The notes beneath the pieces were generated by a model that was given only the letters and a program-made list of their open reading frames with translations, did no database searches and had not been told where the DNA came from. From contig CM106586.1 of NCBI GenBank assembly GCA_048013815.1, positions 7,936,001 to 8,000,000 on the forward strand: a stretch of DNA of 64,000 nt, written 5' to 3'. The position numbers and the translations under genes were made by a program. Shown here in pieces: positions 1 through 64,000 of the stretch (position 1 is its first letter; every line of letters begins with the position of its first letter). This DNA comes from Setoptus koraiensis. Taxonomy: Eukaryota; Animalia; Arthropoda.

Positions 1-361
1 GTAGACAGAAGTCGACAATAAACGACAATAGAGTGAACATTAACCTTGGCAATATCAGGAGAAGATACGCCGAGGGTTCTTTGGATATCAGTTGTGCCAA
101 TTTGAATGCTATAGTATTAATTACATACGGAAATAGCATGCATCTTATCGGGTGCTTAGTTGTGAACTCCCAGGCTGGTTCTATTTTAGAATAGAAATGA
201 TGACCACCGATAATATCAGTCGATTGTAAGAATTCATCTGGATGTACATAACCGGTTTGTGGTAATAAACATGTCGCAATTCTTAATAGTCCTAGTAGGA
301 AGGGTATGAAAATTGGATTATGGCGACACCTCACCAGAGTAACCCGCCAACTTCTATCCAT
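1..361 (-). CDS. PIGZ: GPI mannosyltransferase 4 (PIG-Z/Smp3), 5' part; runs off the window start
   Basis: Not in the ORF track. Manual minus-strand translation from ATG at 361: MDRSWRVTLVRCRHNPIFIPFLLGLLRIATCLLPQTGYVHPDEFLQSTDIIGGHHFYSKIEPAWEFTTKHPIRCMLFP..., open to position 2. The GYxHPDEF and PxWEF...PIR motifs are typical of the PIG-Z N-terminus. Confidence 0.88.
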   Translation of the reverse strand, partial: MDRSWRVTLVRCRHNPIFIPFLLGLLRIATCLLPQTGYVHPDEFLQSTDIIGGHHFYSKIEPAWEFTTKHPIRCMLFPYVINTIAFKLAQLISKEPSAYLLLILPRLMFTLLSFIVDFCL

Positions 362-811
362 ATTAGATTATGTCGTTGAATGGTGAAGGCTGGCCACCAT
401 TTAGCCTACAAAATAATTCGCTATCTGTAAGTTTGAAAGATAGGTGCGAATATTCATCCAGAACAAGATAAAATTTTCATGGAAATGCAGATGACAGATC
501 TATAGTGGGGTGTTGATTGATTTAGATATTTACAATTTTGCCGGACTGCACGAGATCTGTAAGCTATAGCGAAATAATGAACAGTCCGAGAGAAAAGCAT
601 GGCTTTCTTGCAACAATCTGATTGTTTACTTATTCAAACTTCGCGCGAAAGCACATCAAATCTTTGACACAACAGGAATGATGAGTTTAATTTTATGTAT
701 ATTAATCGATTGGTCAGGCTTCAAACTCAACAGCGAATTTACAGCCTATTTTATGATCAAACTTTGATCAAAGTAATACTCAAAGAAACAAATCAAAAGG
801 ATCAGCTCAAG

Positions 812-1807
812 ATGTCATCACTCAAGTCATCGCCTCACATACTACCAGGAATATTGGCGACTATACTACCACTCTCTTTGGTCGTGTGGGCCATTCAATA
901 TATTTTGCCATTCAGAAACTCAGACTCTACATTATCACCAATCAGGTGCCTTATGTCTGTTATTGTACCCTTACTGATGCTTATAAATGCGGCCAAGAGT
1001 AAAAAGTTAGATAGGATGGGGATGGTGGTGGCATTTATTCTTGGATTTGTGGAGACTTTGAGCAATATCTCCATGATGGCCACAACAATAGCCTTTTTTA
1101 TGGCTGGTACTCGTGCCACTAAGTTTAAGAGATCAGCAAAGACATTCGAAGAAGATTCGTCTACTCATAGCAGAAGAAATTGGATTCAAGTCATAAGTAA
1201 CGGAGGGGTCGGCATGGAAATATCCATCCTTTTACTCATTGAGAAAGGTCCGGCGAGTGAGTTTCCCATCAATTTTGCTTACGACTATTTTCCAAGTTGG
1301 TTGGCAATGGCATTTCTTGGATCTATGTCATGTGCCTGTGGTGATACTTTGGCCTCCGAGCTGGCTCCAGCAATTACATCCGCACAACCGCGGCTTATCA
1401 CTAATCCGTTTAGAGTGGTTCCCCGAGGAACAAATGGAGGTATAACCTTCATCGGTATATTATGCAGTATTTTAGGTGGACTTATTTGTGGTTTCGCCTT
1501 TTTCATAGCAATTTTCGTCTGTGTTAGTAGAGATGTGCTGCTGACTAGCCCCCCTCAATGGCCATTAATGCTCGTTGGTGCATTCTCGGGGTTTTTCGGA
1601 TCTTTTGTTGATTCGCTACTAGGAGCCACTGTGCAGTTGTCCGGCCTCGATAAAAGGACAGGAAAAATTGTAGGGAAACTTAACGATGGAGTCGTTTGGA
1701 TTTCTGGATCGGATATACTTGACAATCATTCTGTGAATCTCATGTCGACATTAGTAACGGCAATGGTCAGTCCTTATGTTGCCAGAATAATGTGGGCAAG
1801 TGTCTAA
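812..1807 (+). CDS. TMEM19: Transmembrane protein 19 (DUF92 family)
   Basis: ORF 695..1807, likely start MSSLKSS at 812. Motifs RNWIQVISNGG, GDTLASEL, VPRGTNGGIT, DSLLGATVQ and LDNHSVN, with multiple TM segments. Intronless. Confidence 0.92.
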   Translation: MSSLKSSPHILPGILATILPLSLVVWAIQYILPFRNSDSTLSPIRCLMSVIVPLLMLINAAKSKKLDRMGMVVAFILGFVETLSNISMMATTIAFFMAGTRATKFKRSAKTFEEDSSTHSRRNWIQVISNGGVGMEISILLLIEKGPASEFPINFAYDYFPSWLAMAFLGSMSCACGDTLASELAPAITSAQPRLITNPFRVVPRGTNGGITFIGILCSILGGLICGFAFFIAIFVCVSRDVLLTSPPQWPLMLVGAFSGFFGSFVDSLLGATVQLSGLDKRTGKIVGKLNDGVVWISGSDILDNHSVNLMSTLVTAMVSPYVARIMWASV

Positions 1808-1926
1808 TAATAATGGATGATTTGGTGTCAGACATGCGCCTCGTCTCACTAGTTTGATAAGAGCGATATAAATGAGTTTATAATAAATTAAATGGAATAC
1901 GATTTTGTACTTCAACACTAGTTAGC

Positions 1927-2196
1927 CTACTTCAAAACATTACGTATCTTCTCTAGTAGTTCCTCCTTGACTACCGGCGGAACAGCTGATCTAGCTCGTG
2001 GTGTTATTTCGTCGATAATCTGCTCAAGTCTCACATTGTCAACACCGTGTTTTTGTATGATGCCTCTGCTGAGACGGGATATATGGTCACGCCAACCGCA
2101 TTCTATCAATCTGGTTCGCAGTAGCTCTTTTAATTCGTTGTTTTGCTCCAGGATCTTAGATTGTTTGGCCTCAATGGTATTATTTATTTGATCCAT
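1927..2196 (-). CDS. ENY2: Transcription and mRNA export factor ENY2/Sus1
   Basis: 89 aa; LKELLRTRLIECGWRD and EITPRARSAVPPVVKEELL match ENY2. Confidence 0.92.
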   Translation of the reverse strand: MDQINNTIEAKQSKILEQNNELKELLRTRLIECGWRDHISRLSRGIIQKHGVDNVRLEQIIDEITPRARSAVPPVVKEELLEKIRNVLK

Positions 2197-2426
2197 TTTG
2201 TTGTTCGAGTCAGGCGCAAGGCTTATTGGGCTCTCTTGTTAAAGCTTTTGTTGTTGAAGCGTTACGCGTCAGACTAGATAAACACGCAGCTGTCAGTTTG
2301 CTTCCGTAATGTGGCTGCTATTGTAACTTGGGCTGGTTGATCATGCAACATTGTTTAACCGTAGAATAAACTAACGTGAGCTAGCGTCAATAGATTAACG
2401 GACGGACGGTGGGCAAAAAATAGTGA

Positions 2427-2613
2427 CTACCCCTTTGCGCAGAACTGAGCGCCAAATTCAACTCACTCAAAGCTGTTTGATGGTTGTGGGGCGCATTGCG
2501 TGTGAAACAACGGGTAACGAAGAGTTGCACAACGTGTGCAACAATCGTCGCGCATGAAGCGAAAAAATTTTACATTTTCAAACCTGGCGCCCAGTTCTGC
2601 GCACGAGGGGTAG
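2427..2613. repeat. Inverted repeat (foldback) element 1
   Basis: 2427-2454 ctacccctttgcgcagaactgagcgcca pairs with 2585-2613 tggcgcccagttctgcgcacgaggggtag. Internal hairpin gttgcaca-acg-tgtgcaac. Confidence 0.7.
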
Positions 2614-2716
2614 GGAGTAGCGTTTCCCGATGCCCGAACATTTACAGACGCGATTGTGATATGCAGCATAATCGAGCAGCCTAACAAATCATCTAACAAT
2701 ACGTACACTCGCACTA

Positions 2717-3003
2717 CTAGTAGTGTTGTTGTGACCGCGCAAGGCGCACAAAAGCTTCAAACGAACAAACAGCCTCTTGTGCGGCTTAATCGGCTTGTGC
2801 AACTTTTTCGCCGCTAGAAGTCGCATATATGTGCTTGCGCATGCCTATACTCTGTAAAGAATCAAATCCGAGCGGTCTATGTGATGAGCGCGGTCAGTGC
2901 GCGTTGAAGTGACTCCTAGTGGCGAAAAAATCGCCCAAGAGTTTGTGCGGTGACTTGTGCGTTTGAAGCTTTTGTGCGCCTTGTGCGGTCACAGTAATAC
3001 TAG
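2717..3003. repeat. Nested inverted repeat (foldback/MITE-like) element 2
   Basis: 34-bp outer arms 2730-2763 and 2960-2993 (1 mismatch). 21-bp inner arms 2804-2824 and 2909-2929 (3 mismatches). Flanked by ctagta...tactag. Confidence 0.8.
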
Positions 3004-3347
3004 CGGTCACAGCCACACTAACTCGCACACACACACGCACGCACATGCATAAACATACACACAGTGAGACAGACACACAGACACACAGACACATACAGAT
3101 CCAGATTCACTTACATATATATTCTTATATAAAATATATAGTAATACAAAATATATATATAAAAAATTCATATAATTTAATATATTACCACATAATACAA
3201 TATACCACACGTATATACTATATAAATACTATAATAGTAATTACTATCACCATTGTTATTATTATCATAGCTATCATTAAAATATCATCAATACCCCATT
3301 ACCGTCGTCATCACATAATTACTTAGTTTATTGATCAACTAATAAAC

Positions 3348-5143
3348 ATGTCCTATAGCCTATATGTTGGAGACTTGCCATACGATTGTGGCGACGACAA
3401 ATTGTATCAGATATTTTCTGAAAAATTCAAGAGCGTTCAAATGGTTTCAAGTAAGTAGCTAACTCGCCTAGTAGTGTTTCTTGCCATACCTACTTATCTC
3501 ACTTAACATCTCTTATCTATCATCTTTAATCTCGGCATCGTCTATTATCACATCTTTCTAACATTGTCTCAACACCATTATCGCTCTCTATTTACACCCC
3601 TCTTTGAATAAAAATAACAATTTTTGTCACAATTTTAGTTATTCGCAATGAGGATAAATCTAGTCGGGGATTCGGTTTTGTTAGGTTTGAAAACGAGATG
3701 GAGATGAAGTTAGCACTAAATCAGGATATACGTATTGACAATATCTTGCTCAGGACAGATGTTGCGAAGGCTACCGAATATCGAGACCGAAGAGAGAATA
3801 GATTTAGAAATAAGCATATCTCCAACTATAGTCAGCATCCTCATAATAACAATCATCATAACCATCACAACCATCACTATCCTAATAGTCATAGAGGTAA
3901 TAGTTCCGCTCCAAATAATACTTATGTAAATTCTAAAGCTCACCTGCCTGGTCACTATCACCAAAAGACAAACAACAATTTGTCGCCATCGGGCTCGACA
4001 GTGCTATCTACAGCGTCAGCGGCTTCGGCACCGGCTTCAACATCTGCAACACCACCCGCGCCTCCAACTGCTACAACAACCACATCTACAGCCGGAACAT
4101 CTGTAGCAGATAGAGTAAATAATAATAACGGTAATAATAATAATAATAATAGCAACACTAATAGTAACACCAATAGTGGCATCAATCAATCGCAACAGCG
4201 CCTGCACCAGAGGCAACAATTAACATCAACAGAAAATGCCCAAATTCTTTCAGAGGGTCACGCGATTCATCTAGCCGTTCCTAATCATCCTTCAAGTTCG
4301 ATGCAATTTGTTCCTGGTGATCCTTACTCTATGTCTAGCGCCCAGCATAACAATAATCATGCCAATCACACCACTGGAATAAACAAGCTATCTCGACCTC
4401 CAAGCCATATGAACCAACCTATGGCCTTTGTAGATTCTTATGGCATGTTTTATGATGCCTCTGGCATGCCTCTCAATATGGCGCCACCATTCAACCCGGC
4501 AGTCTCAATGCCTAGCGGCCCTATGCCGAATCACGGCGAAGGACAAATAGAGCAACCTACAGCTATGTTACCCACACCAAATGTATACTACCCTTACGGA
4601 CCTCCACCATCAGCTTTTGGCTATCCTCCTAATTCAATGTTGCCGCATTCCGTACCACAAGCGGTTCAACAGCAACATGGCCCATCAAATCCGTCCAGGT
4701 ACAATCACAATCAACAGGCAGGGAACGATGTCAATGGGGCCAATGGAGCTCAACAACCCCAACCACAGCAGCCTCTCTACTACATGAACTACTGGAATGG
4801 ACAGCCCTTCTATTATGATCAAGCAAATACTCCTGGTGGTCCACCGAGTATCTATCATCCTACCATCCATCCATTTTTTATGTCGAGTGCCGCCTTCTTA
4901 CCAAATGCTCAGACACCTCAGACTTTCAACACACAGCAACAACAGCAGCTACATCAAAATAGTGAAGTCACACCTAACCATCCACTAACCCGACGACAAC
5001 CATCTGCACCTCACCAGATGCCCTATGGTCATGGCGGTGAATTATCCAGTACGATCGTTAAGAATACAACAGCACCCTCTGTCGATATTCCTTCAGCAAC
5101 CTCATACAATATTGAATCTAGTAATACTAACAGTACAAATTAG
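3348..5143 (+). CDS. Single-RRM RNA-binding protein with long N/Q/P/Y-rich low-complexity tail (535 aa)
   Basis: join(3348..3450,3639..5143), gtaagt donor 3451, ttttag acceptor 3638, frame preserved. Spliced product MSYSLYVGDLPYDCGDDKLYQIFSEKFKSVQMVSIIRNEDKSSRGFGFVRFENE has RNP2 (LYVGDL) and RNP1 (RGFGFVRF). Confidence 0.85.
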
Positions 5144-5194
5144 TATAATACATTAAAATGTAAAACATTCTTTACTATTACGATATCAATAGTA

Positions 5195-5272
5195 GACTAT
5201 TATTATTATTATTATTGTCATTATTATTATTGCTATTATTATTATTATTACTGCTATTATTATTATTATTAT
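5195..5272. repeat. (TAT)n-type microsatellite
   Basis: Imperfect tattattat array in the presumed 3' UTR. Confidence 0.8.
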
Positions 5273-6177
5273 TTGAGATCATTTAATAAAAAAAAAGTTG
5301 GATTTCACCTTCCACACATCATCTATATATTTTAAGACTCTAACTGATTGGCGGATGTTTCATTTTTGAGCGCCATACCTCCGATTGAGAGTTAGGGAGA
5401 TGTCGAGTGTCTATTGTTTGGTGGTCTGAGTATTATGAAAATCTCATCTAGTTCTAATAACTCCCTTGATAGAATGAAATATGTCTCGGCCAGACAAAAA
5501 TGAATCCTAGGTATAAGATTTTTACTTTCCTGTTTTCTTTCCTATAATGGGAACATCATCTCATGACTACTATATGCGACCCTACTCAAACAATAGCTAT
5601 CAATGCGGCTGACTTACTGAATGATACGAGCTAGGAAATGATCCGCTTACTGATTAAATTCATCGCTCAAAATCGAGCAATAGACAATATCGCGGTTTTG
5701 CTATTGTTGGTAGAAAGAATGCTTTTGTAGAAAACAATTTCTTCTGTAAGTCTACGATCTTAGAGGTGGTCTCTATAAATGGCTCTTGCTGAACTAGTCA
5801 TGGGAAGTAGAGGTCTTGAGGTTTATGGAAAAATAGAATGATTGAAAGTAGAATCAATTCAGACTGTCAAACATTTGATGGATGTAAAAAGATATAAAAG
5901 GTAGTTAGCTTGAAGAAATTCGCTTTAGTTGCAGTTGAGAATCCACTAGTGTTGTAGTCCAAAAGTAATCTAGTTCAACAGTTTGACTGTCTCTTCAAGT
6001 TTCTCATTAGAGTTAAGTATGAGTATCATCTGTGTTTATAGTACTTTAGCATGCGAACAATTGTGGAATTGATTACAGTGGAACGACTCATAAGGTAAAA
6101 TAAGAAAAAAGTTAACGAAGAGCCAAACGGTCAGCTCAAATTTTAGAAAACTATTGTCATCTTAATCACGAATCGTC

Positions 6178-7695
6178 ATGAACGCTGACCAACTGAATAG
6201 ATTTGCTGAATTGTTCTGTCATTTTAGTAGCTTAAATAAGGGCAATCTGAGAAGACAGTTCTATATAATATTCATATCGCTGATCACAATATTGATCAAT
6301 TTAGACTATAATCAATCATCTATCATATTTGACGATTCAGTAGATAGCCATACGCAGCAAGCAGAACAAGAGTACCAGAAACGACCAATTGTTAATAGTA
6401 GAGAACAATTGTATGTCACTTATGATATGGATCCACTACCAAACTATTCTGATCTCATGGATGCATCTTCATCATCACAAAGTAGTTCCCAACCAATATC
6501 TTCAGCTCCGGCGCCAACAACAACAGCCTCATCATCTAATACCGACACTCTTACACAAACAAGTCCAGTTTCGTCAGACAATTCAAATGTGTCTGGCATC
6601 AAGCCATCAGCAACAGCAATGAGTTTAATCAAGAATAGCATCCAAAACGTGGTCGGCCAAAGACAACAAAATCCTAATGGGATACAAATTGATGGAAACA
6701 TCAACATTGACGGGAGTACTAATAATCGGCCAAGCAATACCAACCAACCAGGTCTTTCGGGTTTCATCACGATAGACCCCGGGAACGCAACAACGTCCAA
6801 TGCATTTGCCTATTGGCCTGTAATATTTGCCGCACTTAAGACTGGTTCAGTCAAATTTGGTGCTGCTGGATTGAAAATTTTGAAATTGATCGCTTGGAAA
6901 AAAATCTACAAGATGCACCATCCTAGTTCAGCCGAGATAGTGGTGGAACAAGAGCCATCGAGAAAGAAGAGCAGAAGGCACGCAGATATGTCGCTATCTG
7001 GTGACAGGAAGAAATTGTCCAAACTATCAAATGGTTTTGGACCCTATAACAACTACGGCTTCCATGGCGGAACTGGTTTCATGAGCACTTCTGGCTCGTC
7101 AAACTATCCGAAGACAACTAAATACTATTCAACAGGTGAAGATTCGTCTGAAATATCTAACTATGGCGATTATTTGCAAGGGCGTCATTACACAACTTCC
7201 GGTGCAACACGACCCACGAATCGATATGTTCGCGGAGCCAAGTCTCTTGGTGGACATATTGGCAGTGGTAATTGGTATGCGGCTGAAGCCTCTAGTGCTA
7301 ACGCCATGACAATGCAACCATCATCAAACAGTGCACATGGCTTCGTGGGACCGAATGGCTGGCCATTGCCTAGTGAGTATATGAACATGATGTATCACAA
7401 TAACATTTTCGACAACTCGGCCGCTATGGCAGTTCAGAATGCTGTGAAGCTACCATCAACAGACCTCATGAGTACCTATGGCGATAATCCAGCCTATGGA
7501 ACTGATTGGATGATGTCATCAGAAGCCGAACCAATCGACGACTCGTATGGTGCCGGAACCAATTGGGATGGGGGTTCTCAGCAAGCAGATTCCGGATCGT
7601 CTTCATCTTCTTCGTCAACGGAAGAAAGCAATTCAGACAAGGAAGGCAAAAGCAAGACTATATCGGGTTCAAATTCCAACCAAGACGGAGATTGA
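6178..7695 (+). CDS. Uncharacterised Ser/Gly/Asn-rich secreted or signal-anchored protein (505 aa)
   Basis: Long intronless ORF, hydrophobic segment FYIIFISLITILINL near the N-terminus, internal Lys/hydrophobic motif KFGAAGLKILKLIAWKKIYKMHHP. No family recognised. Confidence 0.75.
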   Translation: MNADQLNRFAELFCHFSSLNKGNLRRQFYIIFISLITILINLDYNQSSIIFDDSVDSHTQQAEQEYQKRPIVNSREQLYVTYDMDPLPNYSDLMDASSSSQSSSQPISSAPAPTTTASSSNTDTLTQTSPVSSDNSNVSGIKPSATAMSLIKNSIQNVVGQRQQNPNGIQIDGNINIDGSTNNRPSNTNQPGLSGFITIDPGNATTSNAFAYWPVIFAALKTGSVKFGAAGLKILKLIAWKKIYKMHHPSSAEIVVEQEPSRKKSRRHADMSLSGDRKKLSKLSNGFGPYNNYGFHGGTGFMSTSGSSNYPKTTKYYSTGEDSSEISNYGDYLQGRHYTTSGATRPTNRYVRGAKSLGGHIGSGNWYAAEASSANAMTMQPSSNSAHGFVGPNGWPLPSEYMNMMYHNNIFDNSAAMAVQNAVKLPSTDLMSTYGDNPAYGTDWMMSSEAEPIDDSYGAGTNWDGGSQQADSGSSSSSSSTEESNSDKEGKSKTISGSNSNQDGD

Positions 7696-7841
7696 TTATG
7701 GAGAGATACACAGTGTTGCGAAGAAATGTGAGTTTGAATCAAATAAAAAGAACTATGATTTACATAGACGTGTGAGATCTCTTTTGAAGTATTACACTTA
7801 ACAATTATCAAAAAGTTTAATTTTTTAATGTGGGTCGATTC

Positions 7842-10277
7842 TCATTCTTTTAGTGTTGCAGAGTGTAACTCCTGGATCATTCTGAAATGTTTGGTCAGGG
7901 ACTCAGAGTCGGTTGGTGAATTGGCCACTTTGTCGCCTTTCTTTGAGTCACCCGACTGAGATATTTTTGCCGATGATGCTCGACCTAGGATAGATTGAGC
8001 AGGATATGATGACTCAGTAAAATAGTGAACACATTTGAGACGTTCGAGTAACTTTCTGAAGGCCTCTGATTGTGGCAACATCATAAGCAAGCTATACAAG
8101 CTTTTCAATAAGTAGTAATTATTGTCACTATCTAAAAGTTGAACTCGTATGAATGCAAATATAGGCGATTCAATCAGTTGGATTAATTTATCGATCTCAA
8201 TCAGAACCTCCAATGTAATGTCCATGTTAGAGATGACCATTACAAGATCATTTGCATGTCGATAGTGACCCGTCAGCAGACACAGAGATAGGGCGGCGAT
8301 AGGCGAATGACACCAAGCTTGATATAGGCTGAAAAATAATGACGCCAATCCAGACTCTTGATCCGTCCTCGAAGCGGATCGTAATCGTTGTCTCAATTTG
8401 AACAATTCTTGAGTTGTCAACAATATCTCGTTTAGTTTCTGAACCATGGTATATGCGAATTTGAGATCTTTTCTCTCGTCCTTCAATATAGTGGCGAACG
8501 ATCTATATATGCACTCGGGATCCAATATGCAGCAAAGATGAACTATGATAAAAGACCCTCTCTCGTTAAAAACAGTTTCCTCTTCCTTGAACCTGTCTAC
8601 GAGGGCCAGCACGAATCTATTGAAATTGATTGCGTCGAAACGGTTACTGTTAGAAACATTGATATCACTAGGTAAAGGACTGGTCGAGGAGGTCGGAGGT
8701 TGCATAGTTTTGTCTGCACTTCTTTGCTGTATTCTGGAAAAAGTGGTTCTCTTCTTTTCAGCCTCTTCTTTCACTGGTTTCAGTTTGGCAGTTTCTGCTC
8801 CATCCTTCGATGCATCACTACCCTCTATTCTGCAACTCAAACAGAAAATATCTATAATCACATTCAGAGTCGATTCGGCAACTTCGTCGCATTTATCTGA
8901 AAGAGTATCCAACAATACTTTGAATAACTTTGAGTCCAAATCTATACAGATCGTTTCCGGTCCGTTCGATTGTCTCAGTTGTCTAAACCATTCGAGTATA
9001 GCTAACTTGATGGTTGGGTGTTCATTCTGGTGTAATTCTTTCGAAAGAACTTCGATCAATGACTCCAATTCTATTTTCCATGGAAAAGACTCCGAACAAG
9101 AAGTTTTCCTTCTCAAGTTAATGATGTTGGTTACTTTCCCTTGCAGCTGGATGTTCACTACGGTTGCAGTTTCGCAGATATTCGCAATCATTGTGTTACT
9201 TGGCTGATAATGAAATGATTGATCTCGCGCCCGGCAGAGGATGCTATCTACCGGTAAATTAGTGTGGAAAGCTAAACACGGCAATATAGCTGTCAGAATG
9301 CCAGGTGCAAAATTGATGAGGTTTGCATCGCTTTCATCCATCAAACCAATAAATTCACGAAGCCACACTATAGCTGTATACCGAACAAGTTCCTCCTTGT
9401 CACTCTGCGAGTGAATGATCAAGATGTTTATCATGGAAGGCAATTCAAGTTTACTATTTGGTCTTGTTACAATTTCGTTGAGAAACTCTGACAAAACTGA
9501 CAGTGTTGAGGCCTTTATTTCTTCTGTGGCATCATGCAAGCAGGTGAACAGTCCATCTAAAAGTTGTGGCAAATGTATTATCAACTCGAAGTCTGGCACA
9601 GAATCTAGAAGTTTTATCCATGATATGATGAACATCTTTGCGAAAGGATTCTTAGTGTAGATGCATTCCCTCAGTCTTGGTACGAATGAACTCAAATCAA
9701 AGCCCTGATCTTCCGAGACTATGTCTCTGAGAAGTCTATCTAATAATATGGCGCCACTTCTCACGCTACTATCGGGATCAGCAATTATCTTGGCTAAGCA
9801 GTCGAATATTTCATTGAATATTGGCCTGATACTGGATCGTGCAACTTTTATGACATTATACAACGATTCACAAGCAAAGTAGCGCACCTTAATATCGGGA
9901 TCTATAACGCAGGTTAGTATGGCTTTTATGACACTAGTTAAAATATTAGATTGGTTAATTTGGTTATTAGATGTGGAATGGGTTGCTTGATATTGTCCAT
10001 TGGTGCTAACGGGCGGCGACTTGAGTGCTATCATAAGAGCAGCCAGCCCAATAAGTCCTCCTTTTCGAGCATTCGAATTTGTCGAGAAACAGAATTCCTG
10101 GCTCAAAACATTCACGAGCCTGTTTATCTGAGTGTAATTGTCATTTTGGCTGAAGTCCTTCACCATTTTTTCAATTTCAAAGGCCGCAACTTTTCTCTTG
10201 TCATATGATTTATCAGCCAGGGCTTTAACACAAGCTGCGCTCAATGGAGAGAATGTGGATGAAGTTTCCTCACTCAT
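7842..10277 (-). CDS. VAC14: VAC14 homologue, copy A
   Basis: ATG at 10277 (the track start is TTG). Motifs KALADKSYDKRKVAAFEIEKMV, RKGGLIGLAA, VRYFACESLYN, WCHSPIAALSLCLL, IDKLIQLIESPIF. Intronless. Confidence 0.95.
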   Translation of the reverse strand: MSEETSSTFSPLSAACVKALADKSYDKRKVAAFEIEKMVKDFSQNDNYTQINRLVNVLSQEFCFSTNSNARKGGLIGLAALMIALKSPPVSTNGQYQATHSTSNNQINQSNILTSVIKAILTCVIDPDIKVRYFACESLYNVIKVARSSIRPIFNEIFDCLAKIIADPDSSVRSGAILLDRLLRDIVSEDQGFDLSSFVPRLRECIYTKNPFAKMFIISWIKLLDSVPDFELIIHLPQLLDGLFTCLHDATEEIKASTLSVLSEFLNEIVTRPNSKLELPSMINILIIHSQSDKEELVRYTAIVWLREFIGLMDESDANLINFAPGILTAILPCLAFHTNLPVDSILCRARDQSFHYQPSNTMIANICETATVVNIQLQGKVTNIINLRRKTSCSESFPWKIELESLIEVLSKELHQNEHPTIKLAILEWFRQLRQSNGPETICIDLDSKLFKVLLDTLSDKCDEVAESTLNVIIDIFCLSCRIEGSDASKDGAETAKLKPVKEEAEKKRTTFSRIQQRSADKTMQPPTSSTSPLPSDINVSNSNRFDAINFNRFVLALVDRFKEEETVFNERGSFIIVHLCCILDPECIYRSFATILKDERKDLKFAYTMVQKLNEILLTTQELFKLRQRLRSASRTDQESGLASLFFSLYQAWCHSPIAALSLCLLTGHYRHANDLVMVISNMDITLEVLIEIDKLIQLIESPIFAFIRVQLLDSDNNYYLLKSLYSLLMMLPQSEAFRKLLERLKCVHYFTESSYPAQSILGRASSAKISQSGDSKKGDKVANSPTDSESLTKHFRMIQELHSATLKE

Positions 10278-10856
10278 CACTGCCCCGGATCTTGAAGACA
10301 ATCTTCTAAAGTCCAATAAAATAATAGTTTCTCGAACTGATGCCAACAAACAATCTCATGCAGCCGGTATGTTTAAGAAACGATCTTGATAGTTTGATGA
10401 AGATCCATAAAATCCATTATTTTCCCAATGAACACTATTGTTTTGAACACGTTGATTAGCCTATTTTTTTCAAAGTTCAGATTTTGCTAGCAAAAAATAA
10501 AATAAATATCACTTGTGCATGTTTGTTTACGTTCTGATGCAACAATGGGGTGTAACTGACAGGTTTTTATGTGATCAACTTGTCAATCGTAAGCAAATCA
10601 GAGCCACACTTTGCCATGTCGTGAAATAAACACACAGACACATGTTTGTTTTTCCCCTCATGCGATGCAAACTTTCTACTGCCTTGGATGGGGCAATCAA
10701 ACTCCAATCCGGGTCAGAGAGACGTTCAAATGAAAAAATAATAGAAACAATAATATTGAAAAATCCATACTCATTTTCTCCTTCATTCTATTCGATACAA
10801 TGATAGAAAATTTTAATTCTCCGCCACGAATGTAGATAAAAGAAATATTCAATAAT

Positions 10857-11629
10857 ATGTTTCTAATTTTCGGCCAATGTGCCGGCTACGCAGTGTGCAT
10901 AGTGATGGGCTTCAGTTTTCTCATACCATTCGGACAAAATTTAAATTCATTTAATGGCCACTGTCTATTATTCTCAGGAGGAAACTATTCCGAAAATGGA
11001 GGAAATTTCTACCCAGATTGGGCCAATCCAGCCTATTGTATATCAACGATGGTAACAGGGGTGATATCTGTCGCCGTTGCTATTGTGCAACTGATACGAT
11101 CACTGATGATGTTGGTTGCCAGGACAGAAAGGTAGGTCAAGCAAATTGTATATAGTGATGACGCTCATGTCGATCTAACCAGCTCTGATAAAAAAAAAAT
11201 CTGACATGTATATGTTTCAACATGTACAAAAATCTCTATCTTTTCTTATCTGTCGAAATTTAATGTCATCCCAGTTCATCGAAATCGGCGCTTGTAGAAG
11301 CAATTATGTCTGTCGTTATAACTTTGGCCATATTAACAAATGCCATTCTAGTCTCATATGGTTTCGCTTATTGGTGTGACAGAGTGGAACATCCATTCTC
11401 TAAAGGTTGTGAAGCCGCAGCTGTAAGCATGAAAGTGAGCGATAAGTCAATAAACCCCTCAGGTTTCTTTTATCAATTGGAAACAGTGCAATTTAGTATA
11501 TGGTCAGCCCTTGTCAGTTGGATCTTCATTCTGGCCTTTTGCGGAAGAAAGTTGTTCATACATCATGAGAGTGCTAACTTGATGGTTAGTATGGCAAGAG
11601 AAAGAAGAAGGTACAATACAATCATTTGA
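10857..11629 (+). CDS. TMEM179: TMEM179-family four-TM protein, copy A (209 aa)
   Basis: join(10857..11131,11275..11629), phase-2 GT-AG intron. Motifs GQCAGY, FNGHCLLFSGG, GFAYWCD, QFSIWSALVSW match the TMEM179 pattern. Confidence 0.85.
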
Positions 11630-11691
11630 AACACACATGACTCAATAATCAACAAATATAAATAATGGATTTATTATTAACAGTGTGACAT

Positions 11692-14214
11692 TCACATATC
11701 TGATCTCAATCTTGTGGAGTGCAACTCTTGAATCATCCTTAAATGTTTAGTCAACGCCTCTGAATCGGTTTGTGAGCTAGTCGACCTATCACTCTTTCTC
11801 ATCTCACTAGATTGTTGGGCCGCTCTTGCCGATGTGGCTCGACTCAGACTAGATTGAGATGAAGGAGGATAGGAGGTCTTAGAGAAGTTGGGCACGCATT
11901 TGAGACGACTTCGTAACTTTCTTAAAGCTTCCGATGGAGGTAGTATCATGAGCAAGCCATACAAAGTCTTCAATAAATAGTAGTTATTGTCACTATCTAA
12001 AAGTTGAACTCTTATGAATACAAAAATAGGCGATTCAATCAGTTGGATTAATTTATCGATCTCAATCAGAACCTCCAATGTAATGTCCATGTTAGAGATG
12101 ACCATTACAAGATCATTTGCATGTCGATAGTGACCCGTCAGCAGACACAGAGATAGGGCGGCGATAGGCGAATGACACCAAGCTTGATATAGGCTGAAAA
12201 ATAATGACGCCAATCCAGACTCTTGATCGGTCCTCGAAGCGGATCGTAATCGTTGTCTCAATTTGAACAATTCTTGAGTTGTCAACAATATCTCGTTTAG
12301 TTTCTGAACCATGGTATATGCGAATTTGAGATCTTTTCTCTCGTCCTTCAATATAGTGGCGAACGATCTATATATGCACTCGGGATCCAATATGCAGCAA
12401 AGATGAACTATGATAAAAGACCCTCTCTCGTTAAAAACAGTTTCCTCTTCCTTGAACCTGTCTACGAGGGCCAGCACGAATCTATTGAAATTGATTGCGT
12501 CGAAACGGTTACTGTTAGAAACATTGATATCACTAGGTAAAGGACTGGTCGAGGAGGTCGGAGGTTGCATAGTTTTGTCTGCACTTCTTTGCTGTATTCT
12601 GGAAAAAGTGGTTCTCTTCTTTTCAGCCTCTTCTTTCACTGGTTTCAGTTTGGCAGTTTCTGCTCCATCCTTCGATGCATCACTACCCTCTATTCTGCAA
12701 CTCAAACAGAAAATATCTATAATCACATTCAGAGTCGATTCGGCAACTTCGTCGCATTTATCTGAAAGAGTATCCAACAATACTTTGAATAACTTTGAGT
12801 CCAAATCTATACAGATCGTTTCCGGTCCGTTCGATTGTCTCAGTTGTCTAAACCATTCGAGTATAGCTAACTTGATGGTTGGGTGTTCATTTTGGTGTAA
12901 CTCTCTCGAAAGAACCTCGATCAATGACTCCAACTCTATTTTTGACGGAAAAGACTCTGTTAGGGGAGTGTTCTTCCTCGAGTTAATGATATTAGTCACT
13001 TTCTCTTGCAGCTGGATGTTCACTACGGTTGCAGTTTCGCAGATATTCGCAATCATTGTGTTACTTGGCTGATAATGAAATGACTGATCACGCGCCTGAC
13101 TCTGATTCTGACAGAGGATGCTATCTACCGGTAAATTAGTGTGGAAAGCTAAACACGGCAATATAGCTGTCAGAATGCCAGGTGCAAAATTGATGAGGTT
13201 TGCATCGCTTTCATCCATCAAACCAATAAATTCACGAAGCCACACTATAGCTGTATATCGAACAAGTTCCTCCTTGTCACTCTGCGAGTGAATGATCAAG
13301 ATGTTTATCATGGAAGGCAATTCAAGTTTACTATTTGGTCTTGTTACGATTTCGTTGAGAAACTCTGACAAAACTGACAGTGTTGAGGCCTTTATTTCTT
13401 CTGTGGCATCATGCAAGCAGGTGAACAGTCCATCTAAAAGTTGCGGCAAATGTATTATCAACTCGAAGTCTGGCACAGAATCTAGAAGTTTTATCCATGA
13501 TATGATGAACATCTTTGCGAAAGGATTCTTAGTGTAGATGCATTCCCTCAGTCTTTGTACGAACGATTCGACGTCAAAAGTTTGATCCTCTGAGACAATG
13601 TCCATCAACAGTCTGTCTAGTAATCTAGCTGCATTTCTCACATTACTATCGTGGTCTTCTATTATTTCTGCTAGGCCATCAAATATTTCATTGAATATTG
13701 GTTTGATACTAGATCTCGCCACTCTCACTACATTATACAACGACTCACAGGCATAGTATCTCACTCTGATGTCTGGATCTAGAACGCAGGTTAGAATGAA
13801 CCTAATGACATCAGTTAAAATATTCGTTTGAGTTTCTTGATTATTCGAATTAATATAAGGCGATTGATTCTGTCCACTAGTTTGTTTGTTACCAACAGGT
13901 GGTGTATTGAATGCTATTATGAGAGCAGCCAGTCCAATAAGTCCTCCTTTTCTGGCGTTTGGATTTGATGAGAGACAGAACTCTTTACTCAAAACATTTA
14001 CAAGCCGATTTATTTGAATGAAATTGTCATTCTGGCTGAAGTCCTTCACCATTTTTTCAATTTCAAAGGCCGCAACTTTTCTCTTGTCATATGATTTATC
14101 GGCCAGAGCTTTCACACATGCTGAACTCAACGGGGAATAAATGGATGATGTCTCTTCATTCATGACTGCCCTCGTTCCAGACAACAACCTTTGAACATCC
14201 TGGGGTGAATACAT
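11692..14214 (-). CDS. VAC14: VAC14 homologue, copy B
   Basis: Full-length intact ORF (ATG 14214 or 14163) with the same VAC14 motifs as copy A. Confidence 0.95.
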   Translation of the reverse strand: MYSPQDVQRLLSGTRAVMNEETSSIYSPLSSACVKALADKSYDKRKVAAFEIEKMVKDFSQNDNFIQINRLVNVLSKEFCLSSNPNARKGGLIGLAALIIAFNTPPVGNKQTSGQNQSPYINSNNQETQTNILTDVIRFILTCVLDPDIRVRYYACESLYNVVRVARSSIKPIFNEIFDGLAEIIEDHDSNVRNAARLLDRLLMDIVSEDQTFDVESFVQRLRECIYTKNPFAKMFIISWIKLLDSVPDFELIIHLPQLLDGLFTCLHDATEEIKASTLSVLSEFLNEIVTRPNSKLELPSMINILIIHSQSDKEELVRYTAIVWLREFIGLMDESDANLINFAPGILTAILPCLAFHTNLPVDSILCQNQSQARDQSFHYQPSNTMIANICETATVVNIQLQEKVTNIINSRKNTPLTESFPSKIELESLIEVLSRELHQNEHPTIKLAILEWFRQLRQSNGPETICIDLDSKLFKVLLDTLSDKCDEVAESTLNVIIDIFCLSCRIEGSDASKDGAETAKLKPVKEEAEKKRTTFSRIQQRSADKTMQPPTSSTSPLPSDINVSNSNRFDAINFNRFVLALVDRFKEEETVFNERGSFIIVHLCCILDPECIYRSFATILKDERKDLKFAYTMVQKLNEILLTTQELFKLRQRLRSASRTDQESGLASLFFSLYQAWCHSPIAALSLCLLTGHYRHANDLVMVISNMDITLEVLIEIDKLIQLIESPIFVFIRVQLLDSDNNYYLLKTLYGLLMILPPSEALRKLRSRLKCVPNFSKTSYPPSSQSSLSRATSARAAQQSSEMRKSDRSTSSQTDSEALTKHLRMIQELHSTRLRSDM

Positions 14215-15044
14215 TTTAGCGAATACAAGAATACAATGGATCCGGCTGGGTCAAGTCGATCTACGAGCACCATATTACGTGCATCAATTGTAGGGACCAA
14301 CATAGATACGAAACTGTATCTTCATGAGACATGAATGAAAATTTTCAAGACACTTATCACCTCGTCATTAGTTTATTGGAATATTATATAGAGTCAACTG
14401 ATGTTGCAAAGCAGACTTGTCCAGTTGCAACGATTCGGTCGGAAACACATGCGCTCCTTATCTCACTACAATTAATAACATAGCAATCAGCACAGTGAAA
14501 CATTTATCAAGACACTCTTGAATCACTAGTCCATTTTGAAGCATGCGAGGCGCCCCAAGCGACAATTAATTAAACTAATCAATGAGCGATCTAGATAGTG
14601 ACTTTCCAACTCTTTGTGAGCCTATCAGATTGTCGACCGTTACACACAGCTGTGAACTGTCACTTTTTATCGTATTTTCATTCTCTCGAGTGAAGGATCT
14701 TGAATCAACTTCGGGCACAAATAACCTTCACCGAACATATAAACTATTTATATCATCAGAAAAAGTTATCGATGAATACAACATACTTGCCTCGAATATT
14801 GAGAAACCTTCTCTCAGTTCTCAAGGCAAAAAACACTCAAGCAGCTTTTAGGATACTGAATTTAGATTTTATTAATTCAAGACATAGTGAGAATTCGGTT
14901 GATATGTTCATCAACCAGGAGAGGCATCAGTTAACATACAGTCAATCAAGTCGCATGAGATGAATGTAGTGATTGCAGTCAACGATTTTACAACTCTTTA
15001 CAGTCACCCTTGATGAGGTTAGAAAGTAGGAAAGCCTTCATTAT

Positions 15045-16694
15045 TTACATATGATCCAGTACAAGGTCTGTGGCTTGAACTCTACGCCTCTTCCCTTCTT
15101 TTTCCTCTCTTCTCATAGCGATCCTTTGGGATCGCCTTCTTGGGCTCGTGTTCTGTTCTTCTAGTTCATTGGAATCATGAGTCCATCTAACAATTGTATT
15201 ATCCCAAGAGGAAGAGACCAATTCTGGGTAGTACGGGTGCCAAGATACATCTCTTACACAGGCTTTGTGACCTGAAAGTTGACGCACCTGTTTTCCTGTC
15301 AAGAGATCGTATATAACGACTTTACCTGTGCTACAACCAGTATAAACAAATCGTTGCCCTGTCGTGAATCTTGGTGAAAATCTAGCTCTTATGAGTGTGT
15401 CCTTGATTTCGTGGCCCCACATAGTCATGATAGAGGAATCTCCTTCCAATCTGACACATTTGTAGCAGGTACTGCCACCTAGAGGAGTCGCCCTCGTTTT
15501 TCGATTGCTAGATGAATAAGGCTTCCTTAGATCCCACAGCTTGATACACTCATCTTTACCATTTGTAATTAAATGGTGGCCGTCATCTCGTGGATCTATG
15601 TATGTTATTCCTAATCTGTGCCCGATGAGAACACCCACGGGTTTGCCAATAGCTTCATTCAAGCATCGAATGTCCCATATCTTGCATCTTCCATCATCTG
15701 AGGCGCTGTAAATTATTTGTGAGCTGGAATCAGCGAATGCTACGCAGTTTATATCGTCATAGTGAGCCTCTTCGATTCTTATTGCTAAATGTTTTCGTTC
15801 CAAGTCATAAATGTAAAGACTATTGTCATTTGTGCCATACAGAACTTTGTCACCCTGGCTTGAAAATCTCAAAGAAAATATACAAAATCTCGAGTTTCTA
15901 TTTGATGTTACACAGAAAGCCTCTTGATCATCTCCATTCTCCATATTGCACATGTGAAAACTGTCGCACCAACTAGAATATATAAAACGTCTACTATCTG
16001 GTGATATGTCCGCATCAATGATGGCCCAAGCAACATCACGTGCCGTAACTCTATTTATCAGTGTAAAATCATCTCTTGTGTCATAGATTCGAATATATCT
16101 ACTATTGCTGTCATCACTTGAGTTTAAGAAACGAGTTCCATCTTTTGAATAGAATCCCAAAAAGACTTTACCGTCGAATTTGTCCAAACTCTTTTCTGTT
16201 GGACGATTTGGAACAAATCTAGATGCTATGCGACACAGGTCTCCTTGTGTAAATAGTGACATTGACTTTCTTCTATGACATTCACTGATGCCAATTTGTC
16301 TATTTTTGAGCAATTTTATCATGGATGGCGCCTTGCTCTTCCTCCGGTCTGAAGCTATGGCAAGGGAAAAGAGACCAGAATCGAGCATAACTTGCTGACG
16401 CAACAAACTACAATTAACCTTATCCTGACTTGATAGAGTTTGAATCCCTGCTAAGTGGTCAGGTAGTTCATTGTGATTCTTTTTGATTCTAACATGGGCA
16501 GATTCTCCTGGTCTAGACGAGAGATCGAGGAATTCCATAAAATTATAGACTGGATTATCTCGATTCTCCACTGATATCCCGTCATCATCTGAAGCGTTAT
16601 TTAACGTTTCATCTCTGGGTATGTGATTTCTGCGCGTGTGATTAGCAAGTGTATTTGCAGATCGTTCATTTCGTCTATTGGCTGATTCAGACAT
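15045..16694 (-). CDS. DCAF11: DDB1- and CUL4-associated factor 11 (WDR23)
   Basis: WD40 protein with ITYIDPRDDGHHLITNGKDECIKLWDLRK, TLIRARFSPRFTTGQRFVYTGC and ACVRDVSWHPY. Confidence 0.93.
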   Translation of the reverse strand: MSESANRRNERSANTLANHTRRNHIPRDETLNNASDDDGISVENRDNPVYNFMEFLDLSSRPGESAHVRIKKNHNELPDHLAGIQTLSSQDKVNCSLLRQQVMLDSGLFSLAIASDRRKSKAPSMIKLLKNRQIGISECHRRKSMSLFTQGDLCRIASRFVPNRPTEKSLDKFDGKVFLGFYSKDGTRFLNSSDDSNSRYIRIYDTRDDFTLINRVTARDVAWAIIDADISPDSRRFIYSSWCDSFHMCNMENGDDQEAFCVTSNRNSRFCIFSLRFSSQGDKVLYGTNDNSLYIYDLERKHLAIRIEEAHYDDINCVAFADSSSQIIYSASDDGRCKIWDIRCLNEAIGKPVGVLIGHRLGITYIDPRDDGHHLITNGKDECIKLWDLRKPYSSSNRKTRATPLGGSTCYKCVRLEGDSSIMTMWGHEIKDTLIRARFSPRFTTGQRFVYTGCSTGKVVIYDLLTGKQVRQLSGHKACVRDVSWHPYYPELVSSSWDNTIVRWTHDSNELEEQNTSPRRRSQRIAMRREEKEGKRRRVQATDLVLDHM

Positions 16695-17512
16695 TATGTT
16701 GGTAATGTTTACGATTATGGCTATTCCTTATAAAATACAATCGATATACCAACATAATAATTGATAAAATTGGGTAAATGTTTAAAATTGCGTCACGACT
16801 CTTTCCAAAAGTCAACTCGTATAGACGAACTACAAAGTGAACAAAACTAGAGTCTCACTCTATTGCAATAAGAAAGATTTACTTATTATTAATTTATGAA
16901 ACGATATTATAATGGTGCACATCTGTGTTCAAATGGATACAACTGTATAACTGTCCTTTGTTGTTGGATATTTCAACAACAAAGAACCACAAAGGGTCTT
17001 CGATACAGTCATCCAGCATATAAACAAGTACACACATGTTAGTTTTTGCCCCAGCACATTGCGCTAACCTCATCGCTAATATATGGGGGAAGAGACGGCC
17101 AAATCGGGTCACTAACAATGAATTGGGGGAAAATGTTAAATATTTGCTTGAATAGCTGAGGGAATATTCGCTAGGGCTATCCTCATTTTCAAGCACAGTT
17201 GATAGGCATTGCGAGCTTTAACGGCTTGCGTAGTTGTTGGTGTGTTCGTCATTTTAGTTCTGTTTAAAGGTGAATGCAAACTGGACAAAAGAAAGAGTTA
17301 CTGAGATGCTCTTTGTTTGGTGGCGCATTCAACTGCGCCATCAACGCCTCTAGTGGAACTTTCATCCACTAATTTTAATAACATTGGCACACGAGAAGCA
17401 TTCAATGCGGAATAAAAGAACGTCAACAATAACAAAGAACTACAGCAACACCTTTTCTGATATAAATACATCTACTTTTACAGTAGATAATTAAATATTT
17501 TTTATCATTAAA

Positions 17513-18248
17513 ATGTTTCTCATTGCCCAATGTATTGGATATGTGGCCTGTATAATATTAGGTCTCAGCTTTCTCATCCCTCTAGGACTAAATTTACATT
17601 CATTCAATGGCCGCTGTTTGTTATACTCAGGTGGAAACTACACCAACATCGGTGAATTCGAACCAGAATGGGCCAATCCAGTTTATTGCATATCAACCAT
17701 GACAATAGGTGTGATATCTGTCACTGTTGCTATTGTACAATTGATAAGGTCACTAATGATGCTAGTGGCAAGGACAGAAAGGTAAGTCAATCGAAAAGAG
17801 TGCAATCATGATGACCATGTCTATCCTATCAACTTTTTGAAATTAAACAAACCCACAATCTCAACTCGCCGTTTACGATCCCAGTTCATTTAAATCCGCT
17901 TTTGTAGAAACAGTTATGTCTATCATTATAACTTTGACAATACTAACGAATGCCATTCTAGTCTCAGCCGGATTCGCTTATTGGTGTTCCAAAGTAGAAA
18001 TCAGATGGAGTAGCTGTGAGAGAGCAGCTACCCTGATAAAAATCATCAACGATAACCCAATCGACCCATCAGGATTCTTTTTGGAAATGGAAACGGTGCA
18101 TTTCAGCATCTGGTCGGCCTTCGCTAGTTGGATTTTCATACTGACAATTTCCGGTAGTAAATTATTCATTCACCACGAAAGCGCCAACTTGATGGTCAGT
18201 ATGGCCAGAGACAGGAGAAGGTACGACTTGCAAACAGATCTCGAGTGA
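17513..18248 (+). CDS. TMEM179: TMEM179-family protein, copy B (210 aa)
   Basis: join(17513..17781,17885..18248); intron at the same codon and phase as copy A; colinear protein. Confidence 0.85.
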
Positions 18249-18463
18249 GAATACCAGGAGGCCGCCCTATTTTCAGTTAGACCAAATTACAATGGATTCA
18301 ATTTGAAACTTACTCCAGTTCGCAATCATATATACTGGAAGGTTTGTTTTCTTATTAAAGTTCTTAGATCACCCAAAAACATTAGGATTATATTGATGAC
18401 CAATGCTTGTAGCATTATGTTGCGAACTAATCTTGGTTTTCAGGTATTTATACAACAGAGATA

Positions 18464-19654
18464 TCACACTCGACATGTGGCAGCCCAATCTTGAGTTTGG
18501 AGACTTTGCACCAAGCTCGCAAAATGTTCGATGTAGCAAGGTTCCTCTTTTGGCTGACCACAGTCCATTGGCAACTCATGGGCTTCAACTGATAGATTAT
18601 TTAGTCGATAAAGTTTCACATAGTCAGTTCCATTGATTTCGTTTTGATGCAATTCAAAGAACAACGTTGAGCCGTAATTAGGCAATTTACAATCCCACAC
18701 ATCGAGTGTTCTCATCAGATTAATGAGCTCAGTGTCATGAGTACTATACTCAAAGAATTTCTTTTCGTGCTCAATATCTTCACCGTCTATATAGTGTGAA
18801 TTAGTCAGTTTCGAGTAGATTTCTTGCAGTATCGGACCGGATTGTAGCTTCTTCAACAATTCGCTCGAAGTAAACAGCGAGGTTACTTTTACTGCAGCCT
18901 GCTCTAATAATAAGCGGTTGCTAGCGTTGTACCAACTCGGTAACGACTTCCCGGATTCATTATAACAAGTGAGGTCACCATAAAGCCAAAAAATTTGCTC
19001 AAAAGCTTTCGGCTCAATTCCTAGATCTCGTTTCACAAGCTCTAAAAGAGAATCGAGTGAGTTATAGATTTCTCTGACCTCAACAGTATCTTCCAGCTCA
19101 GCAAGTTCTCTCTTAATTCTAGGACAAGCCGCCTTGGTCTCCAGTAGGGCGTCAATATCTTCGGGCACTGTGTGAATGGGAATAGGTTGCCAACTGAGTC
19201 TAGGATTCCATCTTGATGTTGAGTTGATGGCAGGTCTATATAATGCGCTTAATACAAGTTGCGCACTAGCAATACATCTGTCCATGTCGGCTGCTCTAGC
19301 GTAAACTTCATCAATTTTGTCAGTAAGAAAATCCGCATATCTCTTTCTGATGTGTAGGCCAAGATAATACATCCTCAATTTGCCAGCTTTTGTCAATTGT
19401 CCTAAACCATCTGGCCACTCGCTGGGATCTTTGTGGGGATCCTTGGGTCCTAATGAAATGGGGTTACGGTCGCCGTGTCGATGTATAATGACGACTGATT
19501 TGAGAGTTGACGATGATGAATTCACTTCTGTCACTGAGCAAACAAATGTTAGAAGAGACAAATAAGTGAAAGTTGCCACCGAACAAACAAATGTTAAAAT
19601 GTATAAATAAGTGAAAGCTCGAACGGCACTTGTTGACACCATATTTCTGGCCAT
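18464..19654 (-). CDS. Histidine acid phosphatase (lysosomal/prostatic ACP-like)
   Basis: Catalytic RHGDRNP and HD motifs, plus GQLT and WQPIPIHTVP. First ATG 19654 (the track start is TTG). N-terminal hydrophobic segment. Confidence 0.92.
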   Translation of the reverse strand: MARNMVSTSAVRAFTYLYILTFVCSVATFTYLSLLTFVCSVTEVNSSSSTLKSVVIIHRHGDRNPISLGPKDPHKDPSEWPDGLGQLTKAGKLRMYYLGLHIRKRYADFLTDKIDEVYARAADMDRCIASAQLVLSALYRPAINSTSRWNPRLSWQPIPIHTVPEDIDALLETKAACPRIKRELAELEDTVEVREIYNSLDSLLELVKRDLGIEPKAFEQIFWLYGDLTCYNESGKSLPSWYNASNRLLLEQAAVKVTSLFTSSELLKKLQSGPILQEIYSKLTNSHYIDGEDIEHEKKFFEYSTHDTELINLMRTLDVWDCKLPNYGSTLFFELHQNEINGTDYVKLYRLNNLSVEAHELPMDCGQPKEEPCYIEHFASLVQSLQTQDWAATCRV

Positions 19655-22387
19655 AACTGAAAGACTCAATAATAAAATAGTGATTTTGTAATTGTAAGAT
19701 TTTTAATTTGATGTGTAGGATGATGTAGATATAAAATAGGTGAATTCATATCACAACTTGACTCTAGCCATGATATTCATCGACTGGTGCCTATATGTCA
19801 CCTCATTTTTTCCCATAGAGGCGTTACGCTCACCGTGAACACAGGTGACAAGGAGCGCCGCCCTTGCGGTTATTTTTTGATTTAATTTTGGTGTATTGTT
19901 ACAAACGATTTGCAATAGTGAAGTCGACGCGACTTGGGTCGACATTCACTTGTTGTCACATTGTTTCATTTGGAGAGCTTGTGTCAGTTGAGCTTGTGAA
20001 CATGGCTAGACACAGAGATTAAGCTACCATTGATCAATCCGACGTCACTATTGATCAATTCTGTAATTTAACAGGCGATCTCGATGCGATCAAGAGATTT
20101 GCCAGTCAGCAGAAAAAGCAGTTGTCATGTTGCGATAGTTAAATCATATATTTATGGGCTGTATTTTATCGTCACAGAGTAGTTGCCCCTTGTAGTATGC
20201 GTTACTTTTACAAAGTGGCATCTATCCGCTAGCTGCTATCTAACATTCTGGCGACCAGTCGGACACATCCCATATATCATGTGTGCTCTGTTGTGTGAGC
20301 CGGCCCAAATAGGCCCAGTAAATCCATTGCCGGCGCTTAGTTTAATTGCAGAGTGCATGCCAAGAACGTGGTGAAGTCACGTCTCTCGCCTGCCTTGGAA
20401 ATGGCGTCTAGCAAGTAAACTGTCGACATTACAAGTTAACACGCGATCAATTTTCTTGACAAACTCACTCATTTGTAGTTGGCGTTTGTGGAGCTACTTC
20501 AACGAGCAGTCAATCTCATCGGATGAACGAAATCGCTTGATGCATCGCTGCCGGCCCCAAATTGAGCCGAAACGCCTATCGCTGACAAGAGATTGGCCCC
20601 GAAAAGAGAGAAAAATTCAAAAACACTCAGCAGTCACAAGTGTCAGCCACGCAGCCAAGCAATCGGATAATGTACCATTGGCCTGATCTGCAGCAATTGA
20701 TGAAACAATCACTCGCGAACGCGCTCAAACTGCTCAACAGAACAAACGCTAGCTGTTAAGGGCGCGGGGGAGGGCCCCTTAGCATTCAACCACCGGGGAT
20801 GCCAGTCTCTAGCAGTCAGACTCTAGCAGCCAGACTCTAACAGCCAGAGTCTGTTATGCTGCCACGGAGAGTGTATCGGCCCCAAGACACCCACTCGAGC
20901 CAAAAGCGATTGTTATTATTGTCCAGCCAGTCTAATGAGAGCTAGTTGTTGATGGTGCTAATCTGACGGTTCACTGAGACAACTGCCATTATCAGATTAG
21001 CTGTACAGGCCATCATTTGGCGTGTTTGTGTGCTGGTTGTAGGACACTAATCAGTGCGGGCGATTTAATTGATTTGTTCAATCTTGTTGCCTGTGTGTCT
21101 ATGATAATATTTATTATACATTGCAGTAGGGAGTGGCATGTTTAGTTTGTAGTTGTTGTCGTTGTTGATGGTGTTTGTCGTAGCTGCTTAACTGTACTCT
21201 GTGTAGTGCAGTGCTAGCCTGACAATGGCCCCAAGTCGATATAATGAAATAGATTGCAAGTTTTTATATTATTTCGTTATTAGTTTATTGCATGGCACGA
21301 GGGTTGTGTCGTTAGACAGCCAATTGGACCAGTCCGGCAAACTGGTCTTTCAATTATCTATTAGTGTCTGGTGCCGGACCAGTCAACTATAAACAACGGC
21401 CGAGAGACAATAGAATAGCGGTGCAAGCCGCCCAGCGAGTGGAGCCCTGGGCGCAGTTAGCGCTAGTTAGGCCAACTAGCGCTAAGCTAAACGCAAAAGA
21501 CAGCTAGATGTGACCAGACTTGACCGTGCCAAATGTATTACCAGTAATTTCTTGTATGGCTCTATCGGCCCAATAATTGGCCGTGTTGTGTTGTATTGGT
21601 GTGGCCGGCATTTAGTCAATTGGTCAGTTAAAAATAGAACCATAGGCTGGCTGTTGGAGTCGCAACACTGTGGCAGCTTTGCAACAACCGGCTGTGAAAT
21701 TAGTTGATAACAGTTGTAGCGCAGTTAAATGGATACTGCAAACTGTACTGGCCAGTGTGAGGACCAAAAGCGACGACCCATGATTAGATTAGCCGAGCGA
21801 CAGCAGCAGCAGCACCGCCACCAGCCAGAGAAGCGACCCAAAGAAGAGAAATATCATGATGATGACATTACGTAACCAGACACAGGAGCCTGGTTATTGT
21901 TGTTGGCTGTGTCTGAGCACCCGAGACATAGGGCGCGAACGGGGCCCAGTTGCCAGCACAAAGGACAAAGTTGACATGTTATGAGACCGGACACTCGCAT
22001 TGAGGCGCTCGCCAGTGGGGCCCACTGGCCGGGGCTTGGCCAGTGGGCTTGATGATGCAAGCGTGTATTAGAGTGTGTGCTTCTGCGCACTGAACACACC
22101 GGGCCCGTGTAGTGGCATGGCTTTCGGTGGTGCCAACCACCAAAAGTCTAGACGAAAAGTATAAAAGGATGGCAACTGTTTGCAAACTATTTAGATGTTG
22201 TTTCTTAAACTTGAACGCGGGATCCAAGCAACATTCTCGTCGCGTTGTTTGCTCATTGTGTCACTGGCACCCTGCGCCTGCAATGAATGCCGTCCGCCAA
22301 GCGGCAAACAATAATAGTAATTTTTCGCTCGTTTTTTTCCATCATCTTATCTCTACTGCTTGTGTGTGTGTCTAATAAAAGGGGCCA

Positions 22388-22460
22388 CTTGATATATATA
22401 TACTTGATATATATATACTTGATATATATATACTTGATATATATATATACACTTGATATG
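22388..22460. repeat. 15-bp tandem repeat (cttgatatatatata)x4+
   Basis: Direct reading of the sequence. Confidence 0.85.
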
Positions 22461-24134
22461 TATAGACCGCTGACTAGGTGCATTCAATTATAAGCTTGCG
22501 AGTGGCCATTATGAGTGAGACAAGTGAATAAATGAAGGCACCAGCAGCCACGGTTTTTGGCCTCATTTTGCGTGGCCCCTCATTCTTGTACTCATGCACT
22601 AACTATGTGCTGATGCCATTTTATCCGCCATTATTATTCGCTACTATCATCGAGTTTGGCGCTCATGTGTGAGATAGCGAGCCAGACGGACAGATAGCGA
22701 GTTAGGCGGTGAGCGAGTGAGTGTGAGCGAGAGAGACACCGAGAATAAATAAATAAATTCCTGACCTCGCCGATAATAACTTTTTGTCCAGTCTGTCGGC
22801 TACATTCGGCTACAGTATCGGGCTTATATGTTTGCTTATACATTGTGGATATAATGCCATCGGTGGCGCTGCTCGTGCCTCCGAGCAACGACGCATCCAA
22901 CAAGCGCCGTGCAAACAGCAAACACACTCAAGAAAAGGGGCCCGTCATGACATAATTCTATCTATTATATTGACACATACTCACCAGTGCACTCAGTCAC
23001 AGATGCAACCAATGACGGCGCTTATTGACGACGGCGCCGGATAATGAGCTAAAGGCTTCCGTTTATAACTTGCTGATGACTCCATCTTGCGTACGCGCTA
23101 CTTATGCATGGGGGCGCCAGTTGGCCCGCAACCGCCAAATGCGACCGTGCTCTGGGCCGCAGACCGACGGTTTACACAAAGTTTGCATGATTTAATGGCC
23201 AGCCAGTGGGCCGAATGGTCGAGCAATATAAGCAGACTGATAGCAATCCAAGGTCGCCACTGTGCATTGGCTCTGGCCGCCGCCGCCGCCAGGAAGTTTG
23301 TCGGCCAGTGGGCGCTGGCAGCAGCGCCGCAGTAATCCGCTTATGGCCGCCGTTGCCGTTATCAGCTTCTCGGCCCCATCGGACGCCGGGCAAACAAATG
23401 GCGCCAAGTGAGACGCGGTTGTTACAGTTTGACGTTGCGTAATCGCACGCACACTTGCTCCGGTCGGCGCACCAACGTCGGCCAGCGCGCGATAGCGCGC
23501 AATACGTGGCCCATTACTGTTACTATTAGCGCACGTGGTGCTGGCCCCACGGGCGAGCGGTAAACGTGGCTGCACGTCACGAGACGCCGTAATGGTCTAG
23601 TCAAATTGAACCATGCAAATATTATTTGGTGTGTGCGTGTGCGCGTGCAAAAGCGAGATTGGCCGCCGATATTGAATGGAATAACAATCGCGAATAATGA
23701 TTCAGATCGGAAGGGATTAGAAGTTAGCGATCGCCTGTGAGCATTTGCAATTTGGGCTTGCCGCTGCGGCTGGCGCCGTTGCCGATAGCGCACTCAAGTT
23801 GCGGCTGGCAAGCTAACGGGATTTTGCAGCCGGCCGAACACTTCCAATTGACAGTTGACAATCGAGCGCGCGAGCGCGCGCATTCCTTACAAATTGTAAG
23901 TTACAATTGAAACAACTTAAAGAGATAGACGCAAAGAGAGAGCGAATTTCGAACAAGCTCGCCAATACATTATCTTGGATTCTCTTGCTCCAGCGGGCCC
24001 ACTGTTCGCTGACACAAACACAGGCGGACAGTTGCAAAGTGGCGAGCCAGCGCCATGTAATTGTGTCGCGCCAGACAAGTTCAAGTGGCCGAGACCCTGG
24101 CGGTCGTTGGTGTTGCTGTTGTGTGACTTGAGTC

Positions 24135-24170
24135 CCAATCTGGCCAATCTGGCCAATCTGGCCAATCTGG
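24135..24170. repeat. 9-bp tandem repeat (ccaatctgg)x4
   Basis: Direct reading of the sequence. Confidence 0.85.
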
Positions 24171-25663
24171 CTGCAATCTCGCGCCTGTGCAACAGTGACA
24201 CCCACTGACCATTCTATTATAGAATCTCTGCGTGGGCCGATGATGGCTCCATTGGCCAAATCTTATTCTTGTCAAACTTAACAAACCATGGGCTGCGTAG
24301 GAGGTGATGGCGCACGCGCAACCACTTTGTCAGTTGCCAGTCTGTCCGCTTTGCACGAGTATAAATTATTCTGATGGCGGCGAGCCTTGCACGGGCCTCT
24401 CTTGCCAGTTGGCGGTTGTTTGGTCGGACACACCGAAGCTGCAAACAAGCGCCAACAATGGCTATTTTGGGCGCCACGCAATGGCGATGGTGCCAATTGG
24501 GCCACGAGCAACACCAGAATGGATCATGTGGTGCTCCTTTGAATTACAACTCGCGCGCGCGCGAGACAACCAGCACCGCATACCCTCAGGCCTATACACG
24601 ACGCCGAGTCGCCCAACGTGCCCAATGTGCCGAAAGGGGTCCCGTCTGAGTTGATCGACACGAGCGCACGGGCCCCACATACTTGCTTACATGCGTTTCA
24701 TCGTATCTGGCAGCAGTCTGCATCTAGTGACAGCGGTGCCGGGCAACAGCAACTCGATACAGTAAGAAGCTATACAAGAATGTGTGTGTGTAGAGAACCG
24801 TCAAAAGAAACCACGAACAAAGGAATCGCTGATGATGACTCGCCAGACAACTAATGAGCCTAGCTAAATAAGTGAAAAGGAAATGATATTATGTTTGTCG
24901 GTTAGCCGCAACTTGACCCAGGCGCTCTCGTACAAATATGGAACGAGTCACATCAGACCAGTTGGTCGCTTGTTTGCCTTGTTTCGCGCCCACTGGCGAG
25001 CCGTTTGTCGAGATGCTAGCTGCTGGCACTGATACAAAATCTAAATATAACAACTATATCCAACTGTGCTGACCATATCCACACATACTGACCACATCTA
25101 GACACACTTGACCGCGGCTCGCTCGTCCCGTCAAGCTCGGCCTGTGGTGCGGGCTCGCGTTGAGCCGACAATTAAGTGGCAAGCAACAATATTCCAACTC
25201 CAAGTTGACCCGTTGAGCACACACTCACAATCAAATCAACAGAGGCACGTAGCCAGCGACTTTGCCCGCCAGAAATGCTCAACTGCGCTCGAGCGCCAAT
25301 CCATCAGAATCATCATCAGCGAGCGCCGACGCCCATCTACGAAGCCAGCGGACCCCATCGTGGCTTGAGTCGTCTCGAGTGAAATCAGTCGGCTCACTCG
25401 ATAGCGCTCTTGTAAGCGAGAGTTTCGTCGTGCAGCGCCAAGTGTCAGAATCATGCACTTCAACCGTGTCAACATGAAGCGAACATGATCGAGCAACCAG
25501 TTCCAATCTGGATAGTCGCTTGACTTGTCACCGCCGCTAATATCATCATATCGTATTAGTGATACAACACAAAAACAACAACAACGACAACGACAACAAC
25601 AACAACACGATGTTTGTTTGCGTATGACACACAAACAACTAGTGAGACATATACAACAGATAC

Positions 25664-28287
25664 ATGCAACGCATTATGGTGCTGTTATTAAATGAGACCC
25701 ACAACAAATTTTCGTGCGCTTCTTGGGTCAAGTCTTGTCAGTTTATCATGCCAGCTCATGTTGCACTCATAATCATATTTTATCTAATTGATCATCATCA
25801 TCACCATCATCATCGTAGTCAAGTGTTTGCATCGTCACCAACATCGTCGTCGTCATCATTATCAAACATTAACGGAATAGTTACATCATCATTGTTATCG
25901 GCCACAACATCCAATCAGCGACAGCAATCAGCCAGCAATAGGCCAGGCGGTACCGTTAGTCCGCTTGCAAATGCCTGGTCTAAGACCAGTGTTGCCAATG
26001 CTTACAAACAACAACAGCAGCAACAACAGCAACAGCAACAACAATTGAATAGAAACAACCAATCGACAGCGCTAAAACACAAATCAATGAAACAAGCGCC
26101 AACAACAACAACAACAACGTTGGCCAACACCAGCAGCAACAACAACAATGTAAAAACTAATAACAACAACGATGATGACGTCGAGCCACCAAATCCCAAC
26201 ATCAACAACGCAGGCCACAATATCACCAGAATATTGACTGCCTTCTTCGAGCATGGCTACGATAAGCGTGTCAGGCCCAACTATTCGGGACCGCCCGCCA
26301 TGGTCAATGTTAGCTTCCATATAATAGGCATTAGTTCCGTTAGCGAGGTTCAGATGGACTTTACGACGGACTTTTATTTTCGCCAGAAATGGTATGATCC
26401 AAGATTAATGTTTGAGCCTATAGGCGAAATAAAGGAGTTGTGTGTGGGCGCCGAATTTGCAGAGAAAATCTGGCTACCTGATACGTTTTTTGCTAATGAA
26501 AAAACGGCAACATTTCACAAGGCCACCACTGAGAACACTTTTATAAGAATTGCACACACAGGCAGGGTGTACAGAAGTATAAGATTGACAGTTACCTGTT
26601 CGTGTCCCATGGATTTGCAGTATTTTCCCATGGACAGGCAACGGTGCAAAATAGAGATAGAGAGCTACGGTTACAATACGCGAGACATTGATTATCGCTG
26701 GGAAAAGGGCAACGAATCCGTTAGTATGGACACCAAAATTGAATTGCCCCAATTTAAAATATTGGGCCATCGCATGGGCCACGAATTGCAAAATCTAAGC
26801 TCGGGCGATTATATCAGATTGTACTGCGAGATTCACTTTGTGCGCTCTATGGGCTATTATCTAATTCAAATTTATATACCTGCCAGCTTGATAGTGATTA
26901 TCAGTTGGGTGTCGTTTTGGTTGCATCGAAACGCAACACCGGCTAGAGTGGCCCTAGGTGTCACCACTGTGCTGACAATGACAACATTAATGTCAAGCAC
27001 CAACGCCGCCCTGCCAAAGATATCCTACGTCAAATCCATTGACGTCTTTCTGGGCACCTGTTTCGTCATGGTGTTTGCCTCGCTCTTGGAGTACGCCACC
27101 GTGGGCTACGTGGGCAAGCGGATCAACATGAAAAGCAAGCGCCAGCAAGACCAACAACGGCTTCATCAGCACCACCAGAAGGTGTGTCTGGCTGCCGCAG
27201 CGGCGGCGGCCTCGTCGAACGTGGGCGCCACTTCCACTTCCGGTGGCGCCGCACCGGCTTCTGTTAATTTTAGTCAATACAAACAAAATCCAGATACTCA
27301 GCAACAGCAGCAGCAGCAGATACTCAAATCGCCCAATCTGCAAAATCGTCATGTGATGTCAGAGGCAAATTTTGTGAGCGATCAAAGCAGTGAGAAGGGC
27401 CCTATTGTTTCCTATTGCCAACAACAATCGGAACATCTCAGACAGCCACAACAACAACAACAACAACAGAAGCGACCGTACTTTGGCACTCAGCAACAGC
27501 AACAACTACCTAAAATCCATACCGCACAGAGGAGGAGATCAATGTCGCAACAGCAGCAACAACAAACGCGCGATGCCATTTATACATCGCAAACGATTGC
27601 AGTTCATCGTCATCTGCCAGACTCAGAGCCCATCTACGGCCAGAGGTCTGCAATAAAGGTGAGTCTCGCCATGAATATTATTATGTAATTAATTGAATTT
27701 TGGATTTTATTTGAATATTTGTTGCAATGTCAGTCTAACTAAACTTGTTTTCTGTCTAATAACGATGCCAGGTTATGATAGATCATGCCAGCCAAGCCCG
27801 TGGCGGTTGCCAACCAATTTATCGGTCGCAACAATCTGTGAATGATGACACAAGGACGGGCCTACTGGAGTCTGTAAATTTTGCAGTGAACGATATGACG
27901 TCACACCAGCAACAGCAACAACAGCAGCAACAACAACAACAACAACAATTATTACAATTACGAACAGCAAATTCAAACCAACCGACACAAACAACTAATG
28001 TAGACACTAGTCAGACGAGCAATCAAAAGCAAACAACAACTGTCGCTGGTAGCGCCCCGGTGACGTCAAGTGTAGGTCCTAGCGCTGACTTAGCCGAGGG
28101 TGCTGCCGCCATCAAAGATATGATCAGAATATGTGGTTGCACACCGAGCAGCATAGACAAATATTCTAGGGTTCTATTTCCAATTTGTTTTGTTTGTTTC
28201 AACTTAATGTACTGGATAATCTATGGCCACATAAGCGGTCAAGTGGACGACAAGGGTGCGCCATTGATAGACTTTATTAAATCGTGA
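25664..28287 (+). CDS. Rdl: GABA-gated chloride channel subunit Rdl (about 836 aa, or 808 aa from ATG 25748)
   Basis: join(25664..27658,27772..28287), phase-0 intron in the M3-M4 loop. Motifs YDKRVRPNY, Cys-loop [16 protein letters not shown]2 [17 protein letters not shown]4 [21 protein letters not shown]. Confidence 0.95.
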
Positions 28288-30889
28288 TTTGTTTTGAAAT
28301 ATATAGGTAGTTGGTCGCGCACTACGACTACTATATCAAGCGTCAAACGTCAAACGTCAAACCAAACCAAAAGAAAAACAGAAACTTGTCAATCAATTAA
28401 TCTATTTCTGAGCAATAACAACTTGTTTGCCGGCGAGTTTGTGGCGCTCACAATTTTGTCCACTCTATCGCTCCCCGGCCCCCTTCCCCTTTATTCTCCC
28501 TTCGCCCATGTCCTCCCTTTGCCCCACGCCTCTTTCGCGACAATTGTACCCTTTCCTCTCATATTGTCATCCTATTAAAGCCACGCGATGAAGCCTCGTG
28601 ACAGGGCAGGAAAAAGAAAATGAAGAGGAAGAGTGACTACGCAAAGAGAAGGAGGAGAAAGTTGTAACGTTTTTCCCCTTACAGCCGTGGCGATGTTGTG
28701 GCGACCAACATCTAAAAAAAAGTTATAAATGCTTACGCGGGAGTAACCTATTGATTGAATTAAAGATGAACAAATAGACGCTGAGGCAACAACTTGTTAT
28801 TATAGAACAATTTGTTGCTTTGTTGAGTTATTGTGGAAGCAACAATAACTCATGATGAAAACGACAACAACGTCGGACAATTTTGTGTCATCGACAGTTC
28901 TAAATATAGCCGAATCTAGTAACTATTGTGGTTGTCTCAATCAAAAGTAACCGCTCCAATTGTCACACCAAACGCTCATGCTATTGATGACTATTGTAAG
29001 ATGAGAAGAAACAAAAAAGATCAGATGATGTCCAATCAAACGATTCAACATCATCTGATCGGTTGACTAGCATCGTGATCTCAATGGACCAACTTGACAG
29101 GGGGAGACAGAGAGACAGAAAAAAACAAACAAATTATATAGTTGTATCATCATCAAGGAGTAGAGGAGAGCTCTCTATCTTTGCTAGATATTCTTTCTTT
29201 AGATTGATCTGGCTATCTGATTTAATCACTGTGCCTGTGTGTCTATCACATCATCTGTTGATTAATAAATTTATAGTCGTATACCTATTAAATGTTTATC
29301 GGTGATATGGAGCGGACCAGAAGAACAGTGGTGGTATCTCACAGCAATAATTATCATTTTCTTATTTCTATGCGCCATAAATGTTTCCTGTTAGATGACA
29401 AGTGATTTATATTTCCACAAAGATGACGAGCGATATATCATTCGATGGTGATTCAATGATCGATCGAGCGATCTATTTTCACCTATCTGTCAAACAATCA
29501 AGATGCTTGCGCCCTCCTAGCCTACTAATTTAACATCAAGCTAGTTAAATATCGTTGATATCAGATTGATATATTTATTATTGTTATTGATAGCGAACGT
29601 CACAAGTTTACAGTTAAGTAGGGGCGAGTATAGGACAACAACAATTTTACATTTATCTCATTAGATTTGTACCACCATCTATAAATATCTGCCTTGTTTT
29701 GACAACTATTTTAATCAATTTGTGTGTCTGTGTTTTGAGCGAGTGAGCGGGTTTTCAAACAAATAAATAACAACCGTCATTGTTATTATCATCTATCTAG
29801 AGAAAGTACCTACAGTCAAACATTCACTAATAATGAAACAATGTTGTCCAACAATTTATTTATATTGTGACTCGTATGATCTATTGCAATCATTTTTGAT
29901 ACCATTCATTTCGATCATTATTAATACCATTGAATGTTGACGAAAATTTTTCAAAAGTTCTAAACTTTGGTCTTCGCACATGATAGCAAATAAAAGATAT
30001 AGATAGACAATCATCATACAAGTTGATTGGTTGTTGTTGGTGGCACTTGTCAGTTAGACAGTCAATTGTTTCCAGATAAGCCCACTAATTATAACGAGGC
30101 CCTTTAATGAGTAATGTCTATGAGTGCTACTCAAGTCCAACTTAATCAATTGTCTGATCAAATGTATATCATCATAAATTATGGTAAATACTACTACATA
30201 AAGATTAGATAATAAGTAAATTATATGAAAGTGAATTCATCATCGCAAGTGATTGCATATCTCTCGTTGTTGCTGCACAACAACAACTCTTCAACTACGC
30301 AAATATATAATGACTTAGTAAAAGTGCAAAAGTGAAATATACATGATAATTGAAGCCACCCCTCGGCTAAACCTCAAATAAGATTTTCAGCAAGATTATT
30401 ATTATATAATACAATATAAATGAGTAGTCATCAGATTACATATAATCTGAATACGACTCAGACTAATTTTTCTGATTATTTTATATTTGACTAGTCTATT
30501 TCCTGTAACTTGCTAAGTGGTAGTGATTCCCATTGAGATACCATCAATACATATATTAATTTTATCATAATACTTTCAGTTGTAGAGCTACATTAGAAAA
30601 TAATTCGATTAGATAATCACATCTTTATATACACTAGAAGGAAGAAAAACAGCAATAAGATTCACACACAACTTGGCTTGTGTCAAATTATTACCATACA
30701 GAATCTCATATTGCCTATGAACTCTTTCCTTTACCACAACTACAATTTGAGCAATGTATGCACACATACCATTTTATTCAACAGTCCACTTCATAATAGC
30801 TTAATAGTAAGCTAAATAGTATACTAATTACTCACCATTAATTAACAATAATATCGTTGTAGTATTATATTAACACATATATGCACACT

Positions 30890-30916
30890 TATATATATAT
30901 ATATATATATATATAT
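30890..30916. repeat. (TA)n microsatellite
   Basis: Perfect TA run immediately upstream of BCAT. Confidence 0.9.
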
Positions 30917-30973
30917 TTCAACCTATATATAACTTCGTAGTTTTACCTATCAACTAAACACAAGTTTGACAAT

Positions 30974-32338
30974 ATGGCTACTTCCGCTCTGTTTAAGTTA
31001 CTGTTGCCAGTGAAGAATGGTTGCAAATTATGTCGTTTAGACGTCTTTGCTTTGCCTCAAAATTTCAGCAAAAAGAATTCTAGACTATGTCATAGTTATG
31101 CAAGCAAACCTTCAGCTTCCTATAATTATTCATTCAAATTTAGTCAATTAGAAGAGAGACAGTGCGCCATTGAAGATCTTAAAGCAAAACCCGACTCAAA
31201 CAATTTGGCGTTCGGAAAGAACTTCACAGATCATATGTTCAGAGTAGATTGGGATACTGAACATGGTTGGTCTACGCCCAAAATTTGCCAGATGCATAAC
31301 TTGGAACTTCATCCGGCAGCAAAAGTGCTTCACTATGCACAAGAGGTAAGTAAGCTCACATTACACACAATCGATATCATGGTGCATAAGTACTGCTATC
31401 AACATCTATTTATCATCATTTTCTTTCAGGCTTTTGAGGGCTCCAAAGCATTTAGAGGTGAAGATGGTGTGATCAGATTCTTCAGATTGGACGCAAATAT
31501 CGAAAGATTGCTCAAGTCAGCTTGTCGGTTGTCTTTGCCCGAGTTCGATCCAGACGAATTGAGTCGATGCATACATAGACTGGTGTCTATAGAAAAGGAA
31601 TGGATTCCGGCCACCGAAGACCAACAATTGGCATCGCTATATATCAGGCCCACCTACATTGGAGTAGACCCAACTCTTGGTGTCGCCACATCTCGTCAAG
31701 CTATTCTGTATGTGCTACTATCGCCGGTGGGACCATACTTTAAAACTGGCTTTAAGCCCGTCTCATTGTACACTGACCCGGCGTATGTGAGAGCTTGGCC
31801 CGGAGGTGCAGGGGACTCAAAATTGGGATCTAATTATGCTCCTACTATAGAATTACAAAAGCGAGCAGAGGAACTGGGATTGCAACAAGTGCTGTGGCTA
31901 TTTGGCGATGATATGAAGTTAACTGAAGTTGGCACCATGAACATTTTTGTCTGTTATAGAACAAATGGAGGCCGGTTGCAACTTGTCACGCCACCGCTAG
32001 CGGACGGACTAATTTTACCTGGCATAACTAGATCATCTATAATAGAAATAGTTAGCGAATGGGATGATGTAGATGTCATACAGAGGCATATAACAATTGG
32101 CGAAATCAAGCGATTGATTTACGAAGATCGTTTGATTGAAATGTTCGGCTCAGGCACAGCTTGTATAGTATGTCCGATTAATCTGATTCAGTTTGCTACA
32201 GGGGAAATCATAGAGATTCCCGTCCCAGATGCTAATTCTTGCGTAGCTAGTACGTTAACGCAAAGAATCTTGAAATCTATAACGGACATTCAGTACGGTC
32301 GAGTCTCTCATCCGTGGACGCAAGAGCTGAAAGAATAA
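30974..32338 (+). CDS. BCAT: Branched-chain amino acid aminotransferase, probably mitochondrial
   Basis: join(30974..31345,31430..32338); splicing gives LHYAQEAFEGSKAFRG. PLP-lysine region GDSKLGSNY, plus EVGTMNIF and ILPGITR. Basic presequence-like N-terminus. Confidence 0.95.
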   Translation: MATSALFKLLLPVKNGCKLCRLDVFALPQNFSKKNSRLCHSYASKPSASYNYSFKFSQLEERQCAIEDLKAKPDSNNLAFGKNFTDHMFRVDWDTEHGWSTPKICQMHNLELHPAAKVLHYAQEVSKLTLHTIDIMVHKYCYQHLFIIIFFQAFEGSKAFRGEDGVIRFFRLDANIERLLKSACRLSLPEFDPDELSRCIHRLVSIEKEWIPATEDQQLASLYIRPTYIGVDPTLGVATSRQAILYVLLSPVGPYFKTGFKPVSLYTDPAYVRAWPGGAGDSKLGSNYAPTIELQKRAEELGLQQVLWLFGDDMKLTEVGTMNIFVCYRTNGGRLQLVTPPLADGLILPGITRSSIIEIVSEWDDVDVIQRHITIGEIKRLIYEDRLIEMFGSGTACIVCPINLIQFATGEIIEIPVPDANSCVASTLTQRILKSITDIQYGRVSHPWTQELKE

Positions 32339-32517
32339 TGTAGAATAAATAAAGACAAATTCTGAGAATTCTCATGCTAAACTTGAATGAAACTGAAATT
32401 GATTGAACATATCATTTGTGAGTAATTGATTGATTGAATTTTCTCAAAATTGAACAATTCTTTTTTTCATCAATTGTAATTCCTTTTAAACTTTTTTCAA
32501 CAGACTTGAGCAAGAGA

Positions 32518-35500
32518 TCATGTTTCATGCATTCTGGAAGCTGAAGAATTTGAAACAGCATAGTCCAATTGTTGCTTAAATTCAGTATAGATACGTTGAT
32601 ATCTCAGATCAGTAGCTACGATAGACAAAACGTCGCGCAGTAAATCTGTTTTATCAAGACCAATGATGGAGTTACTGGTTTCATTATCCATCTTGCCTAA
32701 AAGGTCGACACCAAATATGCTGCTCATGAGACTGCAACAGAGATCCTTCAATCTTGCCTCGTTTCCTGTATTTACGAAGTGCTGTGTCGATTGTATGATC
32801 CAGTACCGATATTCATTGATAGAATTGATGGAGATCGAAGCTGCAACTTGTTGATCTAGGAAACTGCTCGTTGCTCTAGGTTGTAGAGTGCTTGAATGGT
32901 TCTTATTCAACATAAGAGCATGACGAGTGATATCAAAAGTACTTTGAGATTGTATTGAAGCTAATGGCAAGGATTTCTTAAGGTCGAGAAGATTGGATTT
33001 ATAATTATCATTCTGAAGAAATCTCCGGATTGACGATATAGATGACTTTTGATTTGACCATTTCGAAATTAAATCATTGGAATCATTGATTAAAGTCCAG
33101 CACTTGAGATCATAGTCGTAAAGGAAGGATCTTCCAGTTGATAGTATAAGTAGAGGTTGATAGAGTTCCGTTAAGCTACAGCTCAATATTTCTATCTCAT
33201 CGGGGGAGTTGTGGGTGGATTGTTGGTTATTATACTCAGATGCCTTATTCAATTTAATCGGTCTTTGTGAGAGTTTGTCTTGAGTTGGCTGTGTCAAGAG
33301 AGGCATTATAGTCTCGTTGCGTATGATTGCTTTGTTATTTTTAAAATCCCACTGCCATAGATTTGAATTTGAAGTGATCACCATAACATGATATGCTTCG
33401 ACTGCAATATGAGACACCAAGGAATCTAATAGTATAGGAGGACGGAGGCGACGACCTGACAAAGTGTCGAATAAATTCAATGTGTGATCAATACATGTCA
33501 CAACGGTTACATTCTCACTAGCCATTAGAGCACAGGTCTTGGTCGACAATAGATTGTCCCAGATTCTATTGTTACCTTGGTCTACGAGTCTCAGCTCAGC
33601 CAACTTAGATGAATTGTAATCGTTTTCGACCTCTATGGAGTATACTTGATCTGATATGCAGACTGACCTGTCGGCAGTTTTTTCAATAGTTAGTGGTGGT
33701 AACATATGGAACTTTTGAGACAAGTCTTTCTTCATTGTCAAGTTCGAGGATTTTAAAGTGGCAGCCTGATTAGAGCTTTGTACTTCGTTGTTCTGTTTAG
33801 AAGTATTGAAGGAGGCAGATTGATCTACCTGCTTTGTTTGAGGCGGATTGTTAGTGACTTGAGATGATTGTTTCGGCTTTCCTTTCTTATTAATCATTGA
33901 TGTGACTTCGGGATTGAGCTTTCTTTTAACCCCTGATGAAGATGCGTTTTTGTTGTTGTTATTATTGTTGTTATTTTTGGCGTCATTTGTTGTGTGCGGC
34001 TGTTTTAGTTGAGTCTGGTTAGTTTTACTAATCAGTAAACTTTGCCCACCATTTATTTGAGGCTGCTTGTGCTCACTATCAGGCTTGGTTGACATAGGTG
34101 GAGACCGCGAGAGATTTCTAGGTGGAGAGTTATCGATTACCTGTTGGCTGATATTGTTATTCGATGGCAAGGGTTGGCTAGAAGCTTTTTGTGGTGAGTT
34201 CGTAGTTGATTGGCGACTATCATCTCTCACTTCAATCATGATCTGAGTCTTGGATTCTTTTGATGAACTGAATGTAATTTTGCTATTATTAGCGTTGAAT
34301 GGTAAGGGAGATCCATCGAGTGGAAGATATATTGGAGTAATTCTTCTCCTTCCGCCAGGCATGAGCGTTTCAATTTGTTTGTCTGTTGGGCCTTTTGACA
34401 TACTTTCTAAAGAATTGTTATTCTCTCCTAGACCACTTCTACAATGAGAATTATCATATCCGTTTTGAGATAGACTATTAGAATGACTACTTTGGTTGAG
34501 TTGATCTTGTATTTCTCTATGCCTTCTTCTCTGATCTTCCTGTGCCTTCAAGAGATCGGCATCTTCGACCAAAAATTGCTTCTTAGAATTATTTGAGATG
34601 AGAGTTTTTCCATATAGCTTTTGGTGATGAAGCAACTTCTCTTCTTGAGTTAGCATCTGTCCAAGTTCCTCCTTTCTGAAATGAATCACAGCAATGGAAC
34701 CATCTTGTGAGCAGGCAATGAGATGATAACCTTCTGGAGACCAACTGATATCTAATACTGAGCTACTAAATAGGTCATGAGCTACGGTTAAAGGTCTAGG
34801 TTGATTAGTGAGCCAAACAGAGAGGGATCTATCACGTGAACCGATTGCGACGCAACAATACCTAAGAGGCTTGTTGTCTTTTGCAGACGACGTTTGTTTG
34901 TTGTTTTTGGTTCCATTTGAGTTACTGTTAGTACTATGCTGTTCCGATGATTGTTTTTTGTTATTATCACGAATGAAGTGAGTTAAAATATTTGGATTAG
35001 GCCTAACACATGTAATAGCTTTTCTGTGACCTACCAAGTCACGAGAGGCTTTCCAGCCATCTCTCTCTATTATTTGTGAAGTGGACCCTCTGTTGTTCAT
35101 GGCATGCGCTGAAAATAATAGCTGTCCATCGGGAGACCAACCTAACCTTAATACATGAGTTGTGCCACCACATTCTTTGAATGGTTCATCAATTAATACC
35201 TCTTCTCTCCAATCATTTGTGCGCCATATTCTCACTGTTTTGTCATCTGATTGTGAGGCTAAATATTTGCCAATAGGATCCCATGAGACACCTTTAACAA
35301 GGCCAGTGTGGCCCGTGATTTTAGTTATGACTTGAGGAAAATTAAGTACATCCCAGACAATGATTAGATTGTCCACGCTGCACGAGGCCAAATAGGAATC
35401 ATTGGGATTCCAGGCAAGATCTAGAATGTCGCCGCCATGGCCATGAAGTGTTGTTATGCAGCGCCATTGTTCAAAGTTAGCCGGCGCAAAAGATGTACTA

Positions 35501-35942
35501 TTTTGGCCAGATGACTGATGGTTACTGTATATTCTTCCTGAATTTTGCCACACCATGAGACTTTTATCATCGCCGGCCGATGCCAGAAATTTGCCTTTGC
35601 TCGACCACCTCACACAATTGATGCACGCTAAATGATTGTCCATCTGGCACAAAATCTTTGGTATGTCATCTTTCATTTCGAGACTTTCGTCGAGCAAGGG
35701 GGCCATATTCCAAATGATAACCCTTCCGCATTTGTCTGGGCCTAAGGGGACGTGTATGGGGGTAGGGAGAGAGATAAAGTGGGGGCGTTAAGAAAAAGAT
35801 TGACGTTTTGTAAAAAGTAGCTACGACGGCGCTAATACTGACCTTGGCCACCGGTTGCAAATCTGGTGCCATCTGGATGGATATCGACAGAAAATATTGG
35901 ATTGCCATCGTGGCCAACCCAAGTGGGTTTGAATATTTTCAT
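32518..35942 (-). CDS. HIRA: Histone chaperone HIRA (1107 aa)
   Basis: complement(join(32518..35741,35843..35942)). Exon 1 [34 protein letters not shown] was found manually. Also [17 protein letters not shown] and the B-domain-like GGRRRITP. Confidence 0.96.
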
Positions 35943-36241
35943 AATAATAATAATGATATTATAATAATATAATAATTATAATATCAATAATGCTGTTCCA
36001 GTCCAATTGTAATACTGAATGAAACCCCGAGAAATTATTCTTAAAATATCAAGCTGATAATAATGGCTATTTGTTCGAAAAGTAATTGGGGTAAATTTCT
36101 TTCAGCGCCTTGCTGCCTTGTCTCCTTTTCTCCTTTTCTCATTCTCTATCATTCTCGCACGATGGACAGGGGCATCCATGCACAGAGATTACAGTAGTGG
36201 TAGTGTAATTTTCACATCACAGAAAAATATAAATAAGACAT

Positions 36242-36242
36242 G

Positions 36243-36273
<31 letters not shown>

Positions 36274-36320
36274 ACACATATATATTATATATAAGGCACA
36301 CACAGACACACACACACATA
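36242..36320. repeat. (CA)n-rich microsatellite
   Basis: CA runs in the HIRA/SLC25A44 intergenic region. Confidence 0.8.
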
Positions 36321-36669
36321 TATGCCAGTACAAAACTTCATCAGACTTGTAACAAGTCGCATAGAGGGCGCCCTCTACAGAAAAATATTTTCAAGTTAAA
36401 CGAATACACTTAAATGTTGCGCCAATGTGACGGTAAACACAGCCTACTTTTGTACCACAAACCAGCTGACATTGTTCAACAATAATATCGTGAGCTCTGT
36501 TGCAATCGCTAAACATGCATGCGTGTCTTCTTCATCTTTCATTATGTCTCCACTATCATCCAAGATTTGACCCATGATGACTGACGGATTAGATACGACA
36601 ATACTCTCCTTTTAGCTGCTGCTTCATCCATAACATTACCATCATCATCATCACTACCACCATCTGATC

Positions 36670-37644
36670 ATGTCGGAAGATCAAAAGCTATTCCTCATAG
36701 AATGGGATATGATGGATAGAAATAGGTTCTTGTCCTTTTCAGTAATTAACTCTTTTGCTGGACGTGGCCTACAATATCCCCTTGTTCTAATCAAAACTAG
36801 ATTGCAGGTGCAACATCGAAACACCATGTATTCTGGCGCTTTGGACGCTTTCAAGAAGATTATTAAGACGGAAGGATTTTGCGGGCTTTACAAAGGCTTT
36901 TGGATAAATTCAATGCAGGCCTTTTCTGGTATAAGCTACATAGCGGCCTACGAGAAAACTAGGGATTTAGTTACTAATTATACGAACATCAGTGATAGCA
37001 AGACGAAGGCCTTCATTTCAGGAGGAATAGGTTCGATCATGAGTCAAACATTGATCATACCATTTGATGTTGTGTCACAACACATCATGATGGCACTTAC
37101 AAAAACACCCCCGCCGGCCGGATGGCAATCACCCGTTTTTAAGCCTTTCAACTTGCCCCAAGAAGAGGTGAGGCGTTATGGAGTTGGAATCACAATAACT
37201 CGTAGCCTGTATCGCGAAAATGGTTTCCGAAGCTTCTATCGAGGCTATTGGGCATCTTTAATGTGTGTTGTGCCAAGCTCAGCTTGTTGGTGGTTGTTTT
37301 ACACCCACTTCAATGAACTACTGTATTCGGCAAGTGCATCTTCATCCGGTGCAATACCTCATATGTTGATATATTGTACTTCTGGTGTTTTGAGTGCAAC
37401 CCTAGTGTCATTGATGACAAACCCCTTGGATTTACTTCGTGCCAACATACAAGTGCATAGGCCAACGTCTTATTGGAAAGCAGTCAAGTATTTATGGAGA
37501 GAGGATCGTTGGCGTGTTTTAAACAAAGGTTTATCTGCCCGTCTCACACAGAGTTGTATATCGTCCGCGCTAATTGTTATCGGATATGAAGCTATGAAGA
37601 GGTTTTCTGTGCAAGATAAATACCGCGATCAAATCAAATGGTAA
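36670..37644 (+). CDS. SLC25A44: Mitochondrial carrier SLC25A44
   Basis: IEWDMMD N-terminal motif; carrier signatures YPLVLIKTRLQ, IPFDVVSQH and NPLDLLRANIQV. Confidence 0.92.
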   Translation: MSEDQKLFLIEWDMMDRNRFLSFSVINSFAGRGLQYPLVLIKTRLQVQHRNTMYSGALDAFKKIIKTEGFCGLYKGFWINSMQAFSGISYIAAYEKTRDLVTNYTNISDSKTKAFISGGIGSIMSQTLIIPFDVVSQHIMMALTKTPPPAGWQSPVFKPFNLPQEEVRRYGVGITITRSLYRENGFRSFYRGYWASLMCVVPSSACWWLFYTHFNELLYSASASSSGAIPHMLIYCTSGVLSATLVSLMTNPLDLLRANIQVHRPTSYWKAVKYLWREDRWRVLNKGLSARLTQSCISSALIVIGYEAMKRFSVQDKYRDQIKW

Positions 37645-37890
37645 CACTATGTTCGGTTACACCATTATTGTTAATGTTTATTTGCAAATAAATTCACCTA
37701 GTCGTTTTCAAAGTTTTTTAATAAGAGAATCTACCGCATAATCAAACGAATTGCCCCACGCACTATTCCTGTCACTTTCCCCTTGGCATAGTAATTATTA
37801 ATTATGTTCATCATAGTACATTTGCATTGATAGTTGCTTTAGCAAAAACTAAACAATGAAGATGAGCAAATTTTACAGATATGTGTGCAT

Positions 37891-38805
37891 TTATATCAGG
37901 AATGGTATTATGGCCTTACGGCAACGAGGATAAGTAGGAAACTGTTTCTTGTAGTTTCTGTGTTTACCTTGGGCCCAGATAATCATTTGGAAACCGCCAG
38001 CCGAGGCAAACAATAGCGCAGGCAACGCTTGTGTCATCAATGTAAAGGCCAACCAGGCACCAATCTCGTAGGTATAATTGGGACAGGATACAAACTGAAA
38101 CAGAAGTGTAAATGGATTAGAGCCAACTTGAGGAATACTGCGTGTTGTTGTTCCTGGTGGTCTTAAGTCTCTCAGAGCAATATGGATGCTGTAGTTGCCC
38201 AATTCTGCCAAAATGAATAATACCAATCCTAGGTAGATTTGTGCTTGACCAAAAGTGGGTGGTGTGTAAAGTGGATGATTGATGTAATAGCCAACATAAA
38301 ATGCAAATCCCCAGTAATAAGAGCAATTCTTAAATAGATTCATCATTGGCATAGTGGCATGTGAGAATCTGTGCACAAATATAGTCTCTAATATACGCTT
38401 GATGTAATGGAATGACCAACAAAGTGCCGCCACTTTGACCACATAGTGAGGCTCCAGTTGAGCGGCCGCCGAGCTACCGTATATAATAGATGGTCTAATA
38501 TAGGTGATGAGGTAGCAAAATAATGGGCCAGCGTACTCACACAAGAATACTGTAGACCAGCCAATTTGTGGACCTAGATCCTTGAAAAACAATTCCCTTC
38601 CCTTTCCCAAGTCTATTGTTGACAGTACGGCATCGTCGCTGAGCGCCTTACCTTTTGCTTGATTTCTCAGGCTAATTCTTTCTGGATAAAGTGATTTCTT
38701 TTGTTTGCAGATCAATTTCTTCACTTCGCCTATAGTGGACGACGGACTGACGTTCTTAAGTGAAACCAATTGGGAATGATTCGCTTTCAATATATCCAAC
38801 TCCAT
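37891..38805 (-). CDS. TECR: Very-long-chain trans-2,3-enoyl-CoA reductase
   Basis: FKDLGPQIGWSTVFLCEYAGP, HRFSHATMP, NLFKNCSYYW, VSCPNYTYE. Confidence 0.96.
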   Translation of the reverse strand: MELDILKANHSQLVSLKNVSPSSTIGEVKKLICKQKKSLYPERISLRNQAKGKALSDDAVLSTIDLGKGRELFFKDLGPQIGWSTVFLCEYAGPLFCYLITYIRPSIIYGSSAAAQLEPHYVVKVAALCWSFHYIKRILETIFVHRFSHATMPMMNLFKNCSYYWGFAFYVGYYINHPLYTPPTFGQAQIYLGLVLFILAELGNYSIHIALRDLRPPGTTTRSIPQVGSNPFTLLFQFVSCPNYTYEIGAWLAFTLMTQALPALLFASAGGFQMIIWAQGKHRNYKKQFPTYPRCRKAIIPFLI

Positions 38806-40476
38806 GATTGAGCTGTTTATTTGTTATCTAATGATGCTTATTATAATAATAATAATAATAATAATTAGAATGTAATAATTAATAACGATATAAAATATGA
38901 GTTTAGCGGGCCGTCGAATGTAGAAGCTAGGTAGTTGATAGTATACTTGTACTAGCTATACAAATTATATCAGCAGCATTGAGTATTTTAAAATTGTAAG
39001 ATGGTAGATTTTCTCTACTGTGTTCGTTCTTGCCAATGCCCCTCTAGTTGCTTTCACTCTCTCCGCCAGGGGCGCAGAAAGCGCGACAGGATGCACAGCC
39101 AAGCACAGAGTGCGTCGATAGATGTTTCAACTTGTTGACACCACGCGAACTCACCGCGCTAACGGTACTTCATCATCTGCAGTTTACTCACGACGTAAAA
39201 CACACTGTATCACAATGCGATTAACGTTCACTCACGCTGCTTATAGAAACCTAAGTGCGCCGCCCTGGCGGCTCAAAAATAGTGACCGATAAGTGATTGG
39301 CAAGAATGCACACAGTACAAAAGCAACTTGATGTACTGTTGAGGAAGAGATTACTTGGATAAACTTGGATAGTGCAGCTAGACAGACAGGCAGGGATAGC
39401 AAAAGATGTTTGCACTAAAGGCAGTGAGCCTTGCAACATGAGCATGTGTCAAACCTGAAAAACCACGTAATCACCGTCAGAGAAAACTGAAAAAACAACT
39501 TGAGTGCACACACACACTGTTGTAGACTATGGAAGTAACGTCTTCTACGCAATCCGTCCACGACAATGTTATGTGGGACACCATGTAATTACATATTGCA
39601 AACTTTGTATAAGAGTATAAATATATACATTTTAATGAAGACTATGATCAGATAGAACTTTACGACAAAAACTCACATAAATTATCACAGCGATGTTAGC
39701 AATCTCGTAATTGCACATAAGCGCAAACTGTTCATGGTCGCAACTCGCTCGCTATTTCAGACCCCTCTTTCAGTGCTTATTTTGCGTCTATTGCAGTCAC
39801 ACCACTAATTCGAAAAAGGGGGACAAAGGCCAAAGTTCTAAGTAAGTCTTCGCGCAAGGATGCATTGGCAAGACCAGTTCGAGCACAGTTTGTACATTGT
39901 GCTTGAACTGTTCACAAATTGATAACAGGAAGCACGAAAACTTGTTGTCATTCGGTGGCAGCCAGGTTGTTGTTGATGGTGGTCGTAATTACTATATGAT
40001 AGTAAAATCCTATACACTTTCTACTGGTGTTGCAACTGCTGCTGTTGATGATCACTATCACCTACAGTTTTCAGAACGGCGGAAATATCGCAACAGATTC
40101 AAACAGACTGCTGTCAAAATCAACACTTACCACTTGTTAGCCTATTTGGGCGCACACAAACAGTGAGTCTTATCAAGGTACTACGGTGACTCAGTTGATG
40201 AACAAAAAGAAACTTTCATTCATACCTACGGTAACGTTGAGGGTCATTGCTAGTAGCTGAATAAATCACATTATTGTGCAGTCATCTTATTTAGTCGCAT
40301 TTAGAATGCGACAACATCAAATAGAACTGATTTCTTACTCCATGGGCGTCTAGGCTAGATTCTAGGCTCAAAAAACTCGAACATGGGCACTCTCATCCAT
40401 CCTAGGGAGACATTAGAATAATGCAAAAAGTCCAGTACCAATCTGAAATATAAACGTGAACATGTTTTATCTATAG

Positions 40477-40592
40477 ACATGCCAATGGCCATTGTCACTC
40501 AAGAGATGATCGAGTGCGACAGAGCCGGAGTTATGTTTTCTTGCAATCCCACCAATGGCGACGAGCGAGAGATTCTAATAACGGCCAATTAC
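40477..40592 (+). pseudogene. Orphan exon fragment of a PEP synthase/PPDK_N (rifampicin phosphotransferase/PigC-like) gene
   Basis: After a ttttatctatag acceptor: MPMAIVTQEMIECDRAGVMFSCNPTNGDEREILITANY, matching the recalled family consensus MAVVVQEMV..AGVMFT.DP.TG...I.ITANY(GLGE). Homology stops at the satellite. Confidence 0.7.
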
Positions 40593-40922
40593 CGGCCGAT
40601 TTCGACCCACCCCGATTTCAATTCAAAAATCGTCATGGCGTGTATTTCCGGCCATGTTCGACTGTTATAACGTAAATCTTCGGCCATTTCTGGCCGTGAT
40701 AACGCGTATATTCGACTTCAAAAATCGTCATCGCGCAAATTTTGGACTATTTTCTGGCCGTGATACTGTGTATATTGGCGCTCAAAAATCATCATCACGT
40801 CTATTTCCGGCCATGTTCGACCGTCATAATGTAAATCTTCGGCCATTTTTGGCCGTCATCACGCGTAAATTTGACTTCGAAAATCGTCATCGCGCAAATT
40901 TTGGACCAAATTTTGGTCGAGA
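40590..40922. repeat. Satellite with ~32-bp monomers and a 159-bp higher-order repeat
   Basis: Units start at 40625 and 40784 (aaaaatc[g/a]tcat...tttccggccatgttcgac...aaatcttcggccattt[c/t]tggccgt). Confidence 0.85.
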
Positions 40923-41393
40923 AGTGTCTCTGATTATTATAGACTCAATCAAATCTTTTTACAAATAGCTCTCTCAATGATGAATAAAGATCAGTTTGGT
41001 AGCTTTTCTAGCTAAACTTAATGCATTCTGTGCCGCTGCCTAGATATTAGACATGGTGCAAATACTATAGCTCTACAGGTTTATACGAGATGATGATTAT
41101 ATACAAGATGATTTAGGGGATTATATGATCAAATGTGTATACGAGTATCAAATAACAATCCAGTAGATAGAGATCGCAAATAACCGACGGTTATCGCGGA
41201 TAGAGATAAAATAAATGAGAGGTCCAGAGCTTTTCATGATGATTGATCAATGAGACCCTAAAACGGATGGTGCAAAAGTGAATCTTATCGGTACCATAAG
41301 TGGCAATCTATAGGGGTTTATGAAAAGATTGATTGAAGATAAATATTTGAGTTTTAAAATAGAATTTATTTAAGCAACATACTATAAATTTCG

Positions 41394-44300
41394 TCAATCT
41401 TCTTTAACTAGAAGTAACAAGTCATCGCCATCGACTTTCATGTCTTTTTTCGCGATCACTTGCTCGACTATACCATCACATGGAGCTTGGACGACCATCT
41501 CCATTTTCATTGCACTAATTACAACCATAGGTTGACCCTTCTTGACTCGATCACCTTCGCCGACAGATACATCTATAATTGTACCCGGCATGGGAGATCC
41601 TATAGAACCAATGACTCCTTTTTGAGACTTGATGTTCGCAGTAGAAGATTCCTTGATGGAGCTATCTTTCACTAAAATAGTTCTTAGTTGTCCGTTGAAT
41701 TCAAAAAATACCTCTCTTTCACCTTTGTGAGTCAATGTCTCAGACACCGCTAACGCCTTGATATGTACAGTTTTGCCTCGTTCTAGAGTTACTTCAAGTT
41801 CCTCACCAACTTTAGGCCCTATCAAGAATATTCTTGTATCCAAGTCAGTTACTGGTCCATAACTTTGTACGAAATCTAGGAAATCATCGGTGACTTTCGG
41901 GTACATAGCAGAGCTCATAACATCTGTATCGCTGATATCAGTTCCATGCTTCTCAATCAACTCTGCCTTGAGCTTCTCGAAGTTCAAAGGTGGCAAATGC
42001 TCGCCTGGGCGACCACTAACTGGAGTTAAGCCTTTCAGGATTTTCGTTCTCAGCGGTTCAGGGAATCCTCCATGAGGAATTCCAATGAAACCTTGCATGA
42101 ACTCAACTACAGAGGTAGGAAAGCTAAGCTCATCTGCTCGATCTTCAACATCTTTTGCTGATAAGTCATTTTGCACCATGAATGCCGCTAAATCTCCAAC
42201 AACTTTAGATGAGGGTGTTACTTTAATGATGTCACCTAATAATTTATTAGCTTCGGCATACGTCCTCTTGATCTCTTCAAAGTGTTGACCTAAACCGAGA
42301 CTGTAAGCTTGAAATTGTAAATTAGTGTACTGTCCTCCAGGTATCTCGTTCTCGTAGACATCTGCGTTTCCACTTTTCATTGTCAGGGTACACTCAAATG
42401 GTGCGTACAGGGTTCTCGTTTGTTCCCAATAAGCTGAGTATTTGCTCACGTCTGATAGTAAAAGTCCAGTATCTCTCTCAGAATCTTTTAATGACGCAAC
42501 TATAGCACCCATACTAGGTTGAGATGTCATACCGCTCATTGAATCCACTGCCACATCAACGATATCCGCACCAGCTTCTGAACAAGCCAAAAGGGAGGCA
42601 ACACCCGCACCAGAAGTGTCATGGGTGTGAACGTGTATTGGAATATCTGGATGCCTTTCTCGCAGCGCCTTTATTAGAATAGTCGCTGCTCTAGGCTTCA
42701 GAAGGCCTGCCATGTCTTTAATGCAAAGAATGTGTGCACCACCCTTGATGACCTCGTCCGATAAATCCAGATAATACTGTAAGTTGTACTTTGTCTTAGC
42801 AGGGTTGGAGATGTCTCCAGTGTAAGCAATAGCCGCTTCTACAATACCTCCGGCTCTTCTTGCAGCTTCCATTCCAATTAATAAATTTGGAAGATAGTTG
42901 AGTGAGTCAAATACTCTGAAGATATCCATACCAGCCTGTTTAGCTTGTTCACAAAATTTGAAAACAACATTGTCTGGGTACGAGGTGTAGCCCACTGCAT
43001 TTGCACCACGGAGAAGCATTTGAAACAAAACGTTCGGCATCAATTCCCGCATCTTCGCCAATCTTTCCCAGGGATCTTCGTGCAAAAAGCGCATTGACAC
43101 ATCGAAAGTGGCACCACCCCAATTTTCAAGACTGAAGAGCTTGTTAAATTTGTGAGCTACAAACGGTGAGATCTTCAGCAAATCATTGGTACGAACTCTC
43201 GTAGCAAGAAGGGATTGATGGGCATCTCTGAATGTGGTGTCCATGAGTAGAAGCGGCTTATGGTTTCTGATTGCTTTAGCTAGACCCTCTGGGCCTTTAT
43301 TCAGGAACACCTGACGCCAACCGGTGGGTAGTGTTTCGCCAAGATTTAAAGACGGCACGACAGGGATTATTTCTGCTGGCTTAAGGCTTGTAATCAAAGG
43401 AGTCTTGGCACCATTAACCATGAGCTCGGCAAGATAGTACAAAAGTTTTTGACCACGATTCTTGCTCGGAGTAAACTTGAACAATTGTGGATTATTATCG
43501 ATGAAGTTGGTGTCATATGAGGCGGATTGAAATTTTTCGTGTTTTAGCACATTCAATAAAAACGGGATATTTGTTTTTACGCCACGAACTCGAAATTCTT
43601 TCAGAGCACGAGACATCTTTGAAGTAGCTTGTTTTAAATCCTTGCTGGTGGCTATTACTTTAACCAATAAGGAATCATAATAAGGCGAAATTTGAGCTCC
43701 GGTGAAAGCCGCAGCACCATCTAACCTAATACCAAAACCCTCCCCACTTCGAAAAACTTCGATACGGCCAGTGTCAGGCATGAAACCTTGGCTAGGGTCT
43801 TCTGTGGTTACCCTACATTGAAGAGAGCATCCATTGATGTGAATGTTCTTCTGGGACAAACCTAGTTCCTCTAGACTTGATCCCTCTGCTACTTGAATTT
43901 GTGTTTGGACTAGATCAACTCCTGTGATTTCTTCAGTAACTGTATGCTCAACTTGAAGACGAGCATTGACTTCAATAAAGTAGTGCTTACCGAATTCATC
44001 TACAAGAAATTCCGCAGTTCCCGCATTTTGATAATCAACAAATCGGGCTATCTTGAGAGCATCATTGAGTATATTCTCTCTGATCGCGGGGTCAAGATTG
44101 GGAGCAGGGGCTATCTCGACAACTTTTTGATGTCTTCTTTGTATGGTACAGTCGCGCTCAAAAAGATGCACGACATTACCATATTCATCACCCATCATTT
44201 GCACTTCGATATGCTTGGGTTTCTCTATGAACCTCTCAACAAACATGGCACCATTACCGAATGCAGCTTTCGCCTCGGATTGAGCTCTAATAAAGTTTTC

Positions 44301-45238
44301 TTCTATTTCCTCTATTCGCTTAACTACTCGCATTCCTCTACCTCCGCCTCCAAAAGCAGCTTTGAATATAACTGGAAGACCATGAGTTTTACAAAATTCT
44401 ACTGCCTGATCGACATGTTCAATAGGGAAGTCTAGTCCTGGCACAACATTAACACCGGCTGCTATAGCAGACTTCCTGGCCTCCACTTTATCTCCCATCC
44501 TTGACATAACCTCAGGTTTAGGACCGATAAATTTGATACCAAGATTGCGACAAGCTTCGGCAAAATCTGATCTCTCCGACAGGAAGCCTTCATGGTCGTT
44601 GTTAACATAATTTTTTTTGCATTGCATTTGTTAATATAATTGTCGATAATGTATCCAAGGAGACATTTAGAATCTTTGTAGTTATATCAAGATGATAGTG
44701 AGAAGTTCAATTTGACACAGACCTCAAACTGGGTGTCTGATGCATGCTGCACGATTAACTTACCATAGCCGGGATGAATTGCGTCAACATTGTTGTCTAC
44801 AGCAATTTTGAGAATTTCTTCAATACTCAAATAAGCTTGAACTGGGGGAAGACCTTTGCCCACCAAATAGGATTCGTCGGCCTTCTGTCGGAACATTTGC
44901 ATTTTGTCTTGTTCCGAGTAGATGGCCACGGATCTCTTGCCTAATTCTGTACATGCTCGGAAGACTCTGACGGCGATCTCACCTACAATATTGATAATGA
45001 GGACAAATAATTAGCTGGTTGATTTCTAGCACGTAGTGACCATAAAAATAGATAATAATATTTTGTCAATATTGTACTGTATTTATCGTTTACCTCTATT
45101 AGCCACTAGGACTTTGTTAATTGGTTTATGTTTTATCTGAGTATTGTTAGCCATGGTTCCTTGATTCCGTTTGTTAGTGACAAACTCTAATCCAGGCTTT
45201 TTGTACAGTGGTTGACATAATCTCAACCTATTTAACAT
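41394..45238 (-). CDS. PC: Pyruvate carboxylase (1185 aa)
   Basis: complement(join(41394..44587,44764..44982,45094..45238)). Motifs [59 protein letters not shown] and biotin site SAMKME. Confidence 0.97.
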
Positions 45239-46439
45239 AATGATGTTCGACAGTGTGTAAAGTGTTCGTGCGTGCGTGTGTGTGTGTCTGGGTGTGTGTG
45301 TCTGTGTGTCTAGCCCAATTACAGATCATACAGGCTTCACAAGTGAAGGATAGACTTCCTCCGCCGGGTAGTCTTATCGACATGCACTTAGTTGGGGCAA
45401 GTAGCACGAGCCACGAAAGAGATAAATGTTTCAGTGGTGGCTATATGTGAATCATTGACGAATATACTTTTAATTGGATCGATCGGTTACTCTAGTCACT
45501 CTATCTGTAACAACAACGAGTTTTGTTGGATATAGCGTACTTGTTAATAAGTTTGTTGTTCTGCACATATAACAGATTTATAAGCTAGTAGGGCTAACTA
45601 ATCATCGAGTTATCTCATTATGAATAAGACTGATCTTGAGAGATATATCATAATAATATAGATATATCTGTATATATATATAAATATATATATATATGTT
45701 TGATATTGTATAATACTGTCGAGATGAAGATAGCTCACAGTGTGAGCCTCACACACGAAATTGCTATGATTGTTGCGATGATAACAACATGCAGTATTGG
45801 TAATAATAGCGATATTAACAAAATAATACATGTAACATCAACAACTCTGGCGATATAGACGCAGCAGTGACTAGAGAACGGAAAAAAACATGGTTAGACG
45901 AATGTTGTTGAAATGTAGTTTTCTACATGTGATGTCAGTCCAGCCACAATGAAAACTCGCATTCATCTGCAGATTACAGATGCAGGCATCTCTTTATGTC
46001 TGCTTATCTTTTATAACTGCTTCAAGTGATGATTCAAGTATTGATATTCGCACACAGACACACATTCATTGGCTGCGGCGAATTCAAACACACACACACA
46101 CACAAAGTTTGAATTGTCGGAAAGCGACGTCAGGCGGAATTCATGCCGAACAACGACTGGCACATAACGCAAGGCCGACGGGACTTCTCTAGGCAACAAT
46201 ACTGAACAGTCATCGTTCATTGGTCCTAGGATATATCCTGGAGCATCGTTGTTATCATTATTATATGTTTATAAATACAATATATATATATATATACCTA
46301 TTGTATTTACATAGACACAGGCCGGCAAATCTGTGTCATTGCAACAGCCTCACCTGCAGTTATCACTCATGGTAAATGATTATATTATTAATCTATTTTT
46401 ACAGCAACACAAATCATTATTTAAAACAATCGAAATCAA

Positions 46440-47465
46440 ATGGAGTCCAGATTGGAGATATGGAAGTCACCTATAAAAACTGTTTACTATTCTACATTAG
46501 AGGCAATATATTTATTTACTAGATATTACAAATCCGTAGCCAAGATTGTTCTACTGGTCTCCATATTGACAATTTCAGTGCTCAGACTCACTAGCATAGA
46601 AAAACAACTATTATGGAGCGCCAAGTGGGTCGGCTTAGGCATATTATCGTCCATTGGTCTTGGTACTGGAATGCACACATTTGTATTATATCTTGGACCA
46701 CACATTGCCGCTGTAACAATGGCAGCCTACACTTGCGGTAGCTTAAATTTTCTAGATCCACCCTATCCAAATGAAATCATCTGTCCCAGCCAAGTTGGCC
46801 AACAAGAGGTTATCAATGTGTGGACTATTTTGAACAAAGTTAAATTAGAATGTTTCATGTGGGGAGCAGGTACAGCAATTGGTGAACTGCCACCTTATTT
46901 CATAGCAAAATTTCGATCAAGTCAAACTAACAGCAACATCAATCTAAATGCCGGGGGCGACATCCTTGGGCAAGGTTCTAAATTGAAAACTATGATAGAA
47001 AATGTTGTAACCAAGGCTGGTTTTCTTGGAATACTAGTGTGTGCTTCAATACCTAATCCATTATTTGATTTAGCGGGTATTACATGTGGCACTTATCAAA
47101 TACCATTCCTTACATTCTTTGGAGCAACATTGATTGGTAAAGCGATCAACAAGATGCTTATTCAAACTATTGTCGTGATAATAGCGTTTAACAACAACAA
47201 TGTGGATTATATTGTCAATCTGAGTAGTATGATACCTAAAGTTGGCCAGTATATCCATCAACCGTTAAGAGAGCTTTTTATGAAACAAAGAGCTAATCTT
47301 CATAGGGAAGCCAGCCATGCACCGAGAGAAACATCTTGGTTGGCATGGGCTTTTGAAAAGTTCGTGATAGCTATAATTGTCTTTTATGTTGTATCTATCA
47401 TTAATACTATGGCTCAGAACTACTCGGATCGAATGAAGGCGAAACAGGAGAGAAGGAACCAATGA
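46440..47465 (+). CDS. VMP1: Vacuole membrane protein 1 (TMEM49)
   Basis: LGILSSIGLGTGMHTFVLYLGPHIA, WGAGTAIGELPPYF, SIPNPLFDLAGITCG. Confidence 0.96.
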   Translation: MESRLEIWKSPIKTVYYSTLEAIYLFTRYYKSVAKIVLLVSILTISVLRLTSIEKQLLWSAKWVGLGILSSIGLGTGMHTFVLYLGPHIAAVTMAAYTCGSLNFLDPPYPNEIICPSQVGQQEVINVWTILNKVKLECFMWGAGTAIGELPPYFIAKFRSSQTNSNINLNAGGDILGQGSKLKTMIENVVTKAGFLGILVCASIPNPLFDLAGITCGTYQIPFLTFFGATLIGKAINKMLIQTIVVIIAFNNNNVDYIVNLSSMIPKVGQYIHQPLRELFMKQRANLHREASHAPRETSWLAWAFEKFVIAIIVFYVVSIINTMAQNYSDRMKAKQERRNQ

Positions 47466-48494
47466 AAAGAAGAAAAGAAAACTAAAATTAGGTATCGAAA
47501 ATAGTATTCATCATCAACCCATACAAGTCGCTGACCTCCATCTTAAAGAACAATAACCTTATGAGATGGCAGATTTGTCTATTTGTGATAATGTATTTTT
47601 GAGGAGCTTTCTCACTCTCATCAACCACATGATAAACACTGAGTATCTTATCATCGACCTGTTACTAGCCGTTAATGACATTATGAACAAAAAAAGATCA
47701 GTTTCCTACACTAGTTCGGTACATGATGTCGGCGGGCTATCATGCATAACGGTGATATATATATCTACACATACACATATATTGAATAAATTAAATATAT
47801 AACTTAACTATCCTACTTCTTGTCATTTCGTTCATCGGCTCTGTGGTTGCATGCTTCAATTCACTTGGCTGATTTTGTGAATGTAACAACAATGTAGTAG
47901 CCTACTATATGACTTGTAGCAGGCCAGATTTTTTCTAAGAACAGGTGCGAATCGCTATCGTTGGATCTGGCCAACCGTTATGTCTACGTTTTTTGTTTCG
48001 CTACGCTAGCATGTCTTATGATAATTACTGTTTTTCAATTGTACATGCATGGAATGAATCGGATTGGTTGGTCATATCCTCGCCTCGTCTTTCTGTTGCA
48101 GTCCGTGAGGTGACTAAGTAGAATCAACCAAAAGATCTACCGCAGGTACTTTAGTAGTTTGAAGTATCATCGCTGACAAGATTTTGAAATCTGCAAAATC
48201 ATATCAGCACACGTAGAAAGTGTAGAAATGTGTTCTAATCCCAAAGATTTTGAATTTATATTAGGTTACCATAGCAAACGAAACTATCACAAACATTTAC
48301 TATGCCACAGAAATCTATCAAGAAATTTATTCGCCGATGGAGAACTAAAAGCAACTAGTGCCAAAGAAAGAAATCCTCCACGCCATAATTTTTGTATCAA
48401 CGATGTGGAAATGACATCTTACCTTTATTGTGTTGCCTCTATCGAAGGCTATCAACAGTTGCCATCTTGTTCGTATCGTGGATCACAAAAATTA

Positions 48495-50063
48495 ATGAGT
48501 TCAAAATTTGTGTTAACTGTAACTCTTATCATATTAACACTTCTCTATCAACATAGACTGAGCAAAGCTCAAAGTTTAGGTACTATAGTTGCTTCAGGTA
48601 TGATTGGTCGCGCTCTGACCAGACCAAGCAATAATTATAATCCATTAGAAACGGTTGCTGTTATGCAGGCCCTTGCGAGAAACAGCCAACTTTCTAGCAA
48701 TAATCAGTTGCAGAATGCCATCGCTTTAGCTTCTCAGAATCCACTTAATCCGTTGGGCAGAGCAGGTTCGAGTGCAGCATTGCGGTCTTTGATTTCGGGA
48801 ACATCGGCTCCTAGACAGCTACTTCCAAATCCCATCACTGAAGTCGAAGATTTAGTCGAAGCTATTCTCGAAAAGTACAAAGAAAAGCAGGGAAAAGGTA
48901 AAAAGGGTTCTATGAAAGTCGTAATCAAGAAAACCTTTTTGCCATTGGTAATACCAGTACCCATAAAGAAAAAAGAAGTAGAGTATAAAGTTGTTCACAA
49001 GCATGTCCCTGTACCAGTTCCTGTGCCTGTCTATAAGTATATAAAGAAGAATGACAATGCCAGGATGTCTACACCCAACAAATATTCGGGTGGCGATGAA
49101 GGTCTATTGAACTCCAATAATGCCAAGATCAACAGAATGCATTTAGACAATGTTGAACTTTCCAACATTTTGGCAAAGATTAAGAAGGAAAAAGAAGCTA
49201 TAAAATTGGTCAAGCTACAAAACGAAGCATTTATCAATTATCAAATACTGAAGGAAATAGATAGAGAAAGAAAAAAAGTTAACTCTCTCAAAGATTCTAT
49301 CAAGTATACACCTCGAGATAGTGAACTGAGAAGAAAGTTTAGCTCGCATCAATCAAAGTCAATCGATAGATTTGATGACGAACTATCTACTAAAGTTCGA
49401 CCATATTCCATCTCACACAAAGTTGGCGTGTCTCGAACTAGTAATTTGTCCAATTTAGATTTAGAACCTTTGTCCATACTACCGGGGGATCTTTGGTACA
49501 CTCCGAAACAATTCAATGAATCGAATAAAGATGGACATACCAACGTGCTCCCTCATTCCCATGTCACTTTACATACTGGTAAATCATCGAACTCTCTTGC
49601 CGGGATTATAGGGGATCAGAAAAAAAATGAAAGAAGGGAACAACTTCCGAAAGCTACTAGCTTCGAGTCTATCCCATACCATAAAACCAGTTCAAAACCA
49701 AAATTGAGAGTCTCTCAGATCGATAATTTTGTCATATTCGATGACTTGTCAGCGGCTAACTCTAGCTACAGACAATATTTCGAGAAACCTGGAGCAAGTA
49801 ACAATGCCACAACTGGTAAAATACATCCCGGTCGGTACCCACTGAGCTCCAATATGCACGAGGAAATAGTCAATGCAGACTACGATATTCAATCGGTCAG
49901 TCAGGGTTCAAAAACGCTTCCTCACCTTGATCCCCCGAAAAATTACGATAGCTTTGATATGAGTTCAGAGACCACTGAGATAAAGCCAATATTCCTTCCT
50001 TCCATACCGAACTCTACAAGTACAACCGCAGAATCATTCAGCACCATGAACCACGGGGGATAA
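48495..50063 (+). CDS. Uncharacterised secreted protein with Lys/Val-Pro-rich core (522 aa), possibly cuticular
   Basis: Within ORF 48228..50063. Signal-peptide-like MSSKFVLTVTLIILTLLYQHRLSKA starts at 48495; core LPLVIPVPIKKKEVEYKVVHKHVPVPVPVPVYKY. Confidence 0.75.
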   Translation: MSSKFVLTVTLIILTLLYQHRLSKAQSLGTIVASGMIGRALTRPSNNYNPLETVAVMQALARNSQLSSNNQLQNAIALASQNPLNPLGRAGSSAALRSLISGTSAPRQLLPNPITEVEDLVEAILEKYKEKQGKGKKGSMKVVIKKTFLPLVIPVPIKKKEVEYKVVHKHVPVPVPVPVYKYIKKNDNARMSTPNKYSGGDEGLLNSNNAKINRMHLDNVELSNILAKIKKEKEAIKLVKLQNEAFINYQILKEIDRERKKVNSLKDSIKYTPRDSELRRKFSSHQSKSIDRFDDELSTKVRPYSISHKVGVSRTSNLSNLDLEPLSILPGDLWYTPKQFNESNKDGHTNVLPHSHVTLHTGKSSNSLAGIIGDQKKNERREQLPKATSFESIPYHKTSSKPKLRVSQIDNFVIFDDLSAANSSYRQYFEKPGASNNATTGKIHPGRYPLSSNMHEEIVNADYDIQSVSQGSKTLPHLDPPKNYDSFDMSSETTEIKPIFLPSIPNSTSTTAESFSTMNHGG

Positions 50064-50180
50064 AACAAGTCCAGAGGAGGATGCAAATACTGTGTGATAT
50101 TGTTATCTGGGAACAGTATAAACATTTATAATAAACATGTTATGTTAAGGTCAGAAAAATTTGTGTTTTTATTATTTGGT

Positions 50181-50937
<757 letters not shown>

Positions 50938-51379
50938 TTAATTTAATAATTAGCCCAACATTAAATTATGTTCCGCAGTCTAAGTGGTGAATTAGATTAT
51001 AAACAGTAACACCAGATAAATTTTGATGGAACACCGGTCTAGCGTGTTTTAAGTCAGTGACTCTATTTAGAACAGAGATGCAGAGAGGAAATCATGCTTT
51101 AGAACTTCAGGCGCATGCGCAAAATAAAACGCGCCTCTTTCGAACAATTTCAGTGGTTTCTGGAAAAGATCTCTCGCCTTCCACATCGTAGCATTTGAGA
51201 TGCCCTTCTGCCATCCAAGGTGGATTAGGCCCGCCACTGATAACACAGCGCGGAGTGGATGCATTTACAATTTTTGAATCAGGCAAGCTCTTCGAAAGAT
51301 ATTTTTACAATTAGAAGTTTATTAAAGAAACCTCTTCGACAACTCAATACGATGCTGTGTAATGATCCAGATAATCAAA

Positions 51380-51955
51380 TCAAAGGCTTTTTGCTGCCCT
51401 TGGTCGGGCGTTCCAGGGTTCTTGGGCTGGTGTGCGGTCGGTTATTGATACAAAATTAAGATCGCTGAGTTCCAAACATTTAACGGCTGCGTTCCTGCCT
51501 GGTCCAAGACCATGAAGTACCAATCGAACTGTTCTTATGTTGTTATCGCTGGCTTCTATGAGCACACGTCTGGCCACAGCTTGGGCCGCCACAGTTGTTC
51601 CTTTACGACAATTCTTGTAGCCTTCTGTACCGCAGCTCTTGATGGCTAAAACTCGACCGTTTCCAGAGGTGAGCGTGACTTTTGTATTGTTTCTTGTGCA
51701 CTTCACATGTATCACCGGCAATTGACTAAATTTTGTATTATCGTGGATACTGTCAAAGAGATTCTCATCTATCAGTTGTACGGCCGCGTTCCGTTGAATA
51801 TGATTTATCGGCATCCTCTCCCCTTCGGTGGTGTCCCTCTTGCCAATGTGACCAATCATTTTGTCTCTTCTGTCGTCTCCTAGCCTTGGCGAGCTAGTAT
51901 AGATAGCTCTCATAGGTGTCACAAGTGATAGCGATTTCCGAAGTAAAGACGCCAT
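51380..51955 (-). CDS. MRPS11: Mitochondrial ribosomal protein S11 (uS11m)
   Basis: HVKCTRNNTKVTL, SCGTEGYKNCRKGTTVAAQ, GLGPGR, SITDRTP. ATG at 51955. Confidence 0.92.
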   Translation of the reverse strand: MASLLRKSLSLVTPMRAIYTSSPRLGDDRRDKMIGHIGKRDTTEGERMPINHIQRNAAVQLIDENLFDSIHDNTKFSQLPVIHVKCTRNNTKVTLTSGNGRVLAIKSCGTEGYKNCRKGTTVAAQAVARRVLIEASDNNIRTVRLVLHGLGPGRNAAVKCLELSDLNFVSITDRTPAQEPWNARPRAAKSL

Positions 51956-52330
51956 AGTGCCGTTGATGATTAGAGGGCCCAAATAAAATTGCAGTCAGCT
52001 TGTATGCGATCATTACTAGCGGCCAGTAATGACTTCAAAAAACTGTGCTCACAAACGCGCAATAACTTGCACAGTCAACCGATTGATACCCACACATGCG
52101 TAATGTTCGATGAACTTTGGGTACTCGCTTGTTGCAGCGAAACATTCAGTCACGTGTTCCATTTCGAAATACTTTGAAGTCTTCTCAAACGTTTACTTCA
52201 ATTCTAAACGCATTCTTTGTGAAGTGACATTCATATTAGTGATATTTACCTCTATATTTCATGAAAGGAATTACTATAAAACAATTATTTTACTCTATCT
52301 AGATTTGCATTTGACTACAATACTACAATT

Positions 52331-53954
52331 ATGGCCACAAACACAAGCGATGGATTTTACGAAATCAAGCACCCATATGAGGCCGCCATAACTACAGACC
52401 TTCGACCGGCTCCACATAACTTTACATTATGGGACACAGAAACAGAGACACAATTGGTCATGTTCAAAGGAGAAAAATCGCCAGTTTTACCAAATTGTTT
52501 ACAGATGATAGACGATAAATATGTGATAACGGCCCACGACAATGTGCTCCGTATCTGGTCTATAGTTGGAAAATTTCGACAAGAACAAAAACTGATACTG
52601 CCTTCCAGACCGTCGGCACTGGCAGTATCACCTTGCGGAAATTATCTTATCGTAGGAAAAGAAGAGACTCTGAATATATGGCAGGTAAGAAACATATCAC
52701 TGCAAAGAGAGATCTTATTTACATTTAGTTCAATCTATTCGACTAATGTTCTCTTTTATCCCACTCTCTATCATCCTACCTCTCAAAATTTATGTTTAGT
52801 TGTCAAACGGAAATCTGTTAACGTCAGTTCAAAAACACTATCAGACGATATCTGTGATTAAAATTTGTGCAGATTCCTCGTTCATATTGACAGGTGGCGA
52901 AGATGGAATTGTTTTTGTTTGGTCTCTGGCTGACTTGTTATGCGGAACCAGGAATGTAAGCAGGTTGAATCATGATCGACAGCTAACAACCTCTTCTGAT
53001 GAACCCAGGTATACTTGGCAACACCATTCCAGTCAAGTCACTGCAATACATCTGACATATGAAGGAAAGAATGGCTTGAGTTTAACAGCCTCTACAGACC
53101 AAACAATAAATATCTACTCCCTTGTTGATGGCCGAAGACTAGCTAATGTTGTCATGCCGACTCCTATTTGGTCAGTGATCATGGATAGAAGAGAAACTCG
53201 TGCCTATCTGGGCGGTCAGGATGGCAACATCTACGAGATGGCGACCAATTCTCTTGGTTTTTCTTTGGCTAACTCTCAGAAATCAGACGAGCAACGTAAA
53301 CCTGTCTTTGTTGGACACAAAGGAAAAATAACTTGTTTACAGCTGTCAATTGATGGCAGACGACTAATATCAGCTTCGTTGGACTCCACCTGTAAGATAT
53401 GGAGCACTGAGACACGACGGTTGATCAGAGACTTGAAACACCAGGGCCCTGTCGTCAACCTGAAGCTTCTCCTCATTCCAGGTTCTCTAGCGATTAGCAC
53501 TCAATCAAAGAATGAAGATCCTCTACCAATAAAACCATTAAGACGGGCTCTCCACAAACCTATCGGAGATGTCCTAGTTGGTGTTGAAGATCTATATGAC
53601 GATGAGCATGTGGTGAATATAAGAAACCCTAATGATATCGAAAATACATACAGTGCAAACAATTACGATCTTCAACTATCCAAAAGCACAACGACTGAAA
53701 GCACTCATACAGATGACGAACTTCACGATGGTGGGGCGATCGTTCCAGTCTTGGATAACAGCGTAGAAGTGCCACGGCCAAAAGACCTAAGTAAAATAGC
53801 TAATTTGAAGAGAGCCTTGAAAGATTTGTACCTATTAGCAGCGGAGAAGATATTCAAAGATGCCAGCCACGAGGCTCTAAAACCTTATGCTATAACCGAT
53901 GGCTCGGAAACTGAGCAAGTTGCCACCAAGCGCAAGAGACTATCCTTGAACTGA
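52331..53954 (+). CDS. WDR18: WD repeat protein 18 (Ipi3), 502 aa
   Basis: join(52331..52684,52800..53954), phase-0 GT-AG intron. WQLSNGNLLTSVQKHYQTISVIKICADSSFILTGGEDGIVFVWSL; C-terminal coiled-coil-like segment. Confidence 0.88.
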
Positions 53955-54013
53955 GAATTTATGTTTAATAAATCTATCTATCTATCTATCTAACGAAGCA
54001 TTCTACAAATAAA

Positions 54014-54325
54014 CTATGGCTCCTTTTCGATGATATCATCTGATATATCATTGGCATTGGCGTTATTGTTGCCAGCGTCATACACTGGATGTCTACTAAA
54101 TCTCAGAGTGCGACCTCCCAGGACAATGCCATTTCGATTTCTAAGCAAACGTTCGGCCACACTTCGATCCTCGTATGTAATGATTCCTGTGCCAGTGGAT
54201 AAACCGGTGGCTTTATTGATATAAAGGATGGCATCCCTGACTTTGCCCTGTTCCCTAGCAAATCTTCGCAGATCCTTCGGCGCGAGAGTCCACGCTATAT
54301 TGGACACTTTGATGGTGAATGTCAT
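54014..54325 (-). CDS. Small single-RRM protein, SLIRP-like
   Basis: 103 aa; IKVSNIAWT, INKATGLSTGTGIITY and IVLGGRTLRF resemble SLIRP (RIPWT...DKETGFHRG). Confidence 0.65.
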   Translation of the reverse strand: MTFTIKVSNIAWTLAPKDLRRFAREQGKVRDAILYINKATGLSTGTGIITYEDRSVAERLLRNRNGIVLGGRTLRFSRHPVYDAGNNNANANDISDDIIEKEP

Positions 54326-56868
54326 GTCTCGTTATTTTGTTTCGTAAATAAATGAACAGTAACAATAAATAGCGGTCGATTACTAATGCAAATTGATCAA
54401 GTGATGTGCAGTAAGAAATTGAATTATTAGTGATACTATAAGAAGATATCCCCAATGAATGGAGGATTGTTTTTTCTCGTCTCGCATAACCATGTGTTAT
54501 ACGCATAACACATGGTCTGCTGTTCATTTTTACTCCATCAATCTCTGCGCTTTTTTAACGCGGTGCTACCATCAAAAGAGCGAATCAAACACGAAGCACC
54601 AGAGACTGTTCTTTGGCTCCATGTTTTTAGCTGCGTTTTTGTTTGTCTTGTATCAAGTTGTATCTATACAACCAGTTTAGCCCGATAATATCTATTGTAT
54701 GTCTGCGGTAGCCTCTGAAGTATTTGTGTAATCTCTGGGCGAGACTGCCAGGCTGGTTTGGCCAATTTTGTGTGACAAAGCTGGTAAAGGGAGTTCGAGA
54801 GGTTGATGAAAAGCAAATCATCAAAGCATATTTGACGTCGGATTTCGCCGTCACCCAGCGCACAGGAAGTGTGGCTTGTCAAACTGCGAAATCAAAGTTC
54901 AACACCGATGACAGAGTTCGTCGGTACAAACTTGAACTCTCCTTGCCACGCCGGCTGGAATGTTGCGCAATTAAATAAACGCCAAACCGAAGCTGAATTA
55001 CACTAGTAACAATAGAGTCTCACAATTGAATCGTTAATTGAATCATCAGTACAAACTGTTCGATATTAAAGACCCTATGAAGCATCCGCTGTTGACACTC
55101 GATCGGATTAACTGTGGGGCGCGCAACTGGGCAATCCAATGGTGACAAGACCAAAAAAGCTAATTGTTACATGGTGACAAACGAAATAGGAAGAGACATT
55201 AAATGGCATGCGAGACGCCAAGACGTCAAGCGGTCCACAGAATTGCCACTTGGTTGTCTTGGCGACGACAACGCAACAATCCTCATGTTTTCTCACTGTT
55301 TGGCCATCGCCTATTGAAGCAGCTCTCAATTAAATAACAACTTGTTACACTTTCTTGAGCTGACTGCTCCTGTCGTTTGCTGACTCGCCGATTGGCAGAA
55401 ATTAAGAGAACACAATCGGCACCCATTTCACTTTTTATACACTCTTTCTCTCTCTCACTCTCTCTCTTTCTATCGATCGATCGATAATCGATGTTTTGCA
55501 AGTGTCAATTTGTCGCTTATGATTGCTGGCTTTACTTCTACATCAATCATATATCACCACATGCCAAGAATTCGTTCAAAATTCGTTTCTGTTGTTGTCT
55601 GTTGTGATGTTGGGCGCTTGTGTGTAACGACAATTTCTTCTTGATTGTATGTTGCCTGGCCATATCAGAAATTTCACACACTCACAGGCACAGTTTAATT
55701 CAGTTTATCCGTTTTAAAATGAATCAACAGAAGTATCGTTCACCTCTTGATCGTTCATCACACTACCACACATGTAAGACGAGAGCTTACAGATCGAAAC
55801 CGTGTTGACCTCAGCAACTTTTGTGTTGCCTCTGTTAGCTATTCAATCTGGCCACTGTTGCTAATACGACAAAACAAACATCAAACAACAACAAACATCA
55901 GACATTTAACAAGAGAATAAGAAAGAAATTCTTCTTTTGATAATTCACGCATTCACATAAAGATCACGCCGGCGATGTAAACAAACATACAAAGGCAATA
56001 TTTTTCCATTTATAATTGTATCGGCCGCTTCCCAATCATCATCATTATTTTCTTCCACTGTAGTCATTTAATATAGTAGTTGACCTATTGTTGCCATCAT
56101 CAAATTAAGAAGCAAGCACCAGTAGTTTTGTTGCGCTTCAGACAAGTCGCCACCATTTGTTGCGCCTGTTTAATAATAGCTTATAAAGCTACAACAGTGC
56201 TTGTTAAAAATAAGAATAAACTCCAGCAAACAAAATATTCGCAGAAGCATCATTATTACGGCCTGACAACAGAATAGGCTAGAATACACATTTATTTCGT
56301 CTCGAACACTCGAGCAACCATTTGCCGCTTCTTAACGGTTCGAAACTTTTGAGAGATCCTAGAGTAAGCGAGAGGCAATCTAAAGTGAAAGTTCTTCTCG
56401 ATTAGCAACAGCCAACGTGATCAAGGCAAACAGCACATTGCAGCTTCGAGAGGCGAGCATCTGTTGAACGGACTCGGCAAGGATACATGGATATCTATCA
56501 CTATTACATAATGTAATATAGTATATTATAATGTCATGAATTTCAATGCATACAGAGAAAAGTTGCGGCCAATTTAGACAATGATATATCACCAGTGATA
56601 GTTTGCGACAGAATTCACCAACAATTAATTGCAACTGTTTATCTTCTTTCTTTTTTTTATCAAGCATAAGTAATTTCATCAAATTAAGAAGCCGAAGAAG
56701 AAGGTGACAATTTTAATAACAAGAAACAATTCAATTGTCGCACTATTGCATTACACCATATCAATTTCAATAGTTGTCATTCCATTCAAAACACAGTCAT
56801 CGGACACCAACAACACGGAGACAGGTGAGTGGCGGCAGCTTGATATCAGAAGAGCAAGATAAAGAGAG

Positions 56869-56891
56869 GGAGAGAGAGAGAGAGAGAGAGC
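56869..56891. repeat. (GA)n microsatellite
   Basis: Direct reading of the sequence. Confidence 0.85.
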
Positions 56892-58917
56892 AATCAAATG
56901 TTGAAACAATAGCAATAGTTCTCGCAGGGTGGCAAGTTTCCATATGATAGTTCCGAGACGGCAACTACTGCATCGAATAGTTCAATAGAGGAAGGAGAGA
57001 GGTGACACACATTTGCATATTCTCACCTCAATGAATGAAAAACGTCTGGCAAGATATAGATAGATGTAATTTGCATGTGAATAATCCATGATACAAGCTT
57101 CAGAGAAAGCAGGCGGCGAGTTGTCATTGATTGGGACAAGCGCCATTACAGAGTTACAAAGTTATTCACAAGTTGAGTCATTGGGCTAGCTTGGGCAAAG
57201 TCCTGCCAAAAGCACTTGTCGTGGCTCGAGTGATGGGCAGTTGTTCGGTAGGCACACAAAGAATCGCAAAGAATCGCAAAGAATCTTGCGGCAATTCACC
57301 GTTATTTTCAACCAAAAGCTATACGACCATTTGTTAATAATGAGCAGTGAGAGTGTGTTCTGCTTGTACGAACACTATCAGCGACCAGTTAACAAGAGTC
57401 TTAGAAAATTATCATCACATAGATTCAGTTTCAACAATATCTCAGCCATTTGCGAGAGAAGTGCAAATACTGTTAAATCACAACTAAACAATAATTTATT
57501 GAACAACCAACGAAGTTCATGCAAGTTATGAAACAATAAGCGAACACGTAAATATGAAGGTAACATTTATTGCAATACAATCAACAGCCAAGTAATATAT
57601 GAAATATTGAGTTATCATTGAGTGAGCGCTACTCTCAAGTTCAATGAAAAACAATCTAAGAGGGTACGATCTCTTATCGAATTCTAGCGAAACTAGCTAA
57701 AGTGAATGAAGGCAACGAAGATAGCAAAAAGTTGCTAAAGTTTACTTTTGAGCACAAACACAATTAATGAAGACAGTCCATTCTAACGCATTAAGACATC
57801 AACATCAAATGAACCATCTCTCAATCTAATCATCGGCATCATAATGTAAATTAGCCAATATCTTATGCAACCGGCTTGCTGTTAGCAAGTTTCTAATATA
57901 ACACAGACACTTGGCAGTAAATTAGCTTGATTGCATTCAAGTTGATCATTGCCATCGCTGTTAATAACTGACTTGAAGAGTAATATTGTTGTTGCGATAG
58001 TATTTGACTTTCAGATCATGCATTTGTGTCTGATTGTGCATTGTGAGTGTACGTTTTTGTGTCTAGACAAATGTTTACTTGGCAATGTCAGAAAGTGGTG
58101 TCTATATTTATCTATGCCGAATGTCGTCGTTTGTAGCAGGTTAGCGAGTTGCCAAAATAATAATAAGGATGGCTTGAATGGAACGATGTTAGCCTTGAAA
58201 CAATTTCAATTCACTTTCTCTCTCTCTCCCTTTCTCTCATCGTTCAAATCTTATTTCACGGTTATTTAGCGATAGACTCATTAGCAGTGTGTGTTTGTGT
58301 GTTGTATGGACAAGCTAAAAGTCAAGTTTATTTTGGGCCCTCTTACTTCACTTCTGGTCTATTTTCACTGTTGTTCACCATTCATTGTTTGCAAAGTCAA
58401 GTAACGGTTTGTTATCTTTTTTTTTTGTGTGTCATGATAGACATAAGAGGAAAATCGAGCGCAAATTCTTGCTAAAATCTCTTAAAAGGATTAGGACTAC
58501 CTCTAACAATTTGCAATCATCAAAGACAGAATATCCAGTTATAATTGAAAAGCTAATTTCTATCAAATCTCTCTGCTCTCTTCCTTATTTCTCTCTGATT
58601 TTTCTCTAATTTAAAATCGGCAAACATTCATATCAACAATGAAAAGATGGAAGTTGAGACCAGAGATGTTTGAGATAAGCATTGCAATCCTTTACGCGAT
58701 TGCAACGTTCGCACACAAATTATAGATCACAGCCAGCCAAGTTCATTCGTGTCCCATCCGAGAATCAAACAAGAGCGAGACGCACAAGTGAAGAGGGGCC
58801 AGTAGATTTGTTGTATTCGGGCCGGATATCATAGACCGTCGCAAGTGATACAGCATCAAGTTGCATTTAGACTCTAAATTTAAGAGAGTGTTTCACACAG
58901 TTAGCAAGACCGCCAAA

Positions 58918-59555
58918 ATGAAACAGAGGAATTTCTACGCGACAACAAGTGTCACATTGTGCCTATTGATCATATTAGTTGTAAATTTGTGTTTAATTCA
59001 GGAGGAATCCATCACAAGAAATCAGCATGGTCTAGTGGAGGGCAAGATATTCAAGAAGGTGGCTAAGGTGCTGTACATCAAAAAGAAGATAAAAAAACTG
59101 GGCAAGAAACTCAAGAAACACACAATAGCAGTGCCTGTATTTACAGCCATACCGATCTATGAACATTCTTACTAGTAAGTAGACTCACCTGTTGTTCTTA
59201 CCATACCAGCATACATACACAGCAACAGGTCACATGTTGTGTAACACTTGTCGCGAATTCAATTAATTAACCTGATTCAATCTGATTTAATCTAACTCAA
59301 CCAACTTGACATGTCTCATGCGTTGCCTTTAGTCCGCAACCACATGTCACCCATGTAGCCCATCACCACGGCGGAGGTGGTCATCATGGTGGCCATCATG
59401 GTGGTTACGCGGCTTCGGCCACTCATGTCATGCCAACCTACTCGGCCCCATCCTATCATCCGGCGCCATCTTATGTTGACGACTCGGGCGGTATTTATGG
59501 ATTCTACGGAAATGCCTACGGACGATACGATGGTGGCTACCATCATTGGATGTAA
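58918..59555 (+). CDS. Small secreted protein with a Lys-rich cationic segment and a His/Gly/Tyr-rich tail (159 aa)
   Basis: join(58918..59174,59333..59555). The gtaagt donor at 59175 overlaps the apparent TAG, and the acceptor is gcctttag at 59332. Exon 2 is in frame: YPQPHVTHVAHHHGGGGHHGGHHGGYAASATHVMPTYSAPSYHPAPSYVDDSGGIYGFYGNAYGRYDGGYHHWM*. Confidence 0.85.
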
Positions 59556-60312
59556 ATTATTAACCAAATATCAATACAGTTATTGTGTGTAATCCGTATT
59601 TCGTAGCCCCGTGCATTGTGCGAAATATTACAGAATAGACGCATTTATTTTTATTCTTGTTACAACTATCATTATTATTTGTTTTTTTTTTGTCTATTTT
59701 TCTCACCTAATCTCACCACCTTCCGACCTTAATAAACTCGCCACAGTGTTACCTGTGCTCATGTATCAATAATCCAGCAAAACAGAGTCGCCTACTTTTA
59801 GTCAACAACTTTTGCATTACTCGAATGATGGGATATATCTGTTCAATGCACTGTAATCGTTAAAACATGTAGCCCAAAAACATCGAAGCTTGTCTCGTGT
59901 CTAACTAACACACTCTATTCTGTCGTATCGATGTGGTGGATGTTTTCTCATCTCAAGATCGTGAACACAATCTTTTAATCTTTGACTATTCTATTTGGTC
60001 GATCATTATCTGTTGTGGGAGGTTTAGCCACAAAGAAGGGCTAAATTACATTATGTGACAAATTCAAAACAACGGCATTGTAGGTGGCTTGCAAAGTCAG
60101 ATAAGATATAATCATTTTCATCGCTCTTCTCGCTGAGCACAGCACTACACTGAATCTAAACATAACTAGGAAGCTTTTTAGTTGCATCGTCCTTTAATAT
60201 TGGACAATCCACTTATTAATATATCAAATTATACACTAATTTGTCCATGTGTGTACCATTTTTTTGACCGATTCATACCGGTATCTATGCTGTTGTTGTA
60301 ACATTTTCCAAT

Positions 60313-62262
60313 ATGGACACTCCGGAAATCGAATACATATTTGAGACAGCCGTCCAATGGTGCGACATTATTTTCTCTCACCGCAACGGTGATAGCTGTC
60401 AAGGCTTGCTTGCAAATAGGGGTTCCAGCAAGAAAGAAGCAGCGATGGCCCTTGGTCTGGCCAAAGCACAAGCACTCTATATGCTGGTCAAGTATATGCA
60501 CATACCGATAATACGCTCGATGGGACTGTCAATTTTGAGTTGTACATCGAACAATATCGGCCCTGACGATCCACTCGAGGAGATGGAAAAAAAGAAATGG
60601 GATATGATAGGCACCCTTCGAAATTGTTTCTTCGGAAACAAAACACTCGAACAGCTTACGCCGTGCCTGATTGATTTGGCCACAACAAACTTACTGTTCG
60701 ATCAGGATGCAACTTCCGACGACCAGATGCCCATTTCTATCGATGAGCAAAAATCTCTTCAGAATCTTGTCAAGCACTGGAGCGAGCCACCTAGCATTGA
60801 GCATAATTTGGATGTATCTAATTGCATAAGTCTACACATATTGGCGCAAAAGTTTTCATATGAGGATTTGTCGAAATCTACGAGAGAGTTTATAGTGGAG
60901 AATTTCGACGATGTTGCTAAACGAGATGCATTTGTGATATTAGAGTCAGGTCAATTGATTGAAATTATTAAATGTGACAATCTGAAATCTTCTGCAGCAA
61001 CTGTGTACGAGGCTATCATGAAATGGTGCAATCATGATTCTGGTATCGATCGTCGGAAGCTCCTTGCCGATATACTGCAACATGTTGATTTCTCGCAAAT
61101 GGAGCCTGATTATCTCGTCGACATTTCTAACGATCCGTTGATTGACGATGACAAACGATGTCGTAAGTACATTAGAAACGCTATGATTGAATCGTTTTTC
61201 AACAAAAGAACTGCCTCGAGCAGCTCTACTTCCCGAGAAAATATGGATAAAGAACAGTCCCCAGAAAGCTGCAGAGAGATTTCATTGTACTTGGTTATGG
61301 GAGGGCTCACTGAAAAATTTCTCAAGCGATACGATGCCGCTATAAATGATTGGATAGATTTAAATCCAATATCATTCGCTGAGAATTCATGGATTGAGCT
61401 GGCAAGTGACGCATTGCTCATCCTACCGCTCGAAGGGAATAAGTGGGAACTCAAACAAATCTATCATCCTGAGATATTCTACCGACGTACATTGCCAGTG
61501 CCGAAATCTATCCTAGATTTCCGCACTTATAGTACAGTTGTTCATCTTGGTTCGCTGTACTGGAGCATTACTGATTGGAAAAATAATGAATATAAATGCG
61601 AATTTCTACAATATTCTCTCGAGGATGAGAAGTGGATCACCCGCGGGACCATGCAAAATGAATTTTGTTATCAGCAATTGGTCAGCTTGAACAAGTACAT
61701 TTATGCAATCGGAGGAAGTAGCTCTCTGGCACCTACAAACATTGTCATGCGCTATGATCCTTCAACTGATCAATGGCAAGAGCGGGCACCTATGATCGAA
61801 GCGAAAGAGTATTTGAAAGTTTCAGCGTATCAAGGACTTATTTATGCGGTAGGACTAGATTATGATACCAGTGAGGATGATTCCTTTAGCGCAGAAAAGT
61901 ACGATCCACACATCGACACTTGGACGCGCATAGCATCTCTGGATGACAAAATCCCAAAAGAGCTAAGAGAAAGTGCTGATTGGTTTGGTATCGACAGTTT
62001 GACCGCCTTCAATGGTTTGCTTTACGCATTAATATGGTGCCGTCACACATCAACGAAGTCCACGTACCTCCTATTCGAATACGATCCTGGCACTGACACG
62101 TAAGTATTTGATATCCATCATTGAGTTTGTTCGCAGCAAATTGTCAACATTGTATAACACTCATATATTTTCGCTTCGTTTTCAACCTGAACCAGTTGGT
62201 CACTCTCGCCCATTAAAATTCCCGGCGATCTTTCAGATGAAATTCGTCTTTTAGCATTTTGA
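60313..62262 (+). CDS. Divergent Kelch-like protein with BACK domain
   Basis: join(60313..62099,62196..62262); splicing completes YDPGTDTWS. BACK-like NCISLHILAQKF...VYEAIMKWCNHD; Kelch repeats YIYAIGG, YDPSTDQW, IYAVG, YDPHIDTW. Confidence 0.85.
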
Positions 62263-64000
62263 AACCAGCTCATCGAATGTGACGCATAGGCTAATTTATA
62301 CTTGTGATGCACATTGGCAACGAATAACCATGGATATTTGATGAATGTCTGATTTACGGAATCCGATCGATTATTGAGAACATGAGAAAACTTTAAAACT
62401 TGACAACAAACTGATATTTTTCTCTATGGTGCCATCTCTCATCAGAGTGGCCCCGATTCTTTATCAGCCAATCTGAACTATCTCGCTGTTGTGAATCGAC
62501 GTTGATTGTGTTGTGACAATTCAGCTATGCCGCCATATAGAGGGTGGAAACTTGGTTTTGATGTATTCTTCTCAGCTGCTAATATATCTTTGGGATAAGC
62601 AATCCAATCTGATCATGCACATAAGCCCTTTAGAAAGTGTCAGAAAGTGTTAACTCCTTGAAGGTCAAAAGGACACAAAAGGAGACTAGCAAAACGGTTT
62701 CAAGGCCAAAAGTATGACGTCATAGATACGTCACTAATTAAGCATCTGCATCTGTCTATCTATCATTTCTCAGGAATGTTCAGCACTCACTATAAATACG
62801 AGCGAAATCTCCATATATTATGCACTTGTACGTTAGCCTTCATATAGTGAACATATACCTACATCGAAGTACGCATACATAGTCCAATCTGTACTCTACT
62901 TTCTAACTCTCACAGTGGTTAAGGTGGTCGGTTTCTGGTCTTTGTCTGGTTTCTACACGACAAACAGCATGTTAATGGTATATCAACTTTTTATTGACTT
63001 GCTATCATATAGAAGATGAGAAGAATACTTCGAAATCAAGTTTTCACTTTCTTTCTTCTTCAACTCATCTTCTACATCCGGATTCCATGGGGCTCAACAT
63101 GATGACTAATTTACTGCATTGGGGCACGTTTCATCACTCAATTGCGACATTGTTGATAATGCATTGATTGGCAACACTATTTGGCTGTGAAACAGTTGAT
63201 CAGTCTCAATTTTTCGGCCCATTTAACTCTATCACTGTATCATATTTCATCGATATAGCAGATGTTTTTTCCATGAATTGATGCTCGTGCAAGCGAATCT
63301 CTGATTTTGATCATCCATATCTGGTGAGATATCGTATACATTAGCAAGTCTAGATATGAAATGACAGGAAATGATGCAAAACATTTCTTATCGGATTCTG
63401 ATGGAGGACCGGGATGGCACAAACAGGCCAAATAAGAGACAAACGCCCCCTCTGATAGTCCATTGATTGTGATTTCCATCCCTCATCGAGCTGCAGGGAG
63501 AAGACACTTCGCGAGAATCGTTTGACCCGATGATAGTTGTCTCTCAATTTTGCACGATGCACCCATTGTTTCGAATGATGGAGAAATGTTTGTCTGTTTT
63601 CTCGTTTAACCCTTTTATTGCCCCATTGCAGACCAATTTATTACTAATAGATTTTTCGAGCGACAACAAAATCGAAAAAGACGGAATGCAAGAGAGTCTG
63701 TCTTGTATTCTATCATACACGATTCGTACCTGACACATTGTCGCAAAAAGAATTGCGTTTATCAGTGTGCCCGTGTCTTGGATGAGAGAAATCACAGAAA
63801 GAATCGCAATCAACACCACATACAACGGTGCACTGTGGAAGCTCGGTGCACCCTTTCGGTCAAGAGATGAACTTTTAACGAGCATCCATTAGTCGACGCT
63901 TTTAACGACCGTCCATTGGTTAACACTTTCAATTTGAAAGTTTCAAATGATCCATGTTGCTACGATGTAAATGGTATGGATCAGTGATACACTGTGATGC

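What the first reader, a model, noticed from the sequence alone, without database searches (positions are those of the whole stretch)
7842..14214. Two intact VAC14 paralogues forming a mosaic of near-identical and diverged tracts
VAC14, the scaffold of the PIKfyve-FIG4 complex, is usually single copy. Here A 8161-9026 and B 12026-12891 (866 bp) differ at one synonymous site by my comparison. A ~9235-9678 vs B ~13112-13555 differ at about 3 sites, and a 68-bp tract (A 10147-10214, B 14033-14100) is identical. In contrast, most of the first ~200 codons, a patch at A 9027-9140, an indel (LCRARD vs LCQNQSQARD) and the C-terminal ~70 aa are clearly diverged. This is the pattern of an old duplication with patchy recent gene conversion. 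Inference: the homogenised core would allow mixed oligomers, while the divergent N-terminal HEAT repeats and C-termini could recruit different partners, giving two PI(3,5)P2-regulatory complexes.
Basis: partly seen in the sequence, partly recalled or inferred. Interest (0 to 1): 0.75.

Follow-up and report, generated by a model that had tools for sequence, protein, structure and literature searches.

The report
Two VAC14 genes patched by gene conversion
A gall mite carries two neighbouring, intact copies of the usually single-copy lysosomal scaffold gene VAC14; the copies are old, but their middle parts keep being copied over each other, a well-known process called gene conversion, so the case is real but ordinary.

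Summary
Two intact, intronless VAC14 genes lie head-to-tail on the minus strand: A at 7845-10277 (811 aa) and B at 11695-14163 (823 aa). Both carry the Vac14_Fab1_bd and Vac14_Fig4_bd domains, and they are the only VAC14 copies in this 48.8-Mb genome, probably that of the eriophyoid mite Setoptus koraiensis.

The mosaic is sharp. The first ~200 codons and the last ~110 codons have dS of 1.3-1.6 with dN/dS of about 0.11. Two core tracts, of 444 bp and 866 bp, have dS of 0.03 and 0.005.

New evidence supports an old segmental duplication. A small two-exon membrane-protein gene between the copies has its only paralogue 6.6 kb away, at dS of about 1.06. This dates the duplication without using VAC14.

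The identity also covers a 63-residue disordered loop, so protein constraint does not explain it. Recurrent interlocus gene conversion is the best explanation.

The functional idea of two PI(3,5)P2 complexes is untested. I found one intact PIKfyve plus a broken partial copy, and one FIG4-like gene. Both VAC14 copies have diverged symmetrically.

One caveat concerns the assembly. If the species is right, it was built from noisy long reads and polished with short reads, which may exaggerate the core identity.

The scan has noted similar mosaics at four other gene pairs in this genome (F-box, Toll, Doa/CLK, POU).

The parts
7842..10277 (-). VAC14 copy A, intronless CDS of 811 aa from the shared Met at 10277 to the stop at 7842-7844
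   Evidence: ORF. Pfam Vac14_Fab1_bd and Vac14_Fig4_bd. Best named relatives are mite and tick VAC14.
11692..14163 (-). VAC14 copy B, intronless CDS of 823 aa from the shared Met at 14163. The ORF stays open up to an ATG at 14214.
   Evidence: AF2 model is an all-helical HEAT solenoid, pTM 0.66.
8161..9026 (-). Conversion tract 1 in A. Its partner is B 12026-12891. 866 bp, 1 synonymous difference, dS 0.005. It includes the 63-residue disordered loop.
12026..12891 (-). Conversion tract 1 in B
9140..9218 (-). Conversion tract 2 in A, 79 bp identical to B 13005-13083
9235..9678 (-). Conversion tract 3 in A. Its partner is B 13112-13555. 444 bp, 3 synonymous differences, dS 0.03.
13112..13555 (-). 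Conversion tract 3 in B
10147..10214 (-). Short identical tract 4 in A, 68 bp, partner B 14033-14100, inside the diverged N-terminal part. It encodes the most conserved N-terminal motif.
9679..10277 (-). Diverged N-terminal ~200 codons of A. Partner is B 13556-14163. dS 1.31, dN/dS 0.11. Covers HEAT 1-5 and the Pfam Fab1-binding region.
9027..9139 (-). Diverged island inside the core in A, about 80% identical to B 12892-13004. It lies in a linker that varies among orthologues.
9219..9234 (-). Indel junction. A lacks 12 nt that B has at 13084-13111 (QNQS). It falls in a predicted disordered loop.
7845..8160 (-). Diverged C-terminal ~106 codons of A. Partner is B 11695-12025. dS 1.6, dN/dS 0.12. 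Contains the last HEAT helices, a disordered tail and a terminal helix.
10857..11629 (+). Gene X1, a small two-exon predicted membrane-protein gene between the two VAC14 copies (exon ORFs 10857-11135 and 11306-11629)
   Evidence: No Pfam family.
17513..18248 (+). Gene X2, the only paralogue of X1 in the genome. 70% nt and 72% aa identity, dS 1.06, dN/dS 0.18, same splice sites. It marks the old segmental duplication.
15045..16694 (-). WD40-repeat gene between VAC14-B and X2. It has no counterpart or remnant beside copy A.

Best explanation
An old segmental tandem duplication in the lineage of this eriophyoid mite copied VAC14 together with a neighbouring small membrane-protein gene. Both VAC14 copies stayed intact and under purifying selection. 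Since then, non-allelic (interlocus) gene conversion has repeatedly overwritten the central ~60% of one copy with the other. It left at least four tracts (866, 444, 79 and 68 bp) that are identical or nearly so. The first ~200 codons, a 114-bp island, and the last ~110 codons have not been converted for a long time. At about 25% nucleotide divergence they are probably no longer substrates for homologous pairing. Shown here: the duplication, its age relative to the tracts, constraint on both copies, and the mosaic. Inferred: the conversion mechanism itself, that both copies are expressed, and that the identical core (which includes most of the FIG4-binding and self-association half) lets them co-assemble.
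For: 1. Segment-wise Nei-Gojobori estimates give dS of 1.31 (N-terminal) and 1.61 (C-terminal), against 0.032 and 0.005 in the cores. Boundaries are abrupt at the scale of a 30-codon window.
2. At 4-fold sites, 49-52% differ in the ends against 1-4% in the cores, permutation p<5e-5.
3. Homology stops at the CDS edges, so the non-coding flanks have diverged beyond recognition, as expected for an old duplication.
4. There is an independent age marker. X1 (10857-11629) has its only genomic paralogue X2 at 17513-18248, with dS 1.06 and dN/dS 0.18.
5. The 866-bp tract includes residues 492-554 of copy B. These are predicted disordered and have no consensus among orthologues, yet they are identical at the nucleotide level, so protein constraint cannot explain the identity.
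6. All 4 differences inside the cores are synonymous (P=0.002 if random). They are therefore real substitutions filtered by selection, not sequencing errors.
7. In a tree built from the diverged segments only, A and B are sisters (100/99) with equal branches of 0.19, so the duplication is lineage-specific and divergence is symmetric (identities).
8. There are no N runs in the window.
Against: No reads were available. If the genome is Setoptus koraiensis, it was assembled from PacBio CLR reads of a pool of at least 100,000 wild mites and polished twice with short reads (PMC11920263). Such polishing can erase paralogue-specific variants in already similar tracts, so the 99.3-99.9% identity, and hence the word 'recent', may be overstated. 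No second species with both copies was available, so tract-wise phylogenetic discordance could not be shown. There is no clear GC3 rise in the tracts of the kind GC-biased conversion would give. Expression of either copy is unknown.
Confidence: 0.8

Rival explanations
1. This is partly an assembly or polishing artefact. The two genes are real paralogues, but the near-perfect identity of the cores was produced or exaggerated when short reads from both copies were used to polish both. The true core divergence would then be a few per cent.
For: The probable source assembly used noisy CLR reads, Flye, and two rounds of NextPolish on a pooled, 1.13% heterozygous sample. The scan noted similar mosaics at four other paralogue pairs in this genome, which could reflect a systematic effect.
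Against: Short reads cannot be mis-mapped across about 25% divergence, so polishing cannot create the contrast or the sharp boundaries. It could only turn roughly 97-99% into about 100%. The four surviving differences are all synonymous (P=0.002), as expected of real evolved differences. The copies lie in unique flanks with a unique gene between them. Even under this rival the cores are far younger than the ends, so conversion is still needed.
Confidence: 0.1
2. The mosaic is kept by selection (subfunctionalisation). Conversion is tolerated in the core but selected against in the N-terminal PIKfyve/regulator-binding HEAT repeats and in the C-terminus, because the two proteins have acquired different partners or regulation. 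They would form mixed or alternative scaffolds. This is an add-on to the best explanation, not an alternative to conversion.
For: The diverged N-terminal block coincides with the whole Pfam Vac14_Fab1_bd region. It also coincides with HEAT 1-5, where yeast and mouse mutations affect Fab1, Vac7 and Atg18 binding (PMC2600653). The copies differ at 13 of 86 columns that are at least 80% conserved among orthologues. Both copies have been kept intact over dS greater than 1.
Against: dN/dS is only 0.11-0.12 in the diverged parts. Derived changes are symmetric, 7 vs 10 in the N-terminal segment and 2 vs 4 in the C-terminal one. Departures from conserved columns are not significantly more frequent than in the core: 14 of 84 vs 12 of 118. 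Only one intact PIKfyve and one FIG4-like gene are available as partners. A purely neutral divergence barrier gives the same picture.
Confidence: 0.12
3. The identical tracts are conserved by constraint at the nucleotide level, for example an overlapping antisense gene or an RNA element, rather than by conversion.
For: A 220-aa antisense ORF lies inside the core of both copies (8545-9207 and 12410-13072).
Against: An antisense open frame of that length is expected by chance given the protein and its codon usage (P=0.23 in 2,000 synonymous shuffles). It has no Pfam family. Keeping 866 bp with one change while neighbouring synonymous sites are saturated would need an unknown and extreme constraint.
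Confidence: 0.02

Closest known systems
Animal VAC14 (ArPIKfyve), the HEAT-repeat scaffold of the PIKfyve-VAC14-FIG4 complex
   Same: Both copies have the two defining Pfam domains and an all-helical HEAT solenoid. Their best named relatives are mite, tick and insect VAC14 at 40-42% identity.
   Different: There are two copies instead of the usual one. The genes are intronless and rather long, at 811 and 823 aa. They share a lineage-specific Q/N/S/T-rich loop after HEAT 2 and a long disordered loop in the middle.
Interlocus gene conversion between tandem duplicates (classical cases recalled from my own knowledge: primate gamma-globin genes, red/green opsins, RHD/RHCE)
   Same: The paralogues are old. 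Internal tracts of near identity have sharp borders and are flanked by diverged sequence on both sides. Synonymous sites are homogenised.
   Different: Nothing differs in kind. The gene concerned, a normally single-copy oligomeric scaffold, is unusual.
Other mosaic paralogue pairs noted by this scan in the same genome (F-box, Toll, Doa/CLK, POU)
   Same: The same patchwork of near-identical and diverged tracts.
   Different: I did not re-examine those loci. The F-box case was reported to involve at least five copies, whereas here there are exactly two.

Membership tests
VAC14 | N-terminal Vac14_Fab1_bd domain (PF12755) | tested here: met
   copy A E=5e-31, copy B E=5e-28. Both are full length over the 97-position model and above the curated cut-off.
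VAC14 | C-terminal Vac14_Fig4_bd domain (PF11916) | tested here: met
   copy A E=1e-63, copy B E=4e-63, covering model positions 2-179 of 179.
VAC14 | All-helical HEAT-repeat solenoid | tested here: met
   the AF2 model of copy B has 33 helices and no sheets, with pLDDT of at least 87 over most repeats and pTM 0.66.
VAC14 | Closest relatives are VAC14 orthologues of related animals | tested here: met
   1073 hits. The named ones are 'protein VAC14 homolog' of oribatid mites, ticks, insects and others.
VAC14 | Binds PIKfyve and FIG4 and self-associates into a pentamer | not testable with these tools
   Needs biochemistry. The partner genes do exist in the genome: one intact PIKfyve and one FIG4-like gene.
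Interlocus gene conversion | Tracts whose synonymous divergence is far below that of the flanking parts of the same gene pair | tested here: met
   dS 0.005-0.03 against 1.3-1.6, p<5e-5.
Interlocus gene conversion | Identity is not explained by protein constraint | tested here: met
   a 63-residue disordered loop that varies among orthologues is identical at the nucleotide level. The antisense ORF is a chance one.
Interlocus gene conversion | An independent marker shows that the duplication is older than the tracts | tested here: met
   the co-duplicated X1/X2 pair has dS 1.06. Non-coding flanks are unalignable.
Interlocus gene conversion | Tract-wise phylogenetic discordance against orthologous pairs in a second species | not testable with these tools
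   The nearest available relative is 47% identical.
Interlocus gene conversion | Read-level confirmation that both copies and their identical tracts exist | not testable with these tools
   No reads were available. The assembly method was read from PMC11920263.

The most novel reading that the evidence does not exclude
Selection keeps two VAC14 isoforms whose identical cores let them co-assemble into mixed pentamers. Their different N-terminal HEAT repeats (the PIKfyve and regulator interface) and C-termini would tune how the single PIKfyve and single FIG4 are recruited or regulated. That would give the mite a stoichiometry-tunable PI(3,5)P2 machine, with gene conversion acting to preserve assembly compatibility.
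Probability: 0.1. Interest if true: 0.55.

Novelty: new member of a known kind. Interest (0 to 1): 0.25.

Why it matters
VAC14 is a dosage-sensitive, normally single-copy scaffold. A lineage that has kept two constrained copies for a long time is a small natural experiment on how an oligomeric scaffold tolerates duplication. The locus is also a clean example of conversion tracts with an internal age control, the co-duplicated neighbour gene. It adds to signs that patchy conversion between paralogues is common in this compact mite genome. Beyond that, it illustrates a textbook process and opens no new question by itself.

Tried and rejected
1. Haplotypes placed in tandem: rejected. The flanks are unalignable, a unique gene lies between the copies, and 25% divergence at the ends is not allelic.
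2. Antisense 220-aa ORF inside the core as the cause of conservation: rejected as a chance ORF (P=0.23) with no Pfam family.
3. GC-biased conversion signature: GC3 is 0.43 in the cores against 0.35-0.40 in the ends, too weak to use.
4. Asymmetric divergence or neofunctionalisation: not seen.
5. Age difference between the 444-bp and 866-bp tracts: not significant (Fisher p=0.12).
6. A remnant of a second WD40 gene beside copy A: none found.
7. Mapping onto a solved VAC14 structure: no VAC14 sequence was found in the PDB copy.
8. The papers of Lees et al. 2020 and Alghamdi et al. 2013 are not held. Their points are cited second-hand from PMC12594618 and PMC6913149.
The metagenome scan gave one 46%-identical relative with a single VAC14 within 10 kb on either side and no shared neighbours.
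10. The Atlas look-up of the FIG4 candidate returned only generic SAC-domain clusters.
11. Gene X was searched exon by exon only.

Full report
WHAT IS THERE

On the minus strand of the window lie two long ORFs, 7842-10349 and 11692-14214. Their products are 87% identical over about 830 residues.

Both match the two Pfam families that define VAC14. Vac14_Fab1_bd scores E=5e-31 and 5e-28. Vac14_Fig4_bd scores E=1e-63 and 4e-63.

The best named relatives are 'protein VAC14 homolog' of oribatid mites, ticks and insects at 40-42% identity. The best unnamed relative is 47% identical.

Orthologues start at the position of a Met that both copies share. I therefore take the coding sequences as A = 7845-10277 (811 aa) and B = 11695-14163 (823 aa). 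Neither has a stop or frameshift, and neither needs an intron.

A six-frame search of the whole 48.8-Mb, two-contig assembly finds these two copies and no third.

Earlier notes of this scan call the organism a mite. The contig lengths (24,221,962 and 24,533,333 bases) fit the published assembly of the eriophyoid Setoptus koraiensis, which has two chromosomes and a scaffold N50 of 24.53 Mb (PMC11920263). This identification is an inference, not a proof.

CHECK OF THE OBSERVATION

- 866 bp with one difference
- 444 bp with three differences
- 68 bp with none
- 114 bp with 23 differences
- the 4-codon indel

I add a 79-bp identical tract at A 9140-9218 / B 13005-13083.

A codon alignment gives this map:

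| Segment | Size | Nucleotide identity | dS | dN/dS |
|---|---|---|---|---|
| N-terminal | 200 codons | 76.5% | 1.31 | 0.11 |
| Core 1 | 147 codons | 99.3% | 0.032 | no non-synonymous change |
| Middle (with indel and diverged island) | about 70 codons | not computed separately | 0.48 | not stated |
| Core 2 | 288 codons | 99.9% | 0.005 | no non-synonymous change |
| C-terminal | 106 codons | 72% | 1.61 | 0.12 |

At 4-fold degenerate sites, 28 of 57 differ in the N-terminal segment and 12 of 23 in the C-terminal segment. In the cores the figures are 2 of 55 and 1 of 105. The longest run of identical 4-fold sites is 79, whereas 20,000 permutations never exceeded 61. The mosaic is therefore real and is not a by-product of uneven protein constraint.

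WHY GENE CONVERSION

Four results point the same way.

First, nucleotide homology between the two loci stops within a few bases of the coding sequence (A 7861-10285, B 11717-14171). The non-coding flanks have diverged past recognition, which fits dS above 1 and does not fit a young duplication.

Second, there is an independent clock. The spacer between the copies holds a small two-exon gene, X1, with exon ORFs at 10857-11135 and 11306-11629. It has GT donors and CAG acceptors that are conserved in its paralogue. Its only other copy in the genome, X2, lies at 17513-18248. Counted exon by exon, X1 and X2 are 72% identical in protein, with dS 1.06 and dN/dS 0.18. That is the same order of age as the VAC14 ends.

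The original event was thus a segmental duplication that carried VAC14 and X. A WD40 gene (15045-16694) now sits between B and X2, and it has no remnant beside A. Either it was lost from one unit or it moved in later; I cannot say which.

Third, the 866-bp tract includes residues 492-554 of copy B. The AlphaFold model leaves these disordered (pLDDT about 28), and the orthologue alignment shows no consensus there. Perfect nucleotide identity in such a loop cannot come from selection on the protein.

Fourth, internal tracts bounded on both sides by old sequence, in two copies that are both retained, need double exchange events. That means conversion, not a single unequal crossover.

The tracts are very young relative to the duplication. 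Core dS is about 0.4% (core 2) and 2% (core 1) of the dS at the ends, which is at or below the 1.13% heterozygosity reported for the probable source population. The difference in age between the two large tracts is not significant.

BOTH COPIES ARE CONSTRAINED

dN/dS is about 0.11 in the unconverted parts.

All four differences inside the cores are synonymous (P=0.002 for random changes).

In a maximum-likelihood tree built from the diverged segments only, A and B are sisters (support 100/99). They sit on a long common stem and have equal terminal branches of 0.19.

Polarising the differences with 40 orthologues gives 7 derived changes in A against 10 in B in the N-terminal part, and 2 against 4 in the C-terminal part.

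Each copy departs from strongly conserved columns at 14 of 84 positions in the N-terminal part. In the cores the figure is 12 of 118, which is not a significant excess.

So the duplication is specific to this lineage among all available sequences, and neither copy looks like a decaying or racing gene.

FUNCTIONAL READING

Jin et al. 2008 (PMC2600653) mapped the binding regions in yeast and mouse. Fab1/PIKfyve and Vac7 bind HEAT 1-10, Vac7/Atg18 bind the loops of HEAT 2-3, and a HEAT 4 mutation breaks Fab1 binding. FIG4 binds HEAT 10-21.

The C-terminal domain is also said to mediate self-association (PMC6913149 citing Alghamdi 2013). The complex is one Fab1 and one Fig4 on a Vac14 pentamer (PMC12594618 citing Lees 2020).

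Here the unconverted N-terminal block, B residues 1-203, covers the entire Pfam Fab1-binding region and the first five or so HEAT repeats. The homogenised core covers the remaining N-terminal-half repeats and most of the FIG4-binding domain. The last ~45 residues of that domain, a disordered tail and a terminal helix are diverged.

However, I found only one intact PIKfyve: a 1507-aa ORF with Cpn60_TCP1 and PIP5K domains at C1:9924289-9928812. I also found one FIG4-like gene of 915 aa with a SAC domain only.

The second PIKfyve-like locus, 48 kb away from the intact gene, is a rearranged set of fragments. They are 95-98.6% identical to pieces of the intact gene, so it is not a second kinase gene.

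With symmetric, purifying evolution of both VAC14 copies, the default reading is neutral. Once the ends passed a divergence threshold, they stopped being converted, and the frontier has been moving inwards. I give about 0.1 to an actively selected two-isoform system.

CAVEATS

No reads could be examined. If the species identification is right, the assembly was made from PacBio CLR reads of a pool of at least 100,000 wild mites and polished twice with short reads. This can erase paralogue-specific variants within tracts that are already very similar. The exact 99.3-99.9% figures, and the claim that conversion is very recent, may be somewhat inflated.

Polishing cannot create the contrast with 25%-diverged neighbours or the sharp borders. 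The window has no N runs.

The scan has noted the same kind of mosaic at four other paralogue pairs of this genome: F-box, Toll, Doa/CLK and POU. This means either that conversion is generally active in this compact genome or, less likely, that a systematic artefact exists. I did not re-examine those loci.

TOOLS AND SOURCES THAT WERE NOT AVAILABLE

- The one relative with context, L020, is 46% identical. It has a single VAC14 within 10 kb on either side and shares no neighbours with this locus.
- No VAC14 sequence was found in the PDB copy.
- The papers of Lees 2020 and Alghamdi 2013 are not held.
- Gene X was analysed exon by exon.

VERDICT

The functional interpretation is unsupported but not excluded. 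This is a clean new instance of a well-known process in an unusual gene, of modest interest.

Noticed in passing
L019:3797-6192 (G000:C1 about 9975796-9978191): A partial, rearranged second copy of PIKfyve lies 48 kb from the intact gene (L018:290-4813). Three pieces, corresponding to residues 711-822, 814-879 and 1255-1491, are 95-98.6% identical in DNA. One 275-aa ORF still holds the C-terminal part of the kinase domain. It looks like a young fragmentary duplicate or pseudogene.
   Followed up: partly
L018:290-4813: The intact PIKfyve ORF (1507 aa) shows Cpn60_TCP1 and PIP5K domains but no FYVE domain, and it begins at a TTG. An upstream exon carrying the FYVE finger is likely, or the domain has been lost.
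   Followed up: no
L017:3102-6695 (G000:C2:7923101-7926694, about 9-13 kb before the window start): A Sac2/INPP5F-type phosphoinositide phosphatase gene (1197 aa, Syja_N plus hSac2) lies about 17 kb from the VAC14 pair. This is probably coincidence.
   Followed up: no
window 10857-11629 and 17513-18248: X1 and X2 encode a small predicted multi-pass membrane protein with no Pfam family when searched exon by exon. Both are intact and constrained (dN/dS 0.18). Their identity is unknown.
   Followed up: partly
window 8545-9207 and 12410-13072 (+): A 220-aa antisense ORF lies inside the VAC14 core of both copies. Synonymous-shuffle controls show it is expected by chance (P=0.23), and it has no Pfam family.
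   Followed up: yes
window 20000-28000: A G+C-rich block (0.45-0.50 against about 0.40 elsewhere) contains a 674-aa ORF at 25664-27688.
   Followed up: no
window 6178-7695 (+) and 3698-5143 (+): Two long ORFs (505 and 481 aa) next to VAC14-A have no Pfam family.
   Followed up: no
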